From contig JBHHYT010000001.1 of the NCBI GenBank assembly GCA_046757705.1, positions 237-64,236 of the forward strand: a DNA stretch of 64,000 bases, read 5' to 3'. This DNA is from Thermodesulfobacteriota bacterium. Lineage in GTDB: Bacteria; Desulfobacterota; GWC2-55-46. Positions 1-64,000 of this stretch are shown in pieces (positions within the stretch are counted from its first letter, which is position 1; each line of letters begins with the position of its first letter). The notes under the pieces are model-generated. The model worked only from the letters and a program-made list of their open reading frames with translations, was not told where the DNA came from and made no database searches. The position numbers were made by a program, and so were the translations under genes.

Positions 1-1
1 A

Positions 2-631
2 GACGGCGTCGAAGCCCTTGTACCCGGCGAAGCTGCCGACTATGGCGCCGAGAAGGATAAGGAGCAGGCTTATGTGAGTGACATCCGAGCCGAGCCTGCC
101 TATCCTGCCCTTCCATGCGTAGAAGTGGTGCTCGCCGTTGTTGGACGAGGGCACCTCTGTGATGGCGAACCTCTTCTTCTTGAAGGCCTTTACGACCCTC
201 TCCCTTACGAAGGAGGCGCTCCCGTCCAGTGCGAAGCTCTGGTGGTTGGAGAACCTCTCGATGAGCTTCGCGTCGAACTTATCCGGCTTGTGGTTGAGAA
301 GCACCTTCCACTTGGGGGGGAACCTCTCGAAGGTGCAGACTATGATGTTGAGCGCGAGAGCGCCGAGCAGAGCGATGAACCACCACGAATGGAACAGGTC
401 GTTCAAGTGGAGCGTGATGATGAACTTCGTCCACTTCTCTCCATAGGCTTGAACGTAATCGCTCACCGGCTTGTTCTGCTCGACTATCGTCCCGAAGATG
501 GAGACGATCGCAAGCGTTAAGAGAACACCGAGCGTGAGCTTGAGCGAATTGAAAAAATACCATATTTTTGAGCCAACTACACGATACCAGGCCTTGCCGG
601 ACATACCCCTGCCACCTCTACTTTCAGGCAT
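2..631 (-). CDS. resB: Cytochrome c biogenesis protein ResB/CcsB (System II), N-terminal part; the gene runs off the left edge of the window
   Basis: Not in the ORF track because it has no stop inside the window. Hand translation of minus frame from ATG at 631 gives MPESRGGRGMSGKAWYRVVGSKIWYFFNSLKLTLGVLLTLAIVSIFGTIVEQ...LFHSWWFIALLGALALNIIVCTFERFPP with no stops to position 2. This matches the ResB N-terminus (IWNFFSS.K, SWW, CS.DR pattern). Alternative start at ATG 604, which has a GAGGTGG Shine-Dalgarno. Confidence 0.6.
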   Translation of the reverse strand, partial: MPESRGGRGMSGKAWYRVVGSKIWYFFNSLKLTLGVLLTLAIVSIFGTIVEQNKPVSDYVQAYGEKWTKFIITLHLNDLFHSWWFIALLGALALNIIVCTFERFPPKWKVLLNHKPDKFDAKLIERFSNHQSFALDGSASFVRERVVKAFKKKRFAITEVPSSNNGEHHFYAWKGRIGRLGSDVTHISLLLILLGAIVGSFAGYKGFDAV

Positions 632-1207
632 TTATTGTTTATCTTTGCCGCCGTTGTCTTTGAACTGCGCCAGGAAATCAGCGGCAGCCTTGCCGATCTG
701 GCTCTCCGGGTTCAAGGCGTTCGCCTTCTCCCAGGCGGTCTTGGCCCCCTCGAGATCCCCCATGCCGTAGGCCATAATAAAACCCTTCGTCAGCCAGATC
801 CTCTGGTGGTAAGGGTTCTTCTTGATACCTTCATTTATGTAGCGCAGCGCCTCGGACGAGTTGCCCATGTAGTGCTGAGAGAGACCCAGGTCGTTATACA
901 CGTCGGTCTCGTTCGGTTTTACCGCTATGACCTTCTTGTAGTATTCGCTCGACTCCGCGAACTGCTTGGACTCGAAGTATACGTCAGCGAGCCGCCAGAG
1001 TATGTCCGCGTCATTCGGGTCTTCCTTGAGCCGCGCCTTCAGGTCGTCTATAAGGGCGGTGCTGTTTACCTGCGGGCCTGCGGCGGGCGCGTTCACGCCA
1101 CCGGTGGCCGTCTTCCGGGTATCGTCCGACTTCGAACAGCCCGCCAGAAGCGGCAGTGCCAGGGCCGCCGCCACGGCCGCCCCGACTATGTAATTTTTAA
1201 TGCTCAC
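632..1207 (-). CDS. TPR-repeat lipoprotein
   Basis: 191 aa. Signal peptide with lipobox LLAGC. Repeated TPR-like helices (ADVYFESKQFAESSEYYKKVIAVKP, NDLGLSQHYMGNSSEALRYINEGIKKNP). GTG start with GGAGG Shine-Dalgarno 7 nt upstream. Stop abuts the resB ATG. Confidence 0.6.
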   Translation of the reverse strand: MSIKNYIVGAAVAAALALPLLAGCSKSDDTRKTATGGVNAPAAGPQVNSTALIDDLKARLKEDPNDADILWRLADVYFESKQFAESSEYYKKVIAVKPNETDVYNDLGLSQHYMGNSSEALRYINEGIKKNPYHQRIWLTKGFIMAYGMGDLEGAKTAWEKANALNPESQIGKAAADFLAQFKDNGGKDKQ

Positions 1208-1249
1208 GAAACCCCTCCATATGCCTTGACCGACTTAAAAACATCCTTG

Positions 1250-1705
1250 TTACATCCTCTGCTGCCTTATCCTTGAAAACTTCTCGTCAACGGCCTTCCT
1301 GATGGCGAGCACGTCCTTGCCCTGTTCATGCAACCGTTTTGCCATTAGGGCCTCGTTTATGCAGATGTCGCAGTAGGCGGCGTGTTCGTTGGTGTAGCAG
1401 GTGAGCAGGCTCTTGTGGTTCATGTGCTTCTTGCAGTCGCAGTAGCAGTAGAGGCTGTCAAGCACCTCCGGCATCTCCCTGGCGACCTCGTAGGCCGTGG
1501 CGGTCTCGGCGTAGAAGTTGGCCGGAGAGAGGGTCGGCCTTGTCTCGCCCCCCCTCATGGAAGCGGCGTCCACGCGCCCGGAGCTTTCCTGCGAGCAAGA
1601 GGCGAGCGTGAGGACGGCCAGAAAAGCCAGAACGAGCATTGCGCCGGATGAATACCTCGAAAATTTCCCTTTTGATTCCAACATATTTGTCCGTCCTCCA
1701 GGCAT
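1250..1705 (-). CDS. Cys-rich lipoprotein with CYCDC motif (PCYCGC-family-like), function unknown
   Basis: 151 aa. Signal peptide with lipobox LASC. Motif LYCYCDCKKHMNHKSLLTCYTNEHAAYCDICINEA resembles the PCYCGC domain family (recalled from memory, not checked). Confidence 0.4.
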   Translation of the reverse strand: MPGGRTNMLESKGKFSRYSSGAMLVLAFLAVLTLASCSQESSGRVDAASMRGGETRPTLSPANFYAETATAYEVAREMPEVLDSLYCYCDCKKHMNHKSLLTCYTNEHAAYCDICINEALMAKRLHEQGKDVLAIRKAVDEKFSRIRQQRM

Positions 1706-1860
1706 GTAATATTCCCAAAAATATCGTCAAGACATATTAACAAAGAAGTATTAAAACATTATTAAGATTGTATTAGTTATTCCTTAACCATGCCCTTCCC
1801 GGAAGTTTCAGACGCCTATCTTTTATCGGATTTTCCGCCGGTTCCTTGAGCGTTTCATCT

Positions 1861-1905
1861 AAAAAAAACGCACCCGACCTCAAACCGGGCGCTCCGGGTG
1901 GTAGG
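1861..1905 (-). terminator. Rho-independent terminator after rnfB
   Basis: Minus-strand RNA CACCCGGAGCGCCCGGUUUGAGGUCGGGUG hairpin (CACCCG/CGGGUG stem) followed by CGUUUUUUUU. It lies about 90 nt downstream of the rnfB stop. Confidence 0.5.
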
Positions 1906-1992
1906 TCTGTGCGCTAAGGGGTCGGAGTTTGTAAGGGATGCGGTTGGCCGGTTTCGATGAGTGACGATCCGAGAGGCCCGTTATATGGGATG

Positions 1993-2850
1993 TCAGCCCG
2001 TCTTTTTCCTTGATGAGGCGTAGAAACTCTCCCGTGTGATGCGCTCCTCGATGCCGGAGAGAATGCATTTGGTGGGGCACCTCTTCGTGGCCTCGTCGTT
2101 CTGCGGAGCGAGGTCGTAGTTGACCGTGGCGAGGTTGTCCTTTATGGTGATGCCTCCTTCCACCGGGCAGTCCTTGACGCACAGCGTGCACGCTATGCAC
2201 GCCACGCTGCAGACCTTCTTCGCGTGCGGGCCTTTGTCCCGGCTCCTGCAGTAGACGAATAGCTTGTGGTCCTCCGGGTGCATCTCGATGATGTTGCGCG
2301 GGCACGCCCTGGCGCACGCCCCGCACCCGACGCACTTGTCGTAGAATACGACCGGCAGGCCGTTGTCATCCATCGCCATGGCGTCGTACCTGCAGGCGTC
2401 CACGCACTCGCCGTAGCCGAGACATCCGTAGGTGCACGCCTTGTCACCGCCGGTGATGTTCGAGGCGGTGCACGTCATATCGCCCTCGTATGTGCCGTTC
2501 CTCTTGGCCTCGGCGTGGCCGCCCTTGCAGAGCACGACGGCGAGTATCCTCTTGTGCTCGGCCGCCTCAACGCCGAGAAGCTCCGCGAGCCTCACGGCCG
2601 TGTCCGCGCCTCCGGCCACACAGGCGTTCGGCGGGGCCTCGCCCTTCAGGAGCGCCTCTGCCAGCAGGGCGCACCCGGGGTATCCGCATCCGCCGCAGTT
2701 TGTGTTCGGCAGCGTATCGGTGATGGCGTGCAGGCGGGGGTCCTCCTCGACCTTGAGCTTCTTGTCGGCAAAGGCGAGGAAGAGGGCGAACGCCGCTCCG
2801 AGCCCGCCCATCGCCGCTATAGATATTACGAGTGTACCGCTTACCAGCAT
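1993..2850 (-). CDS. rnfB: Rnf electron-transport complex subunit B (polyferredoxin)
   Basis: 285 aa. N-terminal TM helix. CGGCGYPGC 4Fe-4S motif. Multiple CxxCxxCxxxCP ferredoxin motifs (CVGCGACARACP, CIACTLCVKDCP). Last gene of the rnfCDGEAB order. Confidence 0.85.
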   Translation of the reverse strand: MLVSGTLVISIAAMGGLGAAFALFLAFADKKLKVEEDPRLHAITDTLPNTNCGGCGYPGCALLAEALLKGEAPPNACVAGGADTAVRLAELLGVEAAEHKRILAVVLCKGGHAEAKRNGTYEGDMTCTASNITGGDKACTYGCLGYGECVDACRYDAMAMDDNGLPVVFYDKCVGCGACARACPRNIIEMHPEDHKLFVYCRSRDKGPHAKKVCSVACIACTLCVKDCPVEGGITIKDNLATVNYDLAPQNDEATKRCPTKCILSGIEERITRESFYASSRKKTG

Positions 2851-2963
2851 CTTCTATCTCTCCCGGGGCCGGCGGCCCCGCACAAGGCCGGGATCTCCCC
2901 GTCCTTCCCTATATCTTACCACAGACGCGCCCCCGTTTTAAAGGCCGGAGGCCACGGCTCAAG

Positions 2964-3542
2964 TCATCCCCTTATGAGCCCCGCGAAGCCCATGAAGGCA
3001 AGCGCCATCATGCCCGCCACAATGAGCGTTATGGATACACCCTGAAAAGGCTTCGGCACGTCCGCGAACTCGAGCTCTTCCCTTATGCCCGACATCATGA
3101 CTATGGCCAGTGTGAAGCCCACGCCCGTGCCGAAGCCGAAGATGATGGACTCCATGTAGTTGTAATCCCGCAATACCATGAAGAGCGCGAGGCCCAGGAC
3201 GGCGCAGTTGGTGGTGATAAGCGGCAGGAATATGCCGAGCGCCCGGTACAGGGTCGGGCTCGACTTCTTTATATACATCTCCACGAGCTGCACGAGCGAG
3301 GCGATGACGATGATGAACGCCACGTACTCGAGGAACGGTACGTTGAACCTCAGCAGTATGTAATGGTATATAGGCCACGTGGCCGCCGCCGTAAGGGTCA
3401 TGACGAAGGTCGTGGCCATGCCCATGTTCAAGGCGTTCTCGGTCCTGTTCGAGACGCCCACGAACGGGCAGATGCCGAGGAAATAGGTCAACACGAAGTT
3501 GTTTATGAGCGATGCCGATATGAAAACCATTATGAGCTTCAA
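2964..3542 (-). CDS. rnfA: Rnf complex subunit A
   Basis: 192 aa polytopic membrane protein. N-terminus LINNFVLTYFLGICPFVGVS aligns to E. coli RnfA [21 protein letters not shown]. TTG start with GGAGA Shine-Dalgarno. Confidence 0.9.
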   Translation of the reverse strand: MKLIMVFISASLINNFVLTYFLGICPFVGVSNRTENALNMGMATTFVMTLTAAATWPIYHYILLRFNVPFLEYVAFIIVIASLVQLVEMYIKKSSPTLYRALGIFLPLITTNCAVLGLALFMVLRDYNYMESIIFGFGTGVGFTLAIVMMSGIREELEFADVPKPFQGVSITLIVAGMMALAFMGFAGLIRG

Positions 3543-3582
3543 CGTACTCTCCTGATAGACCCTTGATTAAATAAGGCCATCC

Positions 3583-4215
3583 CTAAACGCTTGTGCCTGA
3601 CGCGGCCTTCTTGCTCGATATGTAGTTTACGAGCGCCACGAGACCGCCGAGGACGAGGAACGCCCCGGCGGGCAGTATCATCACTATCCACGGCTCGAAC
3701 CAGCTGCCGAGAATCTTGAAGTTCAATATCGAGCCGAAGCCGAGGAGCTCCCTTATGACGCCCATGAGCGTAAGGCTCAAGGTAAAGCCTATCCCTATGC
3801 CGAGGGTGTCCATGGCGGTAGGCAGTATCGGGTTCTTCTGCGCGAAGGTCTCCGCCCTGCCGAGTATTATGCAGTTGACGACTATGAGCGGCACGTACGG
3901 GCCGAGCGCCTTGGATATCGGCGGGAAGAACGCCGCCAGAAAGAGGTCGGCCACCGTGACGAGGAAGGCTATGATGACGATGTAGGCCGGTATCCTGACC
4001 TGTGAGGCTATGAGCCGCCGCACCCCGGAGATGATGAGGTTGGAGGTAAAGAGCACGAAGAGCACCGCGAGGCCCATGGAAAGGCCGTTCAACGCGGAGT
4101 TCGTGACGGCGAGCGCCGGGCACAGGCCGAGCACGAGCCTGAACGGGGGCAGGTCCTGCCAGAGCCCCTTCTTGAACTCGTATGAGAGCGAATGTGTGTG
4201 CTTGCCTTCCGCCAT
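3583..4215 (-). CDS. rnfE: Rnf complex subunit E
   Basis: 210 aa. LVLGLCPALAVTNSALNGLSMGL and LIVVNCIILGRAE are RnfE/NqrD-family hallmarks. Confidence 0.9.
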   Translation of the reverse strand: MAEGKHTHSLSYEFKKGLWQDLPPFRLVLGLCPALAVTNSALNGLSMGLAVLFVLFTSNLIISGVRRLIASQVRIPAYIVIIAFLVTVADLFLAAFFPPISKALGPYVPLIVVNCIILGRAETFAQKNPILPTAMDTLGIGIGFTLSLTLMGVIRELLGFGSILNFKILGSWFEPWIVMILPAGAFLVLGGLVALVNYISSKKAASGTSV

Positions 4216-4232
4216 TCTTCTACCCGTAATTA

Positions 4233-4904
4233 TTATGGCCGTGTTTCGGCCGCGGCCCCGCCGCCCTGGTCACCTGCAGGGCGCTCTTCATCCGCGTGCC
4301 CCGCGTCCTCCGCTTTACTCTTGCGCTCGCGCTTTTTCAGCACCTCCGCTGCGGGGAACTCCTTTAAGAACTTGTCTATCGCCCGGTTGAGGTTCTTTAC
4401 CACCGAGTCCGAGGATATCGTGGCGCCAGTTATGGCCTGGATCTGGTTCGGCTTCTGTGGCTTGCGGTTCTTAATGTACTCTATCCGGGGCCGCACCTCA
4501 ACCCCTTTGAACTGGTCCTGGAACGCGGGCTCGCCTATCCTGTTGCCGAGCCCCGGGGTCTCGAGCTGCTCGAGCACCTTTATCCCCTTGAGCCTCAGGT
4601 AGTCCACGCCGAGGCCGACCATGATGACTATCTTGCCCTGAAAGCCGTTTCCCTCCGCCTTGAAGGCGATGCCGACGGGCTCGCCCTCGGCGTCCAGCCC
4701 CTCGTAGACCGTAAGGGTCTCCTTGCCCACGGTCTTTTCGATCACCTCGTAGTCCCTCGCCTCCGGCAGGACCACGAAGATGGACTCCTTGAGCTCCTTC
4801 TCCTTGTTGGCCTGGATAAGGGGGTTCGCAACGCCGTAGATAGCAGCCAGCAGCCCACCGGCGAGCGCGCCGATGAGCGTCAGGTTGAGAAACATTTTAA
4901 ACAT
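4233..4904 (-). CDS. rnfG: Rnf complex subunit G (FMN-binding)
   Basis: FMN-binding region GFQGKIVIMVGLGVDYLRLKGIKVLEQLETPGLG and ITGATISS. Start set at the internal ATG (MFKMFLNL..., N-terminal TM). The track ORF extends to a TTG at 4985. Confidence 0.8.
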   Translation of the reverse strand: MFKMFLNLTLIGALAGGLLAAIYGVANPLIQANKEKELKESIFVVLPEARDYEVIEKTVGKETLTVYEGLDAEGEPVGIAFKAEGNGFQGKIVIMVGLGVDYLRLKGIKVLEQLETPGLGNRIGEPAFQDQFKGVEVRPRIEYIKNRKPQKPNQIQAITGATISSDSVVKNLNRAIDKFLKEFPAAEVLKKRERKSKAEDAGHADEERPAGDQGGGAAAETRP

Positions 4905-5018
4905 GTTGTTCAAGCCGTAAGACCCCCGCTTCTTATAATATGGCCGGCGCCATGGGCCCCGCAACGACGAGCCAGGGAGCAACAAAGGTATGCGAAGTTA
5001 TAACGCTCTGCCCCATAT

Positions 5019-6026
5019 TCATTTAGCCTTTGAATTGGCCCCGAAGACCCTCGGGCGCGTGTGCTTGTTGATAAGCGGCACAAAGGCGTTCATGAAAAGT
5101 ATCGAGTACATGACGCCCTCGGGCAGCCCCCCGAAGAGCCTTATCACCACCGCCATCACCCCGGCGCATACGACGAATATCCACTGCCCCAGCGCCGTTA
5201 CGGGGCTGGTGACCATGTCGGTCACCATGAACCACGCCCCGAGCATCGCGCCACCCGCGAGGAGGTGGAAAGCGGGGCTAGGGTACTTCGCCGGGTTGGC
5301 GAGCCAGAAGATCGCGGAAAAGACGGCTATGGTGCCGAGGTACCCGATCGGCAGCTTCCAGTTTATGTACCCCTTGTACCTCAGGAAGAGCCCGCCGATG
5401 AGCAGGGCTATGACGGAGGTCTCCCCGAGGGAGCCGGCGGTATTCCCTATGAGGAGGTCGACAAGGGGGGTCAGGTGCTGTTCGAACTTCATGGACGCGA
5501 GCGGGGTCGCCGCGGTGACCGCGTCCACGGCCGCCGCCACCGTGCGGGGCGCGACCCAGGTCGTCATCATGACGGGGTACGTAGCCATCAGGAAGGCCCT
5601 GCCGAGCAGGGCCGGGTTGAATATATTGTACCCGAGGCCGCCGAAGAGCTGCTTGCCTACGCCGATGGCGAAGAACGACCCGAGTATGGCGCCGAATACG
5701 GAGAAACCGGGGGGCAGCGTCATGGCCAGAAGTATGCCGGTGATGATGGCGCTGCCGTCGTGTATCTTGATGGGTTTCCTGCGCGCCCTCTGGAAGCCGT
5801 ACTCCGTGAGAAGGCACGTCCCGATGCAGACGACGTACAGCAGGACCGCCCTCAGCCCGAAGTAATAGACGGAGGCGGCCATGGCCGGAAAAAGGGCCAT
5901 AACGACCGTATGCATTATCTTCGGGACCGACTCGTCGGTAAGAAAATGCGGGGAGGAGGATATTATAAGCCTTTCGGACGGCCCTGCCGGGGCCTCCTGA
6001 GCGTTCCCTGTAGCGTTCTCCTGCAT
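5019..6026 (-). CDS. rnfD: Rnf complex subunit D
   Basis: 335 aa polytopic membrane protein. SSPH motif near the N-terminus. GGLGYNIFNPALLGRAF and FMVTDMVTSP are typical of RnfD/NqrB. Confidence 0.9.
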   Translation of the reverse strand: MQENATGNAQEAPAGPSERLIISSSPHFLTDESVPKIMHTVVMALFPAMAASVYYFGLRAVLLYVVCIGTCLLTEYGFQRARRKPIKIHDGSAIITGILLAMTLPPGFSVFGAILGSFFAIGVGKQLFGGLGYNIFNPALLGRAFLMATYPVMMTTWVAPRTVAAAVDAVTAATPLASMKFEQHLTPLVDLLIGNTAGSLGETSVIALLIGGLFLRYKGYINWKLPIGYLGTIAVFSAIFWLANPAKYPSPAFHLLAGGAMLGAWFMVTDMVTSPVTALGQWIFVVCAGVMAVVIRLFGGLPEGVMYSILFMNAFVPLINKHTRPRVFGANSKAK

Positions 6027-6125
6027 CGGTCTCCCTTTGACGTTTTTTTATGGAAACAACGGCCCCTGCCTGTCAACCGCCCGTTGCACGTCGCCGCCCC
6101 TGCCCGGCGGCGAACGGGGCCCGGC

Positions 6126-7466
6126 CTATTTGGCGGCAGCCGCCGCCATTGCCTGCTGCTCCCTCGCCTTGAGCTTGCCTATCCTTATCCACTGAAGAAG
6201 CGGCCTCTTCGACGGGCAGACGTACGAACAGCACCCGCACTCGATGCAGCTCAGCCCTTCCCATGACTTGAACTCCGCGACCCTGTGGACGCGTCCGTAG
6301 TCTCCGAGCCTGTAGGGCATAAGCCCCATCGGGCACGCATCCACGCACCTGGCGCACCTTATGCACGCCTCGTAGGAAGACGGCTTTATCGACCCGGAGA
6401 ATATGACGGTAATGCCCGAGGTGCCCTTGATGACCGGAACCTCGAGCGTAGACTGCGCGATGCCCATCATGGGCCCACCGTTGAGGACCTCGTACTCGCC
6501 CTGCCCGGATATGCCGCCGCACTGGGCGAGCACCTCGGCAAAGCTCGTGCCTATGCGCACGCGCAGGTTCCTGGGCTCCCTTATGCCGTTGCCGCTTACG
6601 GTCACGACCCTGTCTATGAGCGGCTTGCCGAAGTTTATCGCCTCGTAGATGGCCGCGGCCGTGCCGACGTTGTTCACCACGAAGCCCACGTCGAGCGGGA
6701 GCTTGCCCGTGGGCACCTTCCTGCCGAGCGCGGCCTGGATGAGCATCTTCTCCGCGCCCTGAGGGTACTTCGCCTCGAGCACGATGATGGAGACATCGGG
6801 CGCGGAGCCTATGGCCTTTTTGAGCGCCTCGATGGCGTCCGGCTTGTTCTCCTCTATGCCTATGTAGCCGCGCGAGGCGCTCGTGGCCCGCATGAGTGCG
6901 CGCAGGCCCCACACTACCCTGTCAGGCACCTCCAGCATTATCCTGTGGTCGGCGGTAAGGAAGGGCTCGCACTCGCAGCCGTTGAGTATCACGGCCTCTA
7001 TGACCTTCCCCTTGGGGGGAGAGAGCTTCACGGAGGTCGGGAACGCCGCGCCTCCCATGCCCACTATCCCGGCGTCACGTATGGCGTCTCGCAACGACTC
7101 CGGGGGCATGGAGGAGGGGTCGGCCTCGGCGCCCTTGAGCTTCCACTCCCTGGATGTGCCGTCGCCCTCTATCGTTATGGCAAGCGTCCTCATGCCGCCC
7201 GGGTGCGCGGCGGTATCTATGCTCTTGACCTTTCCGCTGATAGAGGCGTGAATGGGGGCGGAGACGAAGGCCTTTACGTCCGCTATCTTCTGGCCTTCCT
7301 CCACGGCGTCGCCCCTTTTCACGAGCGGCTCGCATGGAGCGCCCGCGTGCTGGCGCAGGGGTATCGTGACGGTCTGCGGAAGCGCGGCGGCGGCCACGGC
7401 CTTGGACGAGGTAAGCTCTTTGTAATAAGAGGGGTGTATGCCCCTGTTGAATGTCTTGTGTCCCAT
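6126..7466 (-). CDS. rnfC: Rnf complex subunit C (NADH-binding, 2x[4Fe-4S])
   Basis: 446 aa. GMGGAAFPT nucleotide/FMN motif. CIRCARCVDACP and CIECGCCSYVCP ferredoxin motifs. C-terminal Ala-rich tail. Confidence 0.9.
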   Translation of the reverse strand: MGHKTFNRGIHPSYYKELTSSKAVAAAALPQTVTIPLRQHAGAPCEPLVKRGDAVEEGQKIADVKAFVSAPIHASISGKVKSIDTAAHPGGMRTLAITIEGDGTSREWKLKGAEADPSSMPPESLRDAIRDAGIVGMGGAAFPTSVKLSPPKGKVIEAVILNGCECEPFLTADHRIMLEVPDRVVWGLRALMRATSASRGYIGIEENKPDAIEALKKAIGSAPDVSIIVLEAKYPQGAEKMLIQAALGRKVPTGKLPLDVGFVVNNVGTAAAIYEAINFGKPLIDRVVTVSGNGIREPRNLRVRIGTSFAEVLAQCGGISGQGEYEVLNGGPMMGIAQSTLEVPVIKGTSGITVIFSGSIKPSSYEACIRCARCVDACPMGLMPYRLGDYGRVHRVAEFKSWEGLSCIECGCCSYVCPSKRPLLQWIRIGKLKAREQQAMAAAAAK

Positions 7467-7735
7467 AGCTCTTAAAGGAGTGGAGATTGGATACTATTTT
7501 CAGCCGTCTTTATCAAGGGGAATCCTCGCCCCCGGGACGGACAACGCCCCCCCGTGTGTTGGCCCGGTTCCCTGGCGGCCGGGATAAAAAAAACCGCCAT
7601 GGCGAGACACCGGTTTTTCATAAGAAAAACTGGCTCTTGCCCAGACGGTCGGCCGGTCCTTATTCGTCTTCCGCTCCCCAGTGGTGACCACCTTGATTCC
7701 GTCAGTTACGGAAGAATTTTGTCACATATTTTTGT

Positions 7736-7765
7736 ATATTAGCTTTAAAAATACGACGATGTCAA
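7736..7765 (-). promoter_or_regulatory. Candidate sigma-70 promoter upstream of rnfC
   Basis: Minus strand TTGACA-N18-TAATAT, located about 270 nt upstream of the rnfC ATG. Sequence inspection only. Confidence 0.3.
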
Positions 7766-7930
7766 GGATTTTATTATAACAATCGTAATCGGCGAAAAGG
7801 GCGGAAAAAGGGGGGTTCTCCGGGGCGGAAAAGGGGGGTGGTCTACGTCCTATACCAGCGGCCCTCCGAGGGGCATGCCCCGGTTCAGATCTCTACCCCC
7901 TCCCAAACAACGCCCTCGCGCCATCGACCG

Positions 7931-8995
7931 CTACCGCCCCCGGGGCATCTCGTCGATGCGCGCCTTTATCTCGAGCGTCTTGGCGTCCCTTATGACCCGG
8001 ACCGTTACGACTGAGCCCAGATCGAGGGTGTCCATTATGTCGTTGAAGTCCTCCATCGTGGCTATCGTATGGCCGTTTACCGCCGTTATCATGTCCCCTC
8101 CCACGGAGACGATGACGTTGCCGATCCTGACGTTTCCCGTAGAGCCACGCAGCCCCGCCCTGGCCGCCGGGCTGCCCTCGTAGACGTCAGCTATCAGCAC
8201 GCCGGGGGTGTCGAAGCCGAGCAACTTTGCATCCTTGGCGCCGATGTTCTGCCCGGCTATGCCGAGCCACGGCCTCGATACGTAGCCCTTCGCCAGGAGC
8301 GGGCCGAGCGCCTCCTTGACGGTGTTCACGGGTATGGCGAAGCCTATGCCAACGGAGCCGCCCACCGGGCTGAATATGGCGGTATTGACGCCTATGAGCT
8401 CGCCCGCGCCGTTAAGGAGCGGGCCGCCCGAGTTGCCGGGGTTTATGGCCGCGTCGGTCTGGATGATGCCGCGCATGAGGCGTCCGTTTACGGCCCTCAT
8501 GGTCCTGTTCAGAGAGCTGATTATCCCCACGGTAAGGGTCTTGTCGAGGCCGAAGGGGTTTCCGATGGCGAGCACCTTCTGCCCGACCTTCAAGCCGGCC
8601 GAGTCCCCGAACTTCACGGACTTGAGCTTCTCCGGCGGGGCCTTTATCCTGAGCACGGCCAGGTCCCGTCCGGGGTCGATGCCAATGAGCGTGCCCGCGT
8701 ACCGCGAGCCGTCGAAGAGCGTCACCTCGAGGCCCTTCGCGCCCTCTACCACGTGGTAGTTGGTGAGTATGTGCCCGTTGCGGTCTATCATCACGCCCGA
8801 GCCGGAGCCGTCGGGTGCCGCGGTGCTGGCGATGTTGACCACGGAGGGGGCTGTACGGCTGTAGACAGAGATGTTCTGCTCCTCGTCGGTAAGCGCGTAG
8901 GAGCGCGCCGGGGAGATAAAAAAGGCGAGCAGGAGCAGGGCCAGCGGCCCGGCAAGCGGGAGTATCTTCGAAAGGTTTCTGTAAGGAGATGCCAT
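7931..8995 (-). CDS. htrA: Periplasmic serine protease HtrA/DegP/DegQ family (trypsin domain + PDZ)
   Basis: 354 aa. Signal peptide. Catalytic-triad context HILTNYHVV, DLAVLRI, GNSGGPL. C-terminal PDZ-like region. Confidence 0.85.
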   Translation of the reverse strand: MASPYRNLSKILPLAGPLALLLLAFFISPARSYALTDEEQNISVYSRTAPSVVNIASTAAPDGSGSGVMIDRNGHILTNYHVVEGAKGLEVTLFDGSRYAGTLIGIDPGRDLAVLRIKAPPEKLKSVKFGDSAGLKVGQKVLAIGNPFGLDKTLTVGIISSLNRTMRAVNGRLMRGIIQTDAAINPGNSGGPLLNGAGELIGVNTAIFSPVGGSVGIGFAIPVNTVKEALGPLLAKGYVSRPWLGIAGQNIGAKDAKLLGFDTPGVLIADVYEGSPAARAGLRGSTGNVRIGNVIVSVGGDMITAVNGHTIATMEDFNDIMDTLDLGSVVTVRVIRDAKTLEIKARIDEMPRGR

Positions 8996-9004
8996 AGTAG
9001 ACGG

Positions 9005-9733
9005 CTACCGGCGCGGCGCCGGGGCGAGCAGGTTGTACTTGATGATGTGCCAGAAGGCGGCCACTCCGTCCTTCCAGTTTATCTTCTTGCCCTCGTCGTA
9101 GGTCCTTCCGGCGTAGGAGATGGACGTCTCGTATATCCTGTACCTGCCCCTGGCGACCTTGGCCGTGACCTCGGGCTCGAAGCCGAACCTGTCGGACTCG
9201 AGGGTAAAGGACCTCAGGACCTCCGTCCTGAATGCCTTGTACCCGGTCTCCATGTCGGAGAGGTTTATGTTCGTGAGCATATTCGAGAAGAAGGTCAGCA
9301 CCTTGTTGCCGACCATGTGCCAGAAAAAGAGCACCCTGTGGCTGTTGCCCATGAAGCGAGAGCCGTAGACCACGTCGGCCCTGCCCTCTATTATCGGCTC
9401 GAGGAGCTTTTCGTAATCCCTGGGGTCGTACTCGAGGTCGGCGTCCTGAACGATGACCACGTCGCCGGTGACGTTCTCTAAGGCGGTCCTCAGGGCGGCC
9501 CCTTTGCCCATGTTCTTCTCCTTGAGGATGAGCTTGAGCCTGCACTCCTTATACGGCCACTTCTTCTCGAGTCCGGCGAGCAGGTCCCTGGTGCCGTCCA
9601 CCGAGCAGTCGTCCACTACAATCAGCTCCGCGGGTATCCCCGTGGCGGTCACCCTCTTTATCACCTCGAGGACGAACTCCCTCTCGTTGAAGACAGGCAT
9701 TACGACCGATACGCTCAGTTTTTTTGAAGACAT
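9005..9733 (-). CDS. Family 2 glycosyltransferase (polyprenyl-phosphate sugar synthase-like, DPM1/ArnC-type)
   Basis: 242 aa. VVMPVFNE...VVDDCSVDGT...VQDADLEYDP (DxD). Short soluble GT-A fold, typical of Dpm1/ArnC-like enzymes. Confidence 0.8.
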   Translation of the reverse strand: MSSKKLSVSVVMPVFNEREFVLEVIKRVTATGIPAELIVVDDCSVDGTRDLLAGLEKKWPYKECRLKLILKEKNMGKGAALRTALENVTGDVVIVQDADLEYDPRDYEKLLEPIIEGRADVVYGSRFMGNSHRVLFFWHMVGNKVLTFFSNMLTNINLSDMETGYKAFRTEVLRSFTLESDRFGFEPEVTAKVARGRYRIYETSISYAGRTYDEGKKINWKDGVAAFWHIIKYNLLAPAPRR

Positions 9734-9938
9734 CCGAAACCCCGTGAAAATAATCAGGACGCCATGACGACTACGCCCGAAAGAATTTTATACAATAAAA
9801 ATAAGTGGATGTCCATAAAAGCCCTATCCCTGCCGAGGGCCCCTGCTTAAAACCTTTTAATTTGCCCCCCCATGGGGTTGCTGTTATACTTATCGGTGCG
9901 TCATATTATATACTTTTGCTAAAAGAGGTAAAGGCATC

Positions 9939-11099
9939 ATGAAAGGGACAGAGATTACGCCTCGGCGCCTGGCCCTCGCAGCAGGCGTTTTTTTTATTTG
10001 CCTCCTCGCGCTGGCGTCCGCTTCCCGGGCCGGGGACCTCAGGGCGCGGTTCGTCAAGGACTACAGGGCGAAGAACCTCCCCGCGCTATCGGAGCTGGTA
10101 AAGACCAACGCCCCAGCGATATCGGCAGAGGTCAAGGCCATCTTGAAAGAGGCCATGGCCGATGGCGTGGACTTCGAGCAGCGGATGCGTCTGCTCGATA
10201 TCGCCAGCGCCATGGCGTCGATGCACAAGCACTGGAACGGCGACGAGTTACTCGCCGCCGAGGTCGACGCCATACTGCGCGCCGAGGTGGACAAGGAGAA
10301 GAAGCGTCGGGCCGAGCTGACCAGGCGGGAGAACTTCAAGAAGTTCCTCGGCAACTTCGTTTTGCGCGATAAGGCGGCGCGGATGGAGGCGACGGGGCTT
10401 GCCCCTGTCTTATACCCCCACTGGCTCCACCGGCTGTACTACAGCTGCAAGGCGTGCCACGGCGGCCTGTTCAAGATGAAGCGCGGGGCCGACACCCTGA
10501 CGCACGCCGCGATGCGCAAAGGCAGGGTCTGCGGCAGGTGCCACGACGGCAAGACCGCCTTCAGCACGGAGACGCCGGTGTGCAAGACCTGCCACGCCGC
10601 CGGGCTCGACGAGGCGCGCCGCTTCGCGGACGTCTCCACGCTCGACCTCGACAGGGTAAAGAAGACCGCCGAACGGGTCGGCTCCGTATGGAGCACCGAG
10701 GACCTGCCCCCCGGCCGCATCCCGCTCGACCGCTTCGGCTCCATAGACTGGGTCTACCTGAGGTCCGTGCAGGCGATCAAGCCGGTAAAGTCGCTTGACG
10801 GAGAGGCGCGTGAGAAGGTGCGGGACAACGTCATACTCTTCGAGTCCCCCATGGAGGGCATCTCGACGGTCCCGTTCGACCACAAGACGCACTCCTCCCG
10901 GATTCGCTGCGCGAGCTGCCACCCGGCGCTTTTCAAGAAAGTCCTCGGCGGCAACAAGGTGGACTCAAAGGCCATGGCCAGGGGGAAGTTCTGCGGGTAC
11001 TGCCACGGCAAGGTGGCCTTCAGGTTCGCCGAGTGCAACAAGTGCCACACGACGGGGGAGTACAAGCCCCCGGAAGGCGCGCTGAGGAGAGGGGAGTGA
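9939..11099 (+). CDS. Secreted hexahaem c-type cytochrome (c3/c7 family-like) with N-terminal helical domain
   Basis: 386 aa. Signal peptide. Six CxxCH motifs (CKACH, CGRCH, CKTCH, CASCH, CGYCH, CNKCH) with c3-type distal His patterns (YPHWLH...CKACH, FDHKTH...CASCH). AGAGGTAAAGG Shine-Dalgarno. Confidence 0.8.
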   Translation: MKGTEITPRRLALAAGVFFICLLALASASRAGDLRARFVKDYRAKNLPALSELVKTNAPAISAEVKAILKEAMADGVDFEQRMRLLDIASAMASMHKHWNGDELLAAEVDAILRAEVDKEKKRRAELTRRENFKKFLGNFVLRDKAARMEATGLAPVLYPHWLHRLYYSCKACHGGLFKMKRGADTLTHAAMRKGRVCGRCHDGKTAFSTETPVCKTCHAAGLDEARRFADVSTLDLDRVKKTAERVGSVWSTEDLPPGRIPLDRFGSIDWVYLRSVQAIKPVKSLDGEAREKVRDNVILFESPMEGISTVPFDHKTHSSRIRCASCHPALFKKVLGGNKVDSKAMARGKFCGYCHGKVAFRFAECNKCHTTGEYKPPEGALRRGE

Positions 11100-11509
11100 A
11101 AAATCCCCCTTTCACCCATCAGGGAAGAGTGAAAGGGTGAGGGGAATGGACCGTTGGAAGGAGCGTAAGCGATACGGCGATCCATCCTTTGCCTGTCATT
11201 CCGAGGAGCCGGAGGCGACGAAGGATCTCTGCGCCAGCAGGATGCAGAAAATGCAGGTCGATTTTATATATCGTCACTCCTCCCCTTCGGGGAGAGGAAC
11301 CGCGGGGGGTGTTCCCTCGCCGTTTGCGTCCCTGCGGGACGCTTCCGGTGATTAGGCTCGCTCAGCTAGGCCGCCTCAGCCCCGTTCGCGCGCCCCGCTT
11401 AAGGTCGCTACGCGCCCTAAGGCGCTGGCCCCGGCGCGCTCTCCCGCCTCTTCCCAAAGCGCCGCTCGCTCTAATCACCCGGTGTATTTTCTAAGAACAA
11501 GAAGGCCCC

Positions 11510-11535
11510 CCCTCTACTTCCCCTTTTCAAAGGGG
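11510..11535 (-). terminator. Hairpin (possible terminator) after the selenoprotein gene
   Basis: Perfect inverted repeat CTTCCCCTT-TTCA-AAGGGGAAG 12-37 nt past the stop. Weak U-tract. Confidence 0.35.
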
Positions 11536-11546
11536 AAGTACCCTGT

Positions 11547-12341
11547 TTACTCCCCCAGCTCCCCGTACCTCTTCCACGGATACGGCAGGTCTATTATCGT
11601 GCCGGGCTCCTTTATCTCGCGCAGTGCCCTGAACGCCTCCCTGATGACCGCCCTCTGCACGTCCACCCTGAATGGCTCTCCGAGAGGGTGGCCCATAGGC
11701 CACTTCACGAAGACCGAACGGGGGGGCTTGACCTGCTCCGTGAACCTGCGGACTATCGAGACCCCGATGGTCGGGATGCCCGCCTCCTCTATCGCCCTCT
11801 GTATCAGTCCCACGGACCGATTGCAGAGCCCTCAGCCGGGGGTGAGCAGGACAGCGCCGGCCCCCTCTTCCCTGAGCCGGGAGGCGACCTCCGGCGCGGT
11901 CTTCCTTATGAGAGTCTCTATGTACGGGCCGTCGACGTGGCCCATGAACCCGAAGTTCACCGGCGCGAGCGACCCTATCGCACCCGCCTGCTCCATCTCC
12001 TTGAGACGGTCTATGGGGTACACGATGTTCAGGTCCTTGTCCGCATCCGTGTGGTCGTAGTAGTCGTGGGTGATGGTGTAATCCCCACGCGGCGCACCGG
12101 AGGGAAGCTCCCTGAAGGACGGGTCTCCGTTCGGGTCCTCCATGTCGAAGGGTTCCTGCGACCTCAGGTGCACCCCTGCTGTCGTCACCAGGGCGACCAT
12201 GCACCCAGAGAGGTCCCCGGCAAAGGGCATCCACGGCACCCCCTCCACCTCTATGGCCGCGACCTTCTCTGCGGCCCTGTGAAGGAGCCAGGGGAACCGT
12301 GTAAGGAGCCTGGCCAGCAACCTGTTCTTGAACCTGCTCAT
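11547..12341 (-). CDS. GrdB/PrdB-family selenoprotein (D-proline/glycine reductase subunit B-like); in-frame UGA read as selenocysteine at 11832-11834
   Basis: Track ORFs 11832..12347 and 11547..11813 are in the same frame, separated only by TGA: ...GAGAVLLTPG-U-GLCNRSVGLIQRAIEEAGIPTIGV.... Surrounding sequence (VHLRSQEPFD, NIVYPIDRL, FGFMGHVDG, AVLLT.GUG.C, EEAGIP, PPRSVFVKWPMG) resembles PrdB/GrdB as recalled. SECIS-like hairpin begins 4 nt after the UGA. Confidence 0.65.
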
Positions 12342-12513
12342 GGGCAACCGCCTTTAGGGGCCAGCTGGATGTTGAAAAAGTCCATCCATGGCTTTTTCAA
12401 GTACGATCCGGCCGGAATGAATCCGTCCAGATCTCACGAATTGCTCGAATCCTTCAGTCTCGCAATCCGGCAATCCGTCCATGGATTGCAGCAGGTTGTT
12501 TTTCAACGACCCG

Positions 12514-12885
12514 CTAAAATATCCCTGCGTCTTTCTGTATCTTGCGCACGTATTTTATTATATCATCGACCTCTTCCGGGGCAACGCCCTTTACGGGGGG
12601 CATGTTGCCGAACCTCCAGTGGTGGGAGGATACGCCCTGGGTGACCGCCCTCCTGAAACTCCAGTCGGAGTGGTGGTTCGGGCGGTATATCCTGTGCACC
12701 AGCGGCGGGCCCTTGTCCGTGCCCGCTCCCTTGATGCCGTGACAGCCCGCGCAGTATTTATTGAAGTACGCCTCTCCGCTCCTTACCGGGTCCTTTACCA
12801 TTATCGACTCTACGGCGGCCGCGTTCGTCGAAACGAGCAGCAGGCCGGTTAAAAACATGATGACCGGAAAAATCTTCAATATCAT
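12514..12885 (-). CDS. Monohaem c-type cytochrome (class I)
   Basis: About 123 aa from internal ATG (MILKIFPVIMFLTGLLLVSTNAAA signal). Single CAGCHG haem-binding motif and a distal Met region. Confidence 0.6.
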   Translation of the reverse strand: MILKIFPVIMFLTGLLLVSTNAAAVESIMVKDPVRSGEAYFNKYCAGCHGIKGAGTDKGPPLVHRIYRPNHHSDWSFRRAVTQGVSSHHWRFGNMPPVKGVAPEEVDDIIKYVRKIQKDAGIF

Positions 12886-12948
12886 CTCCTCGTTAAAGAT
12901 TGGCGACCGGAAGGCTACCACAACGGGCCGTACCGGTCAAAGGCGTCC

Positions 12949-15657
12949 TTACGCCGGTTTGAACCGCTTCAAGCGCAAGGCGTTGGTTACGACGGTGACC
13001 GATGAGAGCCCCATGGCCGCCGCGGCGAACATCGGGTTGAGCAGTATGCCGAAGAACGGGTACAGGACGCCCGCGGCCACCGGTATCAGTACCACGTTAT
13101 AGAAGAATGCCCAGAAGAGGTTCTGCTTGATGTTCCTGATGGTGGCCCGGCTAAGAGCGATGGCCGTTACGATGGAGCGCAGGTCGCCTCCTATGAGCGT
13201 TATGTCCGAGGCCTCCATGGCAACGTCCGTGCCCGTGCCGATGGCTATGCCCACGTCCGCCTGAGCGAGCGCAGGGGCGTCGTTTATGCCGTCGCCGACC
13301 ATAGCGACGACCTTGCCCTCGTCCTGAAGCTTTTTGACCTCCCGCGCCTTGTCCTCGGGCAGCACCTCGGCCAGGACCCTGCCCACGCCGAGGTCCCTGC
13401 CTATGGCGGCCGCCGTCCTCTTGTTGTCCCCCGTTATGATGGCGACCTCGAGGCCCATCCTGCCAAAGGCGGCAACCGCCTCCCTGGAGTTCTCCTTGAG
13501 CGTATCGGCCACCGCCAGGAGCCCGGCGGGCCTGCCGGCCACGGCAACGTATATCGGGGTCTTGCCCTCGTCCGAGAGCCTCCCGGCGGCCTCGGTGAGC
13601 CCGCCGGTGGAGATGGACCTGTCCTCCATGAGCTTCTTGTTGCCGATGAGCACCTCGGCCCCGGCCACCTTCGCGCTTATGCCGTGACCGGGCACCGCCT
13701 CGAACCCCTCGGCGTCCACGACCGCGATGGACCGCTCCGCCGCCGCCTTTACTATCGACTCTCCGAGCGGGTGCTCGCTTCCCTTCTCGGCGCTCGCGGC
13801 GTAGAAGAGCAGCGAGCCCTCGGCGTCGAGCCCCTCTTTCAGGGCGGCCCCGGGGGCGGTCACGAGGTCGGTTAGCGACGGCTCGCCCTTCGTAAGAGTG
13901 CCGGTCTTATCGAGGACTATGGCGTTGAGCTTGTGCGCCGTCTCGAGAGATTCCCCTCCCCTTATGAGTATGCCGTTCTCGGCGCCCTTGCCGGTGCCGA
14001 CCATTATGGACGTGGGTGTCGCAAGGCCCATGGCGCACGGGCAGGCGATGATAAGCACGGCGATGAAGTTGAGCAGAGCGTAGGTGAATGCAGGCTCCGG
14101 GCCGACGAAGAACCAGACCGCGAAGGTCACGGCGGCTATGCCGAATACGATAGGCACGAAGTAGCTCGCCACGAGGTCGGCCATGCGGGCTATCGGGGGC
14201 TTTCCGCTCTGCGCCTGCTCGACCATCTTTATGATCTGGGCGAGGGTCGAGGCCTTGCCCACCCTCGTGGCCCTGAACTTGAACGAGCCGGTCTTGTTCA
14301 TCGTGGCCCCTATGACCTCGTCGCCCGGTTTCTTGCCTACCGGAAGGCTCTCCCCGCTTATCATCGACTCGTCCACAGAGGAGGCCCCCTCCACGACCAC
14401 GCCGTCCACGGGTATCTTCTCACCGGGCCGGACCACGACGGTGTCCCCCTCGACCACGTCGGCCAGCGGGATGTCGGCCTCGTTGCCGCCCCTTACCACG
14501 CGCGCCGTCTTCGCCTGCATGCCAATGAGCTTCTTTATCGCCTCGCTCGTACTGCCGCGGGCCCTCGCCTCGAGGAGGCGCCCGAGGAGGATAAGCGCTA
14601 TGATGGCGGTGGAGGTGTCGAAGTAGACGCCGGTGCCGAGCCCGCGGGCGGTGAAGAAGCCGGGAAAGAAGGCGACCGCCATGCTGTATAGATAGGCCGC
14701 GGAGGTGCCCACGGCGATCAGGGTGTTCATGTCGGTCGTCCGGTGGCGTGCGCTCGCGATGGCGCCCCTGTAGAACCGCCACCCGCTCCAGAACTGCACC
14801 GGTGTGGCGAGCACGAGGAGCAGGAGGTTGTTACGCATAATGGATGGTATCCATCGCAGCCATTCGCCGAACGAGCCGAGTATGATGAAACCGGAGACGA
14901 CGGCGGCGAACAGGAACCTCGTGCGGAGCCTTCCCAGCTCCTCCTTCTTTATCCGCTCGTCCCGCGCCACGAGGTCTTCCTCCTCGCCGGTAACAACGGC
15001 CTCGTAGCCCGCGTCTCGCACCGCCTTTACGAAGTCGTCTACCGTGGCCTCGGTGGGCAGGTAGTTTATGTTCGCCTTCTCCGTGGCGAAGTTCACGGTG
15101 GCGCTGACGACCCCCGGCACGGCGTTGAGCGCCTTCGCTATCTTCGCCACGCACGAGGCGCAGCTCATGCCCTGCACAGGCAGGACGACGTTGGCCACGC
15201 CGGCACCGTAGCCGAGCTCCTTTATCGCCTTTACGAAATCGTCTATGTGGACCTCTGACGGGTCGTAGGTGATGGAGATCTTCTCGGCGGCGAAGTTGAC
15301 GCTCGCCTCCCGGATGCCGCTCATCCCGGCGATCCCCTTCTCTATCTTCGCTGCGCACGAGGCGCAGCTCATGCCCGTTATCGGCAGGGAGACGGTCTTG
15401 GAGCCCTTTCGGGGGGCCTTCGCCTCCTTCTTCACCGCATCACCCGACGATTGTTCCGGGGCGGCCTCCGGGGCGGCCTCTTCAGGGCCGCCGGCCTTCA
15501 GGTACGCCTCCGGGTCGCGGTCGAACTTCACCTTGCAATTGGGGTTGCAGAACCAGTAGTCCACCCCGCCGTAGGTCGAGGTCCCCTTCGCCTTCTCCTT
15601 TGCCACGGTCATGTGGCAGACCGGGTCTACGGCCGTGTTTTTATCCTTTTCTTCCAT
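12949..15657 (-). CDS. copA: Copper-translocating P1B-type ATPase with N-terminal YHS/TRASH domain and two HMA domains
   Basis: DPVCHMTV...[12 protein letters not shown] (YHS). Two GMSCASC HMA motifs. [20 protein letters not shown] motifs. Start set at ATG with GGGGAG Shine-Dalgarno (MEEKDKN). Confidence 0.9.
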
Positions 15658-15876
15658 AATCTCCCCTACAGTATACCCCAAACCAGATTTCATGCCATAA
15701 CCTAAGCCTATTCTACACCTTGTAGTACGATGGTTCAAGCAAATAAACAGGGCGTAAGCTCTTGCGGGTTAACGTATATTTAAGATTGTTTATCAGGGGT
15801 TACTATGTTATCTTATCTATTGCAGTTATCTTTGCCATTACCCCTTGTGGGGGCTCTGAAGGGACGCGTAAGGAAG

Positions 15877-16944
15877 ATGGACGAGTACAGGATAGACAGT
15901 CACAAGCTGATGTTTCACGTGGACCGGGTGGACAGGTGGCTCAAGGGAGAGGACGTCTACCCCATATACATGGAGGTCTCCCCCATCGGGGCGTGCAACC
16001 ACAGGTGCACCTACTGCGCCCTCGACTACATGGAGTACCAGCCCAGGTACCTCGATGCGGCCATGCTCAAGCAGAGGCTCACCGAGATGGGGCGGCTCGG
16101 GGTAAAGTCCATCATGTACGCCGGAGAGGGTGAGCCGTTACTGCACAAGGATATCGCCGGGATAATAAACCACACCAAAAGCTCCGGCATAGACGTCGCC
16201 ATTACCTCCAACGGCGCGCTCTTCAACGAAGAGCTGATGCGCGCCACCCTCGCCTCGATAACATGGATAAAGGTCAGCATAAACGCCGCCACGAAGGAGA
16301 CCTACGCGAAGGTCCACAGGACGAAGGAGGAGGACTTCGTAAAGGTCATCTCCAACATCCGCGCGGCGGTGGAGTTCAGGAAAGAGCGCGGCATCTCCTC
16401 CACCATCGGCATGCAGATGATACTTCTGCCGGATAACTTCGAGGAGGCGGTCCCTCTGGCCCGCAAGGCGAAGGAGATAGGGGCCGACTACCTCGTCATA
16501 AAGTCATACTCACAGCACCTCAAGAGCCTTACGCACAGGTACGAGGAGTTCCGGTACAGCGACTACTACTACCTCAGCGACGAGCTGGACAAGATCTCCG
16601 ACGACAACTTCAAGGTGGTCTTCAGGAAGAACGCCATGGAAAAGCTCTCGGAGAGCAACAGGGCATACGAAAAGTGCCTTGCGCTGCCCTTCTGGTCTTA
16701 CGTAGACTCCGGGGGCGGGGTGTGGGGCTGCAGCGCCTTTCTCGGCGACGAGAGGTTCCTGCTCGGCAACATAAACGAGCAGACCTTCGAGGAGATATGG
16801 AAGGGCGGGCGCAGGAAGAAGGTCATGGAGTTCGTCGCAAAGGAGCTCGATACGAGCGAGTGCCGCAAGAACTGCAGGATGGACGAGATCAACCGTTACC
16901 TCTGGGAGCTTAAAAACCCTTCCTCACACGTAAACTTTATCTAA
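15877..16944 (+). CDS. Radical SAM enzyme with C-terminal Cys cluster (SPASM/twitch-like)
   Basis: CNHRCTYC (CxxxCxxC) and GEGEPLL. C-terminal Cys cluster (WGCSAF, ECRKNCRMDE). Start at ATG 15877 (MDEYRIDSHK) with GTAAGGAAG Shine-Dalgarno. Confidence 0.75.
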   Translation: MDEYRIDSHKLMFHVDRVDRWLKGEDVYPIYMEVSPIGACNHRCTYCALDYMEYQPRYLDAAMLKQRLTEMGRLGVKSIMYAGEGEPLLHKDIAGIINHTKSSGIDVAITSNGALFNEELMRATLASITWIKVSINAATKETYAKVHRTKEEDFVKVISNIRAAVEFRKERGISSTIGMQMILLPDNFEEAVPLARKAKEIGADYLVIKSYSQHLKSLTHRYEEFRYSDYYYLSDELDKISDDNFKVVFRKNAMEKLSESNRAYEKCLALPFWSYVDSGGGVWGCSAFLGDERFLLGNINEQTFEEIWKGGRRKKVMEFVAKELDTSECRKNCRMDEINRYLWELKNPSSHVNFI

Positions 16945-16992
16945 AAACCCCCGATAAGAAAAATAAACTCCGCGAAGACCCCGGAAGACCAG

Positions 16993-18006
16993 ATGAACAA
17001 TGAACTCTTAAAATACGGTATCAAGACGCTCACAAGGGGCCTGCTTGAGCGCATGTACTACACCATGCTGAGGATTCGCATCTTCGAGGAGAAGATAGTA
17101 GAGCTGTACCCGGCCCAGGAGATGAAGTGCCCGGTGCACCTGTGCATCGGCCAGGAGGCCATCGCCGCCGGGGTCTGCCTCAACCTCGGGAAGAGAGACT
17201 ACGTCTTCTCCAACCACAGGGGCCACGGCCACTGCCTCGCCAAGGGCAGCGCCATGGGCCCGCTCATGGCGGAGTTCTACGGCAAGGCCGCGGGCTGCAG
17301 CCGGGGCAAGGGAGGGTCCATGCACATCGTGGACGTGGACAACGGCATACTCGGCACCTCGGCCATCGTCGCCGGGGGGATACCGATGGGAGTGGGCGCA
17401 GCCCTGGCCTCCGTGATGAGGAAGGAAGGGCGAGTAACCGTCATATTCTTCGGCGACGGGGCCTACGACGAGGGTGTCTTCTACGAGTCGTTCAACTTCG
17501 CCTCCCTCAAGAAACTCCCGGTGGTATTCGTCTGCGAGAACAACTTCTACGCCACGAACTCCCACCAGTCGGCCCGGCAGCCGGGCTGCAGGATATCCGA
17601 CGCCGCCAGCGCCTTCGACGCCCACGGCGTGTGCATCGACGGCAACGACGTAATGGCCGTCTACAAGGCCTCTCAAGACGCCATCCTGCGCGCCCGCAAG
17701 GGTGGCGGGCCGAGCCTCATAGAGGCCAAGACCTACAGGTGGAAGGGGCACGTGGGCCCCGATGCCGACTATGAGAAGGGCTGCCGCCCCAAGGAAGAGC
17801 TGCTCTACTGGATAGAGAAGTGCCCGGTAAAATGCTTCAGGGAGTTCCTGTTGAAGGAGCACGTGCTCAACACCGAAGAGCTTGAGGCGATAGCATCGAA
17901 GATAACGGCGGAGGTGGACGCGGCGGTGGAGTTCGGGCAGCAGAGCCCGTACCCGGACCCGTCGGAGCTTCTGACCGACGTCTACTATACGGACGCAGAA
18001 GGATAG
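16993..18006 (+). CDS. ThDP-dependent dehydrogenase E1 component, alpha subunit (PDH/acetoin-DH E1-alpha family)
   Basis: 337 aa. ThDP-binding motif IFFGDGAYDEGVFYESFNFA...VFVCENNFYA. YR.HG.HS-like region RGHGHCLAKG. Confidence 0.8.
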   Translation: MNNELLKYGIKTLTRGLLERMYYTMLRIRIFEEKIVELYPAQEMKCPVHLCIGQEAIAAGVCLNLGKRDYVFSNHRGHGHCLAKGSAMGPLMAEFYGKAAGCSRGKGGSMHIVDVDNGILGTSAIVAGGIPMGVGAALASVMRKEGRVTVIFFGDGAYDEGVFYESFNFASLKKLPVVFVCENNFYATNSHQSARQPGCRISDAASAFDAHGVCIDGNDVMAVYKASQDAILRARKGGGPSLIEAKTYRWKGHVGPDADYEKGCRPKEELLYWIEKCPVKCFREFLLKEHVLNTEELEAIASKITAEVDAAVEFGQQSPYPDPSELLTDVYYTDAEG

Positions 18007-18019
18007 GCGACGAAACGAT

Positions 18020-19063
18020 ATGCCGTGGACGAAGATATACAGCGATAAGACGGAGTTCGAGAGGGCAAACAAGGCCGACCCGGGGCTTCGCGGCCTGACG
18101 TACAGGGCGGCGCTGCTCGAGGCCACCTCCCAGCTCCTCGAGACCGACGACAGGGTATTCGTCATCGGCGAGGGAGTGGACGACTCCGGTGGGGTCTTCG
18201 GCACCACCCTCGGCCTGCACGCCCGGTTCGGCAAAGAGCGCGTGATGGACAGCCCGCTGGCGGAGAACGGCATAACCGGCATCGCCGTGGGCGCGGCCGT
18301 GGCCGGGATGCGCCCCATACTCGTCCACATGAGGGTCGATTTTCTCCCCCTCTCCCTCGACCAGATAATGAACCACGCCGCCAAGTGGCATTACATGTTC
18401 GGCGGCAAGCTGAACGCCCCCATCACCATAAGGTCGATCATCGGCAGGGGATGGGGGTCGGCGGCGCAGCACTCGCAGAGCCTCGCCGCGCTCTTTACGA
18501 ACATACCGGGCCTGAAGGTCGTGATGCCCGCCACGCCCTACGACGCCAAGGGCCTGCTGGCCGCAAGCGTCAGGGACGGCAACCCCGTCATCTTCATCGA
18601 GCACAGGTGGCTCTACGAGCACATGGGGCACGTGCCGCAGGAGCTTTACACCGTGCCCATCGGCAAGGGTGTCGTAAGGCGCAAGGGCGGGGACGCCACC
18701 ATAGTGGCCATCTCGCAGATGGTGCCGGAGTCGGTGCAGGCGGCCTGCGCCCTTGCCGAGGACGGCATGGATTGCGAGGTCATCGACCCGAGGACGATAA
18801 AACCGCTCGACATGGAGCTGATAAAGGAGTCGGTAGCGAAGACCGGGCGGCTCGTCGTGGCGGATACCGGATGGAAGGACGGGGGCCCCGGCGCAGAGAT
18901 AATAGCGCGCATCACCGAAGAGGCCTTCGGCTCGCTCAAGTCCGCCCCCGTACGCATAAACCTGCCCGAGGCCCCCACGCCCGCAAGCCCGGTGCTCGAG
19001 AAGGCATACTACCCGGGCAAGGAAGAGATAATCTCAGCCGTCAGGAAGATGGTGGGCCGATAG
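18020..19063 (+). CDS. ThDP-dependent dehydrogenase E1 component, beta subunit (transketolase-like Pyr and C-terminal domains)
   Basis: 347 aa. VFVIGEGV...GGVFG...ENGITGIAVGAAVAGMRP pattern of E1-beta. 13 nt after the alpha subunit. Confidence 0.8.
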   Translation: MPWTKIYSDKTEFERANKADPGLRGLTYRAALLEATSQLLETDDRVFVIGEGVDDSGGVFGTTLGLHARFGKERVMDSPLAENGITGIAVGAAVAGMRPILVHMRVDFLPLSLDQIMNHAAKWHYMFGGKLNAPITIRSIIGRGWGSAAQHSQSLAALFTNIPGLKVVMPATPYDAKGLLAASVRDGNPVIFIEHRWLYEHMGHVPQELYTVPIGKGVVRRKGGDATIVAISQMVPESVQAACALAEDGMDCEVIDPRTIKPLDMELIKESVAKTGRLVVADTGWKDGGPGAEIIARITEEAFGSLKSAPVRINLPEAPTPASPVLEKAYYPGKEEIISAVRKMVGR

Positions 19064-19141
19064 GCGCCGCACCTGAAGAGGGCCTGAACTCCGGGGCCGT
19101 CCTTACCCTGAACCTGAACTAAACTAAAACCACGGACCTTT

Positions 19142-19942
19142 ATGGCGAAGAAGAGCGCCCCCGGCAGGCCGCGCAGGGCCGCCGGAGGCAAAAAACCGAG
19201 CATCTCCATTATCGTCCCCTGCCTGAACGAGGAGGGCAACCTCAGGGGTACGGTCGCCTGCATAAAAGAGGCGCTCGAGGCCACCGGACGCTTCAGCTCC
19301 CACGAGATCCTCATCTTCGACGACTGCAGCACCGACGGTACCGGCAGGCTGGCCGATGAGATAAGCAAGGAGGAACGCGGGGTAAAGGTCATACACAACC
19401 CGAAGAACATGGGCTTCGGATACAACTATAGCGAGGGCGTCAGGCTGGCCACCAAGGACTACATCATCATGGTGCCCGGAGACAACGAGATACCCGCCGG
19501 GGCGATAAGCACCGTCTTCGCCCTTACCGGCACGGCGGACTGCGTCATCCCGTATACCGCCAACACCTCGGTGCGGCCCCCGTCCCGCAGGGCCATCTCA
19601 TGGCTCTTCGTAACGCTCATGAACGCGGCCTTCGGCCTGAGGCTCAGGTACTATAACGGGACGTGCGTGATAAAGAGCTCGCTTCTCAAGAAGGTGCCGC
19701 TCAAGACCTGGGGGTTCGCCTACATGGCGGCCATACTCGTGCGCCTCATACGCTCCGGGGCGAGCTACACGGAGACCGGGGTCAATATCCGCTCCCGCGA
19801 TTCCGGCAAGACGAAGGCCTTTACCGTAAAGAACATCTTCAGCGTCGTAAGCGCCCTGGCCACCCTCTTCTGGGAGGTCAGGATAAGGGACAGGGCGCTC
19901 TACAGCGCCGGGGCGCGCAGGGTCGAGGCCGGGACGCGCTGA
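19142..19942 (+). CDS. Family 2 glycosyltransferase (polyprenyl-phosphate glycosyltransferase-like)
   Basis: 266 aa. ISIIVPCLNEEGNL...IFDDCSTDGT...MVPGDNE. GT-A DxD fold with basic N-terminal tail. Confidence 0.75.
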   Translation: MAKKSAPGRPRRAAGGKKPSISIIVPCLNEEGNLRGTVACIKEALEATGRFSSHEILIFDDCSTDGTGRLADEISKEERGVKVIHNPKNMGFGYNYSEGVRLATKDYIIMVPGDNEIPAGAISTVFALTGTADCVIPYTANTSVRPPSRRAISWLFVTLMNAAFGLRLRYYNGTCVIKSSLLKKVPLKTWGFAYMAAILVRLIRSGASYTETGVNIRSRDSGKTKAFTVKNIFSVVSALATLFWEVRIRDRALYSAGARRVEAGTR

Positions 19943-20000
19943 GCGCGAGATTCCCCCCTCACCCCGGCATCGTGGATGAAGGAGAAGATGCCGCTACGGT

Positions 20001-21527
20001 ATGCGGTATACACAAGAGAATGAAATGTATGGAGTCAACGTATTGAAGATACTTTTCGTAATAAAGGACGTGGAGTACATCGACCCGATGGGCATAATGC
20101 TCCTCTCCGCCCTGGCCAAGGAGAAGGGGCATGTCACGAGCGCCGCGGTGCTCGCCGAGAGGAACCTCTCTACCCGCATAAGGGCGTTCAAGCCTGACGT
20201 CGTGGCGTTCAGCGCCAAGACCGGCGAGCACAAGTACTACATCGCCGCAAACGACACGGTAAAGTCGATCGATGAGAAGATATTCACCATCATGGGCGGC
20301 CCGCACCCGACCTTCTTCCCGGACATAATAGAGAAGCACCCCTTCGACGCCCTGTGCGTCGGCGAGGGCGACGACGCGTGGCCGGAGCTGCTCGACGCGC
20401 TCGAAGCCAGGAAGGGCATCGACTCCATCCCGAACATCGTTACCCGGAAGAACTTCAAGAAGGGCTCCCCGCCAGAGATCCGCATGCGCAGGAGGGAGCT
20501 CGACGACCTGCCGTTCCTCGACCGCGACCTCTTCTACAAGACCACGCGCCTGGGAAGGTTCCCTATGCGCAGCTTCATGGTGGGCCGGGGCTGCCCGTAC
20601 AAGTGCACCTACTGCTTCAACCACAAGTACAACATGCTGTACAAGGGCAAGGGCGGACTGATGTCCCGGATGAGCGTCGGCAGGCTGATAGCGGAGATAA
20701 AGGACCTGCAGGGCCGGTACGAGACGCAGTTCATAAAGTTCTACGACGACATATTCGTAATGAAGGACGACGAGTGGCTCACGGAGTTCTCCGAGAGGTA
20801 CCCGCGCGAGGTGGGCGTACCCTTCCACTGCCTGATGCGCGCGAACCTCCTGACCGAACCCGTCCTCCTGAAGCTCAAGGCCGCCGGGCTCGCGTCACTG
20901 AGCATGTCGATAGAGAGCGGCAACGACAAGATACGCAACGACGTATTGAAGCGCAATATGAGCAAGGAGACGATGACGGCGGCCTTCGACCTGTGCGTGA
21001 AGCACAACATACCGACCTTCTCCAATACCATATTCGCCGTGCCCGGCTCCACGCTGGCCGATGACATCGAATCGCTCGACCTCAACCTGCGGTGCAAGGT
21101 CGCCCTCGGGGAGTTCCCTCTCTTCTTCCCGTACCCCGCCACCGAGCTTGCAAGGTACGCCATAGAGCGGGGTGACTTCGACGGCGACTATGACAGGCTG
21201 CACATGAGCTACCAGTCGGTCTCGCCCTTGAAGTGCTTCTCGGCGCGCGAAAAACTCCTCCAGAGGAACCTCTCGCTCCTCTCGACCGTCTGCCTCTGGA
21301 AGCCGTCCTTGCGCAACCTCATCGTCAACCACCTGATAAAGCTCCCCCTGCCGAGGACGTACTTTCTCATGTACTACCTCGTCAAGGCGTATCTCGTGAA
21401 GACGAAGATATACCCTATGCGCTTCTCGTTCGTGGACACGGTAAAGGGCATATACGAAAGCTTCGTCCTCGAGAACTTCAAGCACTCGGAGGAGATGTTC
21501 AAGGACAGGAGGGTAAGGAAGCGATGA
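20001..21527 (+). CDS. B12-binding-domain radical SAM enzyme (class B; probable C-methyltransferase or related)
   Basis: N-terminal cobalamin-binding-like domain (ILFVIKDVEYIDPMGIMLLSALAKEKGH...VVAFSAKTGEH). GRGCPYKCTYC radical SAM motif. Alternative start at ATG 20025. Confidence 0.75.
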   Translation: MRYTQENEMYGVNVLKILFVIKDVEYIDPMGIMLLSALAKEKGHVTSAAVLAERNLSTRIRAFKPDVVAFSAKTGEHKYYIAANDTVKSIDEKIFTIMGGPHPTFFPDIIEKHPFDALCVGEGDDAWPELLDALEARKGIDSIPNIVTRKNFKKGSPPEIRMRRRELDDLPFLDRDLFYKTTRLGRFPMRSFMVGRGCPYKCTYCFNHKYNMLYKGKGGLMSRMSVGRLIAEIKDLQGRYETQFIKFYDDIFVMKDDEWLTEFSERYPREVGVPFHCLMRANLLTEPVLLKLKAAGLASLSMSIESGNDKIRNDVLKRNMSKETMTAAFDLCVKHNIPTFSNTIFAVPGSTLADDIESLDLNLRCKVALGEFPLFFPYPATELARYAIERGDFDGDYDRLHMSYQSVSPLKCFSAREKLLQRNLSLLSTVCLWKPSLRNLIVNHLIKLPLPRTYFLMYYLVKAYLVKTKIYPMRFSFVDTVKGIYESFVLENFKHSEEMFKDRRVRKR

Positions 21528-22012
21528 GGCCGAGGGACCACGTGATATACGGCGGGGCGGCGGCGGCCGCGCTGTACCCGGTGCTCGGCTCGGGCTCGCT
21601 CGTGTTCTGGGGCGCGAGCGTGCTCATCGACGTAGACCATTACATCGACTTTGTTTATCACAACGGCCTGAAGGACCTGAGCTTCATGAGGATGCTGGAG
21701 TACCACGCGGTGCTCAGGAGGTGGTGGAGGAGGCCCGAGTTCCTCAACATCGAGGTCTTCCACACCGTCGAGGCCATCGCCCCCTTGGCGCTGCTTTCGT
21801 GGTGGAGCGGTTCGCCGCCCCTTGAGGCGGCCACCCTCGGCATGCTCTTCCACATCGTGCTCGACACCTCCTCGCTCGTCCTCTCGGGGGTGCCGTTCAT
21901 AAGGGCCCACTCGGTCGTCGAGTACATTATCAGAAAACGCCTGCTCGCCAGACGCGGCCTCGACCCGGCTGCGCTGTGCAAGGAGGCGATACGGGTGATG
22001 AACAACAGGTGA
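21524..22012 (+). CDS. Small His-rich integral membrane protein (possible membrane-bound metal-dependent hydrolase, YdjM/DUF457-like)
   Basis: 162 aa from ATG 21524 (GGGTAAGGAAG Shine-Dalgarno, ATGA overlap with upstream stop). Motifs IDVDHYIDF, VFHTVE, LFHIVLD. Track ORF 21233.. is an upstream out-of-gene extension. Confidence 0.35.
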   Translation: MRPRDHVIYGGAAAAALYPVLGSGSLVFWGASVLIDVDHYIDFVYHNGLKDLSFMRMLEYHAVLRRWWRRPEFLNIEVFHTVEAIAPLALLSWWSGSPPLEAATLGMLFHIVLDTSSLVLSGVPFIRAHSVVEYIIRKRLLARRGLDPAALCKEAIRVMNNR

Positions 22013-22128
22013 CGTTTTTTTTGGTTCTCCCCGGTGCGCGTTTTGGCTTATAATGGCATGGACTCCGGGGCTTGAAGGCTTGCGCCCCCCCGGGGTGCCT
22101 AATAACAACGACGGAGGTTGTCCTGTCA

Positions 22129-23031
22129 ATGGCTGCTGAAAAGGTACTTATCATAAAACTCGGATATTCGGAGACGCTCGTCGGGGAGATAAGCCGGAAG
22201 ACGAGCCTCGGGGACGTACTGCGGAGCACGGTGCTTCTGAACCACTACAGGGACGCCCGCGTCACGTGGCTCGTCGACGAGAAGGCCATCGCGCTTCTGA
22301 AGGGCAACCCCCACATAGAGCGGATAATGCCGTATGACCTTACCTCCGTCCTCCAGCTCAAGGCCGAGCGCTTCGACACGGTAATAAACCTCGAGAAGGT
22401 CGCCGGCATATGCGCCTTCGCGGACTCCCTTACGGCGTGGCGCAGGTACGGCTTCCGCTTCGACCCGGACACCGGCACGGCTCTTGCCTACGACGGCTCC
22501 GAGCACGTCCTCGACCTCTGCCTGAGCCAGGAGGACAAGCTGGCGAACAAGAAGTACTGGGAGGACTTCCTCTTCGAGATGGTCGGAGGCAAGTGGAACG
22601 GGGAGGTGCCGGTCATCGGCTACAAGCCCAGGTCGAAGGAGGTCTTCGACATCGGTTTCAACCACAACGTCGGGGAGTACTGGAAGGAGCTCGAGGCGCT
22701 GATAGGCGGCAGGCACACCATCTCATGGCAGAAGGGGCTCAAATCCATCGAGGAGTACATCGAGTGGATAAACTCGTGCAGGCTCCTCGTGACCAACGAC
22801 AGCCTCGGGCTGCACATAGCGCACGCGCTGGACAAGAAGATAGTCTCGCTCTTCGGCCCCACCCTCTCGAGCGAGGTCTATGTAAAGGACGGGGTGAAGC
22901 TGCTGCCCGAGGGCGAGTACGACTGCATGCCGTGCCTCTCCACCGAGTGTGTAAAGGAACGCCCCTGCATGTACGACATAAAGCCCGGGCGCGTGCTCGC
23001 GGAGATAGAAAAACTTCTTTCGGAGAAATAG
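22129..23031 (+). CDS. Family 9 glycosyltransferase (heptosyltransferase-like, RfaC/RfaF family)
   Basis: VLIIKLGYSETLVGEISRKTSLGDVLRSTVLLNHYRDARVTWLV N-terminal pattern. C-terminal LLVTNDSLGLHIAHALDKKIVSLFGPT (GT9 hallmark). Start ATG 22129 with ACGGAGG Shine-Dalgarno. Confidence 0.7.
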   Translation: MAAEKVLIIKLGYSETLVGEISRKTSLGDVLRSTVLLNHYRDARVTWLVDEKAIALLKGNPHIERIMPYDLTSVLQLKAERFDTVINLEKVAGICAFADSLTAWRRYGFRFDPDTGTALAYDGSEHVLDLCLSQEDKLANKKYWEDFLFEMVGGKWNGEVPVIGYKPRSKEVFDIGFNHNVGEYWKELEALIGGRHTISWQKGLKSIEEYIEWINSCRLLVTNDSLGLHIAHALDKKIVSLFGPTLSSEVYVKDGVKLLPEGEYDCMPCLSTECVKERPCMYDIKPGRVLAEIEKLLSEK

Positions 23032-23033
23032 TT

Positions 23034-23945
23034 ATGAGCGGAAGCGGTACAGATACGGCCATGAGCCCGGTGGTCATACCGGAGCATTACAACTACGTGG
23101 CGGCGTTCCTGACGCTCGCCTGCAACCTCAAGTGCAGCTACTGCATAAACCGCTTCGGCGAGGACGGCTTCATAAAAAAGCGCCTCTCAGGCGAGCAATG
23201 GGTGGCGGGGCTCAACAGGATAGTATCCCGGCCGGACCTGCCCCTGACCCTTCAGGGCGGCGAGCCGAGTCTGCACAAGGACTTCATCTACATACTCAAC
23301 AACCTGAAGCCGGAGCTGAATATCGACATCCTCACAAACCTGCAGTTCGACGCCGACGAGTTCATCGCCAGGGTCGACCCCGACAGGATAAAGAGGGACG
23401 CCCCGTACGCATCGATACGCGTAAGCTACCACCCCTCGGAGATGGAGCTCGAGCCGCTTGCGCAGAAGGTATTGAAGCTGCAGAACGCCGGCTTCAGCAT
23501 CGGCATCTGGGCCGTGCTCCACCCCTCTCAGGAGAAGATAGTCCGCGCGGCGCAGGAGCACTGCAAGGGCCTGGGCATAGACTTCCGCTTCAAGGAGTTC
23601 CTCGGCGAGCACGAGGGGAGGATGTACGGCACCTACAAGTACGAGGGGGCGTGCGACCAGAGGTTCGAGAAGACTGTGCTATGCAAGACGACGGAGCTCA
23701 TCATGGGAAGCGACGGCAGCGTCTACAGGTGCCACAGCGACCTGTACGAAGGCAGGGAGCCCGTTGGTAACATCATCGACCCGGCCTTCGAGCTCGAGGA
23801 CATATACCGCGTCTGCGACGTCTACGGCCACTGCAACCCGTGCGACATAAAGGTGAAGACCAACAGGTTCCAGCAGTTCGGACACACCTCGGTGGACATA
23901 AAGCAAGCGCCGGGAGGGGAGAAGATAAAGGTCAATTCCTTTTAA
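23034..23945 (+). CDS. Radical SAM enzyme with C-terminal auxiliary Cys cluster (SPASM/twitch-like)
   Basis: 303 aa from ATG 23034. CNLKCSYC and LQGGEPSL. C-terminal CDQ...CKTT...RCHSD...CDVYGHCNPCD cysteine array. Confidence 0.7.
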   Translation: MSGSGTDTAMSPVVIPEHYNYVAAFLTLACNLKCSYCINRFGEDGFIKKRLSGEQWVAGLNRIVSRPDLPLTLQGGEPSLHKDFIYILNNLKPELNIDILTNLQFDADEFIARVDPDRIKRDAPYASIRVSYHPSEMELEPLAQKVLKLQNAGFSIGIWAVLHPSQEKIVRAAQEHCKGLGIDFRFKEFLGEHEGRMYGTYKYEGACDQRFEKTVLCKTTELIMGSDGSVYRCHSDLYEGREPVGNIIDPAFELEDIYRVCDVYGHCNPCDIKVKTNRFQQFGHTSVDIKQAPGGEKIKVNSF

Positions 23946-25590
23946 ACCGCACTATCGCCGTGCCGTCCCTCTCGTTCGAGAGCACGGTGAAGCGCCCTTC
24001 GTTGCCGAGTATCACCGGCGCCACGTACTCGCCCGCCTCTCTGTAGCACCCGTCAAGCAGTATGTAACTCACCTTCATGTCATCCATGAAACCGAGCATG
24101 GCGGCCCCGTCCGCCGTGTACGGGAACCTTACGGCAAATCCGCCGGTGATGAGCGAGACCAGCTCCGGCTTCCGGGTCATGATGACGTCCGCGGGGCCGG
24201 TCATGGCCTTGAGCCTCTCGGCGGCGCTCAGGTAGTTCCCGTAGCAGGGCACGGACTTGGCGAAGTAACCGGCGCCGAGGGCATCCGGCGCGGGCTCGGC
24301 GCTGACGGCCGCGAGGCGCGCTGGCATGGTGCCCGCCACGCGCAGGAACCTGCCCGCTGCGCGGGGGGTGAGGACGTCCCTTATCTCGAAGAGGTTAAGC
24401 GCCGCGAGCACGACGAAGGCCGCCAGGACAGCGCCGGCAAGGCCGCGGCCCGGGGCCCTTGCCCCGGCGCGCCCGATGGAGGACAGGAGCCTTACGCCGG
24501 CAAGGAAGTACCAGTAGATGAACGGGAGCACGGGCACGACGTACCTGCGCGCGTCACCGGAGCCGTAGACCGGCCAGACCGAGAGGAGGCCGAAGTAGAA
24601 GAACATGTAGAACTCCCTTACCGACCTCTTCCTCCACGCCTCGGAGACGAAGCCCACGAACGCCGGGACGAAGAAGATAAAGGTCAGCACGGAGAGGACG
24701 GGCCCGCGCGCGGCGTCCTTGGCCTCGGAAGAGCTGAATATGGTCCTGGCCACCGCGCCGTAGTAATAGAGGATGTTCTTCGCGAAACGGCCGGCCAGCG
24801 GGCCCGCCGCGAGCCCCCCGGAGTCCCTTGCGTAGTAGTCGGCCTGCATGAATATCGACTGGTAGGTAGCCACCCCGTGCGAGTAGATGCTGCCCCTTAT
24901 CGACCAGGCGGCGAAAGGCAATATGGCGAGCGCGCCGAAGAGGATGAGCTTTTTGCCCCATGCCGCCTTCTCCCCGCGCCCGGAGACGGCGCCGTAAAGG
25001 AGCGCGGCGGCCATGGCCGCCCAGAGCGTAATACCTATCATCCTCATCATGTAGGCGGCCGCCGTAAGCGCCGAGACCACTACGAGCAGGCGCGCGCTGA
25101 GGCCGCGCCTCTCGTACCTCCCGAACCAATGGAGCGCGAGCAGGGAGAGGAAGGCGTACGGCACCTCCGTCATTATCTCCTTGACGAAGAAGAGGAAGTA
25201 GAAGTTCGTGCCGACAAGGAACGCGAGCGCGAGCGCCATGCCCTGCCCGGCCTCCTCCTCGAAGTATGACTTGACCATCCAGACCGTGGCCACGCCGAAG
25301 CCCGCCACGACAAGCTGCATCCACGTGAAGTTGAAGCCGAAGAGGTAGAAGAACGGAGCGAGCAGGAGAGGCAACAGCGGCGGGTACTGCGTGTGCGCAG
25401 GGGCGCCCGGGACGTTTATGTCGGCGAAGCCGTGGCCCGTGGCTATCGACTTGGCGAGCATCACGTAGCTGATCCCGTCGCCTCCCCTTATGCCGGAGAG
25501 CATCCCGTTGATGAGCTGGACAAAGATGAAGACGCACAACGCCAGCACCGCGAGCAGGATGATGTCAGGTTTTTTTTTGAAGAATTCCAT
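23932..25590 (-). CDS. GT-C fold membrane glycosyltransferase, ArnT/PMT_2-like (GT39/GT83-type)
   Basis: 552 aa, about 11-13 TM. N-terminal loop GGDGISYVMLAKSIATGHGFADINVPGAPAHTQYPPLLPLLLAPFFYLFG matches the ArnT/PMT_2 pattern (D..Y...A..G.W....KPPL). 3' end overlaps the convergent radical SAM gene by 14 nt. Confidence 0.65.
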   Translation of the reverse strand: MEFFKKKPDIILLAVLALCVFIFVQLINGMLSGIRGGDGISYVMLAKSIATGHGFADINVPGAPAHTQYPPLLPLLLAPFFYLFGFNFTWMQLVVAGFGVATVWMVKSYFEEEAGQGMALALAFLVGTNFYFLFFVKEIMTEVPYAFLSLLALHWFGRYERRGLSARLLVVVSALTAAAYMMRMIGITLWAAMAAALLYGAVSGRGEKAAWGKKLILFGALAILPFAAWSIRGSIYSHGVATYQSIFMQADYYARDSGGLAAGPLAGRFAKNILYYYGAVARTIFSSSEAKDAARGPVLSVLTFIFFVPAFVGFVSEAWRKRSVREFYMFFYFGLLSVWPVYGSGDARRYVVPVLPFIYWYFLAGVRLLSSIGRAGARAPGRGLAGAVLAAFVVLAALNLFEIRDVLTPRAAGRFLRVAGTMPARLAAVSAEPAPDALGAGYFAKSVPCYGNYLSAAERLKAMTGPADVIMTRKPELVSLITGGFAVRFPYTADGAAMLGFMDDMKVSYILLDGCYREAGEYVAPVILGNEGRFTVLSNERDGTAIVRFKRN

Positions 25591-25610
25591 TGGTTTCAGG
25601 CGCCGCCTTT

Positions 25611-27347
25611 TTACACACCCGGCCTGCCGGCCCGTTTCCTCATCTCTTCTATACGCTCGATAGCGCGGAGCGCGTGCGCGTCCTGCGCGTCGAGCTTGAG
25701 CAGCTCTTTGAGCTCACCCTCCGCCTCGTCGAGAAGCCCGCGGCTCAAGTATAGCACGCCGAGGTTGTACCGGGCCTCTTTATTGCCCGGCTCGATCTCT
25801 ACGATCTCGCGCGTCTCTCTCGTGGCGTCCTCGTACGCCCCCCTGCCCACGTAGTACGCCGCCAGAGTCCTTCTTATGTAGACGGACGACGGGTTGAGCG
25901 CCTTGGCCGCGGTAAACTCCTTGAGCGCCTCGGCGTACATCCCGCGCTCGTAGTACTCTATGCCGAGGTACATGTGAGTGCTCGTTGAGTACGGGTTCTT
26001 CGCTACCTCCGAGGCGTAGAGCTCAAGCCTGTCGTTCCACAGGCCGTTGGCCCTGTACGTGGCCGCCGAGAACGGGAGCACCGGCACGACGAAGAGCAGG
26101 ACGGCTACCGTAGCCGGGGAGATGGACAGGGCGCGCCTCTTGAACACCTCACGTCCGTAGAAGACGGCCGAGACGAAGGTAAGCGCCATGCCGATGGACG
26201 GCAGGTACATCCTGCGCTCGTTGAACGGGTCCTTTATCGGTATCACCGATGACTCCACCGAGAGGGTTACGAAGAACCAGACGAGCCCCAGAGAAGCGAG
26301 AAGCCCCCACCGGTTGCGCGCGCGCACGGAGCGCACGAGGAGGTACGCGGTAAAGAGGATAAGCGCCGCGAGCGCCACCGAAGAGGCTACGACGGCCGGG
26401 TCGAAAAATCTATCCGTGACAGGAAAGTGGTAAAGGAAACCCCCGTGGACAGGGTAGAAGAGGAGCCTTATATAGGTGACCACCACCCACGTCTCGGTCA
26501 GGAGGTACCCGAGCCTCGATATGCCTCCAGCCTCTTCGAGCTTATGCGCCCTCATAAGCTCCTCGACGCCGCTGCCGCTGCCCATTACGCCAAGCTCCGG
26601 CAGGATGAGGCCGAGTGGGATTATAAGCGCGGCGATGAAGAACGGGGCGAGGTAGAGGGCTCGCCTGGACGCCTTGGTGCCCTCACCACTGCCGAAGAGC
26701 ACCGCTTCGAAGGCGAGCATCACGAACGGTATCGTAAAGCTTATCTCCTTGGTCTTCATGGCAAGGACCGTAGAGGCGAGAGAGGCCGCGTACAGGACGG
26801 CGTGGAGGCGCCGTTGCTTGCCGCCTTTTTCATGGAGCAAGCGCGCCTTCATGAAGCAGAGCACGGCGGCGAGGTAGAAGAGAGCCGCCAGTGAGGCGTA
26901 CCTCTGGCTTATGTAGGTGACGGCCTGCACCTGCATGGGATGGACGAGGAAGATGGCCGAGACCGCGAAGGCCGCCGACAGGGGCACGGCAGCGTCGGTG
27001 CCCGTGGACGCGGCGAAGGGGCGCGAGAGGGCGGGCGCATCGAAGAGCGCAAGGACGAGAAAGAAGACTAGCACAGAGTTGGATATGTGGATGGCTATGT
27101 TTACGAGGTGGTAGCCGAAGGTGTGCAGACCGTTGACGGAATAGTTGAGCGCGAACGAGAGGTCCCCCACGTACCTCATCCCCGCGGGCACGAGGAAGTT
27201 GCCAAGCGACTTCACCCAGTCGTTCTCGACGATAAACAGCCTGTCGTCGAATACGAACGGGCCTGAGAAGGCGTTCGAGTAGACCAGAAGCCCGGCGGCA
27301 ACGAGCACGAGCGGGAGGCATATGCGTGAGTAAGACGGTCTGTCCAT
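25611..27347 (-). CDS. TMTC-like membrane protein: DUF1736-type polytopic N-domain + C-terminal TPR repeats (putative GT-C glycosyltransferase)
   Basis: About 579 aa from ATG 27347. FSGPFVFDD motif in first loop. Multiple TM helices. C-terminal TPR array (YLGIEYYERGMYAEALKEF..., YNLGVLYLSRGLLDEAEGEL). Confidence 0.55.
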   Translation of the reverse strand: MDRPSYSRICLPLVLVAAGLLVYSNAFSGPFVFDDRLFIVENDWVKSLGNFLVPAGMRYVGDLSFALNYSVNGLHTFGYHLVNIAIHISNSVLVFFLVLALFDAPALSRPFAASTGTDAAVPLSAAFAVSAIFLVHPMQVQAVTYISQRYASLAALFYLAAVLCFMKARLLHEKGGKQRRLHAVLYAASLASTVLAMKTKEISFTIPFVMLAFEAVLFGSGEGTKASRRALYLAPFFIAALIIPLGLILPELGVMGSGSGVEELMRAHKLEEAGGISRLGYLLTETWVVVTYIRLLFYPVHGGFLYHFPVTDRFFDPAVVASSVALAALILFTAYLLVRSVRARNRWGLLASLGLVWFFVTLSVESSVIPIKDPFNERRMYLPSIGMALTFVSAVFYGREVFKRRALSISPATVAVLLFVVPVLPFSAATYRANGLWNDRLELYASEVAKNPYSTSTHMYLGIEYYERGMYAEALKEFTAAKALNPSSVYIRRTLAAYYVGRGAYEDATRETREIVEIEPGNKEARYNLGVLYLSRGLLDEAEGELKELLKLDAQDAHALRAIERIEEMRKRAGRPGV

Positions 27348-27449
27348 ATCTGGCGTATTATATAACAGCGGTGTGCCGGAGTTGAAATAAAAAAAGAGGA
27401 GGGGCTTTGCGGCCCCTCCTCTTCTCATGTCTTCGTCAGCTCACCCGCA

Positions 27450-27851
27450 TTAAGGGGTGTTGGCGAATACGAACCTGCCGTTGTAGAAGACAATGGAGTT
27501 GTTGTCAGGCAGACTGGCAGCGGTCGTCTTCAGGTGGATAAGACCACTTGAAAGGGTCATGGTACCCGCGCCGTTCAGTGTTATGTTGGCTGAAGGCTGA
27601 TAACCGCCCTCTTTGAGCTTGGCGAGCGTGTCGACCGTCTCGCTCGGGAAGTCGGTCAGATACGCCTGCGCGGCAGTGTAGGCGTTCTTTGTGTCTGAAT
27701 CGAGCGCTGTCTTGTAGCCCCTCAGTCTGTACTTCGAGAACTGCGGGATGGCTATAGCGGCCAGTATCGCTATGATAGCAACGACTATCAGGAGCTCGAC
27801 CAGCGTGAAGCCCTCTTCCCTCTTGATCCTTTTGAGCATGTCTTGTAGCAT
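27450..27851 (-). CDS. pilA: Type IVa major pilin PilA (Geobacter-like N-terminal domain, Cys-less)
   Basis: Prepilin leader ...KREEG|FTLVELLIVVAIIAILAAIAIPQFSKYR. First about 60 mature residues closely resemble G. sulfurreducens PilA-N as recalled. No Cys. S/T-rich C-terminal half. GGAGG Shine-Dalgarno. Confidence 0.85.
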   Translation of the reverse strand: MLQDMLKRIKREEGFTLVELLIVVAIIAILAAIAIPQFSKYRLRGYKTALDSDTKNAYTAAQAYLTDFPSETVDTLAKLKEGGYQPSANITLNGAGTMTLSSGLIHLKTTAASLPDNNSIVFYNGRFVFANTP

Positions 27852-27952
27852 GTGGACCTCCTTTCACCTCTGTTGAATGTTAAAGCTTTTTTATAACTTC
27901 GGATGTTGCCATAAAAACTTGAATCAAACTTGAATCGAATTTGATTTACTAA

Positions 27953-27975
27953 TATTGCAAGTGACGTGCCAAAGC
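27953..27975 (-). promoter_or_regulatory. Sigma-54 (-24/-12) promoter for pilA
   Basis: Minus strand reads cTTTGGCACgtcacTTGCAatatt = TGGCAC-N5-TTGCA, the exact RpoN consensus, about 100 nt upstream of the pilA ATG. Consistent with the sigma-54 enhancer-binding protein PilR encoded upstream. Confidence 0.6.
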
Positions 27976-28029
27976 ACAAAAGTCTGATAAAACAGGGGGT
28001 TAGGAATTATGAAGTGGTTTCTACGGCGT

Positions 28030-28085
28030 CGCCAGGTGACAATTTACGTCACTTTTAGGGACAATTTGCGGCATTTGCGGGGTTG
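28030..28085 (-). promoter_or_regulatory. Candidate enhancer (UAS) for the pilA sigma-54 promoter
   Basis: Palindrome GTGACAATTTACGTCAC plus direct repeats ACAATTTGCGG/CATTTGCGG, located 65-130 nt upstream of the -24 element. Confidence 0.35.
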
Positions 28086-28218
28086 GGGGACCAAAAGTTG
28101 CGCCCCCGGCGTAGCGGTCTGTCGAAAGCAGGCCGCTCCCTCGCAAACCTGCCATTGAATGACGCCCACCAGGGGCTTTTTATTCCACGAGGAGGTGATG
28201 ATCCAGACGCAGGGAGGC

Positions 28219-30534
28219 TTACCTCGCGCCGGTCTTCCTTCCGGGGGGCGCGGGGGCCGGAGGGCGGCCCTCAAGAAGGGCCTCTATGGCCGCGGCCTTC
28301 GCGGTCCTGCCGGCGGCGCGGTGGCTTTCGGCGAGCTTTCCGAGAGCACCGGCGTAATCGGGCTTGTTCTCGATGGCGAGCGCGTAGTACCCGGCCCCTT
28401 CCTCGAACCCGCCTGTCTCGAAGAGTGTGTTTCCGAGCGAATAATATATGTCCGCGAGCTCGGCCATGTCGTCGGTAAGGAAGGCCGCGCGCCTGAAGTT
28501 GACAGTGGCGTCCTCGAGGGCGCCCGTCTCGAAGTACGCACCGGCTATGGTCTTGTAGGCTATCTGCTCGCTGGAGTCGTCGGCGAGCTTCAGGTATCTT
28601 TTCAGGTAGCGGACGGCGTTGCCGTAGTCCTGCAAGTCGTAGTACGCCACCCCCGCACCGAGCAGGCCGTCCTTGTAATCCCCGTCGAGGTCCACCGAGG
28701 CCATGAAGGCGCCGAGGGCCTCCTCCTTCTTATTCAACTTCCCGTAGACCGTGCCGAGCGTGTAGAAGGTCCTGGCGTCGGGGGCGATACCCACGGCCCT
28801 GCCGAGCTCCGCCACCGCTTCCTCGCCGAGGCCGAGCTTCGAGTCGACGAAGCCGAGGAGCCTGTGGGGGCGCGCGTACCCCGCTACCGACCCGTCCTTG
28901 AGCATCCGCACAAGCTCGGCCCTTGCCGCCTCGAGCCCGCCCTTGTCCTCGGGCAGGTCCTTTATCTCCTCGGCGCAGGCGTTCAGCCCGCTTATGCCGT
29001 ACCTCGATAACACGTCCCTGAACCTCGGCGTGTCCTTGAGGTAGAGGATGGAGGTATCGTCGAAGGCCACCGCCTTCCACCCCTCGTTGTCGTGGAGCTT
29101 GCCGCACAGCGGGTCCCTGAGCTTTATAAGCGCCATGTCTATGGAGTATTCGCCGGTAAGCCTGCTCCACCTCCCGGGGTCGGTCACGAGCCTGCTCTTC
29201 CAGAAAAAGTACGGTGAATATACCGTGGGGGTCCTGCCGTCGATGAACACCTTGAGCTCGGGGTAGTAGAATATCAGGTAACCCCCGTAGACGTACTCGT
29301 TGTAGATGTTGCCGGCAAGGTGCTCCCTCTTCATGAACTCGACCGTGCCGGACGGGTACGAGCCGTGCTTTAGCCCCAGCCCCCTGTCCGCGGCCTTCGC
29401 GGCGCCGAGGTAGTCCCTGAACATGACCGCGGCCAGAAAAACGGCGAGCAGGGCGGCGCACCACCGCAGGGCGCGCAGATGCCCCGGCCTCTGCGCGAGC
29501 ACCGGGGCTATGTTGGCGGCGAGCACCGGGGCGGCGAAGAAGCAGAAGAGGCCGAGCCACCTGACGTGGGATACGCCCATGTAGAGCGCTGCGGCCAGGA
29601 GCATCAGGTCTCTGGCCTTTACGCGCTTGAAACTGAGGGCGAGCGCCGCCGCCGTGCAGACCAGGAGCACGATAAAGGCGAAGTGGTCGAGCGGGAACGG
29701 GTAGAAGTAGAAGAAGAGCTCCTTGAATTGCGGCCTTATCCACTCGCCTATGTGGCGTATGGCGTCGGCGTTGCCCGGGCTGTTGTGCACAAAGGGGAAG
29801 AGCAGCAAACGCGGTCCGTACGGGTTTACGAGGGAGGCCACGGGCATGGCCACCGCGGCCAGCAGGTACCTCCTGGCCCTTGAGGAAAGGTCCAGCCTGA
29901 AGCTGTACCCCCCCTGCCTGAACTCGTCTATGACCTGCCCGCCGAAGTAGGAAAAAGCGATGAACGTGCCGAGCACGGCGCTCGAATGCATGTTGATCCA
30001 CACCACCTGCGCGGGCACAAGGAGATACAGGTATATCGGGTTGGACCTCTTCTCATGGAGGGTGAACAGGAGCAGGTACAGGGTCACGAAGAAGAACTCG
30101 AAGAGGTGCGGGCGCACGAAGAACCTCGTGTGCGCGCCGACGAAGGCCAGAAAGAGGACGGCCACGGCAAGCCAGAGCCTGCCCGTTAAAAGGCGAAGGT
30201 TGATGAACAGGGCGGCGAGCGTGAGCGAGACGAGACCCACCTGAAGGAGGAAGAGCCCCGCCCACCCGCCGAGGTATGCGTAGAAGAGGTGCGCGAGCAC
30301 CTGAAAGCCCCAGGTAAAGTCCACCCAGGGGTGCCCGGCGAAGGTGTAGGAGAACGGGTCCGTGGCGGGCACCCTCGAGTGGGAGACGATCCACTCCCCG
30401 CTCCTCAGGGCCCATAGTATGTCGGTGTCCCAGTGCTGTTTCTGAAAAGAGATAAGTACGACGAGGGCGCCGAGCGCCACAAGGAGACAGACGCTTATTG
30501 CCTTTCCCGGTTGTTCACTCCTCGGAGATTTCAT
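28219..30534 (-). CDS. Large polytopic membrane protein with C-terminal TPR repeats (uncharacterised; GT-C-like glycosyltransferase candidate)
   Basis: 771 aa. N-terminal about 420 aa with more than 10 predicted TM helices and WDTD motif after TM1. C-terminal 300 aa TPR repeats (TLGTVYGKLNKKEEALGAF, AGVAYYDLQDYGNAVRYLKRYLKL...). Start overlaps the pilR stop. Confidence 0.45.
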   Translation of the reverse strand: MKSPRSEQPGKAISVCLLVALGALVVLISFQKQHWDTDILWALRSGEWIVSHSRVPATDPFSYTFAGHPWVDFTWGFQVLAHLFYAYLGGWAGLFLLQVGLVSLTLAALFINLRLLTGRLWLAVAVLFLAFVGAHTRFFVRPHLFEFFFVTLYLLLFTLHEKRSNPIYLYLLVPAQVVWINMHSSAVLGTFIAFSYFGGQVIDEFRQGGYSFRLDLSSRARRYLLAAVAMPVASLVNPYGPRLLLFPFVHNSPGNADAIRHIGEWIRPQFKELFFYFYPFPLDHFAFIVLLVCTAAALALSFKRVKARDLMLLAAALYMGVSHVRWLGLFCFFAAPVLAANIAPVLAQRPGHLRALRWCAALLAVFLAAVMFRDYLGAAKAADRGLGLKHGSYPSGTVEFMKREHLAGNIYNEYVYGGYLIFYYPELKVFIDGRTPTVYSPYFFWKSRLVTDPGRWSRLTGEYSIDMALIKLRDPLCGKLHDNEGWKAVAFDDTSILYLKDTPRFRDVLSRYGISGLNACAEEIKDLPEDKGGLEAARAELVRMLKDGSVAGYARPHRLLGFVDSKLGLGEEAVAELGRAVGIAPDARTFYTLGTVYGKLNKKEEALGAFMASVDLDGDYKDGLLGAGVAYYDLQDYGNAVRYLKRYLKLADDSSEQIAYKTIAGAYFETGALEDATVNFRRAAFLTDDMAELADIYYSLGNTLFETGGFEEGAGYYALAIENKPDYAGALGKLAESHRAAGRTAKAAAIEALLEGRPPAPAPPGRKTGAR

Positions 30535-31912
30535 ATTTGCTAAGTTTATACCTCATCGACCGGAAGGAGAGCCCGAGCAACTCGGCCGCCCTCTTCTTCA
30601 CCCCCCCGGTCTTCTTGAGCGCGTCCATTATAATAGCCTTCTCGAACTCCTCGATGGTCTTCTCAAGGTCGACGCCCTCAGGGGGCACCTCGAGCGCCTC
30701 CACGTTCCCCGCGGCCGGCACGGCCGCCGCGCCCGCCTTTTGCGCCATGTACTGCGGCAGGCTGCCGGCGTGTATCGTATCGGTCGGCTCCAGCGTTACG
30801 GCCCGCTCTATAACGTTCTCCAGCTCCCTGACGTTGCCGGAGTACTGGTGCTCTAAGAGCAGGGCCATGGCCTGCTCGGATATCGTCTTCACCTGCTTGC
30901 CGAGCTCAGCATTATACTTGTCCATGAAGTGTCTTGCAAGCAAAGGAATGTCTTCTTTCCTCTCGCGCAGCGGCGGCATGTCTATCCTTATCACGTTGAG
31001 CCTGTAGAAGAGGTCCTCCCTGAACCTCCCGGCCTCGACCTCCGCCTCCAGGTCCCTGTTGGAGGCGGCGATAAGGCGTATGTCCACGGTAACGTCGCTG
31101 GTGCCCCCCACCCTCCGGAAGCTCCGCTCCTGAATGAAGCGCAGGAGCTTTACCTGCAGGTGGAGCGGCAGCTCCGTTATCTCGTCGAGGAAGAGCGTGC
31201 CGCCGTCGGCCTCCTCCGCCAGCCCGGCCTTGCTCGATACCGCCCCGGTAAAGGCGCCCCTGATGTGCCCGAACAGCTCGCTTTCAAGGAGGTTCTCCGG
31301 TATCGCCCCGCAGTTTATGGCGACGAACGGGGCGTCCCTCCTGTCGCTCTCAAAGTGTATGGCGCGGGCCACGAGCTCCTTGCCGGTGCCGCTCTCTCCC
31401 GTTACGAAGACGTTCGTCCTGGTACGCGCTATGCTCCTTATAAGGCCGTAAAGCTCCGTCATGCGCGAGGAGGTGCCGATGAGGTTCGAGTACCCGAACC
31501 GGGTCTTCATGTCCTGCTTGAGCAGGCGGTTCTCCTTCTCCAGGTGCTTGTGCTTGAGCGCCTTTTTTATGTTCAGCTTCACCTCGTCCACATTGAAGGG
31601 CTTGGTGAAGTAATCGAAGGCCCCGGCCTTCATGGCCTCTATGGCCGTCTCCACGGAGGCGTATGCGGTGACCATTATGACGGTCGTCTCCGGGTCGAGC
31701 TCCTTGAGCGCGCGGGTAAACTCCACCCCGTTCATGCCCGGCATCCTCAGGTCTGTTATGACGAGGTCTGCGTGGTTGCTCCGGCAGAACTCGAGGGCCG
31801 CGGGCGCGCTCTCCATGGCGCGGGCGTCGTAGCCTTCCTTGCGGAGCATTATCTCGAGGAACTCCCTCATGTCCCTCTCGTCGTCTACTATCAGTATCAT
31901 CTCTTTAGCCAT
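30515..31912 (-). CDS. pilR: Sigma-54-dependent response regulator PilR (REC-AAA+-HTH)
   Basis: 465 aa. REC (ILIVDDE...DLVITDLRMPGMNG). AAA+ sigma-54 activator motifs (VFVTGESGTGKE, GAFTGA, ESELFGH). C-terminal Fis-type HTH. Confidence 0.85.
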   Translation of the reverse strand: MAKEMILIVDDERDMREFLEIMLRKEGYDARAMESAPAALEFCRSNHADLVITDLRMPGMNGVEFTRALKELDPETTVIMVTAYASVETAIEAMKAGAFDYFTKPFNVDEVKLNIKKALKHKHLEKENRLLKQDMKTRFGYSNLIGTSSRMTELYGLIRSIARTRTNVFVTGESGTGKELVARAIHFESDRRDAPFVAINCGAIPENLLESELFGHIRGAFTGAVSSKAGLAEEADGGTLFLDEITELPLHLQVKLLRFIQERSFRRVGGTSDVTVDIRLIAASNRDLEAEVEAGRFREDLFYRLNVIRIDMPPLRERKEDIPLLARHFMDKYNAELGKQVKTISEQAMALLLEHQYSGNVRELENVIERAVTLEPTDTIHAGSLPQYMAQKAGAAAVPAAGNVEALEVPPEGVDLEKTIEEFEKAIIMDALKKTGGVKKRAAELLGLSFRSMRYKLSKYEISEE

Positions 31913-31933
31913 TGTCCCTGATACCCTGTCCCC

Positions 31934-33622
31934 TTAATGTAGTGTGGCGCCCTCGGCGAGGACCGGGAGCACTATGGTAAAGACCGTCCCGCCTCCGGCG
32001 TCGCTCTGTACGTCTATCCTTCCGCCGTGCGTCTCTATTATCCTGTGGACGATGGCAAGGCCGAGGCCCGTGCCCGAATCCTTGGTGGAGAAGAACGGGT
32101 CGAATATCCTGAGCAAGTCTTCCCGGTCTATGCCCGTGCCCGTGTCCGCCACGGTCACCGAGACGGTGGCTGGCTCCTCGCCTGCGTCCCCGGAGACCCC
32201 CGCCTCCCCTGCCCCGGGGCTCAGGTGCGAGGAGACGGCAAGGGTGCCCGAGCCGCTCATGGCGTGGGCGGCGTTGAGGAATAGGTTCCAGAAGACCTGC
32301 CCGAGCTGCCTTGCGTCGGCCTTTATGAAGACGCTTCCCGGCAGGTCGCTCTCTATGCCTATATCCGAGGCCTCCGGGGCGTTGGCGAACAGCTGTATCG
32401 TCTCGCCTATTATGGCGTTCAGGTCCACTACCTCCCTTGTCTCCCGCGCCGGGCGCGCGAAGAGCAGATAGTCGGTAATGAGCATGTTGAGCCTGCTCGT
32501 CTCGCGCAGCACTATCTCCATGAGCTTGTTGTTATCCCCGTCGAGGCTCACCTCGTCCTTCAGGACCTGTATGGAGCCGCTTATCGACGCCAGCGGGTTG
32601 CGTATCTCGTGGGCTATGCCCACGGAGAGCTCGCCGAGGGCCTTCAACTTCTCGTCCCTCCTGAGCTGCTCCTCCATGGCGCGAAGCCGCGTGAGGTCCT
32701 GGAAGATGATGATGCTGTCGACATCCCCGCCCTGGCCCCGGGAGACCGAGAACCCGAGGAATATCTCCTCTCCGTCCTTCTTCCTGAACTTCTTCTCGAC
32801 ACGCGCGCCCACTCGCGCGGCGCGCTTGCCGCTTGAAAGCATGTCAGGGAAGAACTCCCTTACGTCCTTGTGGTAGACCTCTTTGGCGGAGTAGCCGGTA
32901 ACCGACTCGGCCTCCCTGTTGAAGGATGTTATCCTGTGGTTGCCGTCGAGCGTCATTATGCCGCTCGTTATGTTCTCCACTATGTGCCGGTTGAGCCCCT
33001 CGAGCTTTACGAGGTCGGTCTCCTTCTCCTCGAGCTTCTTCTCTACCTTGGCCGTCTTCTCGGCGAGATACCCGGTAAGGTAGGCCACCGTGAAGAAGGC
33101 GAGGATGTTGGTGGCGACCGTCATGAAGACGTCCTCCCAGCCGGGCTGGAGCGCCGTGGAGGGAAGCACCTTGAAGCGCGCCGGGAGCATGTTGTAGAAG
33201 TCCGCGTCCATCAGCACGCCGTAGGAGATGGACGAAAGGGAGGCCGCGTACAGCCCCCCCCTCATGCCGACCATTATCGTGGCGCCGATCACGGAAAGGG
33301 GGTAGAGTATCTGCAGGTAGCTCTCCGTGCCCCCTGTAACGTAGACGATAACGCTCGTAAGGACGATGTCGACCGTTACCTGCAAGTAGACGAACAGGCG
33401 CAGGTTCCTTACCCTGCCCAGGGCGAGGGCGTAGAATATCGTGAGGAAACCCACGACCGCCACTATAAAATACAGGGGCTGGAAGTTCAGCCGCGTATAC
33501 GAGTATTCCCTTACCTGAAACCAGGTGGTGATGCCGAGGAAGGCCAGAGCGAGCACCACCCTCAACACCATCATGGCCAGAAGTTTGCCCTTGAGCGTAT
33601 TTTGGGTAGATGCCTGTGCCAT
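31934..33622 (-). CDS. pilS: Sensor histidine kinase PilS (multi-TM, PAS, HisKA, HATPase)
   Basis: Six TM helices N-terminal. PAS region. H-box GIAHEIRNPL. N, G1, G2 boxes (DTGTGI, GTGLGLAIV). Start set at ATG 33622 (MAQASTQ). Confidence 0.75.
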   Translation of the reverse strand: MAQASTQNTLKGKLLAMMVLRVVLALAFLGITTWFQVREYSYTRLNFQPLYFIVAVVGFLTIFYALALGRVRNLRLFVYLQVTVDIVLTSVIVYVTGGTESYLQILYPLSVIGATIMVGMRGGLYAASLSSISYGVLMDADFYNMLPARFKVLPSTALQPGWEDVFMTVATNILAFFTVAYLTGYLAEKTAKVEKKLEEKETDLVKLEGLNRHIVENITSGIMTLDGNHRITSFNREAESVTGYSAKEVYHKDVREFFPDMLSSGKRAARVGARVEKKFRKKDGEEIFLGFSVSRGQGGDVDSIIIFQDLTRLRAMEEQLRRDEKLKALGELSVGIAHEIRNPLASISGSIQVLKDEVSLDGDNNKLMEIVLRETSRLNMLITDYLLFARPARETREVVDLNAIIGETIQLFANAPEASDIGIESDLPGSVFIKADARQLGQVFWNLFLNAAHAMSGSGTLAVSSHLSPGAGEAGVSGDAGEEPATVSVTVADTGTGIDREDLLRIFDPFFSTKDSGTGLGLAIVHRIIETHGGRIDVQSDAGGGTVFTIVLPVLAEGATLH

Positions 33623-33745
33623 TTTCAGTCTTTTAACCGGTTGCCGAAGAATGCCGCCCCTGGCCTGTTCCAGCCGCAAGCTGGCCCGGGTCAATCGGTC
33701 CAGTCATCGTGGATTGCCGGCCTGCCGCGCCTTTACCGCGGCCTC

Positions 33746-34966
33746 TTAACCGGCCGCGGCCCCCGCGATCTGGAATATCGGAAGGTACAGGGCGATGACG
33801 AGCCCGCCTACCACCACGCCGAGGAAGGCCATCAGCAGCGGCTCGATGAGCGAGGTAAGGGCGTCCACCGCGGCGTCCACCTCGTCCTCGTAGAAGTCCG
33901 CTATCTTCGTGAGCATCGCGTCGAGCGCGCCCGTGGACTCGCCCACGGCTATCATCTGCGTTACCATCCCGGGGAAGACCTTCGTCTCGATGAGCGGGTC
34001 AGCCAGCGTCTTGCCCTGGCTGAGGCTCGTGCGGGCCTTCATTATGGATTCCTCTATGACGACGTTGCCGGAGGTCTTGGAGACTATCTCGAGGGCCTCT
34101 AGGATGGGCACGCCGCTCGAGAGCATGGTCCCGAGAGTGCGGGTAAAGCGCGCCACGGCCGTCTTTTTTATCAGGTCGCCGAAGACGGGCACCTTGAGGA
34201 TGAACTTATCGATGACCTTCCTGCCCTTCTGCGTCTTGTACGCCCGGTTTATGGCTACCCCGATGCCGACCATGCCGCCGATAATCAGGTACCAGTAGTT
34301 CTTCAGGGCGTTGCTGAGGTTGACGACTATCTGCGTGGGCGCGGGCAGTGCCTGCCCGAAGCCCTCGAACATATCCTCAAAGACCGGCACGACCCATATG
34401 AGCAGGCCGGAGACGACAAGGCAGGCTATGATGATGACCACTACCGGGTAGGTCATGGCGCTCTTGACCTTCGTCTTGAGCTTCTCGGCCTTTTCGAGGA
34501 AGCCGGAGAGCCTGTCGAGGATGGTATCGAGTATGCCGCCGACCTCTCCGGCGGCGATGAGGTTGACGTAGAGCTCATCGAAGACCTTCGGGTGCTTCTT
34601 CAGGGCGTCCGCGAAGGTAGTGCCGCCCTCGACCGAGCTCTTGACGTCGACGAGGACCTTCTTGAACTCCGGGTTATCCTGTTGTGAGGCGAGTATCTCA
34701 AGGCACTGCACCAGAGGCAGGCCCGCGTCTATCATGGTGGAGAACTGGCGGCTGAATATGACCAGCTCCTTGGTCTTGACCCCCCTTGAGAGCCCCGGTA
34801 TCTTGAGCCCGCCGAGCGAGAACCCGGCCTTCTTCTGGTTTATCGAGGCCGGTATTATCTGCTGGCGCCTGAGGGCGGCCGTTGCCTGCGCCATGTTTGC
34901 CGCCTGCACCTCGCCCTTCCTCATCTCGCCGCCTATGGTCTTACCGCTATATACGAAAGTAGGCAT
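33746..34966 (-). CDS. pilC: Type IV pilus inner-membrane platform protein PilC (GspF family)
   Basis: 406 aa. Two GspF repeats. Conserved FSRQFSTMIDAGLPLVQCLEIL and FTRTLGTMLSSGVPILEALEIV. Confidence 0.9.
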   Translation of the reverse strand: MPTFVYSGKTIGGEMRKGEVQAANMAQATAALRRQQIIPASINQKKAGFSLGGLKIPGLSRGVKTKELVIFSRQFSTMIDAGLPLVQCLEILASQQDNPEFKKVLVDVKSSVEGGTTFADALKKHPKVFDELYVNLIAAGEVGGILDTILDRLSGFLEKAEKLKTKVKSAMTYPVVVIIIACLVVSGLLIWVVPVFEDMFEGFGQALPAPTQIVVNLSNALKNYWYLIIGGMVGIGVAINRAYKTQKGRKVIDKFILKVPVFGDLIKKTAVARFTRTLGTMLSSGVPILEALEIVSKTSGNVVIEESIMKARTSLSQGKTLADPLIETKVFPGMVTQMIAVGESTGALDAMLTKIADFYEDEVDAAVDALTSLIEPLLMAFLGVVVGGLVIALYLPIFQIAGAAAG

Positions 34967-36090
34967 TACGTCGTCCTCCCTTGCGGCATACCGGTTCTGA
35001 CGCCGGCGTTGGATAGCATCTGGCGGAGCTCATCCGGCTCCTGGCTTCTCCCGGTAGCCTCCTCAAGCGTTATAAGCCTTCTTGTGTAGAGGTTCATAAG
35101 GCTCTGGTTCATCGTCTGCATGCCGAACCGGCTCTGTCCGACCTGCATCTGGGAGTATATCTGGTGGACCTTGTCCTCCCGTATGAGGTTCCTTATGGCC
35201 GCGTTCGGCAGCATCAGCTCTATGCAGGAGACTCTGCCCTTGTTGTCCGCCCTCGGCACGAGCAGCTGTGAGATGACGGCCTCGAGGACGAACGAGAGCT
35301 GCGCCCTTACCTGCGGCTGCTGGTGGGAAGGGAAGACGTCTATGATCCTGTTTATCGTCTGAACGCAGGAGTTTGTGTGCAGGGTGGCAAAACACAGGTG
35401 GCCTGTCTCCGCTATGGTCAGCGCCGTCTCTATGGTATCCATGTCCCTGAGCTCGCCGAGGAGAACGACATCGGGGTCCTGGCGCAGGATGTACTTGAGC
35501 GCCTTTTTAAAGGCGAAGGTGTCATACCCGACCTCCCTCTGGTTCACCAGGGCCACCTTGGAGTTGTGAAGGTACTCGATGGGGTCCTCGATGGTTATTA
35601 TGTGCTCGGGCCTCTCGGAGTTTATCTTTTCTATCATGGAGGCGAGCGTGGTGGACTTTCCGCTTCCGGTCGGGCCCGTTACGAGGACGAGGCCGCGCGG
35701 CTTTTTGCAGATATCCTCGAGTATGGGGGGCAGGCCCAGCTCCTGAAAGGAGAGTATCTTGAAAGGAATGGTGCGGAAGACCCCCGCAACGGTGCCCCTC
35801 TGAACGAAGAGGTTGCCCCTGAAACGGCTCAACCCCTTTATGCCGAAGGAGAAGTCGAGCTCGTTCTCCTCCTCGAACTTATGCTTCTGGACGTCTGTCA
35901 GGATGGAGTAGCACAGCTGCCTGGTGATGACACCGTTCAAAGCCGGGCCGCTCATCGGGGTGAGCCTTCCGTCCACCCTGACCCTCGGCGGACTGCCGGC
36001 GGCCACATGGAGGTCGGAGCCGCCTTGTTCTATCATTACCCTCAGAAGTTCCTGTAAAGAGCCTTTAACTCCGCCAGCTTCGACTGCCAT
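34966..36090 (-). CDS. pilT: Twitching-motility retraction ATPase PilT
   Basis: 374 aa. Walker A GPTGSGKSTT. DIHV/His box. Typical PilT length. 1-nt overlap with pilC. Confidence 0.9.
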   Translation of the reverse strand: MAVEAGGVKGSLQELLRVMIEQGGSDLHVAAGSPPRVRVDGRLTPMSGPALNGVITRQLCYSILTDVQKHKFEEENELDFSFGIKGLSRFRGNLFVQRGTVAGVFRTIPFKILSFQELGLPPILEDICKKPRGLVLVTGPTGSGKSTTLASMIEKINSERPEHIITIEDPIEYLHNSKVALVNQREVGYDTFAFKKALKYILRQDPDVVLLGELRDMDTIETALTIAETGHLCFATLHTNSCVQTINRIIDVFPSHQQPQVRAQLSFVLEAVISQLLVPRADNKGRVSCIELMLPNAAIRNLIREDKVHQIYSQMQVGQSRFGMQTMNQSLMNLYTRRLITLEEATGRSQEPDELRQMLSNAGVRTGMPQGRTT

Positions 36091-36227
36091 AAACCCTCCT
36101 TAGCATACGTCCATACTCTTATTTCGGAGTTTCTAATGTAATATTAAATTATTTGCTTGGAGATTTTTAAGGACAAAAGTTACAAAACCGTCTTTTTTAG
36201 CGTAAGGTACCGGGTTTTTTCACTTTT

Positions 36228-37928
36228 TCAGTCGGCCATGGTGACCCTGAGGACCTCTTCGATGGTGGTAACGCCTTCGGCGACCTTTGTGATGCCGCTC
36301 ATCCTCAAGGACTTCATGCCGTCCTTGATGGCCTGCCTCTTTAGCTCGGCGGTGGAAGCGCCGTTGAGGACGAGGTCCTTGATGGACTCGGTAAACGGCA
36401 TCACCTCGTAGAGCGCGATCCTGCCCTTGTAGCCGGTGCCCCCGCAGGTGGCGCACCCCTTGCCCTTGTAGCACTCTATCTTGTGGGCCTCCTCGGGAGG
36501 GACCCCGAGGTCGACGAAGACGCTCTCGTTGATGGGGAGCTTCTCCGAGCATTCCTTGCAAATCTTGCGGGCGAGCCTCTGGGCAAGGATGAGGTTGCAG
36601 GCCGAGGAGACGAGAAAGGGCTCGATGCCCATGTTCAGAAGCCTGTTGACGGTCGAAGGGGCGTCGTTGGTGTGCAGTGTCGAAAGGACGAGATGCCCGG
36701 TGAGCGCCGCCTTGATGGCTATCTCGGCGGTCTCGTAGTCCCTTATCTCACCGACCATGATGATATCGGGGTCCTGACGCAGGAAGCTCCTCAGAGAGGC
36801 GGCGAAGTTGAGCCCTATGTCCTCGTGCATCTGGACCTGATTGATGCCCATCAGGTTGAACTCCACAGGGTCTTCGGCCGTGGAGATGTTCTCGCTTGTC
36901 TTGTTGAGCTCCGAGAGCGCGGAGTAGAGCGTCGTGGTCTTGCCGGACCCCGTGGGCCCCGTTACCAGCACGATACCCCAGGGCTTGTGGATGGCGTCCA
37001 TCAAGTGGTTGAGCGCCGTCTCCTCGAAGCCGAGCTTGGTCATGTCGAGCTGCAGGTTGCTCTTGTCGAGGAGCCTCAGGACGACCTTCTCGCCGAAGAG
37101 CGTCGGCAGGACCGATACCCTGTAGTCCATCTCCTTTTTACGGGAGAGTTTCAGCTTGATACGGCCATCCTGCGGGAGCCTGCGCTCGGCTATGTCGAGC
37201 TGGCTCATGATCTTTATCCTCGACACTATCGCGTTCTTGAGCTTCAGAGGGGGCTTCATCACCTCCATCAGAACGCCGTCTATCCTGTACCTGACGCGGA
37301 AGCTCTTCTCGTATGGCTCTATGTGGATGTCGCTTGCGCCCTTCTTTATGGCGTCGGTGAGTATCAGGTTGACGAGCTTTACGACCGGGGCGTCCTCGAC
37401 GGCCTTTTTCAGGTCCGACAGGTCGACCTCGTCCTCTTCCTTGACTATCTCCATCTCGTCGTCGTCGAACTCAGTAAGCACCCCTTCGAGACCCATCATC
37501 TCCGAGGTGTCGTAGAGAGTATCGATGGCGGTCTTGATGGCGGCGTCCGAGGCCACCAGCGGCTCGACGTTGTAGCCGGTGAGGAACTTTATGTCGTCGA
37601 TGGCGAATATGTTGGAAGGGTCCGCCATGGCGACCACCAGCGTTGAGCCGGTGCGGCTTACGGGTATTACCTGATACTTCTGGGCTACGTCCTCCGGGAT
37701 GAGCTGTATGACCTCATGGTCTATGTCCTGTGTAGCTAGGTCGATGGTGGGTATCCCGTACTGCCTGCTGAGGAATGCCGTAAGGTCCTTCTCGCTTATG
37801 TAGCCGAGCTTGGTCAGGTTGTACCCGAGCCTTCCGCCGCTCTTCTTCTGCTCGTCGATAGCGGTCTTGAGCTGCTCCGGGGAGATAAGTTTTTCTCTGA
37901 GTAGAAGCTCGCCTATTCTGTCTGTCAT
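36228..37928 (-). CDS. pilB: Type IV pilus assembly ATPase PilB (GspE family)
   Basis: N-terminal MTDRIGELLLREKLISPEQLKTAIDEQKKSGGRLG... (GspE N1 domain). Walker A GPTGSGKTTT. CxxC-x-CxxC tetracysteine (CKECSEK...CATCGGTG). Confidence 0.9.
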   Translation of the reverse strand: MTDRIGELLLREKLISPEQLKTAIDEQKKSGGRLGYNLTKLGYISEKDLTAFLSRQYGIPTIDLATQDIDHEVIQLIPEDVAQKYQVIPVSRTGSTLVVAMADPSNIFAIDDIKFLTGYNVEPLVASDAAIKTAIDTLYDTSEMMGLEGVLTEFDDDEMEIVKEEDEVDLSDLKKAVEDAPVVKLVNLILTDAIKKGASDIHIEPYEKSFRVRYRIDGVLMEVMKPPLKLKNAIVSRIKIMSQLDIAERRLPQDGRIKLKLSRKKEMDYRVSVLPTLFGEKVVLRLLDKSNLQLDMTKLGFEETALNHLMDAIHKPWGIVLVTGPTGSGKTTTLYSALSELNKTSENISTAEDPVEFNLMGINQVQMHEDIGLNFAASLRSFLRQDPDIIMVGEIRDYETAEIAIKAALTGHLVLSTLHTNDAPSTVNRLLNMGIEPFLVSSACNLILAQRLARKICKECSEKLPINESVFVDLGVPPEEAHKIECYKGKGCATCGGTGYKGRIALYEVMPFTESIKDLVLNGASTAELKRQAIKDGMKSLRMSGITKVAEGVTTIEEVLRVTMAD

Positions 37929-37970
37929 AGTCCCTGCGGTCGATTGAGGTGACAAAAGTTGTCAAAGTCC

Positions 37971-37999
37971 ATCTTATAAAAATAAGATTTACGTGTCAA
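37971..37999 (-). promoter_or_regulatory. Candidate sigma-70 promoter for the pilB-T-C-S-R operon
   Basis: Minus strand TTGACA-N17-TAAGAT. The spacer contains palindrome CTTATAAAAATAAG. About 45 nt upstream of the pilB ATG. Confidence 0.4.
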
Positions 38000-38095
38000 G
38001 GCAATTAGCCCCCCGCCGGGGCTGCATAAGGCGTCCGTAAGTACGCAAAAAACCTTATTTTATAGACACCTTACAGCTCAAGCGCGGCGCGCCCG

Positions 38096-38554
38096 TCAGG
38101 TGTACTTGCGCGCGGTATGCACTATCTCCTCGGCGAAGAAGGGCTTTCTTATGTACTCGTCTATCATGCCCTCCTTCACACCCTGATAGATGGCCTTGTC
38201 CGCGTCCTTGAAGTACCCGGTGAAGAGCACCACGCGCGAGCCGGGGCAGAGGTGCTTGATCTTTCTGAACGTCTCCAGGCCGTTCATGACCGGCATTATC
38301 ATGTCCATGAAGATAAGCGAGTACCCGGTGTCCTCGACCGCCTTGAGGGCCTCCCTCCCGCTCGTGACGTAGATGGCCTCGTACCCGGCGTCCCTGAGTA
38401 TCTCCGAGATGCCAATACCCACGGTCACCTCGTCGTCCACGACGAGGATCCTTCTCGAACCGCCTTTTCCGTCTTTTGGTTTTTTTTCTTCGGCCTTCAA
38501 TCCGTCCCCCTTTCTTATCGGCGCTTGCGAGCAGGACTTAAGTCTCCGCCACAT
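38096..38554 (-). CDS. Single-domain response regulator (CheY-like receiver) with K-rich N-terminal tail
   Basis: 152 aa. RRILVVDDEV...FMDMIMPVMNG...VLFTGY...IRKPF receiver motifs. Downstream of, and 17 nt overlapping, the histidine kinase. Confidence 0.7.
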   Translation of the reverse strand: MWRRLKSCSQAPIRKGDGLKAEEKKPKDGKGGSRRILVVDDEVTVGIGISEILRDAGYEAIYVTSGREALKAVEDTGYSLIFMDMIMPVMNGLETFRKIKHLCPGSRVVLFTGYFKDADKAIYQGVKEGMIDEYIRKPFFAEEIVHTARKYT

Positions 38555-40547
38555 GATTTTCCGCCGGCGAACGGGCGTTTACGGAGGCGCCCTTTTCCGC
38601 CGTGTCCGGGCTGTTCAGGGGGACGAATATCCTGAACGTCGCCCCCCCTTGCGGGCTGTTTTGAACCTCTATCCTGCCGTTGTGCTCCTTTATTATCGAC
38701 TGCGATATGGAGAGCCCGAGCCCTATGTTGTGCCCTCCCCCCTTCTCCTTGGTGGAAAAAAACGGGTCGAATATCTTCTCCATCACATCATCGGGTATTC
38801 CGGGGCCGGTGTCAGTGATCTCAGCTACGGCGTAGTCACCGGACCCCTCGCGGGAGACCCAGGTGGATATGTAGATCGTCCCTCTCCCGTCCATGGCGTC
38901 CCTCGCGTTCTTTATGATGTTGAGGAACACCTCCATTATCTGCCCCTTGCTGCCGAAGACCTTCGGGAGCTGGAGGTCGAAGTCCTCCTCTATCTTTATG
39001 GAGCAGGTCTTTATCTCCGAGATGAATATGCACAGGGTGGCGCGAAGCGCCTCGTTCAGGAACATCGGCTCGAAACCATGCCTCGAGGGGCGCGAGTAGG
39101 TGAGCATGTCGAGTATGATGTACTTCGAGCGCGTTGCGGCGTCCTTCATCTTCTCGAGGAGCCTGTGGTTCGGGTCGTCCGGCGGGGTCCTGTTCAGCAG
39201 CACCTCGGTTATGCTCAGTATACCGGCCAGGGGGCTGTTGAGCTCATGGGCTATGCCCGCGCCCATCTCGCCCAGGGATATCAGCTTTGCCGACTGGACG
39301 AACCTCTGCTCCGAGTCCTGCAACTTTACGTACGCCTGCTCGAGGGCCGTAAGCGAGCTGTTCAACTCGGCCGTCCTCTGGCGGACCGTCTCCTCGAGCT
39401 CCTCGACGTGCTTGCTTATTATCTCCTGAAAGCCCTTCCTCTCTGACAGGTCCCTCCATATCTCCTGCATGAACCTGCGCCCCTCTATCTCCATGACCGA
39501 GGCGGCGATCTCTATGGGGACGACGCTTCCGTCCTTCCTTACGACCTCGGCCTCGTGGATGTACCCCCTGCCGTCGCGGGCGAGCCTCCTGAACGCGTCC
39601 CTGTACTCCTCTACCCGCTCACGCGGGTACAACTGAGTCGTCTTCATCGCCTTGAGCTCCGTGGACGTATAGCCCGTGAGCTTCTCGGCCGCCGGATTGA
39701 CATCGGTGAACGTGTCGGTCTCGAGGTCTTTGATCAGTATCGCGTCCGCCGCCATCTGCATAAGCTTCGAGTGCTTCTCGTCGAGCGCCTCGAGCCTGGA
39801 TGTCGCAGTCGAAAGCGAGGCGGCCATATCGTCGAACGCGCTACCCGTCTCCTCGAACTCGTCACCCGTGTTTATGCCGAGCCGGTAGTCGAGGTCACCG
39901 GAGGCGAGCGCCTCCGCGCCCTTTTTGAGCTCGTCTATGGGCACGAGCAGCCTGTCGTGGACGACGTACAGGATGCACAGGCTGGTCAGTACGAGGATGC
40001 CGCCGCCCCAGTAGATGAAGTTCCACGAGTGGTCGGTGATAATCGCCTCGTACTTCTCAAGCGATATCTCTACGGATATGGCGCCTATTATCTCCCCGGC
40101 GTGCGTGTGGTGGCACCTCACGCACCCCTTGCGAGCGATTATTGGCTTTACGAAACGGGCCACGCTGAAGCCGCCGTCTCTCGATATCATGCTTACCAGC
40201 CTGCCTTCGAGCGCCGCCCGGTCGTACTCGTCCACGGGCAGCTCATCCTCCTCCATGCCGTGCTGCCAGTCGATGACCACGCCGTGCATGACACGCACCT
40301 CCTTGACGCCCTCTATCAGCTTGAACCTCTCTATTATGGCCCTGTTCTCGGCCCTTCCCCCTCCGGCGCTCATAGAATGGAGCAGCTCTTCAAAGAGCCC
40401 GTTGCTCAAACGTTCGCTCTCGCTCAGGCCGATGTCGGTAAGGAGCTTCATGTTGGAGTGTAGGTCGTTGAAGACGAGCAGGCCTATGCCGACGGCAAGG
40501 ATTGCGCCGATGTAGATAGTGAACCTCTGGGATAGCCTGAGCCTCAT
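38538..40547 (-). CDS. Sensor histidine kinase with periplasmic CxxCH (haem c) motif, PAS domain, HisKA, HATPase
   Basis: 669 aa. TM1, periplasmic domain containing ARKGCVRCHHTHAGE, TM2. PAS. H-box GIAHELNSPL. N/G boxes (IKNARDAM, DTGPGI, GLGLSIS). Confidence 0.8.
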   Translation of the reverse strand: MRLRLSQRFTIYIGAILAVGIGLLVFNDLHSNMKLLTDIGLSESERLSNGLFEELLHSMSAGGGRAENRAIIERFKLIEGVKEVRVMHGVVIDWQHGMEEDELPVDEYDRAALEGRLVSMISRDGGFSVARFVKPIIARKGCVRCHHTHAGEIIGAISVEISLEKYEAIITDHSWNFIYWGGGILVLTSLCILYVVHDRLLVPIDELKKGAEALASGDLDYRLGINTGDEFEETGSAFDDMAASLSTATSRLEALDEKHSKLMQMAADAILIKDLETDTFTDVNPAAEKLTGYTSTELKAMKTTQLYPRERVEEYRDAFRRLARDGRGYIHEAEVVRKDGSVVPIEIAASVMEIEGRRFMQEIWRDLSERKGFQEIISKHVEELEETVRQRTAELNSSLTALEQAYVKLQDSEQRFVQSAKLISLGEMGAGIAHELNSPLAGILSITEVLLNRTPPDDPNHRLLEKMKDAATRSKYIILDMLTYSRPSRHGFEPMFLNEALRATLCIFISEIKTCSIKIEEDFDLQLPKVFGSKGQIMEVFLNIIKNARDAMDGRGTIYISTWVSREGSGDYAVAEITDTGPGIPDDVMEKIFDPFFSTKEKGGGHNIGLGLSISQSIIKEHNGRIEVQNSPQGGATFRIFVPLNSPDTAEKGASVNARSPAENHVAET

Positions 40548-40685
40548 ACAGCGCCTTGAGGAAAAACGGGCGTCGAGGCTGATGAGTTTTCTAAGGTGGG
40601 CCCTGTGGTTTAAGGTTTCTTTAAACGGGGTGTAATACGGGATGTGGTGCGCGCGAACCTGAAGTGGAGTACGTTTTCAATATAT

Positions 40686-40714
40686 ATATTAATATCTACA
40701 AGGGTTTTTGTCAA
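40686..40714 (-). promoter_or_regulatory. Candidate sigma-70 promoter for the kinase/regulator pair
   Basis: Minus strand TTGACA-N17-TAATAT within an AT-rich (ATATATAT) stretch. Overlaps the pgsA stop. Confidence 0.3.
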
Positions 40715-41289
40715 TCTCCGGAGAGCGAATACTTCCTGAAAAAGTTGATGAAGTAGTCTACTCCGGACCAGATGGTGAGCACGAAGGCTATGACGAGCAG
40801 GACCATGCCCACGGTGTGGAAGTCTATGCCCCAGAAGGTGTAGTGGAGGATGAGCGGCACGAGGGCGGCTATCTGGGAGACGGTCTTCAGCTTTCCGAGC
40901 CTGCTCGCGGAGATGACGACACCGGCGTCGGTGGCAATGGCGCGCAGCCCCGTTACCGCTATCTCGCGGCTTATCATCAGAGCGATCACCCACGCCGGGG
41001 CGCGCCCCAGGGAAATGAGCATGATAAAGGCGGTGGTTATGAGTATCTTGTCGGCCAGGGGGTCGAGGAACTTGCCCAGAGAGGTGACGTCTCCGCTCTT
41101 GCGCGCGATGTAGCCGTCGAGCCAGTCGGTGACGCACACGGCGGCGAAGAGTATGGTCGAGGTGACGGCGAGACCCCTGCCGGGATACAGCAACAGGACC
41201 ACGAGCACCGGCGCCGCGCATATCCTGATTATGGTCAGGCTGTTTGGGAGGTTCAGATGCCTTGCAGATGAACCCGGTTGCATAACCAT
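40711..41289 (-). CDS. pgsA: CDP-diacylglycerol--glycerol-3-phosphate 3-phosphatidyltransferase
   Basis: 192 aa. NLPNSLTIIRI, DWLDGYIARK, GKFLDPLADK CDP-alcohol phosphatidyltransferase motifs. Confidence 0.8.
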   Translation of the reverse strand: MVMQPGSSARHLNLPNSLTIIRICAAPVLVVLLLYPGRGLAVTSTILFAAVCVTDWLDGYIARKSGDVTSLGKFLDPLADKILITTAFIMLISLGRAPAWVIALMISREIAVTGLRAIATDAGVVISASRLGKLKTVSQIAALVPLILHYTFWGIDFHTVGMVLLVIAFVLTIWSGVDYFINFFRKYSLSGD

Positions 41290-41348
41290 ACCGAAAGACC
41301 TTCTCTCAATGCTTCGTTTATGGGCTTAATGCGCCTGCGGGGGTATTC

Positions 41349-41942
41349 CTATCTGCCGACCCTGCTGCCCCTGTAATACTCCATGACCTTGCTCACGAAC
41401 GCCCGCGTCTCCTCGTAAGGAGGCACCCCGCCGTACCTCTCCACCGCCCCTTCTCCGGCGTTGTATGCGGCAAGCGCCAGGGGCACCTTCCAGTCGAACC
41501 TCTCGAGGAGACGGCTCAGGTACCTTATGCCGCCTTCGATGTTATCCTCGGGGTCGTGTATGTCCTTTACGCCCATGCGCCGGGCCGTCTCGGGCATAAG
41601 CTGCATGAGCCCACGCGCGCCCACGGCAGAGACCGCCCCGGCGTCGTAGTCCGACTCGGCCTTTACGACCGCCCTGACGAGGGCGGGGTCTATGCCGTAC
41701 CTCGCGGCCGAGATGTATATCATCGCGTCAAGCTTCTTTTTCGCTACGCGGCGGGGCGGGGCCGGGGCCGCCTGAAACCCCTTCTCCTCCAACACCCGGC
41801 TGTAACCCGGCCTCCTGACGTTGGTTATGTGGACAACGCCGAACTCATCGGTATACTTGTAAAAGTCCGCGGATGCGGTCAAGGAGGCCAGCAAGATGAT
41901 TATAACGGAGAAAACAGGAATGTAAATTTTTTTCATGGCCAT
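41349..41942 (-). CDS. Lytic transglycosylase (SLT domain), secreted
   Basis: Signal peptide MAMKKIYIPVFSVIIILLASLTASA. SLT motifs ESDYDAGAVSAVGARGLMQLMP and AYNAGEGAV. Start ATG 41942 with GAGG Shine-Dalgarno. Confidence 0.75.
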   Translation of the reverse strand: MAMKKIYIPVFSVIIILLASLTASADFYKYTDEFGVVHITNVRRPGYSRVLEEKGFQAAPAPPRRVAKKKLDAMIYISAARYGIDPALVRAVVKAESDYDAGAVSAVGARGLMQLMPETARRMGVKDIHDPEDNIEGGIRYLSRLLERFDWKVPLALAAYNAGEGAVERYGGVPPYEETRAFVSKVMEYYRGSRVGR

Positions 41943-42367
41943 CGCACAGCCTCTTTCCGCGGCGCGTCGTGACGGTTTGAGGACATTTCGACACCGACAG
42001 TCTACAATGGCGCACCCAAAAGGGCAAGCCCTTTTTACCCCTCCGGGTATCGGGCCCCGGTTTTCGGCGCCGGTAAACGGCCGCCCGAGACCCCTTTCCA
42101 TCTATCGTTCGGAGAGGTTGCTTCGTCGCCTTCGGCCCCTCGCAATGACACCCCATCACCTTGATGGGTGAGGGTTGGAGTGGGGTCGAAGTCAGCCTCT
42201 CACCCTCCCCTCAATCCCCTCCCATCGAGGGAGGCGAAGTTTTGCAACAGGGGCCCTCCATCCCCCTGTTACAAAGGGGGATGGAGGGGGGTCTGCAGTC
42301 GTCGTTCTGATGGGGCAAAACGACCGAAGGACACCCCGGCCGCAAGACATTGAAAAAAAATAAAAAT

Positions 42368-42397
42368 TTGACAAAAAACAACACTTGTCTTAATCTT
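42368..42397 (+). promoter_or_regulatory. Candidate sigma-70 promoter for nadB
   Basis: TTGACA-N18-TAATCT about 115 nt upstream of the nadB start. Confidence 0.3.
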
Positions 42398-42510
42398 TAC
42401 CTTCACCCGGCGGAAAAAAGCAGGCCCCCGTAAGGGCCGCGATAGCCCCCTGCCGTATATATCGTCGGCGGGCTTTGAAAGCTTTACCCGGGCCCCCTCA
42501 AGGAGAGCCA

Positions 42511-44124
42511 TTGGAGATAAGGTCTGATTACCTCGTTATCGGAAGCGGCATCGCGGGCCTGAGCTTCGCGCTCAAGGCCGCCGCCAAGGGCACCGTGACC
42601 GTGCTTACGAAGAGGAACATCCGGGAGAGCGCCACATTCTACGCCCAGGGAGGCATCGCGTCGGTGTCGAGCAAGGAGGACACCTTCGAGGCGCACATAA
42701 AGGACACGCTCTACGCCGGGGCCGGGCTGTGCGACAGGCGGATCGTCGAGATGGTCGTAAGGGACGCGCCTGAACGGGTGGAGGAGCTCATAAGGCTCGG
42801 GGTCGAGTTCTCCAGACGCTGCGCGGGCTCGGAGGCCGAGCTCGACCTCGGCAGGGAGGGCGGGCACTCCAAGCGCAGGATAGTCCACGCCGAGGACCTC
42901 ACGGGCAGGGCCGTTGAAGAGGCGCTCGTCTGCGCCGTTGCATCCAACCCCAATATCACCGTATTCGAGAACCATATCGCCATAGACCTCCTTGCGCACT
43001 CCAAGTTCGTCGGCCCCCCTGCCCATGGCAAGGAGGCCATATGGGGCGCATACGCGCTCGATAAGGCCACCGGGGAGGTGAAGTCCTGCCTTGCGCGGGC
43101 AACCGTGCTGGCCACGGGCGGCGCGGGCAAGGTATATCTGTTCACCAGCAACCCGGACGTCGCCACCGGCGACGGCACGGCCATGGCTTACCGCGCCGGC
43201 GCCGAGGTGGCGGACATGGAGTTCATCCAGTTCCACCCCACCTGCCTGTACCACTCCAAGGCGAAGAGCTTCCTCATCTCCGAGGCGTTGAGGGGCGAAG
43301 GCGGCAGGCTCATCCTCAGGGACAACACGCAGTTCATGAAGAGACACCACCCGATGGCGGACCTCGCGCCCAGGGACATCGTGGCGCGCGCCATAGACTT
43401 CGAGCTCAAGAAAAGCGGGGACGAGTGTGTCTACCTCGACATCAGCCACAGGCCCGCCGCCTTCATAAAGGGGCGTTTCCCGAACATCTACCGCAAGTGC
43501 CTCGAGTTCGGCATCGACATAACCGCCGGGCCCATACCGGTCGTCCCGGCGGCGCACTATACGTGCGGAGGTATACGCACCGACGACAGCGGCAAAACGG
43601 GCCTCGACAGGCTCTACGCAATAGGCGAGACCGCGTGCACCGGGCTTCACGGCGCCAACCGGCTTGCCTCCAACTCCCTGCTCGAATCGCTCGTCTTCGC
43701 CGACAGGGCCGCCCGGCAGGCCCGGCGGGTGGTGGACGGGAAGGAGACCGTGCCACAGATACCGCCGTGGGAGCCGGGCGGGGCCGTAGTGAGCGACGAG
43801 GCGGTCGTCATAACCCAGAACTGGGACGAGATACGCCGTTTCATGTGGAACTACGTGGGCATCGTCAGGTCGGACAAGAGGCTCGAGAGGGCGAAAAGGA
43901 GGATAAACCTCCTCAAGGAAGAGATAAACCAGTACTACTGGGACTTCACCATAACGAACAACCTCGTGGAGCTGAGGAACATCGCCACCGTGGCGGAGCT
44001 TATCATAGACTCCGCGGCCCTGAGGAAGGAGTCGCGCGGCCTGCACTATAACATCGACTACCCGGAGAAGAACGACAGGGATTTTCTCAAGGACACGGTC
44101 CTGAAGCTCACCGCGCCTGCCTGA
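42511..44124 (+). CDS. nadB: L-aspartate oxidase
   Basis: DYLVIGSGIAGLS FAD motif. RESATFYAQGGIA, HPTCLYH, RGEGG. Start placed at TTG 42511 (MEIRSDYLVIGSG) with AAGGAGA Shine-Dalgarno; track ORF starts at 42475. Confidence 0.85.
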   Translation: MEIRSDYLVIGSGIAGLSFALKAAAKGTVTVLTKRNIRESATFYAQGGIASVSSKEDTFEAHIKDTLYAGAGLCDRRIVEMVVRDAPERVEELIRLGVEFSRRCAGSEAELDLGREGGHSKRRIVHAEDLTGRAVEEALVCAVASNPNITVFENHIAIDLLAHSKFVGPPAHGKEAIWGAYALDKATGEVKSCLARATVLATGGAGKVYLFTSNPDVATGDGTAMAYRAGAEVADMEFIQFHPTCLYHSKAKSFLISEALRGEGGRLILRDNTQFMKRHHPMADLAPRDIVARAIDFELKKSGDECVYLDISHRPAAFIKGRFPNIYRKCLEFGIDITAGPIPVVPAAHYTCGGIRTDDSGKTGLDRLYAIGETACTGLHGANRLASNSLLESLVFADRAARQARRVVDGKETVPQIPPWEPGGAVVSDEAVVITQNWDEIRRFMWNYVGIVRSDKRLERAKRRINLLKEEINQYYWDFTITNNLVELRNIATVAELIIDSAALRKESRGLHYNIDYPEKNDRDFLKDTVLKLTAPA

Positions 44125-44179
44125 CCCCGGCAAGGCCCCTCAAAGAAAGGCAAACGCCGCCCCATTAAAAACGCCCCTC

Positions 44180-44216
44180 TCCATGGGAGAGGGGCGGCGT
44201 GCGTGCGTATCATCGA
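44180..44216 (-). terminator. Rho-independent terminator (palindromic, REP-like) after the hybrid kinase gene
   Basis: Perfect palindrome CGCCCCTCTCC-CATGG-GAGAGGGGCG followed on the minus strand by UUUUUAAUGG. Also lies 3' of nadB on the plus strand. Confidence 0.55.
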
Positions 44217-44236
44217 AGCATCGAAAGTGTACGCCA

Positions 44237-45304
44237 CTACCCCTCGCTTATCGGGTGGAGCCGGATGGTGACGGAGGTGCCCTTGCCTCTCTCGCTCTCC
44301 ACCTCTATCTCCCCTCCGTGGTCCTGCAATATCCTGTAGCTTATGGTCAGGCCGAGCCCGGCGCCCTCGAACTTGCCGGACTGGAAGGGGTTGAATATCT
44401 TCCTGAGGTCTTCCTGGTTGATGCCCACGCCGTTGTCCGAGACCCTTATGGCGATGGTCTGGTCTATGGACGGGAAGGTCTCCACCCTTATCTCGCCCTT
44501 TTTCTCGATGGCCTCGACGGAGTTCTGCAGGATATTGTATAAGGCCGTCTTCAGGTTCCCGTAGTCGAGGTTCACCGGCGGGGGGTCGGGCATCAGGTGG
44601 GTCTTTATGGAGATCTCCTTGCCCGATCCCTCCATGAACTCCTTTACCTCCTTTACCGCACCGTTGATGACCTTGTCGATATCCCCCCTCGTAAGGGTGG
44701 ACACGAGTATCATCTTGTACTCGTCGACCCTCTGCAGCATGCGTTCGAGCCTCTCGACCGATTTTATGATATACCGCTCGTACTCCCTGTTCTGCTCATT
44801 GGCCTCGCTCTCGAGCAGCCTTCTGGCCATGCCGCCTATGGTGGTGAGCGGGTTCCTTATCTCATGCGCTATGCCGTCTACCATCTCGCCGAGGGCGGCC
44901 ACCTTCTCGGTCTCGCGCAGCTTGTTCTGCAGGGCCCTCATGCGCAGCAGGGATTTTACGCGAGCGGCCACCTCCAGGAGGCTGTACGGCTTGTTTATGT
45001 AGTCCTCCGCACCGACCTCGAAGCCGAGCACCTTGTCCTCTATGTCCGCCCTGCCCGTGAGCATGATAACCGGTATGTAGCACGTCTCCTCGCGCGACTT
45101 GAGGTGGCGAAGCGCCTCGTAGCCGTCCATCTTGGGCATGGTTACGTCCATGATAATGAGGTCCGGATGAAAGGAACGGACCTCTTTGAGGGCCTCCACC
45201 CCGTTTGCGGCGTTGCCTACCTCGTAGCCTTCCTGCTCGAGCTTTGCCGTAAGGAGCGCCAGGTTGCGCTCATCGTCGTCAACGGCAAGTATCCGTGGTC
45301 TCAT
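44237..45304 (-). CDS. Hybrid receiver-histidine kinase (REC-HisKA-HATPase), cytoplasmic
   Basis: 355 aa. ILAVDDDE...IIMDVTMPKMDG receiver. H-box GIAHEIRNPL. DNGVGI, GAGLGLTIS. Confidence 0.75.
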   Translation of the reverse strand: MRPRILAVDDDERNLALLTAKLEQEGYEVGNAANGVEALKEVRSFHPDLIIMDVTMPKMDGYEALRHLKSREETCYIPVIMLTGRADIEDKVLGFEVGAEDYINKPYSLLEVAARVKSLLRMRALQNKLRETEKVAALGEMVDGIAHEIRNPLTTIGGMARRLLESEANEQNREYERYIIKSVERLERMLQRVDEYKMILVSTLTRGDIDKVINGAVKEVKEFMEGSGKEISIKTHLMPDPPPVNLDYGNLKTALYNILQNSVEAIEKKGEIRVETFPSIDQTIAIRVSDNGVGINQEDLRKIFNPFQSGKFEGAGLGLTISYRILQDHGGEIEVESERGKGTSVTIRLHPISEG

Positions 45305-45317
45305 CCTGTCCTTACCT

Positions 45318-46262
45318 TCAGTAATTGAATGCCGCGGCGTCGAGGCCGTCCTTTATCCCCTGATAAAAAAGGGCCTTTTCGTTGTCCCCCAGCTCCCTGC
45401 AGACGCTGATGAGCCTGTCGAGCGCCTCCATGGTATTGCTGCGGGAGCCGCTGTTGGAGCTTACGACATAATAGCGCTCGAAGAGGAAGAGGGCCTTGAT
45501 GCGGCGGCCCGTCTTCAGGTTCAGCTCCGCCAGCTTCCTGAGGTCATGCGCTATCTTATCCGGCACCCCGGCGCTGGCGTCGAGCCTGTACGCCTTCTCG
45601 TAGTAATCGAACGCCTCTTCGGCATCGCCACCGGCAACGCTTGTATCGCCGAGCGCCCTGTAGGAGTTGGCCTGCTCGAGGGTGTCCCCGGCGTCGGTGT
45701 TTATCCTGAGCGCCGTGCCTAAGACCTCCCTGGCCTGCGCGTGCCTCCCGCAGTCGATATAGATGTAGCCGAGCAGGTTGAGCCTTGCTCCGGATTTATA
45801 ACCCAATCTGCTGTCGATTTGCAACGATTCTTCCATGTAGTCGAGCGCGGGGCCGGTCCGGCCCGAGAGATACTCGACCTTTGCGAAGGTCGCGTACGCC
45901 TCGGAGAGGTTCGCCTCATCCTTTGTCACCTCTCCGAGCCTCACCGCCGAGTTGAGAAAATCCGCAGCCGCCACGTACCTCCCGAGCGCCGTGTAGACCC
46001 TGCCTATGTTCACGAGGTCACGCATCTCGCCGGAACGGTTGTCGATGGAACGGTCTATACGGAGCGCCTCCCTGAACTTGTCCAGCGCCCTCTCGCGCGC
46101 GCCCGAGGCGAAGGCCTCGGCCCCGTCCCTGCTCGCCCCCTCGGACATGGAGAGCATAAACGGCCTGTCGGCGCGGATATGCGCGCACCCGGCGAAGAGC
46201 CCGGCGCCCGCAAGAGCCACGGCAAAGACAATACCAGCATACCTGCCCAAAAACCTACTCAT
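45318..46262 (-). CDS. TPR-repeat lipoprotein
   Basis: Lipobox LFAGC. TPR-like repeats (NIGRVYTALGRYVAAADFLNSAVRL, NLLGYIYIDCGRHAQAREVLGTALRI, YRALGDT...AEEAFDYYEKAYRL). Confidence 0.5.
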   Translation of the reverse strand: MSRFLGRYAGIVFAVALAGAGLFAGCAHIRADRPFMLSMSEGASRDGAEAFASGARERALDKFREALRIDRSIDNRSGEMRDLVNIGRVYTALGRYVAAADFLNSAVRLGEVTKDEANLSEAYATFAKVEYLSGRTGPALDYMEESLQIDSRLGYKSGARLNLLGYIYIDCGRHAQAREVLGTALRINTDAGDTLEQANSYRALGDTSVAGGDAEEAFDYYEKAYRLDASAGVPDKIAHDLRKLAELNLKTGRRIKALFLFERYYVVSSNSGSRSNTMEALDRLISVCRELGDNEKALFYQGIKDGLDAAAFNY

Positions 46263-47205
46263 CCACCCTCCTTTTAAACAGGGAACCGTCAAGGGGCACC
46301 AGCGCCGGGGCCGTCCGCCCGGGCAACATCAGCCTTATGGGCCAGCTCCGCCTCAACCCTTTCATGACATGCCTGCCATCCGACGCAGCCTGCCCGGCGT
46401 CGATGAGCAGCCGCCTTATCCTCTGCTTCTCGGCGGACATCATACCAGTAATCCCACCCAGGTCGTCAACTATCTTTTCCACCTTCACGGAGATCCTCTC
46501 GGCCCTCCCGGAGATGGAGCCGAGCCGGGCCGCCGCAGGGCCCAGGTCGTCGGCTACCGCGTCGAGCTTGCGCACGAACGCCCTCGACTCCCTGACCGTG
46601 GCGGAGAACTCCCTCATCGTGTCGGCCATCGCCTCCCTCGACCGGTTCAATTCTACGGTAAGCCCCCTCATGTTTTCAAGTATAACCTTTATATCGCCTT
46701 CCGGGTCGTTTGCATAGTCTATAATCTCCTTTATTTCCTTGAGCACCGGTTTGGCCTCCCTTATGAGCGTCTCTATGCCGCCCGTCCTCTCGAACGGGAG
46801 CACCTCCCCGTCTGCGAGCATCCTGCCCTCCGGGTCCCCGCCCGTTATCTCGACGAAGGCGTCCCCTATGAAGCCCTCCTTTACGAGGCGCGCCCTGGAG
46901 CCCTCGCGTATCCACCTCTCATACCTCTTGTTCACCTCCGCAAAGACCTCTACGCGGGCGTCGCCTGTAAGCTCTATACTCCTGACCCGGCCTATCTTGA
47001 ACCCCGAGAGCTTCACCGGCATCCCCTTCACGATGCCCGCGCCGCTCTCCGAGACGAAGTGCAGGCGGTACTTCTTGGTGAACAGGTCGCGCTCCCTGCC
47101 GATGAGCACCATGACGAGCAGGACGCCGATAACGGCGAAGAGCACGAGCACGCCCGTTTTTACCTCGAGGTTCCTGAACCTCGGGTCCTTCTCCCTTATG
47201 CCCAT
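46255..47205 (-). CDS. mlaD: MCE-domain protein (MlaD-like)
   Basis: N-terminal TM (VLVLFAVIGVLLVMVLIG) then MCE domain (KYRLHFVSESGAGIVKGMPVKLSGFKIGRV). Long coiled C-terminus. Confidence 0.7.
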   Translation of the reverse strand: MGIREKDPRFRNLEVKTGVLVLFAVIGVLLVMVLIGRERDLFTKKYRLHFVSESGAGIVKGMPVKLSGFKIGRVRSIELTGDARVEVFAEVNKRYERWIREGSRARLVKEGFIGDAFVEITGGDPEGRMLADGEVLPFERTGGIETLIREAKPVLKEIKEIIDYANDPEGDIKVILENMRGLTVELNRSREAMADTMREFSATVRESRAFVRKLDAVADDLGPAAARLGSISGRAERISVKVEKIVDDLGGITGMMSAEKQRIRRLLIDAGQAASDGRHVMKGLRRSWPIRLMLPGRTAPALVPLDGSLFKRRVDE

Positions 47206-47894
47206 CAGCGTACACCTCCCTTTTCAACGAACACGCCGCCCTCTATGCGCACCACCCGGCAGGCCTTGAAGACCGGGGCGTCCGCCGCGCTGGTGGAGGT
47301 AAAGAGCAGCCCACGGGACGGGCCGCAGGCGTGGAAACCGAGTATCAGCGAGGCTAGGACCTCCTTCTCGAAGGCCGTAAGTCCGGCGCCTATGCTCTCG
47401 CAGACGAGCACCTCCGGGTCCATGGAAAGGGCCCGCGCCACCGCGACCCTCTTCCTGTCGTGGAACCCCAGCAGGTCCGGCAGCCCCCAGAGGTCACCTT
47501 TAAAGCCCGTTGCGCCGAGCAGTTCACTTGCGAGCTCCAAGCACTCCTCAGGAGGCGTGTTCGTGTGGTAGAGCATCGGCAGGGCCACGTTCTCGATGAC
47601 CTTCAGGTTGCTCACCAGCACGGTGTCCTGAAAGACGAAGCCCATCCTCTTCTTGAGCCCGTTGAACGCCGACGGGGAAATCCCGGCTACCCCCTCTCCG
47701 AACAGGCGCACGGCGCCGCCCTCTGGCGCGAGCAGCCCGGAGATGAGCTTCAGGAGCACGCCCTTGCCCGAGCCCACCGGGGCGGTAACGAGCAGTATCT
47801 CCCCGGGGGCAAGCGAAAGGTGCGCCCGGTCGAATATGAGACGGCCGGCGTCGTTGGTATAGGTTACGTCCGTAAGCTCGACAAGTGGTTCCAT
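47205..47894 (-). CDS. mlaF: ABC-transporter ATPase-like protein (MlaF-like) with degenerate motifs
   Basis: 229 aa. Walker A APVGSGKG (S/T replaced by G). LSGGQ replaced by LGFHD before RKRVAVARAL. Walker B region VLVCESIGAGL. ATGA overlap with mlaD. Confidence 0.6.
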   Translation of the reverse strand: MEPLVELTDVTYTNDAGRLIFDRAHLSLAPGEILLVTAPVGSGKGVLLKLISGLLAPEGGAVRLFGEGVAGISPSAFNGLKKRMGFVFQDTVLVSNLKVIENVALPMLYHTNTPPEECLELASELLGATGFKGDLWGLPDLLGFHDRKRVAVARALSMDPEVLVCESIGAGLTAFEKEVLASLILGFHACGPSRGLLFTSTSAADAPVFKACRVVRIEGGVFVEKGGVR

Positions 47895-48015
47895 TCCATC
47901 CCCGGGGCCTGCGCCCTCGGCCTGTGCCCTGCGGCAGTGCCGTCTGTCACACCCCTCTCCTTCAAGTCATGGTGAGGGGTGCCGAGACAGAAAAACCACC
48001 CGGCCCGCGCGGCGC

Positions 48016-48798
48016 TTACATGAAAAACAGTATGGTGATGGCGGCGTCTGTCACGAAGACGAGGCCGAGGCTGCCGATGACCGCCTTCGTGACCTCCTGT
48101 GGTATCTGGGTAATCGACCTTTGCACCATCAGTCCGTGGTAAGAGCATACGGTGCCTGTTATAAGCCCGAAGAGGATGCTCTTCAATATCGAGACGCCCA
48201 CCTCGACAAAGCCCATGGCCCCGAGTATGCTCGACATGTAGACCGAAAAGGCTACCTTCTTCCCGAAGCCCGCCAGCAGGTACCCTCCCCCGATGGATAT
48301 GACCTCGAAGTAGACGGTGAGCGCGAAGACGCTCACGGCCGTGCCTATGACCCGGGGCATCACGAGGTAGTGCATGGGGTCTATGCCCATGACCTCGAGG
48401 GCCGCGATCTCCCGGGATATCTTCATGGTCCCGAGCTCCGCGGCTATGGCGGTGCCGCTGCGCGCTATGACTATGACCGAGGCGATGACAGGGCCGAGCT
48501 CGCGAACCACGACCCAGACGAGCATCTCGCCTATGAGCCCCTCGCCCCCGAGGCGCGGCAGTATGCTCAGCGCCTGTGTGACGACTATCAGGCCGAGGAT
48601 GAGCGCTATCCAGGAGACGATGGGGATGGCCTCGTAGGCGGTAAAGTATATCTGCTTCAAAAAAACGCTGAAGGTCGCCCGCCGCCGACCCACGAGCCTG
48701 AGAGCGGAACCGAGCGAGAAGGCGAGCAGCCTCCACTGGGCGTGTAGCACCCCCGCGCGCAATGACAGCTTTTCGCCTAAAGACCGGAATATCCCCAT
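48016..48798 (-). CDS. mlaE: ABC permease MlaE-like
   Basis: About 260 aa from ATG 48798 (MGIFRSLGEK). Conserved MlaE segments EAIPIVSWIALILGLIVVTQ, IVIARSGTAIAAELGTMKISREI.AL.VMGIDP. Confidence 0.75.
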   Translation of the reverse strand: MGIFRSLGEKLSLRAGVLHAQWRLLAFSLGSALRLVGRRRATFSVFLKQIYFTAYEAIPIVSWIALILGLIVVTQALSILPRLGGEGLIGEMLVWVVVRELGPVIASVIVIARSGTAIAAELGTMKISREIAALEVMGIDPMHYLVMPRVIGTAVSVFALTVYFEVISIGGGYLLAGFGKKVAFSVYMSSILGAMGFVEVGVSILKSILFGLITGTVCSYHGLMVQRSITQIPQEVTKAVIGSLGLVFVTDAAITILFFM

Positions 48799-49128
48799 AA
48801 TAACAAGCCGTCTACTGAAAAAGCAAAAGGGGACCCGTATAGGAAGTCCCCTGGTGCGTGTGTCCGAGAAGCGGTTTTTTGGATGATGTAATCGGAAAGC
48901 TGGCGGGAGCCCGCCAAGGGCCCCCTCGGTATTCTTTACAACGGGCCTCCCCGGAGCAGGCTGCGGGGTATCCCCTGAAACCTGCCCTCCCCATCGGGGG
49001 GGAGGGCCGTGAAAGAAAGGCATCCGGCTGGCGCCGGTGGATCAGACGATCGAAAACGGCCTGAAAGCACGGCGCTCCGGGCCGCATCCGTCAACGGCCG
49101 CCCCTTGCCCATTGCCCGGCGTGGAGGC

Positions 49129-49884
49129 TCAGAAGTCCGCCCTGACGTTAAGGAACGGCCCCTTGACCGTCAGGTCCCCCTTGTCAAGATCCTTCTCAAC
49201 GTGTATCTTGAAGAGCCTGTAACCGCCGGATACGACCACGAAGGGCGCGGGCTTGAAGTTGAACGCCGCCTCTCCGTCGACGAGATAGGCGTTGCCGCCA
49301 AGCGTTATTCCCGTCACCTCGCCCCCGACAGAGAAGAGGAACGGAAGCGAGACCTGGGCGGAGACGCCCACCGTGGGTATCGGGACGTTGAAGTTCTCGT
49401 TCTCGTCGAGCCCGAGTGACGTCGCCTTGAGGCGCGCGTTGCCGTCGAAGTACTTGAGCTCGAATATGAAGCCGAGGTGGTTATCAAGCATATCTATTAT
49501 ATCATATTCGTAGCCGAGGCGGTGGTAGTTCACATTCAGCTCCGACTCGACGGGGGTGGACGCCGTGTAGGTCTTGCCGCCGAAGATGACCTGCTGCGCA
49601 AGGGTGCTGGTGGCGTCCCACTTGAGAGGCACGAACGCGTACCTGATCTTGTGGCTTCCGAGCTCGAGGGTTATCCTGCCCTCGACGAAGCCCTTCGTCT
49701 CGTCGACGCCGAGGTCGTTGACGAAGTCGACGTTTGTCCCGGCGATGGAGCCGCTCGATGCCGTAATATCGCTGCTGAGGTTGGTAAACCAGTACCGGGC
49801 ATCGACGTCCACTACGGCCGACGCCTTTGAGCTGAACGAGACGGCGGCCAGAAATACGGCAAAAGCCAGCAGGATCTTCTTCAA
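49129..49884 (-). CDS. Outer-membrane beta-barrel protein (secreted, C-terminal Phe)
   Basis: 251 aa. Signal peptide MKKILLAFAVFLAAVSFSSKASA. Alternating amphipathic beta-strands. Terminal ...NVRADF. Confidence 0.4.
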   Translation of the reverse strand: MKKILLAFAVFLAAVSFSSKASAVVDVDARYWFTNLSSDITASSGSIAGTNVDFVNDLGVDETKGFVEGRITLELGSHKIRYAFVPLKWDATSTLAQQVIFGGKTYTASTPVESELNVNYHRLGYEYDIIDMLDNHLGFIFELKYFDGNARLKATSLGLDENENFNVPIPTVGVSAQVSLPFLFSVGGEVTGITLGGNAYLVDGEAAFNFKPAPFVVVSGGYRLFKIHVEKDLDKGDLTVKGPFLNVRADF

Positions 49885-49938
49885 AGCATACCTCCTTGAG
49901 TATAAGTCCGTTTTGCAGCTACCGCGAAGGGCTGTGGG

Positions 49939-50784
49939 CTACCGGAGCACGAAGACGACCCTCGCCCTTTCGAGAAAATTGTTAGACCGGTTGGACGTCA
50001 ATACGACCTCGGCATCCCCTGGCGCGATCCGCACGTCCGTTGACCTCAGCACCCCGCCGGCCCTTACCACCAGCGGGTTGGTGGAGCCGCGCTCCGCGAG
50101 AAGCGCCCGCGCCTTGCCGATGTCGTTCGTGTACCCGGCCGCCCCCCTCTCGACGAGTACGTCACCTGCCACGGAGGACGGGTCGTAGACGACCTCCCCG
50201 CCCCCGGTGAGCACCCGGTTTATGAGCGCTGGCTTGAAGGGGTGGCCCCTGACGTCTATGATAAGCCCGTCGTACGTCCCTGTGCTCGCAACGCCGGGGC
50301 CGGGCACGAACGGAGGCATGCCGCCCGGGTACATGGGCGTCACCTGCGGCAGGAGCGTGCCTATGAGGCCGCCCGGGCCCGTCATGGGCACGGAGAGATA
50401 GACTATTGCCATGCCGGTCGACGGGCCGTAGTCCTCCTTGACGGTCCGGGCCCCCTTTATGACCCCCTGCACCATGGTCCTCACGACGTCGGACTTGCTG
50501 GCGGCGTTCACTATCGTGGTCTCCCCGTCTACCGTCACGCCGCCGACCATCGATGCGGCCTCCCTCAAGGCGACCACCCTGGCGGCGCGAAGCGCCATCA
50601 ACCTCTTCTGCGCCGCGGAGTACGCCCCCGACGGGGCGGCGCCCTCGCCCCTTACCACGATGGAGCCGGAGACGAACGCCTGCGAAGGCCCGGAGGAAGG
50701 CTCAGGGTTATTATCACCCAAACCGGCGGCTGCGGCTGTGACAAACAGTACAAAAAAGACGGGAATGAGCAAAATTTTTCTCAT
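49939..50784 (-). CDS. Secreted LPP20/FlgP-like domain protein
   Basis: About 281 aa from ATG 50784 (signal MRKILLIPVFFVLFVTAAAAG). LPP20-like segment VVRGEGAAP...AAQKRLMALRAARVVALREAASMVGG...GVIKGARTV...AIVYLSVP. Pro/Gly-rich linker. Confidence 0.4.
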   Translation of the reverse strand: MRKILLIPVFFVLFVTAAAAGLGDNNPEPSSGPSQAFVSGSIVVRGEGAAPSGAYSAAQKRLMALRAARVVALREAASMVGGVTVDGETTIVNAASKSDVVRTMVQGVIKGARTVKEDYGPSTGMAIVYLSVPMTGPGGLIGTLLPQVTPMYPGGMPPFVPGPGVASTGTYDGLIIDVRGHPFKPALINRVLTGGGEVVYDPSSVAGDVLVERGAAGYTNDIGKARALLAERGSTNPLVVRAGGVLRSTDVRIAPGDAEVVLTSNRSNNFLERARVVFVLR

Positions 50785-50917
50785 CCTACCTCCCTGGCCA
50801 ACGGCTCTCGCGCAGAAAAGGCCGCCTGAGCCGGCCGTGGAAATGAAACCCTGCGGCAGTATGCCGAAAAAAAAACCGTCCATGGACCGCGCAAGCGGGT
50901 CGTCTTTCACAGGCCCG

Positions 50918-52132
50918 CTAATATATGTTGAGCCTCTGCTTGAGCACCCTTACGGCGAGTATCGCCTCGGCGCCGTCGACCTCGTCGTCCGGCCTGAACT
51001 CCCCGGAGAGCTCGGTCTCCATCAGGTTGCGGGTGGTCACGTTCATAATCGCGTTGTACCACGCGCTATCGGGCCGGACGTCCGGGAACGGCGAGCGCCT
51101 GTGGCCGAAGTATGCGGAGGAGATAGTCTCGTCCCCGGTGAGCTTTATGAGCACGTCCTCGAGCACCAGGGCGAAGTCCTTCCGAAGGACCGGCCTGTCC
51201 GGGCCGAAGAGGTACTCCTTCGATGACGGGTCCAGCACCGGCTCGAGGCCGCGCACCCCCCACTTCATAAGCAGGAGTATCTCCTGCTTGAAGGGGCTCG
51301 CCGCCACGTCCACGGGCGTGGGCCCCGGCTTCATCCTCTCTATCTCGGAGCTTACCGGTATCCTTCCGGCGAAGAGCCTGTCTATCTTCAGCTCGTCGAC
51401 GAGAAGCGCCGCCATGTCCCCGCGCGAGACCCTGTCCTTGACGGCTATCTCCGTCCCTATGTCCCCGAGGGTGATGCCGGCGAGCGCCCTTACTATCTTG
51501 TCGGTCTTCTTCCACGCCCTGTCGGCCTTTTCGTTCCATTTGCCTTCCCTGCGCAGGCCGAGCACGTCGCCGAACCTGTCCCGGGCCTTCTGGAACTCTC
51601 CGGCCTCGAGGTACGCGACACCCATGAAGTACGGGGCGGCCTCCCTGCCGTCGTAGAATACGAGCGCGTTCTCGTCGACCTTGAGCTTCATGGCCTTGCG
51701 GTAGCCGCCCTCGGCCGAGCGGAGCCACTTCCTCGGCTTGAGGACGGTATCGACACGCATGGACGCGAGGTAGTACGCGAACTCGTCTTCCTTGGTCTCG
51801 GCCCTCTTGAACGCCCTCTTGAGGTCGTAGAAGGACTTGTCCGCCGCCTCCTGGCGCATCTCACCGGACGGAAGCGCGGCGGCGGCGTACGCCTCGTACA
51901 GAGCGCGCCCGGCGTATCCTGGCCCGAAGCCCCTGTCGCACCGGAGCGAGCGGTCGAACTTCGCGGAGGCGTCCGCGAGCCTGCCCTGCTCTATCATCTC
52001 CATGCCGACGGAGTAATGGTGGCGCGGGTTGTCCTCGGGGGAGGTACAGACCATCTCCGGCCTGGAGCACCCGGCAGCCACGAAAAGCAGGGCCGCCAAC
52101 AGGGGCAGCAACAGCCTTGAAGGATTTCTCAT
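50918..52132 (-). CDS. Lipoprotein with two C-terminal SLH (S-layer homology) domains
   Basis: About 404 aa from ATG 52132 (lipobox FVAAGCS). SLH motifs DVAASPFKQEILLLMKWGVRG...FGPDRPVLRKDFALVL and FPDVRPDSAWYNAIMNV...FRPDDEVDGAEAILAV match FxDVxxxxWxxxxI...G...F.P...iTRaEaa. Confidence 0.6.
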   Translation of the reverse strand: MRNPSRLLLPLLAALLFVAAGCSRPEMVCTSPEDNPRHHYSVGMEMIEQGRLADASAKFDRSLRCDRGFGPGYAGRALYEAYAAAALPSGEMRQEAADKSFYDLKRAFKRAETKEDEFAYYLASMRVDTVLKPRKWLRSAEGGYRKAMKLKVDENALVFYDGREAAPYFMGVAYLEAGEFQKARDRFGDVLGLRREGKWNEKADRAWKKTDKIVRALAGITLGDIGTEIAVKDRVSRGDMAALLVDELKIDRLFAGRIPVSSEIERMKPGPTPVDVAASPFKQEILLLMKWGVRGLEPVLDPSSKEYLFGPDRPVLRKDFALVLEDVLIKLTGDETISSAYFGHRRSPFPDVRPDSAWYNAIMNVTTRNLMETELSGEFRPDDEVDGAEAILAVRVLKQRLNIY

Positions 52133-52262
52133 CGGATGCACCTCCTCGTATTCGGTCAGGGAACCTCTGAACAATTCATCACATCTCCAATGGCTTGACG
52201 CCATCGAAGATGGCAGCACGTCCATGTGCCGCGCAAGGTCTGAACAGATCAGGCATTCCCTG

Positions 52263-53252
52263 TCAGTCCAGCACCTTTACCACGTCGCCGGCGCGGAAGC
52301 CCGCGCCGGACTTTACCGCGCCCTCCGAGATGTTCTCGCCCTGATGGGTGGTCAGGGTTATCTCGCCTATCTTCTTCTCCCTCTTGCCGAGCACCCTGCC
52401 GGTATCCGGGTCTATGAGGTCTCTGCCGGGCCTGTAGACGCCGAGCGTGGTGCCCGGCTCGAGCCTGCTCCTGGTCCCTGCCCTTATGATTATGCTGGGC
52501 CCTTCCACGAGCACCACGCGGCTTTTGAAGGGTATGGCGTTGAGCTTCTCTATCATATTCGACATGGCCTTTGAGAGGGCGTCGCGAAGCGCGCCGTCCC
52601 TCAGGCCGGGGTCGGCGGTCGCCCTCGAACCCAGGCCGAGTATGCCGCCGGTCTTCTTCCTGTACTCGCCCAGCCCGGACTCGGACAAGAGGGTCTTTCC
52701 CGTGGAGACGTCCACGAGGGCGTAGTCCACCTGCACCCGCGCTATCCGGGTCTTGCTCTGGGTGAGTATGGTGTTGATCGACTCCTCGACCTCGGCGTAA
52801 GAGGTTATGGAGCCGGATATCCTGAAGTCCACCGACTCGAAGCCGGCGGCGGCGTCCTTCCTGCCCTTCCTGAGGGCCCCGGTCTGCTGAAGCTCGATAA
52901 GCCGCTCCTGCTCCTTCATCTCGTCTTTGGTCAGCACCACCGGCTCGAGCCCCGCCTGCTTTACGATGGTCCTCAGTATGTCGGTGGCCGCCTCCCCGAC
53001 GCCGATGGTCCCGCTCGGGGTCCTGTTGTCGAACTGGAGTATGGCGATGTTGTAGTCAGGCCCGCGGTACATGGAGCCGAGCTGCTCGAGCTCCCCGGTC
53101 TGCTCGGTGAGGCTTACGTCCTCCTTTACCGCCCCGGACATCGTCGGCCCGCAGCCCGTAAAGAGGAAGGCCGCCCCGATAAGCACGGCGAAAAGGACGC
53201 TCAACGTCCCTGCTTTAAACCCGTTTATCATCTCTGCCCCTCCTTTTTTCAA
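52263..53252 (-). CDS. CsgG-family lipoprotein (curli-type secretion channel-like)
   Basis: 329 aa. Lipobox LFTGCG. YNIAILQFDNRTPSG...GVGEAATDILRTIVKQAGLEPV...KEQERLIELQQTG matches the CsgG family N-domain pattern. Confidence 0.65.
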   Translation of the reverse strand: MKKGGAEMINGFKAGTLSVLFAVLIGAAFLFTGCGPTMSGAVKEDVSLTEQTGELEQLGSMYRGPDYNIAILQFDNRTPSGTIGVGEAATDILRTIVKQAGLEPVVLTKDEMKEQERLIELQQTGALRKGRKDAAAGFESVDFRISGSITSYAEVEESINTILTQSKTRIARVQVDYALVDVSTGKTLLSESGLGEYRKKTGGILGLGSRATADPGLRDGALRDALSKAMSNMIEKLNAIPFKSRVVLVEGPSIIIRAGTRSRLEPGTTLGVYRPGRDLIDPDTGRVLGKREKKIGEITLTTHQGENISEGAVKSGAGFRAGDVVKVLD

Positions 53253-53314
53253 GTGTTCTCAAATCATGCTGGTCGCAAAGCCGGGGGCCTGTCCGGGGCC
53301 CGCCTGACGTCACC

Positions 53315-54169
53315 TCAGGGGCCGGCCGCCCCGCCCCTGGCCCTCCCGGGGCCCGCCGGGAAGCCGGAGAGGACCTTTTTCAGCAAGACGTCCGTCTCCG
53401 CCTTCAGGTGCACGCCGAGGGCGGTGGTGATGATCTTCTCCGAGAGGGCGATGATGGCGGCGTCCCCGGCCTTGCGCGTCCCTATGACGCTTACAAGGCG
53501 CCAGTCGGAGAGCCCCTTTATGTCCTCTATCCCCTTTATGGAGCTGAACTCGTCGAGCCCGTCGCCCTCCAGCTCCTGCAGTATGGTTATGCCAGCGCCC
53601 GCCTTGCCCCCGGCTATCGCCGCCTTTACGCCGAGGCCGTCCGACCATACGACGACGCCCGTTCTCGTGTCCACGAGCTTGAAGCCCGCCCTGACCTTCT
53701 TGACGTTGTACAGGCCGGTGGTTATGTCGTCGAAGTTCAATACGTAGCCGTATATGACGCCGTCGACGCCGAGCACCTCTCCCACCTTCCCGGGGGTGGT
53801 CATCTCGAGCTGCGAGCCGAGCGTTATGCCCATCCTGTTTACGAGGACGGAGTCGGTCTGCTCAAGGGGCATCACCGAGTAGTGGCGTCCCTGGATGCGG
53901 CGGAAGAACTCCTCCCTTATCATGCGCGGGCCCTTCACGTCGTTCGTGGCGTTGTAGAACGGCAGTATGGCCACCGTGTAGACGGGGTTGGACGGGTCGG
54001 GCGCCACGGGGCGCACTCTCGGGCCCGCCGCGCACGCGGTGAGAGCAAAGGCGGTAAAGAGGAGCAATGCCGCGAACCGCGCTTTTTTTGATGACACAGC
54101 CCTTCTTCGAGCCACACTACCCGCGCGGGTACCGGGGTATGAGAGATTTCCGGACATCCACTGCTCCAA
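53315..54169 (-). CDS. Lipoprotein, CsgG-partner-like (DUF799/GNA1162-like; uncertain)
   Basis: 284 aa. Lipobox ALTACA. YTVAILPFYNATNDVKGPRMIREEF segment resembles DUF799-type lipoproteins that co-occur with CsgG homologues (from memory). Confidence 0.4.
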   Translation of the reverse strand: MEQWMSGNLSYPGTRAGSVARRRAVSSKKARFAALLLFTAFALTACAAGPRVRPVAPDPSNPVYTVAILPFYNATNDVKGPRMIREEFFRRIQGRHYSVMPLEQTDSVLVNRMGITLGSQLEMTTPGKVGEVLGVDGVIYGYVLNFDDITTGLYNVKKVRAGFKLVDTRTGVVVWSDGLGVKAAIAGGKAGAGITILQELEGDGLDEFSSIKGIEDIKGLSDWRLVSVIGTRKAGDAAIIALSEKIITTALGVHLKAETDVLLKKVLSGFPAGPGRARGGAAGP

Positions 54170-54234
54170 AACGGCCTTCCAGATGCGCCTTGCCCATTCT
54201 TTCGAGAAGAATGATGAGGGATTATAAGCCGGAC

Positions 54235-55485
54235 CTACCTGTTGAGGTCCACGCCCTCGACTATCACGTCAACGGAGTCCTTCGTGGCGCCCGTTACCCT
54301 GAAGTACGGCCCGAGCCTCGATACCCCGTCGGCTATCTTCTGGGCGCTTACCGTGGCCTCGAGTTCGAGCACGGCCGTGTCGCCGGTGTAGGAGCGCAGG
54401 AATATCGCCTCTATGCCCCTTATCCTGCCCTTGAGCCTTTTCTTGAAGTCCTTCAGCTCCTTGTAGTTGTCGACGCCGGAAAGGCGCAGGGTTACGGTCC
54501 GGGGGCCCGCCCACCTCTTCGTTATCTGCTCCACGAGCCTGCCGCCGAGCTCCGCCGAGGCCTTTGATATGGCCTCTGAGCCGCCGGTTATCGAGGAGAT
54601 GTTCCTCGCGGCGCCGTGGCCGGTGCTCGTGCCGAGCACCACCCCGTCGTCGACCCTCACGGCCGTTGCCGTCACATCTGCCAGATAGGTGCCGACGGTG
54701 CTTCCCGGCGTGCGGGGGCCCTCTGTGGCCACGGCCTTGCCGTAGACGACGATATCCGCGTTGAGCCCCTTTCCGACGGAGCGTGCCCCGTCCCTGCCAA
54801 GGTCGGCGACCTTCACGGCGTCGGAGAGGTCGAAGGTGCCTGTGCTGCCGGAGATGTCCACGACGTTGAAGCCCTTATCCACGAAGAGCTCCTTCAACGA
54901 TGACTCGGCGGCGGACAGGTCGACCGACTCGCCCCTGTACTCGCTCCTTCCCCACCACCAGAAGACGTAGTACCTGTGGCCGATGTTCTTCTCGGCCATC
55001 ATGAACAGTACCCTCGGGTTCTCGGCCTTTCTCCTGAGGATGCCCAGCGCGCCCAGCTCGTCGCGCAGGCCTCCGACTGCTACCTCGGCGCGCACGCTTA
55101 CCCGGTAGACGCCTGAGGACTGCCCCTCGGCGGTAACGGAATAGCTCTTGATGTAGCCGTGGGTCTGCGTATAGACGTTGTCGCTCAATGCCTGATAGTT
55201 CTCTACCATGGTCTCGGAGGAGACCAGCGTACCCACGCCCTGCTCGACGGCCTTTCTGAGCGCGTCGGCTATGGCGGAGTCCCGTGCCGCGGCCTCACCC
55301 CCGCCGGCAACAACGGCCACCCCCGTGGATTCCACGACCTTTATCCCGGGAGCGGCCCGGGCACGGGCTGGCACGGCCATGAGGAGGCATGCAAACAGGA
55401 AGATGGCAACTGCCATGAAGCGGCAGCTCCCGGACGGACCGAGGGGTGCGGTTGTATTTTCCATGGATAAAGACCTCCTGATCAA
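54235..55485 (-). CDS. Secreted three-domain protein with N-terminal LPP20-like domain (FlgT/FlgP-like architecture)
   Basis: 416 aa (likely start at internal ATG 55416, MAVAIFLFACLLMAVPARA signal). IKVVESTGVAVVAGGGEAAARDSAIADALRKAVEQGVGTLVSSETMVENY...VYRVSVRAEV is LPP20-like. Confidence 0.4.
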   Translation of the reverse strand: MIRRSLSMENTTAPLGPSGSCRFMAVAIFLFACLLMAVPARARAAPGIKVVESTGVAVVAGGGEAAARDSAIADALRKAVEQGVGTLVSSETMVENYQALSDNVYTQTHGYIKSYSVTAEGQSSGVYRVSVRAEVAVGGLRDELGALGILRRKAENPRVLFMMAEKNIGHRYYVFWWWGRSEYRGESVDLSAAESSLKELFVDKGFNVVDISGSTGTFDLSDAVKVADLGRDGARSVGKGLNADIVVYGKAVATEGPRTPGSTVGTYLADVTATAVRVDDGVVLGTSTGHGAARNISSITGGSEAISKASAELGGRLVEQITKRWAGPRTVTLRLSGVDNYKELKDFKKRLKGRIRGIEAIFLRSYTGDTAVLELEATVSAQKIADGVSRLGPYFRVTGATKDSVDVIVEGVDLNR

Positions 55486-55746
55486 GCGCCTGTGGCCTGG
55501 GGTGGGGTTTCATGAGGAAAGAGGGAAGCGGCTTACCGTCTTCGGGTGTTGAAAAGCTCCTTTTTGGACTTTTTCAGCCGCGACCTGCCCTGGGTGAAGT
55601 CGTGCAAGTCTTGCAAATTGCCGGGCTTTTCAGTCTGCTGCCCGGCAATCCATCCTAAGGATCCGTTGAAAGGTTGTTCTTGGCCCAACCTGCTACATAT
55701 ATAGCATATCCGGGACCGCAAGTCCATAATGGAGGCTCACCGGCCA

Positions 55747-56229
55747 TCAGTTCTGCACCTGTGGGCTGGCAGCGGAGGCCGTAGTGCCCGTCTCGAACCT
55801 CAATATGCCCGACTGGTCGGCGTAGAACCAGCGGGCGGAGGTGGAGCCGTCTACCGGGGCTGCGGTCACCTGCCAGACGGGCTTGCCCCCGGAGGTGCCT
55901 GAGGAAAGGCTGAAGGTATACTCGTGCTCGATGCGCGTCGACGCACCTGTGGAGGGCGTTATCAGCCCCGTCGTTTCGAGCTCGTCGAAGTCGCCGGTGT
56001 ACGACGCCGTCGGGCTCCCCAGGTAATAGAGCTCCTCGGCCTTTACGAGCTTGGAGAGGTATGAGATCACAGCGGTCTCCCGCGCCTTCTGTATGAACTT
56101 GCTGTAGACGGGCAGGGCTATGACGGCGAGTATGGCGACTATGGCCATGGTGAACAGGAGCTCGAGGACGGTAAAACCGCCTGTACCGCCACCGCTTCCG
56201 GCCGGCCCGCCCGCCGCATGCGCGCTCAT
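55747..56229 (-). CDS. Type IV pilin-like / pseudopilin protein (prepilin N-methylation domain)
   Basis: G|FTVLELLFTMAIVAILAVIALPVY class III signal. Gly-rich leader. S/T-rich mature domain. Start set at ATG 56229; track ORF extends to 56283. Confidence 0.6.
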   Translation of the reverse strand: MSAHAAGGPAGSGGGTGGFTVLELLFTMAIVAILAVIALPVYSKFIQKARETAVISYLSKLVKAEELYYLGSPTASYTGDFDELETTGLITPSTGASTRIEHEYTFSLSSGTSGGKPVWQVTAAPVDGSTSARWFYADQSGILRFETGTTASAASPQVQN

Positions 56230-56269
56230 ACCGTTTGTCCGCACCATAGGCTTTTTCCCGAAGGCCCCT

Positions 56270-56836
56270 CTAACCATCGGCACAGCGGGCGTTAAGCTCG
56301 CTTATGAGGCCCTGCGTAAGGTGTTTAACGTCCTCGGGGTACTCGGCGCCCTCGGCCTCGAGCATCGCCGATATCATCTCGAGACGGGTCTTGACGTCGT
56401 TGCAGAAGGCGGCGTCGCGGTTCCGTCTCAGCTCAAGCTCCTGCGCAAGCGCGTTAAGAAGCCCCTCCATCTCCTTGAACTCGTCCCTCTTCCTTATGCG
56501 GATGCGGTGCGCGTAGTTCCCGGACGTAAGCTCCTCGATCATCCTCTCGAACCTGTACATCGGCCCCACGACACGGTGGGAGGAGAATATGGCGTGCACC
56601 GCGGCAAGCACCGCGACCAGGAAAAAGCCTATCCAGACCCTCTTGTGCAGGAAGAGCACCATCGAGGATATGCGCGCCTGCTCATCGATGCTCGCGGCGG
56701 AGTTGAGCGCGCTGTAGAGCGGATAGAAGATGATAAAACCGAGTATGGCAGAGTAGATGACAATGTAGATAAAGAAGGTCAAGGCGAGCTTGAGCTGGTA
56801 CTCGGGCTTTACGATAATCTTTTTACGGGCAGCCAT
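56270..56836 (-). CDS. Membrane protein with two TM helices and a HAMP domain (no output domain)
   Basis: Start set at ATG 56836 (MAARKK) with GGAGAA Shine-Dalgarno. TM1, TM2, then HAMP-like GPMYRFERMIEELTSGNYAHRIRIRKRDEFKEMEGLLNAL. Confidence 0.45.
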   Translation of the reverse strand: MAARKKIIVKPEYQLKLALTFFIYIVIYSAILGFIIFYPLYSALNSAASIDEQARISSMVLFLHKRVWIGFFLVAVLAAVHAIFSSHRVVGPMYRFERMIEELTSGNYAHRIRIRKRDEFKEMEGLLNALAQELELRRNRDAAFCNDVKTRLEMISAMLEAEGAEYPEDVKHLTQGLISELNARCADG

Positions 56837-57004
56837 CGTGTGCTTCTCCAAAATAAACTCTGAACAATTCGTCCCGGAACCATTCAGACCCTTCCCGAAT
56901 AAAGGAACCCTGTATCTGAATCACAACCCAACTCTCCCCCGTGGGAGAGGGCAAGGGGCAAGCGGTTGCCGAAAACACCCCCTGAGGAGCGCAATGGCGC
57001 GGCA

Positions 57005-58189
57005 TCAAGGGGTCTCGTTGAACTCCTCTTTTATCCGGTCGAGCTTGCCCGGGTCCGCAAAGAGGTCGATGGCGGTAAGGCCGAGGCACTTTACCCCCTC
57101 CATAAGCGCCCTGTGGCCGTCCGGGGTGACGGTGGCATCGGCGAAGCCGTGGGTATGTATGTTTATGCCCGGCCTCATCGGCACGTGCGGGTGTATGGCC
57201 GGCACCACGCGCGACACGTTGCCGATGTCGGAGGAGCCTACGTTCCTGTCCGCCGGCTGCACCGCCTCCTCGAGCCCGAGCATGTTCAGCGCCCCCCTGT
57301 ACACATCGCTGAACGAGTGGTTCAGCTTCATGGGGGCGTTCATCTCGCCCGCCTCCTCGGCCTCGAGCGAACAGCCGGTGGCCAGCGCCGCGCCCTCGGC
57401 GCATTTTATGACCTTCTGCTTTACGGCCTGCAGCTCCCCGAGCTCGTTGGACCTGACGTAGAAGCAGGCCGCAGCCCTGTCCGGGATGATGTTCGGGGCC
57501 CTGCCGCCGTCGGTTATTATGCCGTGTACCCTCACGCCCGTGGACAGCTGCTGCCTGAGGGCGTTTATGGAATTGAATGTCTGGATGACCGCGTCGAGGG
57601 CGTTTACGCCCTCTTCCGGGTACGCCGAGGCGTGGCTTGCGTGCCCGTGGAAGGTGAAGCTGATTTTCGCAAGCCCGATGAAGTTCTTTAAGACGGTCCT
57701 CCTCGATGAGGCGTGCACCATCATGGCCGCGTCCACCCCCTCGAAGAGCCCCTTTTTTATCATCTCCAGCTTGCCCTTGCCGAGCTCTTCGGCCGGTGTG
57801 CCGAGCACAAGGAGCGTACCCTGTCCGCCCGCAAGGGCGTCCTTCATGACGGCGGCGATGGCGGCGCCCGCGCCTATGGAGGCGGTACCCCCGATGTTGT
57901 GGCCGCAGCCGTGGCCTACGCCGGGCAGCGCGTCCATCTCCGCAAGGAGGGCGATTACAGGGGCGCCTGAGCCGATCACGGCCCTGAAGGCGGTCGGCAT
58001 CCCGGCCACCCCCTCCTCCACGGCAAAGCCCGCCTGCGCGAGGAAGGCGCGCATGGCCGCGCTCGTCCTGTGCTCCTCGAGGCCGAGTTCCGGGTTGCGG
58101 TAGAAGCTGTCGCTCATAGCGGTCAACCTCTCGTTGAGCCCGTCGGCGGCCTCTACGAGCCGTTCTTTCAGTACCGCTGTCTTATCCAT
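57005..58189 (-). CDS. M20D-family amidohydrolase (aminoacylase/hippurate hydrolase-like)
   Basis: About 394 aa from ATG 58189. RNPELGLEEHRT, ALLAEMDALPGVGHGCGHN, dimerisation domain. Typical M20D layout. Confidence 0.75.
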   Translation of the reverse strand: MDKTAVLKERLVEAADGLNERLTAMSDSFYRNPELGLEEHRTSAAMRAFLAQAGFAVEEGVAGMPTAFRAVIGSGAPVIALLAEMDALPGVGHGCGHNIGGTASIGAGAAIAAVMKDALAGGQGTLLVLGTPAEELGKGKLEMIKKGLFEGVDAAMMVHASSRRTVLKNFIGLAKISFTFHGHASHASAYPEEGVNALDAVIQTFNSINALRQQLSTGVRVHGIITDGGRAPNIIPDRAAACFYVRSNELGELQAVKQKVIKCAEGAALATGCSLEAEEAGEMNAPMKLNHSFSDVYRGALNMLGLEEAVQPADRNVGSSDIGNVSRVVPAIHPHVPMRPGINIHTHGFADATVTPDGHRALMEGVKCLGLTAIDLFADPGKLDRIKEEFNETP

Positions 58190-58275
58190 AAGGTCTTTAT
58201 CGGCCCTTTCGGCGACACCTTGAAGCCGGCGCCCGCAGCGCCGGATTACCAAGCGCTGCGGCCGCCCGGCGGGCA

Positions 58276-59994
58276 TTAAGCCCCCTTTATGAAACCGAGC
58301 TTCTCGAGCTTGAGGAGCACCATCTGGGAGGCCTCGTCCGGCGTGCACTCGGTTGTGTCGATGACTATCTCCGGGTTCTCCGGGGCCTCGTACGGGTCGC
58401 TTATGCCGGTGAACTCCTTTATTATGCCGGCACGCGCCTTGGCGTACAGGCCCTTGCGGTCCCTCTGCTCGCAGACCTCGAGGGGTGTTGAGACGTGGAC
58501 CTCGATGAAGCCGCCGGACCCGGAGATCTCATCGCGCACGTGGCGGCGGGTCTTTGCGTAGGGGGCGATGGGGGCGCAGATGGCGGCCCCGCCGTTCTTC
58601 GTTATCTCGCCGGCCACGAAGCCTATGCGCTGGATGTTCAGGTCCCTGTGCTCGCGCGAAAAGCCGAGCTCGCTCGATAGGTTCTTGCGCACGAGGTCCC
58701 CGTCGAGGAGCGTTACCGGGCGCCCGCCCATCTCCATGAGCTTTACCATCAGGGCGTTGGCTATGGTCGACTTCCCTGAACCGGAAAGACCGGTGAAAAA
58801 CACGGTGAAGCCCTGCTTGTGGCGGGGCGGGTATGTCCTCCTCAGCTCCGAGACGACCTCGGGGTACGAGAACCACTCGGGTATGTCGAGGCCCTCGGCG
58901 AGCCTGCGGCGGAACTCGGTCCCCGAGATGTTAAGGACGGTTGCGCCCTCCTCGACCTCGTCGACCGGCTCGTACTCGGCCTTCTCCTTGACGTAGACCA
59001 TCATCTGGAACGGAACCATCTCTATGCCGAGGTCCTTCTCATGCTCCTTGAAAAGCTCCTGCGCGTCGTAGGGGCCGTAGAAGGGCTCGCCCTTGCTGTC
59101 TACCCCGGGGTCGGCGTGGTTCCTGCCGATGATGAAGTGCGTGCACCCGTAGTTCTTCCTTATAAGGGCGTGCCAGAGCGCCTCGCGGGGCCCGCCCATG
59201 CGCATGGCGAGCGGCAGAAGGCTGAGCATCGTCGTCTGCTCCGGGTAGTGCTTTATAAGGTGCTCGTAGCAGCGTATACGGGAGTAGTGGTCGATATCCC
59301 CGGGCTTGGTCATGCCGACGACCGGCTGGATCAGGAGGTTCGCCTCGACCTGTTTGGCGGCCCTGTACGTAAGCTCCTGATGGGCGCGGTGCATGGGGTT
59401 GCGGGTCTGGAAGGCCACTATCTTCCTCCAGCCGGACTTATCGAAGGTCTCGCGAAGCGCCTTCGGGGTGTTCCTGTGGTGCTTGAAGTCGTAGTGCCCC
59501 GGCATCTCCACGCCGTCGAGGCTGCCGCCGACGTAGACCGGGTGCGCCTTGTTCATGAGGTAATTGACGCCGGGGTGGAAGTCGTCTGTCGTCTTGAAGA
59601 CGTTGGTGGCCTCCGAGGCCTTGTCGGGCGTCCAGACGTCGGAGACGGTAAGCACGGCGATGAGCACGCCCTCCGGGTCCCTGAGGGCCACCTTCTGCCC
59701 GCTCTCGAGCTTTACCGCGAACTCCTCGGTCACGTCCAGCGTTATGGGCATCGTCCACAAAAGGCCGTTGCCGAGGCGCATCTCCTTTACCACGCCGTCG
59801 TAGTCGGCCTTCCCGAGAAAACCTTCAAGGGGCGAGAAAGCCCCGCTAAGGAGCATCTCGATATCCCACAGCTGACGCTCCGTAAGGTCCCACGATACGA
59901 AGTCCCGCGCCTGGGCCTTGAGCGCCTCCGCCTCTGCTGCGGGCAGCATCCTGTCCTTTAATACACCGCCATGCGGTTCGATGAGTGTTGACAC
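58276..59994 (-). CDS. sat: Bifunctional sulfate adenylyltransferase (Sat-type ATP sulfurylase) / APS kinase
   Basis: 572 aa. N-terminal ATP sulfurylase (QTRN.MHRAH..L, GRNHADPG). C-terminal APS kinase with P-loop FTGLSGSGKST. Confidence 0.85.
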   Translation of the reverse strand: MSTLIEPHGGVLKDRMLPAAEAEALKAQARDFVSWDLTERQLWDIEMLLSGAFSPLEGFLGKADYDGVVKEMRLGNGLLWTMPITLDVTEEFAVKLESGQKVALRDPEGVLIAVLTVSDVWTPDKASEATNVFKTTDDFHPGVNYLMNKAHPVYVGGSLDGVEMPGHYDFKHHRNTPKALRETFDKSGWRKIVAFQTRNPMHRAHQELTYRAAKQVEANLLIQPVVGMTKPGDIDHYSRIRCYEHLIKHYPEQTTMLSLLPLAMRMGGPREALWHALIRKNYGCTHFIIGRNHADPGVDSKGEPFYGPYDAQELFKEHEKDLGIEMVPFQMMVYVKEKAEYEPVDEVEEGATVLNISGTEFRRRLAEGLDIPEWFSYPEVVSELRRTYPPRHKQGFTVFFTGLSGSGKSTIANALMVKLMEMGGRPVTLLDGDLVRKNLSSELGFSREHRDLNIQRIGFVAGEITKNGGAAICAPIAPYAKTRRHVRDEISGSGGFIEVHVSTPLEVCEQRDRKGLYAKARAGIIKEFTGISDPYEAPENPEIVIDTTECTPDEASQMVLLKLEKLGFIKGA

Positions 59995-60045
59995 CTTTCA
60001 CTTCCTCCTTCTCGTTGATTAATTTTTTAAAAATCTCTGAGCCAA

Positions 60046-60849
60046 TCAGACCTTCCCTATGTACTTCCGCCATGGGAAGGGCGGAGAGCCCGTCACCATG
60101 AAAAACGGGTTCAGCAAGTCCTCCCGATTGTAGCGCAGCGCCTTGCCGTCGAGGTCGGTCACCCGCCCTCCCGCGGCCTCCACGACGCACTGGGCCGCGG
60201 CGGTGTCCCACTCCATGGTGGGCCCGAGCCTCGGGTATATGTGCGCCGTGCCGTCGGCAACGAGACAGAACTTGAGGGAGCTGCCCATGCACACCACCTC
60301 GTAGGCGCCGACCTCGCTTAAAAAGGCGTCGAGCGCCTCTCCCCTGTGCGAGCGGCTCGCGACCACCTTGAGCGGGCCTTCCCCCGAATAGCCGGATACG
60401 CTTATGCGGGAGGTCGCACCGTCGCTTACCCTGAACGCCCCCGATCCCTTCACGCCGTAGTACGTCACACCGAGCGCCGGGGCGTAGACCACGCCGAGCA
60501 CCGGCCAGGCGTCCTCGACGAGGGCGATGTTGACGGTGAACTCGCCGTTACGCTTTATGAACTCCTTGGTGCCGTCCAGGGGGTCGACTATCCAGAGCCT
60601 CTTCCACGCCTTGCGTACCTGGAAAGGCTCGGCCTTCGACTCCTCCGAGAGCACCGGCACATCGGGCGTAAGGGCGGCGAGCGCGCCTGTTATTATATCA
60701 TTGGCGGCCTTGTCGGCAAGCGTAAGCGGAGAGCCCTCCTCCTTGTAGGTGGTGCCGAAGTCCGCAGACCCGTAGACCTCGAGTATCGCATCTCCGGCCC
60801 TGTGCGCTACCGCTACGACCTCTTTTAAAAGCTCATCCATGCTCAACAA
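60046..60849 (-). CDS. cysQ: 3'(2'),5'-bisphosphate nucleotidase
   Basis: 267 aa. Inositol monophosphatase-family motifs WIVDPLDGTKEF and metal-binding EES...D. Confidence 0.8.
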   Translation of the reverse strand: MLSMDELLKEVVAVAHRAGDAILEVYGSADFGTTYKEEGSPLTLADKAANDIITGALAALTPDVPVLSEESKAEPFQVRKAWKRLWIVDPLDGTKEFIKRNGEFTVNIALVEDAWPVLGVVYAPALGVTYYGVKGSGAFRVSDGATSRISVSGYSGEGPLKVVASRSHRGEALDAFLSEVGAYEVVCMGSSLKFCLVADGTAHIYPRLGPTMEWDTAAAQCVVEAAGGRVTDLDGKALRYNREDLLNPFFMVTGSPPFPWRKYIGKV

Positions 60850-60919
60850 CCCTCAGGTACCCCCCCGTTCAACAGACGCGCCCGTATAAAGAGAGGCGGG
60901 GCCCGACGTCGGTCTAAAA

Positions 60920-61615
60920 CTACTTATGAAGCCCGCACTCGGTCTTCTCGAACCCCGTCCACCTGCCGGAGCGGGGGTCTTCGCCGGGCCCTACCTTTCG
61001 GGTGCACTTCTCGCAGCCGATGGAAGGATAGCCCTTGTCGAGCAATTCGTTATACGGGACGTCATTGGCGCAGATGTAGTCCCAGACCTCTTTTTTCGTC
61101 CAGCCCGCAAGCGGGTTCACCTTTATAAGGCCGTACTTCCTGTCGATGGAGACTATGGGGGCGTTGGCCCTCGTGGGTGCCTGCTCCCGCCTTATGCCGG
61201 TTATCCAGACCTTGAGCCCGGAGAGTGCCTCCTTGAGGGGAGCGACCTTCCTTATATTGCAGCACATGTCCGGGTCGGTCTTCCACAGCTCGGGGCCGTG
61301 CTCCCGCTCCATCTGATCGAGGGAGACGGGAGAGGAGTAGACCTCTATCTTTATGCCGTACCTCTGCTCGGCCTTCTCCTTGAGCGCGCAGGTCTCCTTG
61401 AAGAGAAGGCCGGTGTCTATGACGAATATGCGCGCGTCCTTCTTTATCTTTACGAGCATGTCGAGCAGGACCAGCTCTCCGAGCGAGCAGGCGAGCGCGA
61501 ACTGCTCGCGGTCGAAGTTGTCCACAACCCACCGGAGCGCCTCCTGCGGGGGCCTGCCCTCGAGGCCGTCGCTTACCCTTTTCAGTTCTTCCTCAGACCA
61601 TTGCTTCTTTGACAT
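60920..61615 (-). CDS. cysH: Phosphoadenosine phosphosulfate / APS reductase (CysH family) with C-terminal Cys pair
   Basis: Start at ATG 61615 (MSKKQW). PP-loop-like SLGELVLLDM. KTECGLH signature. C-terminal SIGCEKCT. Confidence 0.8.
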   Translation of the reverse strand: MSKKQWSEEELKRVSDGLEGRPPQEALRWVVDNFDREQFALACSLGELVLLDMLVKIKKDARIFVIDTGLLFKETCALKEKAEQRYGIKIEVYSSPVSLDQMEREHGPELWKTDPDMCCNIRKVAPLKEALSGLKVWITGIRREQAPTRANAPIVSIDRKYGLIKVNPLAGWTKKEVWDYICANDVPYNELLDKGYPSIGCEKCTRKVGPGEDPRSGRWTGFEKTECGLHK

Positions 61616-61792
61616 AGGTACACCCTGCATTATATTCGTATCGTTTATAGACCGTTCCACCCTGCCCCGTACACCGCCCCCGGTACACTCCGCCCGGGGC
61701 ACCCGTCCCCGCAAATCGCCCCCGCAAATCGCCCCCGTAGCACCCGCCCCAAACCGCCCCCGGGGCCGCCTCCCGTCATCGATGCGCAGGAG

Positions 61793-61835
61793 GCCTTTAA
61801 AACCCCCTCTCCCCTTCGGGGAGAGGGGGGGGATG
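61793..61835 (-). terminator. Rho-independent terminator after usp (REP-like palindrome)
   Basis: CCCCCTCTCCCC-TTCG-GGGGAGAGGGGG (12-bp stem, UUCG loop) followed on the minus strand by UUUUAAAGG. 20-60 nt past the usp stop. Confidence 0.55.
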
Positions 61836-61853
61836 AGGGGTAGATGTCCCGCA

Positions 61854-62327
61854 TCAGTCCTCGGTGAAGAGTACCACCTCGCAGGCCGCCTGCTCCTTCA
61901 CCTCTTCCGCGAGAGAGCGGGAGAAGTATTTGAAAAAAGACCTCTTCTTCCTTCTGACGAGCACGGCCACCGGGGCCCCGGTGCTTTCTATGAGGCCGAG
62001 GACCCTGGAGACGAAGTCCCCCTGCTCCATGAGCGGCTCGAAGTCGACCCCCTCCTCCATCGCCTTTATCTGCACCTTGCCGAGCTCTTCGTAGCCCCTC
62101 TGCCGGTACTCCTTCATTATAGACTCCGAGAGCTCGGTGGAGGGCTTCTCGCCTATGAAGCCGATGTCCGAGAAGGTGTCGAAGACCTCGCTGGCGAGCC
62201 CGGTCTCGAGCAGGTAGAGGGCGATAAGCCCCATCCCCTCCTCTTTCGACCTTGCCACCGCGTAGTCCACCGCCTCTTCGGATGTCTCGGACGTCGAGAG
62301 CACGAGCAGGAGTTTAGGCTTGCTCAT
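61854..62327 (-). CDS. Universal stress protein (UspA family)
   Basis: About 157 aa from ATG 62327 (MSKPKLLLVLS). Usp fold pattern with C-terminal ...VLVRRK...CEVVLF. ATGA-type overlap with the upstream transporter stop. Confidence 0.7.
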   Translation of the reverse strand: MSKPKLLLVLSTSETSEEAVDYAVARSKEEGMGLIALYLLETGLASEVFDTFSDIGFIGEKPSTELSESIMKEYRQRGYEELGKVQIKAMEEGVDFEPLMEQGDFVSRVLGLIESTGAPVAVLVRRKKRSFFKYFSRSLAEEVKEQAACEVVLFTED

Positions 62328-63757
62328 CCCATATACCCCCGGCCTATGAGCGGCCACCAGAAGGCGGCCACTATGTTAAATACTATCCATGCCGTAACGG
62401 ACATGATAACGCCTCCCTTTATCATGTCCCGAGTAGTGACGAAGTTCGACGAGACCGCTATGGCGTTGGCCGGCGTCGACATCGGCAGCATGAAGGCGAG
62501 CCCCGCTGGCACCGCTATGGCGTACGTCAGCATGGCCGGGTCCATCGACAGCCTGCCCGCCATGCCGATGCAGACCGGCAGGAGCACGGCTATGACCGCG
62601 GCGTTGCTCATGGCCTCCGTCAGGAGGATGGACAAGAGCGAGAATATCGCGAAGACCACCCAGGGGCTCCCGGCCCACTTGCCCACAACGCCGTTTACTA
62701 TCCACGAGGCCGCTCCGCTCCTGTCCAGCGCGGTGCCGAGTATGATGGCCCCGCCGTACATCAATATTATACCCCAGTTCACATACTCTTCGATATCTTT
62801 CCATCTTACGAGGCGGAAGACGAAGAGCGCGACGACCGAGATAAGCGCCACGGCGGCAAGGCCGAAGGCGCCGCCGAAGAATATCCACGCGAGCACCGTG
62901 AGGCAGAGCACCGTGCCCACGGCGTACTCCGTAACGGTGATCTTGCCGAGGTTCTTGAGCCTGCGCGCAAGCACCCTGTGCGCCTGCTCCACCCCGGTCA
63001 CATCGATGGGGAAAAAGCGCGTGAGCAGGAAGTACCCCGCAAAGAGCATCACCACCACCAGCGGCAGGACCGCTATCGTGTAGTCGAGAAAGCCTATGGT
63101 CCCGCCGGTGGTCTCCCGCAGGATGCCTATGGCCAGAGGCACCCGCGCGCCTCCGAGGAAGGTGCCCACGCCCCCTATGACGCAGCCCCAGGCGAGCGCG
63201 AAGAAGAGCAGCTTGCCGTAGTTCGACCTTCCCGGGCGCAGGTTGAGCCCCTTGGATATCTCCAGCACTATGGGAAAGAGCATCGCTGCCACGGCGTGCT
63301 CCGACATGAAGAACGAGAGCACGGCGGCAAGCCCGAATATGCTTATGAGCAGCTTGCGCGGAGAGCGCCCGAACCTGTTCATGATGTTGAGCGCTATCCT
63401 GTTGGAGAGCCCCGAGTGCATGACCGCCCCGGCGAGAATGAACGCGCCGAGTATGAAAAAGACGGCCTCGTTGCCGAAGAGCGCGTATGTCTCCCTCTGG
63501 GGGAGCACCCCGAGCAAAGGAACGAGCACGATGGCGAACAGGCTCGTAATGGCAAGGGGCACCGCGTTCGTCACCCAGAGCACGAGGCAGAGAAGGAATA
63601 TCGCTATGGCCCTCTGCCCCTGGACCGAAAGCCCTTCCGGGGCCTGCCGGGTAACGACGAACAGGAAGAGAGCGGCGAGGACGATGAAAAAGACCGGCCT
63701 GACAGCCTTCGACAAAAGGATAAGCCATATAGGCCTTGTGTCTATCTCAATGCTCAC
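62324..63757 (-). CDS. SLC13/DASS-family anion:Na+ symporter (putative sulfate permease)
   Basis: 477 aa. About 12-14 TM. Duplicated hairpin motifs (SNAAVIAVLLPV, MSTPANAIA). Translationally coupled to usp in the sulfate-activation cluster. Confidence 0.75.
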   Translation of the reverse strand: MSIEIDTRPIWLILLSKAVRPVFFIVLAALFLFVVTRQAPEGLSVQGQRAIAIFLLCLVLWVTNAVPLAITSLFAIVLVPLLGVLPQRETYALFGNEAVFFILGAFILAGAVMHSGLSNRIALNIMNRFGRSPRKLLISIFGLAAVLSFFMSEHAVAAMLFPIVLEISKGLNLRPGRSNYGKLLFFALAWGCVIGGVGTFLGGARVPLAIGILRETTGGTIGFLDYTIAVLPLVVVMLFAGYFLLTRFFPIDVTGVEQAHRVLARRLKNLGKITVTEYAVGTVLCLTVLAWIFFGGAFGLAAVALISVVALFVFRLVRWKDIEEYVNWGIILMYGGAIILGTALDRSGAASWIVNGVVGKWAGSPWVVFAIFSLLSILLTEAMSNAAVIAVLLPVCIGMAGRLSMDPAMLTYAIAVPAGLAFMLPMSTPANAIAVSSNFVTTRDMIKGGVIMSVTAWIVFNIVAAFWWPLIGRGYMG

Positions 63758-63823
63758 TTGCGACCGCTCCGCTGCTTCAGATGTCCGTGTCCAACCCCGG
63801 CACAGCCCTGTACGGCAATTCGC

Positions 63824-64000
63824 TTAGCCGGAGGAGTCCGGCGGGTCGTCGTGGTCCTTGACCCTGAGCTTGCGCCTTATCGAGGAGAGCCCCCACGCGG
63901 TCTTGCGCCCTATGCTCGACTTGTAGAAGCTCTCGATAAACGAGGAACGCGCGCCGTCGGCGCCCATAAGCCCCCTTATCTCGGCGGGCGTCGTGACCAT
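63824..64000 (-). CDS. C-terminal fragment of an unidentified protein (gene continues beyond window edge)
   Basis: Open minus-strand frame from the window edge to TAA at 63824-63826 (...SFIESFYKSSIGRKTAWGLSSIRRKLRVKDHDDPPDSSG*). The ATG exactly at 64000 is probably coincidental. Confidence 0.3.
   Translation of the reverse strand: MVTTPAEIRGLMGADGARSSFIESFYKSSIGRKTAWGLSSIRRKLRVKDHDDPPDSSG

What the first reader, a model, noticed from the sequence alone, without database searches (positions are those of the whole stretch)
15877..23945. Unusual glycan-modification cluster: three radical SAM enzymes (two SPASM/twitch-like, one B12-binding) + ThDP E1 alpha/beta pair + GT2 + GT9
Eight co-directional, tightly spaced or overlapping genes on the plus strand. 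They are: a radical SAM with C-terminal Cys cluster, an E1-alpha/E1-beta ThDP-dependent pair (PDH/acetoin-DH type, not a split transketolase), a Dpm1-like GT2, a cobalamin-binding radical SAM (class B, usually C-methyltransferases), a His-rich small membrane protein, a GT9 heptosyltransferase-like enzyme, and a second SPASM-like radical SAM. E1 alpha/beta heterotetramers in sugar pathways would imply ThDP-mediated two-carbon branch transfer. B12-rSAM plus SPASM rSAMs imply radical methylation, dehydrogenation or epimerisation of a sugar or lipid. The end product cannot be named from sequence. The combination is not a textbook LPS core, O-antigen or RiPP layout, and I saw no precursor-peptide ORF. 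It lies directly next to the GT-C genes flanking pilA, so it may supply the modified sugar for that system or for lipid A/core.
Basis: inference. Interest (0 to 1): 0.7.

Follow-up and report, generated by a model that had tools for sequence, protein, structure and literature searches.

The report
Conserved radical-SAM/thiamine sugar-tailoring operon beside pilin
Eight genes form an uncharacterised operon, conserved in at least eight mostly uncultured anaerobic phyla, that most likely builds an unusual modified sugar on a lipid carrier for decorating cell-surface molecules, here possibly the adjacent pilus protein.

Summary
Eight co-directional genes lie at 15877-23945: a twitch/SPASM radical SAM (rSAM) enzyme, a PDH-type E1 alpha/beta pair, a DPM1/GtrB-like GT2, a B12-domain rSAM, a small His/Asp-rich protein, a GT9-fold transferase and a second Cys-rich rSAM.

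It is not a chance neighbourhood. All 32 related Thermodesulfobacteriota/"Deltaproteobacteria" MAG loci with room hold G1-G5, and 29/29 hold G7+G8. The same genes recur in shuffled order in Planctomycetia, Elusimicrobia, Firestonebacteria, Deferrisomatales, Dehalococcoidia and Patescibacteria.

Gene fusions tie the parts together: GT2::B12-rSAM, GT2::G8-rSAM, E1a::E1b, and E1a::E1b::nucleotidyltransferase. In phyla without LPS the cassette travels with heptose-type sugar-nucleotide genes, DegT/4,6-dehydratase genes and PMT_2 GT-C transferases. One locus replaces E1ab with a YerE/ALS-type ThDP enzyme.

There is no precursor peptide or RRE, and no E2/E3.

Best reading: a sugar-tailoring module (radical oxidation, ThDP C2 addition, further radical chemistry) feeding a polyprenyl-phosphate donor to GT-C enzymes. 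The pilin link is lineage-specific (20/24 loci). The product is unknown. This MAG's GT9 copy lacks the invariant KWP motif. No paper on the cassette was found.

The parts
15877..16944 (+). G1: radical SAM enzyme with a twitch/SPASM auxiliary-cluster domain. Candidate sugar C-H/C-OH oxidising enzyme.
   Evidence: Pfam Radical_SAM plus SPASM. The best solved-structure sequence matches all act on sugars or cyclitols: BlsE 7vob, DesII 8hzv, SpeY 7wzv, AbmM 8wm2, BtrN 4m7t (names). Conserved Cys are C40/C44/C47 plus C267, C285, C329 and C333 in 46 homologues.
16993..18006 (+). G2: ThDP-dependent E1 alpha subunit (PDH type), with no E2/E3 partner.
   Evidence: E1_dh 2.1e-71. TIGR03182 scores 329 bits, below its 393.85 cutoff. 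Human PDH E1a matches at 1.1e-49, and the His of the YRxxGH loop is kept.
18020..19063 (+). G3: E1 beta subunit.
   Evidence: Transket_pyr plus Transketolase_C. Geobacillus PDH E1b matches at 1.6e-75, with PLAENG and HS(Q)SL conserved.
19142..19942 (+). G4: GT2, a candidate polyprenyl-phosphate sugar synthase (DPM1/GtrB/ArnC type).
   Evidence: Glycos_transf_2 1.7e-22. The longest PDB match is Pyrococcus Dol-P-Man synthase 5mlz (residues 20-236); GtrB 5ekp and ArnC 9hwj also match. The Patescibacteria homologue carries GtrA_DPMS_TM. It is fused to the B12-rSAM in P0106/L009 and to the G8-type rSAM in L055.
20025..21527 (+). G5: radical SAM enzyme with a B12-binding domain. The most conserved gene of the cassette.
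   Evidence: B12-binding plus Radical_SAM. Homologues are 50-88% identical across many phyla. Nearest solved structures are AprD4 6fd2 (1.6e-12) and TokK.
21524..22012 (+). G6: small His/Asp-rich protein. An optional partner that, where present, lies directly beside G5.
   Evidence: No Pfam family. Weak recurrent YdjM hits: 0.079 for the window copy, and 0.007-0.05 in 4 of 10 distant members. Conserved residues are H6, D36, D38, H39, Y40, H80, E83, H110 and D114. The family has only 237 representatives in 1.84 billion proteins. It is adjacent to G5 in delta MAGs, Brocadiales, Planctomycetota, Riflebacteria and Patescibacteria.
22129..23031 (+). G7: GT9-fold glycosyltransferase. This copy carries an in-frame 10-codon deletion of the invariant xKWPxKAWPx motif.
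23034..23945 (+). G8: compact radical SAM enzyme with a Cys-rich SPASM/twitch-like C-terminus.
23932..25590 (-). Polytopic membrane protein, PMT_2/ArnT-like GT-C candidate. Convergent with G8, overlapping it by 14 nt.
   Evidence: PMT_2 1.1e-4, 22.9 bits, below the 26.1 cutoff but covering model positions 3-160 of 160. At least 8 predicted TM. Homologues follow the cassette in L010, L011, L015, L019 and L049 (x3). Above-threshold PMT_2 proteins flank the cassette in L005, L055 and L059.
25611..27428 (-). Polytopic membrane protein with a C-terminal TPR domain, and invariant FxFDD in its first loop. Possible protein-directed transferase.
   Evidence: TPR hits only. At least 9 TM. A 35%-identical homologue lies directly upstream of the cassette in Deferrisomatales L062, with no pilin nearby. 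GT-C membership is not shown.
27450..27851 (-). Type IV pilin (pilA). Candidate acceptor in this lineage.
   Evidence: N_methyl motif 1e-8; sequence GFTLVELLIVVAII. A pilA or pilR match lies within reach of the cassette in 20 of 24 lineage loci.
28219..30534 (-). Second polytopic membrane plus TPR protein, between pilA and pilR.
   Evidence: TPR hits. At least 8 TM. Syntenic in most lineage loci.

Best explanation
The eight genes are one operon. It encodes a self-contained, widely distributed and so far uncharacterised sugar-tailoring and glycosylation module.

Proposed mechanism. Every step is inferred unless marked otherwise.
1. The substrate is a nucleotide-activated sugar, most likely a heptose-type sugar. 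This lineage would take it from housekeeping ADP-heptose synthesis. Phyla without LPS encode HldE/GmhA/GmhB-like genes in the cluster itself.
2. G1, a BtrN/SpeY/DesII-like twitch radical SAM enzyme, abstracts a hydrogen and oxidises a secondary alcohol to a ketone.
3. The E2-less E1 alpha/beta pair decarboxylates pyruvate and adds the ThDP-bound two-carbon unit to that ketone. This gives an acetyl- or hydroxyethyl-branched, or chain-extended, sugar. AviB1/B2, Pau11/12 and YerE are proposed or shown to do the same.
4. The GT2 (G4) transfers the sugar to polyprenyl phosphate.
5. The B12-domain rSAM (G5) and the compact rSAM (G8) carry out further radical chemistry at the carrier stage: methylation, rearrangement or epimerisation. 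Each of the two is found fused to the GT2 in other genomes.
6. G6 may be a metal-dependent accessory hydrolase.
7. The GT9 enzyme (G7) adds a heptose-type sugar, or uses one as acceptor.
8. The lipid-linked donor is flipped and used outside the cytoplasm by PMT_2-type GT-C and/or membrane-TPR transferases. In this lineage the acceptor is probably the adjacent type IV pilin.

Shown here: gene content, domain and fold assignments, cross-phylum conservation, fusions and neighbourhoods.
Inferred: substrate, every reaction, order of steps and acceptor.
For: Conservation:
- In the home lineage, 32/32 loci with room hold G1-G5 and 29/29 hold G7+G8.
- The same genes occur in a different order in Planctomycetia (L058, L059, L061), Elusimicrobia (L055), Firestonebacteria (L057), Deferrisomatales (L062), Dehalococcoidaceae (L063) and Patescibacteria (L005).

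Fusions:
- GT2::B12-rSAM (P0106/L009).
- GT2::G8-rSAM (L055).
- E1a::E1b (L009).
- E1a::E1b::rfaE_dom_II-like nucleotidyltransferase (L091).

Sugar context:
- HldE-like, GmhA/GmhB-like, SDR, PHP and HAD genes in L005, L009, L063 and L091.
- DegT and PseB-like 4,6-dehydratase genes.
- Wzm/Wzt, Wzy and Wzz in L090.

ThDP step:
- L090 has an ALS/YerE-type ThDP enzyme instead of E1ab.
- PMC4753412 states that AviB1/AviB2 and Pau11/12 (E1ab-like) and YerE install C-4 acetyl branches from pyruvate.

Individual proteins:
- G1's nearest solved relatives are sugar- or cyclitol-acting rSAMs, and it has one conserved four-Cys auxiliary site.
- G4 resembles Dol-P-Man synthase, GtrB and ArnC.
- PMT_2 GT-Cs neighbour the cassette in four phyla.
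- G7 has the GT9 fold.

Framework: the three-component concept, including auxiliary enzymes that act on the lipid-linked donor, is described in PMC11127046.

Negative findings: no E2/E3, no precursor peptide and no RRE.
Against: - No member of any of the rSAM, GT2, GT9 or G6 families in this cassette has been characterised. All NCBIfam hits are far below their curated cutoffs.
- The heptose-pathway look-alikes in other phyla also score below cutoffs, and their HldE-like protein has the reverse domain order.
- G4 has no predicted TM helix, and its matches to DPMS/GtrB/ArnC are weak (E 3e-7 to 7e-4).
- No flippase is identifiable in the window.
- The window's GT-C candidate is sub-threshold for PMT_2, and the TPR proteins are not demonstrably GT-C.
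- G5's closest solved relative is AprD4, a dehydratase, so methylation is not implied.
- The E1 active-site residues cannot tell a carboligase from a normal E1.
- The fusion of E1 to a nucleotidyltransferase may mean that the ThDP step comes before nucleotide activation.
- Pilin adjacency is absent outside the lineage, apart from one pilin-like ORF in Chloroflexota locus L052, and absent in 4 of 24 loci inside it.
- This MAG's G7 lacks the invariant KWP motif.
Confidence: 0.5

Rival explanations
1. LPS inner-core or lipid A modification. The GT9 enzyme adds heptose to Kdo-lipid A, and the ArnT-like GT-C decorates lipid A with the tailored sugar, on the ArnC/ArnT pattern. The pilin neighbourhood would be coincidental synteny.
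For: G7 has the fold of WaaC and WaaF. G4 matches ArnC weakly, and the 552-aa protein matches PMT_2, the ArnT family. The host lineage is diderm; Mla genes are in the window. 4 of 24 lineage loci are not next to pil genes.
Against: The core cassette occurs in Patescibacteria and Dehalococcoidia, which lack LPS (own knowledge). No Kdo, lipid A or other core genes lie in the cluster or window. G7 is missing from several cassette versions (L005, L055), so it is accessory.
Confidence: 0.2
2. Biosynthesis of a small molecule or membrane glycolipid rather than a glycoconjugate donor. One example would be a cyclitol or rearranged sugar lipid made by GT2 plus a B12-rSAM, as HpnI/HpnJ do for hopanoid cyclitol ethers.
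For: The nearest solved relatives of G1 and G5 are aminoglycoside or cyclitol enzymes: BtrN, SpeY, AprD4. G5 hits the HpnJ model weakly (60 bits). GT2::B12-rSAM fusions fit chemistry on a lipid-bound sugar.
Against: PMT_2 GT-Cs recur next to the cassette in four phyla. L090 carries Wzy/Wzz/ABC-2 polysaccharide machinery. No hopanoid, aminoglycoside or export genes are present. All scores to these families are far below cutoffs.
Confidence: 0.15
3. The E1 pair decarboxylates a sugar alpha-keto acid (a Kdo- or DAHP-like ulosonic acid), or builds a new ketose phosphate before activation. It would not branch a nucleotide sugar. The rest of the pathway is as in the main model.
For: E1ab is fused to a nucleotidyltransferase domain and followed by a kinase/nucleotidyltransferase in L091. 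This fits a product that is then phosphorylated and activated.
Against: E1a and E1b are closest to pyruvate-specific PDH E1. Replacement by an ALS/YerE-type enzyme, which uses pyruvate, in L090 favours pyruvate-derived C2 transfer.
Confidence: 0.12
4. A RiPP-like system: the radical SAM enzymes modify a peptide or the pilin polypeptide itself.
For: SPASM/twitch and B12 rSAMs are common RiPP maturases. G8's fold matches SuiB, SkfB, EpeE and CteB as well as it matches sugar enzymes. pilA is adjacent.
Against: There is no precursor ORF in any gap. G1 and G8 have no N-terminal RRE-sized domain. The cassette occurs with no pilin nearby in the six other cassette-bearing phyla. The rSAMs are fused to a GT2, and sugar-nucleotide genes co-occur.
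Confidence: 0.03

Closest known systems
Three-component extracytoplasmic glycosylation systems: GtrA/GtrB/GtrC, ArnC/ArnE-F/ArnT, CsbB/GtcA/YfhO, and the polyprenyl-phosphoribose synthase/MATE/GT136 system with auxiliary epimerases (PMC11127046)
   Same: A DPM1/GtrB/ArnC-like GT2 sits next to polytopic PMT_2-type GT-C proteins. Extra enzymes are positioned to alter the sugar before or on the lipid carrier. Small candidate flippases are present in distant versions: EamA in L091 and a GtrA_DPMS_TM fusion in L005.
   Different: No flippase is recognisable in the window. The tailoring set of three radical SAM enzymes plus an E1 pair is not described for any such system in what I found. The window's GT-C match is sub-threshold.
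ThDP-dependent two-carbon branching of deoxysugars: AviB1/AviB2 (avilamycin eurekanate), Pau11/Pau12 (paulomycose), YerE (yersiniose) (PMC4753412)
   Same: An E2-less PDH-type E1 alpha/beta pair is embedded in a sugar cluster. It is interchangeable in one locus with an ALS/YerE-type ThDP enzyme. A neighbouring enzyme could supply the keto acceptor.
   Different: The known examples are in actinomycete antibiotic clusters or enterobacterial O-antigens, and they use 4,6-dehydratase-derived 4-keto sugars. Here the hosts are anaerobes, the putative keto-forming enzyme is a radical SAM protein, and the sugar is probably heptose-type. Sequence relationship to AviB1/B2 was not tested.
Twitch radical SAM sugar/cyclitol dehydrogenases and relatives (BtrN, SpeY, DesII, BlsE)
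   Same: They are G1's best solved-structure matches. G1 has CX3CX2C plus a single conserved four-Cys auxiliary site.
   Different: E-values are only about 1e-7 to 2e-4, and all NCBIfam scores are far below cutoffs. The substrate is unknown.
Pilin glycosylation by a GT-C using a polyprenyl-phosphate sugar: Pseudomonas aeruginosa TfpW with decaprenyl-phospho-D-arabinofuranose (bioRxiv 10.1101/2020.04.19.049825, listed)
   Same: Large polytopic transferase genes lie immediately beside pilA, next to a dedicated donor-sugar pathway.
   Different: The transferases are not homologous by any test run here. The donor pathway is entirely different. No experimental evidence shows that this pilin is glycosylated.
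GT9 heptosyltransferases (WaaC, WaaF, TibC/AAH)
   Different: The N-terminal domain is too divergent for Pfam. There is a conserved Cys4 motif. The window copy has lost the K-W-P segment. The context is not an LPS core cluster.

Membership tests
Three-component (polyprenyl-P-sugar synthase / flippase / GT-C) glycosylation system | GT2 of the DPM1/GtrB/ArnC polyprenyl-phosphate glycosyltransferase type | tested here: inconclusive
   G4 matches Pfam GT2. Its PDB matches to Dol-P-Man synthase 5mlz (3e-7, whole catalytic domain), GtrB and ArnC are weak. The L005 homologue carries GtrA_DPMS_TM. G4 itself has no TM helix.
Three-component (polyprenyl-P-sugar synthase / flippase / GT-C) glycosylation system | Adjacent GT-C fold transferase | tested here: inconclusive
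   The window 552-aa protein scores PMT_2 22.9 bits against a 26.1 cutoff. Above-cutoff PMT_2 proteins flank the cassette in L005, L055 and L059. The TPR605 family is not linked to PMT_2 by hhalign.
Three-component (polyprenyl-P-sugar synthase / flippase / GT-C) glycosylation system | Small flippase (GtrA, EamA/ArnEF or MATE) | tested here: not met
   None was recognised in the window. EamA is seen only in L091, and a GtrA domain only in L005.
RiPP biosynthetic cluster | Precursor peptide gene and RRE/leader-recognition domain | tested here: not met
   The gaps are at most 116 nt and hold only 25-28 aa spurious ORFs. The rSAM motifs start at residue 40 (G1) and residue 30 (G8).
2-oxoacid (pyruvate/BKD/acetoin) dehydrogenase complex | E2 (lipoyl acyltransferase) and E3 partners encoded with E1 | tested here: not met
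   No lipoyl/2-oxoacid_dh or E3 gene is in the 64-kb window or in the annotated related loci. E1a is below the TIGR03182 cutoff. E1b just passes a subfamily-level model.
ThDP sugar C2-branching enzymes (AviB1/B2 type) | E1 alpha/beta pair in a sugar pathway that transfers a pyruvate-derived C2 unit to a keto-sugar | not testable with these tools
   The context fits, and catalytic Glu and His are retained. The activity, and the phylogenetic relation to AviB1/B2, could not be tested.
GT9 heptosyltransferase | GT-B fold of the GT9 type | tested here: met
GT9 heptosyltransferase | Conserved K-W-P segment at the start of the C-terminal domain | tested here: not met
   It is deleted in frame in the window copy and present in 16 of 16 relatives. 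The family therefore meets the feature; this copy does not.
Cobalamin-dependent (class B) radical SAM methyltransferase | N-terminal B12-binding domain plus CX3CX2C radical SAM core | tested here: met
   PF02310 49.5 bits (cutoff 32.1) and PF04055 62 bits. C190, C194 and C197 are invariant.
Cobalamin-dependent (class B) radical SAM methyltransferase | Methyl transfer via methylcobalamin | not testable with these tools
   The nearest solved relative, AprD4, is a dehydratase. The best NCBIfam hits (ApyD, ladderane, BchE, HpnJ) are all far below cutoff and cover diverse chemistries.
Twitch/SPASM radical SAM enzymes | Auxiliary Fe-S cluster Cys ligands C-terminal to the SAM core | tested here: met
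   G1: a SPASM Pfam hit and four conserved Cys. G8: six conserved extra Cys, and a fold matching MoaA, SuiB, anSME and BtrN.

The most novel reading that the evidence does not exclude
The cassette makes a previously undescribed higher-carbon or C-branched heptose-derived sugar by radical SAM and ThDP chemistry. Part of that chemistry is done directly on a polyprenyl-phosphate-linked sugar, as the GT2::rSAM fusions suggest. The sugar is then displayed on surface proteins, including type IV pilins, of many uncultured anaerobic phyla. This would be the first radical-SAM tailoring of a lipid-linked glycosyl donor, and an anaerobic counterpart of the DprE1/E2-type donor editing pathways.
Probability: 0.3. 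Interest if true: 0.8.

Novelty: new variant of a known kind. Interest (0 to 1): 0.62.

Why it matters
If the model holds, this is a very widespread pathway with no characterised member. The G8 and G7 families alone have more than 2000 database relatives each. It would produce a new bacterial sugar using three radical SAM enzymes and an orphan E1 pair.

It would extend radical SAM chemistry to lipid-linked glycosyl donors. It would give the many E2-less E1 pairs of anaerobes a function. It would also identify a surface modification of the pili and envelopes of groundwater and sediment lineages, including CPR bacteria, Dehalococcoidia and Planctomycetes. Such modifications affect phage susceptibility, adhesion and possibly pilus-based electron transfer.

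The cross-phylum fusions give concrete enzyme pairs to test in vitro.

Tried and rejected
- An exact-sequence look-up of G5 found nothing. The database copy starts 8 codons later.
- Literature searches for the gene combination found no paper on it.
- I tried to show that the two membrane-TPR proteins are GT-C. A PDB sequence search gave nothing, hhalign against a PMT_2 alignment gave probability 23%, and Pfam on eight family members gave only TPR. The GT-C label for them is dropped.
- I tried to tell carboligase from dehydrogenase using E1 active-site residues. All canonical residues are kept, so this is uninformative.
- The G8 fold search gave only generic SPASM/twitch relatives, so no function was assigned.
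- G6 gave only recurrent sub-threshold YdjM hits in a Pfam scan and an exhaustive HMMER search.
- The roughly 40%-identical G5 paralogues in Magnetospirillum and others (L071-L089), apart from a single isolated E1 pair in L079, lack the cassette. They were excluded as a different subfamily.
- A promoter/terminator scan gave no signal above shuffled expectation.
- The RiPP and housekeeping-PDH readings were rejected, as explained under rival explanations.

Full report
**Observation**

The region 15877-23945 holds eight co-directional plus-strand genes. Gaps range from -4 to 116 nt. No plus-strand terminator-like site lies inside the cluster.

- G1: Radical_SAM plus SPASM.
- G2/G3: PDH-type E1 alpha and beta.
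- G4: GT2.
- G5: B12-binding plus Radical_SAM.
- G6: no known family.
- G7: a C-terminal GT9 match only.
- G8: an N-terminal Radical_SAM match only.

Two AlphaFold models fill the gaps.

The source is a Thermodesulfobacteriota MAG. The database copies of G5, G7 and G8 come from a 64,365-bp contig.

**Surroundings**

Upstream lie Rnf genes, a trypsin/PDZ protease, a second GT2, a c7-type multihaem cytochrome and a copper ATPase.

Downstream, on the minus strand, the order is:
- a polytopic PMT_2-like protein, sub-threshold at 22.9 against 26.1 bits;
- a polytopic protein with a TPR domain;
- a type IV pilin;
- a second polytopic TPR protein;
- pilR, pilS, pilC, pilT and pilB.

No E2 or E3 gene is present anywhere in the window.

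**Is the cluster a real unit?**

I scanned one genome per species with an alignment of G5 homologues. I then mapped all window genes onto the 89 loci fetched up to that point.

In the home lineage, labelled Deltaproteobacteria or Thermodesulfobacteriota MAGs and mostly from groundwater and sediment:
- every locus with enough sequence upstream has G1-G5 (32/32);
- every locus with enough sequence downstream has G7 and G8 (29/29);
- G6 is present in 21/29.

The same genes occur in rearranged order in other phyla:
- Planctomycetia: G5-G7-G1-G2-G3-G4-G8.
- Elusimicrobia: G5-G1-G2-G3-G4::G8.
- Firestonebacteria, Deferrisomatales, Dehalococcoidaceae and Patescibacteria also carry them.

Conservation of content with shuffled order across phyla is strong evidence of a functional module. 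The core is G1-G5. G7, G8 and G6 are frequent accessories. G5 and G6 also occur as a pair without the rest in Brocadiales and Planctomycetota.

**Fusions**
- GT2 is fused to the B12-rSAM in a 754-aa protein (P0106).
- GT2 is fused to the G8-type rSAM in Elusimicrobia.
- E1 alpha and beta are fused in L009.
- In L091, E1 alpha, E1 beta and an rfaE_dom_II-like nucleotidyltransferase form one 873-aa protein.

So both of these radical SAM enzymes work with the GT2. The E1 pair works next to a sugar-activation step.

**What the neighbours say about the substrate**

In phyla that lack LPS, the cassette sits beside its own sugar-nucleotide genes:
- a kinase/nucleotidyltransferase whose two domains are most similar to the two halves of HldE, though in reverse order and below the curated cutoffs;
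- a GmhA-like/GmhB-like fusion;
- SDR epimerase/dehydratases;
- PHP, histidine-phosphatase and HAD phosphatases.

Several loci add a DegT aminotransferase and a PseB-like 4,6-dehydratase.

PMT_2 GT-C proteins above the Pfam cutoff flank the cassette in Patescibacteria (two copies), Elusimicrobia and Planctomycetia. One locus carries Wzm/Wzt, Wzy and Wzz.

The GT9 fold of G7 points the same way, because characterised GT9 enzymes use ADP-heptose (own knowledge).

I conclude that the substrate is a nucleotide sugar and probably heptose-type. I also conclude that the product is handed to extracytoplasmic GT-C transferases, which use polyprenyl-phosphate sugars. That fits G4's resemblance to Dol-P-Man synthase, GtrB and ArnC, and the GtrA_DPMS_TM domain on its Patescibacteria homologue. 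This is the logic of the three-component systems reviewed and extended in PMC11127046, where auxiliary enzymes edit the donor.

**The ThDP step**

The E1 pair keeps the cofactor-activating Glu and both active-site His. It is therefore probably active. These residues do not reveal the acceptor.

Three observations argue for a carboligase-type role on a sugar:
- it never has E2/E3;
- it moves with the cassette;
- in locus L090 the same neighbourhood holds a single-chain ALS-type ThDP enzyme instead. That neighbourhood includes an HldE-like gene, DegT, B12-rSAMs and GT2.

E1 alpha/beta pairs (AviB1/B2, Pau11/12) and the ALS-like flavoprotein YerE are the two known solutions for installing a pyruvate-derived two-carbon branch on a keto-sugar (PMC4753412).

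G1 could supply the ketone.
- Its closest solved relatives by sequence are BlsE, DesII, SpeY, AbmM and BtrN, all of which act on sugars or cyclitols.
- It conserves exactly four additional Cys, enough for one auxiliary cluster.
- Their spacing resembles the BtrN twitch domain. This comparison is from memory and was not tested.

**The other radical enzymes**

G5 is extremely conserved. It has an above-threshold B12-binding domain, but its nearest solved relative is AprD4, a diol dehydratase. Its best family hits (ApyD, ladderane, BchE, HpnJ) are far below cutoff and cover several chemistries. Methylation is therefore only one option.

G8's fold is generic.

G6 belongs to a small family of 237 representatives in 1.84 billion proteins. 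It has a conserved His/Asp/Glu constellation and repeated sub-threshold YdjM matches. I treat it as a possible metal-dependent accessory protein.

**The pilin link**

Within the lineage, the cassette lies convergent to the pilA-pilR locus in 20 of 24 loci that extend far enough. It is often separated from that locus by the PMT_2-like and TPR membrane proteins.

The exceptions have housekeeping genes downstream, or three PMT_2 paralogues.

Outside the lineage, no pilin motif lies within 10 kb, apart from one case in Chloroflexota.

A TPR605-like protein sits directly upstream of the cassette in Deferrisomatales without a pilin. That protein family is therefore tied to the cassette rather than to pilA.

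Pilin glycosylation is a reasonable lineage-specific hypothesis. It is analogous to TfpW in Pseudomonas, but it is not shown.

**Alternatives**

RiPP is rejected. There is no precursor ORF, no room for an RRE, and the fusions and neighbours are all sugar-related.

Housekeeping PDH is also rejected.

The following remain possible and are scored as rivals:
- LPS core or lipid A modification;
- a lipid or small-molecule end product of the HpnI/HpnJ kind;
- an E1 role on a sugar keto-acid before activation.

**A defect in this genome**

The window's G7 lacks ten codons (after ...NHNVG, near nt 22675). These encode xKWPxKAWPx in all 16 aligned relatives. This segment corresponds to the conserved K-W-P region of GT9 enzymes (own knowledge). 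In this MAG the GT9 step may be inactive, or the deletion may be a strain or assembly variant.

**Novelty and score**

No paper on the cassette was found, and all homologues carry only generic names.

The overall logic, sugar tailoring feeding a polyprenyl-phosphate donor and GT-C enzymes, is a known kind of system. The enzyme set and the wide distribution in uncultured anaerobes are new.

I rate it a new variant of a known kind, with interest 0.62. My confidence is 0.5 in the overall model. It is about 0.85 that this is a dedicated glycan-tailoring module, about 0.35 for the specific chemistry, and about 0.35 for the pilin acceptor.

Noticed in passing
window 22660-22690 (G7): A clean in-frame 30-nt deletion removes the xKWPxKAWPx segment, which is invariant in 16 of 16 close relatives. 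The nearest relative (88% identical) is 10 residues longer.
   Followed up: partly
L009 4595-6859; L055 14589-16211; L009 124-2091; L091 3044-5665: Natural gene fusions occur among cassette members in other genomes: GT2::B12-rSAM, GT2::G8-type rSAM, E1a::E1b, and E1a::E1b::rfaE_dom_II-like nucleotidyltransferase.
   Followed up: yes
L005 13542-15071 (also L009, L063, L090, L091): An HldE-like bifunctional enzyme has the reverse domain order, with the nucleotidyltransferase N-terminal and the PfkB kinase C-terminal. Both halves score below the HldE cutoffs. It may be a distinct sugar kinase/nucleotidyltransferase family.
   Followed up: partly
L004, L045, L046 (Brocadiales/Planctomycetota): The G5+G6 pair occurs without G1-G4. 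In L004 it sits next to an NTP_transferase, an SDR dehydratase and five further radical SAM genes.
   Followed up: no
window 23932-23945: The convergent genes G8 (plus strand) and the PMT_2-like gene (minus strand) overlap by 14 nt at their 3' ends, which leaves no room for a terminator between them.
   Followed up: no
window 25611-27428 and 28219-30534: Two polytopic (8-9 TM) proteins with C-terminal TPR domains flank pilA. The first has an invariant FxFDD motif in its first loop. No Pfam model covers either membrane domain.
   Followed up: partly
window 9005-9733 and 9939-11099: A second GT2 (Pfam 1.3e-35) and a c7-type multihaem cytochrome lie upstream. The GT2 recurs with about 72-75% identity upstream of the cassette in five related MAG loci (L001, L010, L013, L037; L001 also shows the cytochrome).
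   Followed up: no
window 12949-15738 (- strand): A large copper-type P-type ATPase directly abuts the cassette. It has a metal-binding N-terminal extension and two CxxC heavy-metal-associated repeats in its sequence. The syntenic homologues in related loci carry Pfam YHS plus HMA.
   Followed up: no
window 58276-61714 (- strand): A sulfate-assimilation set: a fused ATP-sulfurylase/APS kinase, an inositol-monophosphatase/CysQ-like protein and a PAPS reductase.
   Followed up: no
window 17008-18384, 19959-20828, 21374-22129 (- strand): Long antisense ORFs lie opposite the cassette genes. They are products of the roughly 60% G+C content and are not genes.
   Followed up: no

Follow-up and report, generated by a model that had tools for sequence, protein, structure and literature searches.

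A probable PilSR- and sigma-54-controlled type IVa pilin without cysteines, and its membrane-TPR neighbours, in an uncultured Thermodesulfobacteriota bacterium

The pilin gene described here, pilA (27450..27851, minus strand), lies in a 64-kb stretch of DNA (64,000 nucleotides; the window) from an uncultured Thermodesulfobacteriota bacterium of the sulfate-reducer type and comes right after pilB-pilT-pilC-pilS-pilR, all on the minus strand. The extension ATPase PilB (36228..37955) carries an MshEN (c-di-GMP-binding) N-terminal domain and scores 818 bits against TIGR02538 (cutoff 676), the retraction ATPase PilT (34966..36090) scores 482.6 bits against TIGR01420 (cutoff 319), and the platform protein PilC (33746..34966) has a T2SSF domain, its score with the Myxococcus-type PilC model of NCBIfam being 592 bits, under the 700-bit cutoff. 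The sensor histidine kinase PilS (31934..33694) was recognised by its 6TM_PilS domain and the sigma-54-dependent response regulator PilR (30515..31912) by the combination of Response_reg, Sigma54_activat and HTH_8. Between pilR and pilA stands a gene (28219..30534, minus strand) whose 771-aa product is a polytopic membrane protein ending in a TPR domain, the latter assigned from Pfam matches; the gene shares 20 nt with pilR at the pilR stop. Beyond pilA, on the same strand, lie genes for a 578-aa predicted GT-C-fold membrane glycosyltransferase, also with a C-terminal TPR domain (25611..27347), and for a 552-aa membrane protein, possibly a second GT-C enzyme (23932..25590). No pilMNOPQ, pilD or minor-pilin genes occur within the 64-kb window, so the complete pilus machine is not seen there.

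Signals for expression surround pilA on the minus strand. A sigma-54 (-24/-12) promoter, TGGCACGTCACTTGCA (27956..27971), matches the consensus about 105 nt before the start codon and is the sole perfect match to TGGCAC-N5-TTGCW in the 64 kb; TGGCA[CT]-N5-TTGCA stands at the equivalent site before homologous pilin genes in five related loci (L001, L003/L004, L085 and L086). In Geobacter, pilA expression is sigma-54-dependent. Alignment of upstream regions further revealed a 5'-UTR element, GATTCAAGTTT, present here in two tandem copies (27915..27936) and kept in relatives as the single copy TGATTnAAGTTTT. A strong Shine-Dalgarno sequence, AGGAGG, was read 5 nt before the ATG (27857..27862), and the same hexamer precedes the pilin genes of related loci. 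A strong intrinsic terminator, made up of a T-run and a 15-bp stem in which 8 pairs are G-C, begins 24 nt past the pilA stop (27391..27426); it falls inside the 5' end of a mechanically listed 605-aa ORF. The real start of the downstream gene is 27347, 102 nt past the pilA stop, and its product corresponds to a 578-aa NCBI protein (P0121) with 100% identity and coverage.

The product of pilA is a 133-aa prepilin, of which the leader (residues 1-14) is encoded at 27810-27851, the mature pilin of 119 aa at 27453-27809 and the stop codon at 27450-27452. The translated precursor begins MLQDMLKRIKREEG, is cleaved between G14 and F15, and continues as FTLVELLIVVAIIAILAAIAIPQFSKYRLRGYKTALDSDTKNAYTAAQAYLTDFPSETVDT...FANTP; its signal peptide is of class III, showing G-1, F+1 and E+5 at the cleavage site ...REEG/FTLVELLIVVAII. 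It exceeds the curated cutoffs of both prepilin models, with 34.8 bits for Pfam N_methyl PF07963 (cutoff 21.2) and 30.4 bits for TIGR02532 (cutoff 16.3), and a scan of all six frames found no other prepilin motif in the window. An identical NCBI protein (P0001, 100%) from a Thermodesulfobacteriota MAG is labelled prepilin. The NCBIfam PilA equivalog models all score far under their cutoffs (Myxococcus PilA, for example, 52 against 400), and the name PilA is therefore given by context and fold. The sequence-only reading had placed the ORF exactly, leaving out its strand, and had rightly taken the product for a full-length type IV pilin without cysteines. Its count of 12 aromatics is also correct (F1, F24, Y27, Y32, Y44, Y50, F54, Y70, F108, Y109, F113 and F115; 10.1%), although the mature protein is 119 residues long, not about 115. 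The mature pilin has 0 Cys and 21 Ser plus Thr; the C-terminal part, described earlier as about 55 aa and rich in Ser and Thr, in fact comprises 66 aa, of which 14 (21%) are Ser or Thr, a moderate enrichment.

As judged from database alignments, the pilin belongs to a coherent, lineage-specific family of small pilins from uncultured bacteria, comprising more than 100 clusters and at least 120 homologs with 60-89% identity over their full length. Cysteine is lacking from 116 of the 117 members with a recognisable cleavage motif; their mean mature length is 120 aa, and the mean aromatic fraction of the family is about 8.7%. Eight aromatic positions (F1, F24, Y27, Y/F32, Y44, Y50, Y70 and Y/F109) are essentially invariant across the family, and T58, S73, T85 and S/T95 are conserved.

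The AF2 model of the pilin (pLDDT 87) has an alpha1 helix of about 50 residues, a short helix in the alpha-beta loop and a small antiparallel sheet, and the predicted fold is that of a canonical minimal pilin of type IVa. Foldseek placed gonococcal, Thermus and Neisseria pilins at the top of its PDB matches, which were weak (best E 0.016); matches of the family profile to the PDB run through the N-terminal helix only. When the head domain alone was compared with 1.84 billion representatives, the only matches were six clusters of small pilins, a single lipoprotein variant and short stretches of large repetitive proteins, the last of which we regard as compositional. The usual C-terminal D-region disulfide cannot form, there being no Cys in the pilin, but major pilins without Cys have been documented (PMC11046646) and the missing D-region does not, therefore, exclude membership of the type IVa major pilins. 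Conservation within the family suggests how the head might be held together in the absence of this disulfide: a conserved C-terminal segment of aromatic and hydrophobic character, V-[FY]-[FY]-N-G-R-[FI]-x-[FL], may have taken over its role. We propose that the aromatics of this segment are buried, and that most of the 'extra' aromatics would belong to the structural core rather than to an electron path.

Taken with its position, which we could confirm to be within a pilBTC-pilSR-pilA cluster of the Geobacter/Myxococcus type and behind a sigma-54 promoter, these features point to the protein as this bacterium's major type IVa pilin (PilA), under the control of PilSR and sigma-54, a reading to which we assign a probability of roughly 0.8. 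By analogy with established type IVa biology, PilS and PilR would act with sigma-54 to turn on pilA transcription; a prepilin peptidase encoded outside the window would remove the 14-aa leader and methylate F1; and PilB and PilC would assemble the subunits into a fibre by way of their hydrophobic alpha1-N, leaving PilT to retract it.

The sequence-only reading pointed to a likeness to Geobacter PilA-N. Among solved structures, the N-terminal half is indeed nearest to PilA-N chains (7tgg_A, E 2e-17; 9egp_A; 2m7g_A), which score 57-66 bits when the single sequence is the query and 72-84 bits when the family profile is used. Ungapped identity to G. sulfurreducens PilA-N is 33/61, using a sequence whose aligned part was confirmed via the PDB alignment. 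The description of the two as near-identical in pattern holds for residues 1-28 (25/28) and fails for residues 29-55, where identity drops to 8/27. Nor is the likeness specific to Geobacter: the first 28 residues already share 21/28 with P. aeruginosa PAK and 21/28 with M. xanthus PilA, and many full-length pilins of Zetaproteobacteria, Nitrospirota, Gemmatimonadota and others are, among the matches listed, closer to PilA-N. Of the six aromatics of the G. sulfurreducens protein, F1, F24, Y27 and Y32 coincide, three of these four being generic to type IVa pilins, and F51 and Y57 do not; the pilin here has Y44 and Y50 instead, comparable to Y44 and F50 of M. xanthus. What is shared with Geobacter PilA-N (GSU1496; PDB 2M7G, 6VK9 and 7TGG; 9EGP of G. 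metallireducens) is a signal peptide of class III, its leader being similar, these four aromatics, the IPQF-x-x-YR and SD-x-x-N motifs and the same pilBTC-pilSR-pilA cluster, to which a sigma-54 promoter can be added here. What differs is the length, 119 aa with a folded head of its own as opposed to the roughly 60 aa, alpha1 only, of the truncated mature pilin, and the setting, since no GSU1497-like (PilA-C) gene adjoins pilA: the 578-aa GT-C/TPR gene lies downstream and the 771-aa TM/TPR gene upstream. In loci with truncated pilins that we used for comparison, a 106-152-aa protein with a signal peptide is encoded 9-57 nt downstream. On these alignments the likeness to PilA-N, though genuine, is a trait of the class, that of a broad clade of deltaproteobacterial-type pilins with IPQF-x-x-YR-x-[RK]-[AG]-[YF]...SD-x-x-N, and points to no particular kinship with Geobacter's truncated or split pilin.

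A possible relation of another sort is that the pilin represents the unsplit, ancestor-like form of PilA-N plus PilA-C, in which case its C-terminal 66 residues would correspond to PilA-C, and the earlier reading saw here its relevance to the full-length ancestors of truncated pilins. The PilA-N chains are the best sequence matches of known structure, and both the leader (MLQ..L...) and the gene cluster resemble those of Geobacter; moreover, pilin head domains diverge fast, so that missing sequence similarity to PilA-C is not in itself decisive. We nevertheless consider this origin highly improbable. The head family was compared by hhalign with PilA-C, using an alignment of 11 proteins from loci of MAG relatives where they lie next to truncated pilins, and with the C-terminal halves of long pilins (152-200 aa mature). 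It gave a probability of 0.1% (E 0.44) with the former and E 0.97 with the latter, whereas the control comparison of PilA-C with the long pilins' C-terminal halves gave E 4e-4 and a common K-H-x-x-G-D-x-x-Y motif that is absent here. A phmmer search of the PDB with the 67-aa C-terminal part did not find PilA-C, its sole match being phage Gp12 at E 4.6, which we attribute to chance, and no stand-alone, PilA-C-like version of the head was found among the 1.84 billion representatives. The lengths disagree as well (119 aa mature here, compared with 61 + 104 for PilA-N and PilA-C; PMC11046646), and the part of ancestor to the gene fission has already been assigned to Gura_2677 and other long full-length pilins of Geobacter (PMC5174107); 10.1101/668343 gives Gura_2677 a mature length of 193 aa. 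Pilins of the Gura_2677 type (from G. uraniireducens and from three further loci, L018, L028 and L033, with pilH-like ABC-transporter genes downstream in L018 and L033) are of the same N-terminal class, but they measure 190-200 aa when mature and end in a domain related to PilA-C that bears the K-H-x-x-G-D-x-x-Y motif, and the 119-aa pilin has neither that domain nor the motif. Given that its head has no detectable relation to PilA-C or to the long pilins' C-terminal halves, the pilin is not the unsplit ancestor of the Geobacter pair, and we rejected this reading. Testing heads for the PilA-C motif in this way tells genuine unsplit relatives (about 190-200 aa) apart from small unrelated pilins, and is useful in mining metagenomes for 'e-pilins'.

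Whether the pilin might itself be an 'e-pilin', the subunit of a conductive pilus in which stacked aromatics carry electrons, can be put to the in-silico rule stated in 10.1101/668343, which asks for at least 9.8% aromatics, for aromatics at positions 1, 24, 27, 50/51 and 32/57, and for no aromatic-free gap above 22 aa. The aromatic fraction (10.1%) lies above the threshold and F1, F24, Y27, Y32 and Y50 occupy the positions, but the largest gap, residues 71-107 between Y70 and F108, is 37 aa, beyond the limit and also beyond the 22-35 aa of the conductive pilins reported in that source. Three family members (P0003, P0006 and P0025) do keep within the 22-aa limit, and conductivity has been reported for pilins of 110-182 aa expressed in Geobacter (10.1101/118059; 10.1101/668343); on the other side, the family as a whole averages fewer aromatics than the rule demands, and the head holds five of the 12, four of them in the C-terminal segment, where they alternate with aliphatics in relatives as core positions would. 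The concept of the e-pilus is itself disputed, since the Geobacter nanowires resolved by cryo-EM are cytochrome polymers and the PilA-N/C pilus conducts poorly (PMC12954529; PMC9207759), and we judge a conductive role very unlikely. The long, aromatic-dense 'putative e-pilins' of Walker 2018 and Bray 2019/2020 resemble the present pilin in exceeding 100 aa, in an N-terminus like that of Geobacter, in an aromatic content near 10% and in the aromatics at 1, 24, 27, 32 and 50/51, as given in 10.1101/118059 and 10.1101/668343, and differ from it as regards the gap limit, which it breaks (37 aa). Its real category is nonetheless theirs, the already described long aromatic-dense pilins of Deltaproteobacteria and other phyla, and it is a fresh member of this known kind, full-length with a Geobacter-like N-terminus and about 10% aromatics; the main texts of the two preprints do not name the Cys-free family. 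This combination is a widespread class trait, and is evidence of neither e-pilin function nor split-pilin ancestry. It is very unlikely, too, that the pilin forms a short, mainly secretory pseudopilus in the periplasm, as has been proposed for PilA-N/C of G. sulfurreducens, instead of a retractile pilus outside the cell. The cluster encodes the retraction ATPase PilT and no gsp genes occur in the 64-kb window; there are weak matches to the N-terminal regions of GspG and GspH, but with GspG the score is 27 bits, where the cutoff is 88.85, and reflects the shared N-terminal helix only, and on this score and the gene context a T2SS pseudopilin was rejected. The shared cluster type and the secretory or sensing roles proposed for the Geobacter pilus (PMC12954529) would suit a pseudopilus, yet the fold is nearest to a bona fide external-pilus subunit, PilA4 of Thermus thermophilus (PDB 6XXD), the major pilin of the wide pilus. 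PilA4 is likewise a small full-length type IVa pilin of similar size (125 aa chain) with alpha1 and a compact beta-sheet, and the sequence profile aligns with it over residues 15-94; it differs in having 17% identity only and in coming from another phylum and gene context.

The neighbourhood, with a TfpW-like GT-C/TPR enzyme and the 771-aa membrane-TPR protein, is a more interesting lead than the pilin. The glycosyltransferase-like neighbour noticed in the sequence-only reading exists. Its AF2 model (pLDDT 91.5) has a membrane domain whose best Foldseek matches are AglB (7e9s_A, TMq 0.42) and PglB (5ogl_A, TMq 0.39), TPR matches in Pfam cover residues 484-593 of its ORF, and in an F-x-F-D-D motif D34 is invariant and D35 nearly so across 45 aligned sequences. 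The membrane domain has no Pfam match (E <= 1), and a PDB search with the single sequence returned TPR matches only; JGI labels some homologs 'protein O-mannosyl-transferase'. A predicted GT-C domain with a DD motif and a C-terminal TPR domain, encoded directly past pilA, is also the architecture and location of TfpW (10.1101/2020.04.19.049825), the GT-C arabinosyltransferase of P. aeruginosa group IV pilin, whose gene likewise follows a pilin gene and encodes a polytopic protein with a first-loop DD motif and a large C-terminal TPR domain. By architecture and position, TfpW can serve as a model of how Ser and Thr of the pilin might be O-glycosylated in the periplasm, and glycosylation of the pilin is plausible by this analogy: the adjacent GT-C/TPR protein is a candidate O-glycosyltransferase that could act there on conserved Ser and Thr in the sheet and the alpha-beta loop (T58, S/T61, S73, T85 and S/T95). 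Unlike tfpW, however, the gene is parted from pilA by a strong terminator and adjoins it in three of five related loci, being missing from the other two, which makes the link to glycosylation weaker than for tfpW; the family, moreover, is very large (more than 3000 matches) and the protein may serve many substrates.

The 771-aa protein is the more constant companion. A membrane-TPR protein of roughly 760 aa stands between pilR and pilA in all five loci examined, making it an invariable partner of the Cys-free pilin family, and many of its 254 homologs share contigs with family members. Its N-terminal 545 aa have no Pfam match (E <= 1), and PDB searches with the single sequence and with the family profile returned TPR matches only. 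It is a tentative and somewhat doubtful suggestion that this protein has co-evolved with the Cys-free head as a new kind of factor devoted to modifying or assembling the pilin. If so, candidates for its nature would include a distantly related GT-C/OST-like enzyme and a periplasmic chaperone standing in for stabilisation by the disulfide, and the pilin would be half of a lineage-specific pair, with up to three membrane glycosyltransferase-like proteins building the pilus surface. The membrane-TPR neighbours suggest that pilin glycosylation or dedicated assembly factors may be common in uncultured Thermodesulfobacteriota. Pairwise BLASTP detected no paralogy among the three large membrane proteins (771, 578 and 552 aa). 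The 552-aa protein has a weak PMT_2 match (E 1e-4; 22.9 bits, under the 26.1-bit cutoff); absent from L003/4 and L085, a counterpart is present in L001 and, going by size and position only, probably in L086.

The window's pilin gene, pilA, occupies 27450..27851 on the minus strand (133 codons and a stop), exactly where the sequence-only reading had placed a pilin, with a Shine-Dalgarno sequence, AGGAGG, 5 nt upstream of its ATG. Its product carries a prepilin motif that clears the curated thresholds of both Pfam N_methyl and TIGR02532, and cleavage at G14|F15 leaves a mature protein of 119 residues that begins FTLVELLIVVAIIAILAAIAIPQF. Translation confirmed the description of a cysteine-free pilin (no Cys in the mature sequence) with 12 aromatic residues (10.1%; F1, F24, Y27, Y32, Y44, Y50, F54, Y70, F108, Y109, F113 and F115). 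The first estimates of about 115 mature residues and a head of about 55 become 119 and 66 when counted, and the head, supposed to be Ser/Thr-rich, has a moderate content (14 of 66 residues, from 21 in the mature protein). Annotation as a prepilin was already known: NCBI lists the identical protein, which comes from a MAG of Thermodesulfobacteriota (64,365-bp contig), under the name 'prepilin-type N-terminal cleavage/methylation domain-containing protein'. We read it as the major type IVa pilin in an uncultured lineage of Thermodesulfobacteriota.

The pilin's family numbers at least 120 clusters at 60–89% full-length identity to it, nearly all of them from uncultured Deltaproteobacteria/Thermodesulfobacteriota. 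The 117 family members having a recognisable cleavage site average 120 aa in mature length and 10.5 aromatic residues, and 116 of them are cysteine-free. In the family alignment, precursor residues 1–67 hardly vary, and the head varies more; aromatics are essentially invariant at positions 1, 24, 27, 32, 44, 50, 70 and 109, while positions 54, 78, 108, 113 and 115 are aromatic in some members and aliphatic or otherwise in the rest. The AlphaFold2 model of the window's pilin, built on a 54-sequence alignment, has a mean pLDDT of 87 (at least 90 from about residue 45 to 110) and comprises an alpha1 helix (17–67), a short helix (76–81) and a small sheet. The missing D-region disulfide is a trait of the whole family, and pilins without it have precedent (PMC11046646); a conserved C-terminal aromatic or hydrophobic strand may stand in for the disulfide. 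A head-only search of 1.84 billion representative proteins matched no more than six clusters of small pilins, a single lipoprotein variant and brief segments of repetitive proteins, so the head is limited to this family. The variant, a homologous protein of 111 aa (P0369), carries the C-terminal part of alpha1 and a relative of the head, preceded by a signal peptide of the lipoprotein type (…LLVGFVGC|SG…) that replaces the prepilin N-terminus, in effect a putative pilin head re-used as a lipoprotein.

Resemblance to PilA-N, the N-terminal half of the split Geobacter pilin, is real: PilA-N heads the solved structures by both single-sequence and profile comparison. In the single-sequence search, PilA-N of G. 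sulfurreducens and of G. metallireducens scored 57–66 bits, whereas M. xanthus PilA reached 39.5 bits and no other structure exceeded 36 bits; a family profile left the ranking unchanged. The proposal of a Geobacter-like N-terminus holds over residues 1–28, where identity to PilA-N is 25/28, although P. aeruginosa PAK pilin and M. xanthus PilA already reach 21/28 each; over residues 29–55 it falls to 8/27 (M. xanthus 5/25, PAK 3/26). G. sulfurreducens PilA-N has aromatics at six positions, and the window's pilin shares four of them (1, 24, 27 and 32), three of which (1, 24 and 27) are common to type IVa pilins in general; F51 and Y57 of PilA-N have no counterpart, whereas Y44 and F50 of M. xanthus are matched by Y44 and Y50. 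Conservation thus goes somewhat beyond that generic to alpha1, yet without Geobacter-specific aromatic spacing, an outcome close to a refutation of the proposal. A PilA-N scan of species-representative genomes yielded many listed pilins nearer to PilA-N than the window's pilin is, and the nearer ones among the matches listed include full-length pilins from MAGs labelled Zetaproteobacteria, Nitrospirota, Gemmatimonadota and Bdellovibrionales. Over residues 29–55, the nearest to the window's pilin among the matches listed are a full-length deltaproteobacterial pilin (locus L058) and a truncated Geobacteraceae pilin (L008), each at 14/27. The likeness is a class signature, that of a deltaproteobacterial-type N-terminal class common to Geobacter PilA-N and the window's pilin.

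The same N-terminus had been thought relevant to the debate over truncated e-pilins and their full-length ancestors. A published conservative e-pilin rule asks for at least 9.8% aromatics, aromatic-free gaps of no more than 22 aa, and aromatics at 1, 24, 27, 50/51 and 32/57 (10.1101/668343). The window's pilin has the density and the positions; its gap of 37 aa between residues 70 and 108 exceeds the limit and lies beyond the 22–35 aa of pilins reported to be conductive. Position 78 is aromatic in 63% of family members, which shortens the gap there, and a few members satisfy the full rule. Pilins longer than 100 aa that combine a Geobacter-like N-terminus with a comparable density of aromatics have been on record since 2017 (10.1101/118059), and cryo-EM has identified Geobacter nanowires as cytochrome polymers and the PilA-N/C pilus as poorly conductive (PMC12954529; PMC9207759); the window's pilin hence contributes little to that debate. 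Descent of the split pilin from a protein of this kind was considered alongside 11 PilA-C proteins (106–129 aa, with their own signal peptides, downstream of truncated pilins) and four longer full-length pilins (152–200 aa mature). Gene fission of long full-length pilins, Gura_2677 among them, has already been described as the origin of the split pilin (PMC5174107). Gura_2677 is 193 aa in its mature form (10.1101/668343), and PilA-N and PilA-C comprise 61 + 104 residues (PMC11046646) against 119 here. With the lengths in disagreement and Gura_2677-type ancestors already assigned, we rejected the window's pilin as the unsplit ancestor of the split pilin, with some reserve given how fast pilin heads diverge. 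Nor does it belong to the truncated e-pilin type. Five loci from the scan (L015, L016, L022, L023 and L025) hold a PilA-N-type pilin of about 60 aa followed within 9–57 nt by a PilA-C-type signal-peptide protein. Their MAGs are labelled Thermodesulfovibrio/Nitrospirota, Desulfobacula, Syntrophobacteria and Desulfocapsa, so that, if binning is right, the split arrangement extends beyond Desulfuromonadales.

Directly upstream of pilA and on the same strand, domain and profile matches identify pilB (TIGR02538, 818 bits), pilT (TIGR01420, 483 bits), pilC, pilS (6TM_PilS and histidine kinase domains) and pilR (receiver, sigma-54 activator and HTH_8 domains). A sigma-54 promoter, TGGCACGTCACTTGCA (27956-27971, minus), lies about 105 nt upstream of the pilA start codon and is the sole perfect match within the 64-kb window; a -24/-12 element likewise precedes the homologous pilin genes of five related loci. 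The stop codon is followed by a terminator (15-bp stem and T-run), which falls within a 605-aa ORF of the mechanical listing (start 27428), so that this start is an artefact; the real start of the downstream gene is 27347, matching a 578-aa NCBI protein at 100% identity and coverage. By a six-frame motif scan, pilA is the window's only prepilin gene. Promoter, terminator, neighbours and the single prepilin together predict a monocistronic pilA controlled by PilSR and sigma-54, an arrangement long known in Myxococcus and Geobacter. Between promoter and RBS, the 5'-UTR contains GATTCAAGTTT duplicated in tandem (27915-27936, minus); related loci conserve one TGATTnAAGTTTT copy, then CCGAAG, at the equivalent place, and the repeat may be a regulatory site or RNA element. 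PilB (36228-37955, minus) has an N-terminal MshEN-type c-di-GMP-binding domain (NF053729, 69 bits; Pfam MshEN), which suggests that pilus extension is under c-di-GMP control.

Most worth following are two membrane proteins beside pilA, a conserved membrane-TPR partner of 771 aa and a TfpW-like enzyme of 578 aa. The former, polytopic with C-terminal TPR repeats (28219-30534, minus), sits between pilR and pilA, with a 20-nt overlap at the pilR stop, and keeps its position in all five related loci, an invariable partner of the pilin; its 254 homologs are all about 760 aa, many on contigs bearing pilin family members. Neither Pfam nor sequence comparison with solved structures yields a match for its 545-aa N-terminal membrane domain. 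Among the family's conserved motifs (DPFSYTF-G-PWVDFTWGFQ, W-N-HSS and GGYLIY...VFIDGRTPTVY), the last faintly recalls the WWDYG region of oligosaccharyltransferases.

The 578-aa protein (25611-27347, minus), directly downstream of pilA, ends in TPR repeats, and a high-confidence prediction gives it a membrane domain of GT-C fold. Over that domain, its model (pLDDT 91.5, pTM 0.91) best matches AglB (TMq 0.42) and PglB (TMq 0.39), both GT-C oligosaccharyltransferases. Past the first transmembrane helix, the family alignment has a conserved F-x-F-D-D motif in which D34 is invariant and D35 nearly so, and JGI labels some homologs 'protein O-mannosyl-transferase'. A further membrane protein of 552 aa (23932..25590, minus) has a PMT_2 match below threshold and a counterpart, judged by size and position, in about three of the five related loci. 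Glycosylation of conserved alpha-beta-loop Ser/Thr (T58, S/T61, S73) on the window's pilin is a reasonable inference from these neighbours. Those residues lie in a region that we take to be equivalent to that of Neisseria Ser63 and Pa5196 Thr64/Thr66. In architecture and gene position the 578-aa protein is TfpW/TMTC-like, TfpW being the GT-C enzyme that O-glycosylates the group IV pilin of P. aeruginosa (10.1101/2020.04.19.049825), but the link is weaker here than for tfpW because a terminator intervenes, the gene adjoins the pilin gene in only 3/5 related loci and its family is very large. At four loci from the scan (L021, L027, L032 and L060; MAGs of Geobacteraceae, Gemmatimonadota and Syntrophobacter), other small full-length pilins with PilA-N-like N-termini are directly followed by a large polytopic membrane protein, that of L021 bearing a C-F-V-D-D motif like the 578-aa protein; pairs of pilin and membrane-glycosyltransferase-like genes may be common.

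Divergent from the pilin, a plus-strand cluster (15805-23945) conserved beside it in all related loci examined encodes a radical SAM/SPASM protein, a TPP-dependent E1 dehydrogenase alpha subunit, a transketolase-like beta subunit, a GT2, a B12-binding radical SAM protein, a small ORF, a GT9-like protein and another radical SAM protein; it could supply the GT-C enzymes with an unusual sugar or lipid-linked donor, or be unrelated to them. Elsewhere, a 435-aa SLH-domain protein and a CsgG-like protein (a weak match, 23.4 bits against a 20.8-bit cutoff) are encoded at 49939-53252 (minus), beside ORFs without a family match and downstream of an Mla (MlaD/E/F-like) transporter.

Follow-up and report, generated by a model that had tools for sequence, protein, structure and literature searches.

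The closest described counterparts of the gene cluster considered here are found in flagellar rings, that is, in the H-ring of Vibrio with its components FlgT, FlgO and FlgP, and in the basal disk of Campylobacter, which involves FlgP. Within the FlgP family, ring oligomerisation correlates with the presence of a β-hairpin insert (PMC12222027). Further points of comparison are PelC, PqiC and LptE, lipoproteins that serve as rings or plugs in machines for export and transport at the outer membrane and that, in each known case, act together with a barrel or with a tube spanning the envelope, as well as the CsgG curli channel and HfaB (PF03783, CsgG/HfaB family), GNA1162 from Neisseria meningitidis, and the SLH-domain tethers of Terrabacteria.

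Six genes that recall several of these systems (g1 to g6) reside in a 64,000-nt stretch of DNA (hereafter the window) from an uncultured, sulfate-reducer-like member of the Thermodesulfobacteriota. The ORF list bears out the gene order given in the preliminary description: six co-directional minus-strand ORFs fill positions 49129–55485, and for all six the starts were refined by ribosome binding sites and signal peptides read in the sequence. The cluster is real and far exceeds chance expectation, given that each gene has homologues (dozens per gene, 45–87% identity) and that at least 24 independent loci preserve the same order. Its composition is that of the envelope only, with three lipoboxes (g2, g3 and g4), two SPase-I signals (g1 and g5) and one barrel (g6), in agreement with the lipoprotein or secreted status previously assigned; domain searches and a lipobox survey across g1–g6 returned no enzymatic, inner-membrane or cytoplasmic domains. 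In the window genome, g3 and g4 are indeed 130 nt apart, as described, while homologues have about 7–40 nt at this site. Neither csaB nor flagellar genes were found within the window, and a scan of its approximately 54 ORFs likewise revealed no curlin (CsgA/B), as had been noted before.

One of the proteins with a flagellar-ring likeness is g5 (49939–50784, minus strand), a secreted protein of 281 aa with an SPase-I signal. An SHS2 domain of the FlgP/LPP20 type that keeps the β-hairpin insert (residues 41–121, window positions 50422–50664) is followed by a Pro/Gly-rich linker and, at the C-terminus, a domain resembling D2 of Tp0624. The window protein by itself reaches only E 0.24 against LPP20; its designation as a second LPP20-domain protein is borne out at the family level, where 23 of 35 members match Pfam LPP20 (best 6e-6). 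Moreover, the family profile aligns without gaps with FlgP structures from C. jejuni (9hmf_C, E 1.5e-15) and Vibrio (8z5n_2, E 4.6e-11), the FlgP matches from both genera ranging from E 1.5e-15 to 4e-9, and no gap separates the SHS2 helix from the following strand. Foldseek related g5, whose AF2 model has a pLDDT of 76.6, to the D1–D2 tandem of Tp0624 (5jir) with E 3.8e-10. A lipobox is present in none of 47 g5 homologues.

The second such protein, g1 (54235–55464, minus strand; 409 aa, SPase-I signal), is a secreted periplasmic protein with an FlgT_N/SHS2 domain (residues 43–128), a CsgG/LptE-like α/β middle domain that contains an FWWWG motif (residues about 140–320) and a small C-terminal domain. 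What had been called an LPP20-like three-domain secreted protein holds as FlgT_N/LPP20-type, with Pfam FlgT_N matched at E 6e-9 and in all 20 of 20 homologues; the family profile also detects the C. jejuni motor-scaffold lipoprotein 9hmf_C (E 7e-5). Matches of the middle domain to DUF3280, DUF6175, DUF2066, CsgG and LptE are weak, as is one of residues 50–351 to LipL46. Only 5 of 72 homologues carry a lipobox.

The third, g3 (52263–53231, minus strand), is a lipoprotein of 322 aa (lipobox FTGC) that joins an α/β domain of the CsgG/PelC/FlgT_M type (residues about 55–232) to a β domain like those of FlgT_C and TsaP (residues 236–320, window positions 52272–52526), TsaP being a secretin-surrounding protein whose PDB entry describes it as LysM domain-containing. 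In a Foldseek search with the g3 model, FlgT ranked first and aligned over both domains (E 1.8e-16, 292 columns). A Nitrospirota homologue scores jointly on Pfam CsgG, FlgT_M and FlgT_C, and a paralogue scores on FlgO.

Three further partners complete the cluster. The outer-membrane lipoprotein g2 (53315–54157, minus strand; lipobox LTAC) begins either at ATG 54157 with a GGAG ribosome binding site or at GTG 54115, and its assignment as DUF799-like is well founded: it exceeds the cut-off of PF05643 (GNA1162-like, DUF799; E 3e-9, 37.1 bits, cut-off 25.9), matches GNA1162 in the PDB (4hrv, E 1.7e-5) and has a lipobox in 68 of 88 homologues. The 404-aa lipoprotein g4 (50918–52132, minus strand; lipobox AAGC) combines a TPR-like helical N-terminal domain, with weak matches to BamD, PilW and PilF-like proteins, and a C-terminal SLH region. 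Of the two SLH domains previously proposed, the domain type stands (Pfam SLH, E 7.6e-11) and the count does not, since there is one solid repeat (window positions 50960–51091) preceded by two degenerate ones, R1 and R2, which remain sub-threshold in homologues (E 0.014–0.075) in correct register. The family is 55–75% identical, including its Nitrospirota members. An SLH domain is indeed unusual in this part of the bacterial tree, as a survey reports SLH and CsaB to be "practically absent in the Gracilicutes" (10.1101/2021.05.31.446380). Finally, g6 (49129–49884, minus strand; 251 aa) is a small outer-membrane β-barrel of about 10–12 strands, as previously recognised, and its alignment displays hydrophobic alternation and a C-terminal Phe; it matches NCBIfam TIGR04219 (E 2.5e-19; 69 bits, under the family cut-off of 105), and homologues match OMP_b-brl and YfaZ weakly.

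The six families are inherited together. At least 24 genomes of uncultured Thermodesulfobacteriota share the conserved set, which reappears in a different order in Nitrospinota, and in the Nitrospirota loci L086 and L087 all six families are present in rearranged form. A core of the g1 middle domain, g2 and g3 extends to Gammaproteobacteria, and in both Nitrospirota and Gammaproteobacteria this middle domain alone partners g2–g3. The combination of a CsgG-like protein, an LPP20 protein and a small lipoprotein is widespread, as had been stated, and functional studies of it were not found in the literature. In 19 loci, the core occurs without any wall-binding partner, and hence tethering cannot be its ancestral function.

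Tentatively, we favour the reading that g1–g6 encode a non-flagellar scaffold akin to the H-ring or basal disk that ties outer membrane and cell wall together, instead of a curli-type pore. The lipoproteins g2 (GNA1162/PelC-like), g3 (CsgG/FlgT_M and FlgT_C/TsaP-like) and g4 (TPR and SLH) would insert their lipid anchors into the inner leaflet of the outer membrane, with the soluble periplasmic proteins g1 (FlgT_N and CsgG/LptE-like) and g5 (FlgP-like, including the hairpin linked to ring formation) layered beneath them, and g6 would serve as integral membrane anchor. Binding to the wall would be the task of the g4 SLH region, by non-covalent attachment to peptidoglycan or another wall polymer. 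From such an arrangement, an oligomeric ring or disk coupling outer membrane and cell wall would therefore result, which possibly also encircles another envelope machine. Ring formation is proposed by analogy with the flagellar systems, to which g5 (FlgP), g1 (FlgT_N) and g3 (FlgT) point. A wall-binding theme is suggested by the TsaP-like domain of g3 and the likeness of g5 to the OmpA-fused Tp0624, and the co-occurrence of the six families in conserved and rearranged loci speaks for the scaffold, as does a composition made up of envelope proteins alone. The mean column identity of 67% in both g3 and g4 fits tight multi-protein packing. Against this scaffold speak the missing lipidation of g5, unlike FlgP, the single significant SLH repeat together with the absence of csaB from the window, the core loci that lack a wall-binding partner, and the chance that the proteins serve a flagellum or secretin that the organism encodes elsewhere.

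A rather unlikely alternative is that the cluster forms the outer-membrane end of a trans-envelope, Mla-like MCE lipid transporter. Behind g6 and on the same strand follow genes for MlaE (about 48016–48798; Pfam MlaE, 9.7e-60), the ATPase MlaF (47205–47894; Pfam ABC_tran, 1.9e-13), a long MlaD/MCE protein (46255–47205; Pfam MlaD, 4e-14) and, closing the conserved block on its downstream side, a TPR outer-membrane lipoprotein (45318..46262; lipobox FAGC; Pfam TPR_12, E 2.8e-27), all of them possibly associated with the cluster. MlaFE and the long MlaD would make up a pump in the inner membrane together with a tube through the periplasm; its docking collar at the outer membrane would consist of g2 and g3 with their PqiC/LptE/CsgG fold, the g6 barrel and the TPR lipoproteins, with g4 attaching the collar to the wall. 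The block follows g6 in 19–23 loci from at least 19 genomes, which keeps the link to lipid transport open. In addition, MlaEF adjoins the rearranged cluster L087, and the ORF coordinates of mlaF and mlaD, and of mlaD and the TPR lipoprotein, overlap, the start of the latter lying within the end of mlaD. In 29 loci the TPR lipoprotein occurs downstream of g6, also in eight g2-g3-g4-g6 loci among them that are devoid of Mla genes, as if MlaEFD sat within the module; the gene unit may extend beyond g6 to MlaEFD and this lipoprotein. MlaD comprises 316 aa, about 190 of which form a C-terminal extension past the MCE domain, and long MlaD proteins without MlaA and MlaC have been proposed to need further accessory proteins (PMC10665443). 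However, the Mla genes are missing from the core, the Nitrospinota variant, L086, L002 and the said eight loci, and a gap of 330 nt with a terminator-like hairpin (48852–48828) separates g6 from mlaE in the window. Unrelated flanking genes (M20 peptidase, sat and RR-HK) are equally syntenic in 25–35 loci of the same genomes, and the adjacency may be inherited gene order.

Less probable still is a secretion pore of the CsgG type (type VIII-like), in which a g3 oligomer would form an outer-membrane channel with g2 and g4 as accessory proteins, and the exported protein would possibly be g1, g5 or a surface-layer component. This was the original interpretation of g3 as a CsgG-like channel lipoprotein, of which membership in the CsgG superfamily and lipidation stand. 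The partial Pfam CsgG match lies slightly above threshold (23.4 bits, cut-off 20.8), the NCBI annotation reads "CsgG/HfaB family protein", and the long β-strands of the model (136–153, 158–174 and 180–196) sit where CsgG has its hairpins. Yet these hairpins are 6–9 residues shorter than TM1 and about 7 shorter than TM2 of CsgG, have one aromatic residue each compared to 3–4, and carry 5–6 charged residues apiece as well as invariant polar ones. The g3 profile did not find CsgG among PDB sequences, hhalign gave a probability of 1.7%, and CsgE and CsgF, just as curlin, are absent from the window. With FlgT as best structural match, an extra FlgT_C/TsaP-like domain that CsgG lacks, and short polar hairpins, pore formation by g3 is doubtful. 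Likewise, the hint of surface-layer export found no support; the preliminary description stands in gene order, secretion status and nearly all domain calls, and gives way on the channel, the pair of SLH domains and this export function.

It is quite improbable that the proteins are accessory rings of a machine encoded elsewhere, such as the LP-ring of a flagellum, the secretin of a type IV pilus or a different outer-membrane conduit, in the manner of FlgT/FlgP/FlgO and TsaP. The similarities to FlgT, FlgP and TsaP agree with this as well as with the favoured scaffold, the N-terminal domain of g4 bears a weak resemblance to PilF and PilW, TPR lipoproteins of the pilotin type, a pilin-like gene (55747–56283) directly precedes g1 on its upstream side in 13 close relatives, and pilB, pilT, pilC, pilS and pilR are found in the window at 30.5–38 kb. 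However, no flagellar or secretin gene adjoins the cluster in the window, nor at the annotated loci L002, L004, L086 and L087, and the pilin neighbour does not go beyond the closest relatives. Least probable is a Pel- or alginate-type exopolysaccharide export funnel, in which a PelC-like ring (g2, g3) and the TPR protein g4 would guide the polymer to g6: the mix of TPR protein, barrel and lipoprotein ring recalls PelBC and AlgK-AlgE, and Nitrospirota variants fuse a GNA1162-like domain to a NosD/β-helix and TPR protein, but every main-type locus lacks synthase, glycosyltransferase and polymer-modifying genes, and g6 with about 228 mature residues is small, known polysaccharide porins being much larger with 16–18 strands.

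Returning to the favoured scaffold, its components can be compared with the known systems in turn. As in CsgG and HfaB, g3 is a lipoprotein; it differs in its shorter, polar hairpins and the added C-terminal β domain, partners of the CsgE, CsgF, curlin or HfaA/HfaD type are missing, and a pore is doubtful. Similar to PelC, PqiC and LptE, the lipoproteins here have a barrel protein (g6) as well as an MCE system for neighbours; in contrast, membership at the sequence level was not detected, Pel, Pqi and Lpt partner genes are absent, and three different proteins of that fold (g1 middle domain, g2 and g3) occur together. By sequence, g2 is a member of the GNA1162 family (NMB1162, 4hrv, PF05643) and shares its lipidation, but has about 90 extra C-terminal residues, and some homologues reach 450–500 aa. 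Treponema pallidum Tp0624 shares the D1–D2 tandem with g5 and is fused to its own OmpA-like domain, whereas Leptospira LipL46, weakly matched by g1 over about 300 residues, is a lipoprotein. The Terrabacteria tethers (OmpM, SlpA, Thermotoga Omp-α/Omp-β) follow the same tethering logic of an SLH module tied to the outer membrane, here with a β-barrel gene nearby; however, the g4 SLH region is borne by a TPR lipoprotein, unfused to porin or coiled coil, has a single canonical repeat and occurs in Gracilicutes. With the Vibrio H-ring and the Campylobacter basal disk, finally, the cluster shares the lipid anchoring of proteins to the outer membrane and the union of FlgT_N/SHS2 (g1), FlgT_M plus FlgT_C-like (g3) and FlgP-type SHS2 domains with the ring-forming hairpin (g5). 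It departs from them in its non-flagellar gene context, in the distribution of the FlgT domains over two proteins, in the unlipidated g5 with its Tp0624-D2-like domain and, compared to the H-ring, in the additional GNA1162-like, SLH-TPR and β-barrel partners.

The envelope cluster, in a 64-kb window from a MAG assigned to Thermodesulfobacteriota, comprises six minus-strand open reading frames (ORFs) that point in one direction (g1 to g6; 49129–55485), and competing long ORFs of comparable support are absent. Their starts, which are preceded by ribosome binding sites, and their signal peptides were read from the sequence. The 5'-most gene, g1 (54235–55464), encodes a 409 aa FlgT_N protein with a signal peptidase I (SPase I) site (ARA↓AP). 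It is followed by three lipoprotein genes, i.e. g2 of the GNA1162/DUF799 type (53315–54157 or 54115, as the start is ambiguous and the length thus not fixed; lipobox LTAC), the CsgG-superfamily member g3 (52263–53231; 322 aa; FTGC) and the TPR-SLH protein g4 (50918–52132; 404 aa; AAGC). The last two genes specify products with SPase I signals, namely the FlgP/LPP20-type protein g5 (49939–50784; 281 aa) and the small outer-membrane beta-barrel g6 (49129–49884; 251 aa; C-terminal Phe). Existing NCBI names are 'CsgG/HfaB family protein' for g3, 'S-layer homology domain-containing protein' for g4 and 'hypothetical protein' for g5. The cellular locations are backed by a lipobox census over homologues, which was positive for 68 of 88 g2, 70 of 84 g3 and 42 of 58 g4 proteins, for 5 of 72 g1 proteins and for none of the 47 g5 and 41 g6 proteins. 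Nothing cytoplasmic or enzymatic is encoded among the six genes. An Rfam search of 44–57 kb gave no match, and a promoter/terminator scan returned 14 terminator-like sites, which is not above the 10.5 ± 3.6 of shuffled sequence; hence, operon boundaries are to be read as putative.

A locus scan with one genome per species, in which neighbourhoods were censused by BLASTP, returned 80 loci from uncultured Deltaproteobacteria/Thermodesulfobacteriota, Nitrospirota, Nitrospinota and a few Gammaproteobacteria. Together with a literature search on DUF799, CsgG-like, LPP20, GNA1162, DUF4810 and LipL46 proteins that found no functional study of the module, this bears out the preliminary description of a real, widespread and uncharacterised module. 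The order g1-g2-g3-g4-g5-g6 occurs in 24 loci, and short contigs carry truncated versions of it. A core of three genes, in which g1 is represented by its middle domain only (residues ~146–320), accounts for 19 loci from Nitrospirota, Ca. Manganitrophus and, among Gammaproteobacteria, Ca. Tenderia and others, while eight loci show g2-g3-g4-g6 and Nitrospinota show g1-g2-g3-g5-g4, in part followed by a g1 paralogue. Two Nitrospirota genomes, found from g4, harbor all six families in another gene order: a g6-like and a g1-like gene, a protein scoring with CsgG, FlgT_M and FlgT_C, g4 (56–57% identical) and g5 (39–40%), followed by a further CsgG/LpoB-like gene, one for a transglutaminase, and one in which a GNA1162-like domain is joined to NosD/beta-helix and TPR regions. 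That the six families are kept together through such rearrangement is the best evidence that they work jointly. In these two clusters (L086, 5013–15757; L087, 2962–14457), the transglutaminase-core protein and the extra paralogue, which scores with CsgG/LpoB or FlgO, are enclosed by the module, and the fusion protein has ~760 aa.

Upstream of the module on the same strand lies an assimilatory sulfate cluster (57005–63757) that includes an M20 peptidase, a Sat-CysC fusion (58276–59994), a CysQ-like phosphatase (60046–60849), a PAPS reductase (60920–61714) and an SLC13 sulfate/citrate-type transporter (62324–63757); it is syntenic with g1–g6 in ~25 genomes. Immediately upstream of g1, a prepilin-type pilin-like gene (N_methyl, ComP_DUS) and a small HAMP-domain membrane protein (55747–56851, minus strand) form a pair whose conservation is restricted to 13–14 of the closest relatives. 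Farther away, the window contains an Rnf region (1993–11099) with RnfB-like (1993–2850), RnfA/E (3583–4215), RnfG (4233–4985), RnfD (5019–6026) and RnfC (6126–7466) genes, an HtrA-type protease (7931–8995) and a multihaem cytochrome c7-type protein (9939–11099).

The lipoprotein g3 shares the alpha/beta core fold of CsgG and scores above the Pfam CsgG threshold (PF03783; 23.4 bits, cut-off 20.8) with a partial match (profile positions 64–156 of 210). Its AF2 structure prediction, based on 36 homologues (pLDDT 72), was compared with the PDB by Foldseek, and the top match was Vibrio FlgT (3w1e; E 1.8e-16, 292 columns) alongside the LPHT-ring entry 8z5n. CsgG ranked after FlgT (~3e-10 over ~215 columns), followed by HpaA, GNA1162, PelC, LptE and a PqiC-like protein. 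This ranking implies that the alpha/beta core of g3 is one common to a whole superfamily of outer-membrane lipoproteins. Unlike CsgG, g3 has an extra C-terminal beta domain, which matches FlgT_C and, by sequence profile, resembles the two FlgT_C-like domains of the secretin-associated TsaP (E 5.5e-4). FlgT_M and FlgT_C are recognized in g3 at the fold level only, by Foldseek of the predicted model; the window protein scores below both Pfam models, and its L086 homologue matches them weakly. When PDB sequences were searched with g3 itself and with the profile of its family, neither CsgG nor FlgT was retrieved, only TsaP and weakly.

The FlgT likeness extends to g1, which matches FlgT_N (PF16548) at E 6e-9 over profile positions 2–85 of 87, as do 20 of 20 homologues. 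In FlgT, a single polypeptide comprises the N, M and C domains, whereas these are here divided between g1 and g3. The middle domain of g1 gives scattered weak matches to DUF3280, DUF6175, DUF2066, CsgG and LptE, which belong to the same superfamily as the g3 core, and g1 also weakly matches LipL46; polyubiquitin matches to its C-terminal domain were discarded as summed repeat artefacts. At the start of the middle domain, a Trp-rich stretch (YYVFWWWGRSE, consensus FWWWG; residues ~155–172, window about 54950–55000) is kept even in the short core-only partners of Nitrospirota and Gammaproteobacteria. For g5, the window protein alone reaches only E 0.24 against Pfam LPP20 (PF02169), but 23 of 35 homologues match this model. 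The g5 family profile aligns without gaps to the C. jejuni motor-scaffold lipoprotein 9hmf_C (E 1.5e-15) and to Vibrio FlgP (E 4.6e-11 and 4e-9), so that judged by sequence profiles its assignment to FlgP/LPP20 is firm at the family level. Residues 41–121 align gapless to FlgP 70–149 and cover the insert linking the SHS2 helix to the strand after it; this insert correlates with ring oligomerisation and builds the continuous sheet of FlgP rings (PMC12222027). The AF2 monomer of g5 (pLDDT 76.6; residues 82–108 of low confidence) matches the D1-D2 tandem of Treponema Tp0624 in Foldseek (E 3.8e-10), which is fused to an OmpA-like domain in that protein (PMC5104382). In contrast to FlgP with its N-terminal lipid anchor, g5 carries an SPase I type signal and no lipobox.

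Among the remaining parts, g2 is a lipoprotein that scores 37.1 bits (E 3e-9; cut-off 25.9) with GNA1162-like/DUF799 (PF05643) and E 1.7e-5 with the solved GNA1162 (4hrv). Many g2 homologues have 450–500 aa instead of ~260 aa owing to an extra C-terminal region (L012, L017, L019, L020, L022, L027, L037, L040 and others), which in L004 faintly matches DUF4412. In g4, the preliminary description had seen two SLH domains. The SLH call holds, with one significant repeat over the full profile (PF00395, positions 1–44; E 7.6e-11, 42.3 bits, cut-off 20.8) and a precomputed SLH match in 120 of 120 homologues among the matches listed. The count does not, as the solid repeat is preceded by two degenerate ones that lie in the right register and reach E 0.014–0.075 in some homologues (repeat-to-repeat hhalign is weak, E 1e-3 to 0.02). 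With the g4 family profile, weak TPR matches but no SLH protein of known structure were retrieved, and no csaB match (PS_pyruv_trans) was found among the ~54 window ORFs. That the SLH association is unusual, as initially remarked, agrees with a survey of 1093 genomes in which SLH and CsaB were 'practically absent' from Gracilicutes (10.1101/2021.05.31.446380). Between the window type and the Nitrospirota variants (L086, 7965–9209; L087, 7947–9218), g4 is 56–57% identical, while other parts share 24–40%; this sequence conservation may reflect exceptional constraint on g4 or else its lateral transfer. Finally, g6 spans the full length of TIGR04219 with E 2.5e-19, although its 69.4 bits fall below the cut-off of 105, and by this curated threshold it counts as a relative and not as a member.

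In V. cholerae, 26 copies of FlgT and 58 each of the lipoproteins FlgP and FlgO form concentric rings that are lipid-anchored to the outer membrane 'without forming a membrane pore' (10.64898/2025.12.02.691832). The FlgT/FlgP/FlgO-like parts list, with nothing cytoplasmic or enzymatic in it, leads us to read g1–g6 as a ring scaffold. Tentatively, and with somewhat less than even confidence, the module is proposed to be a non-flagellar scaffold resembling the H-ring or basal disk that would be suspended from the outer membrane and fixed to the cell wall through the SLH domain of g4. While the analysis shows locations, folds and co-inheritance, we infer the rings, the contacts between the parts and the binding to the wall.

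A serious, albeit unlikely, rival is that g1–g6 are coupled to an Mla lipid-transport machine. Directly downstream of g6 on the same strand lies a block of MlaE, MlaF, a long MlaD and a TPR lipoprotein (45318–48798). The Mla set is recognized by Pfam (MlaE, MlaF and MlaD ORFs, 46255–49023; E 9.7e-60, 1.9e-13 and 4e-14), MlaD has 316 aa with ~190 residues beyond the MCE domain, and the ORF coordinates give overlaps of 1 nt for mlaF/mlaD and of ~8 nt for mlaD/TPR lipoprotein. The weight of this rival stems from the recurrence of the block 3' of g6 on the same strand in 19–23 loci, from PqiC-type rings of the same fold that dock MCE proteins (PMC13631591), and from long MlaD proteins without MlaA and MlaC, for which a need for unknown partners has been proposed (PMC10665443). 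In addition, 29 loci, among them the ones that lack Mla genes, have the TPR lipoprotein gene 3' of g6, and MlaEF flanks one Nitrospirota variant (L087). However, flanking genes with no relation to the module show the same degree of synteny, Mla genes are missing from several variants, and g6 and mlaE are here separated by 330 nt containing a terminator-like hairpin (48828–48852, minus strand; nine pairs and a T-run) ~20 nt ahead of the putative start of mlaE. The hairpin, at which Rfam shows nothing, could be a terminator for g1–g6 or a 5' leader element. It seems rather improbable that g1–g6, the TPR lipoprotein and MlaFE with the long MlaD constitute a single trans-envelope MCE lipid conduit whose outer-membrane end is an SLH-pinned, FlgT/FlgP/PelC-like multi-ring collar. 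To our knowledge, no MCE system with a multi-ring collar pinned by an SLH lipoprotein has been described. Such an envelope module could have served as a source for the recruitment of flagellar H-rings and basal disks.

The reading of g3 as a CsgG-type pore, which the preliminary description favored in speaking of a channel, is quite unlikely. The g3 model does have hairpin regions corresponding to the transmembrane hairpins of CsgG; an hhalign comparison with E. coli CsgG (probability 1.7%) was used for register only. Relative to CsgG, the hairpins are 6–9 and ~7 residues shorter, with one aromatic residue each versus 3–4, and they carry 5–6 charges, invariant polar residues and weaker amphipathicity. 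Compared by hydropathy with TM1 and TM2 of CsgG, these features lean against a membrane-spanning barrel, if not decisively. No csgE, csgF, curlin or HfaA/HfaD partner was found among the ~54 window ORFs (Pfam scan) or in L002, L004, L086 and L087, and a plain curli operon was rejected since csgA, B, E and F are all absent. Of the earlier interpretation, the module, its spread and the unusual SLH association stand, whereas the channel is doubtful, and the nearest solved relatives are ring scaffolds of flagellar motors. S-layer export was likewise rejected for want of a candidate substrate.

There is only a small chance that the proteins surround, as accessory rings, a flagellum or secretin whose genes lie elsewhere. 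Such a role is favored by the pilin-like gene upstream of g1 in 13 close relatives and by pilBTC/pilSR in the window, where a minus-strand type IV pilus set (25611–37955) encodes a PilB-like ATPase with MshEN domain (36228–37955), PilT-like (34966–36090) and PilC (33746–34966) proteins, a PilS-like kinase (31934–33694) and a PilR-like sigma-54 activator (30515–31912), preceded by two large TPR proteins (25611–27428 and 28219–30534). The window yielded no secretin gene, and no flagellar genes (flgOP, motXY, LP-ring) were found among its ~54 scanned ORFs or in the annotated loci L002, L004, L086 and L087. A pilus-secretin substitute, suggested by the TsaP-like domain, a PilF-like TPR and the pilin gene next to g1, was not retained as an explanation, since only the closest relatives show this pilin adjacency. 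A Pel-like polysaccharide funnel is highly improbable.

Taken together, if the non-flagellar scaffold exists, then FlgT, FlgP and FlgO, which are known only as flagellar motor accessories, have free-standing relatives that would make up an envelope module conserved across three or four phyla at least, whose members are for the most part uncultured. This module would be a candidate for the non-flagellar ancestor from which the H-ring and basal disk arose, and a route to testing how ring-forming lipoproteins were recruited. It would also represent wall attachment by SLH within the Gracilicutes, a group from which SLH and CsaB are reported as all but missing, with a bearing on the evolution of outer-membrane tethering systems. 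The recurring Mla neighbourhood without MlaA and MlaC, in turn, touches the question of what the long MlaD proteins contact at the outer membrane. Compared with the V. cholerae ring set, g1–g6 comprise the same set of parts and, in addition, a GNA1162/PelC-like lipoprotein, a TPR-SLH lipoprotein and a small barrel. Each component comes from a known family, while their combination and non-flagellar context are new.
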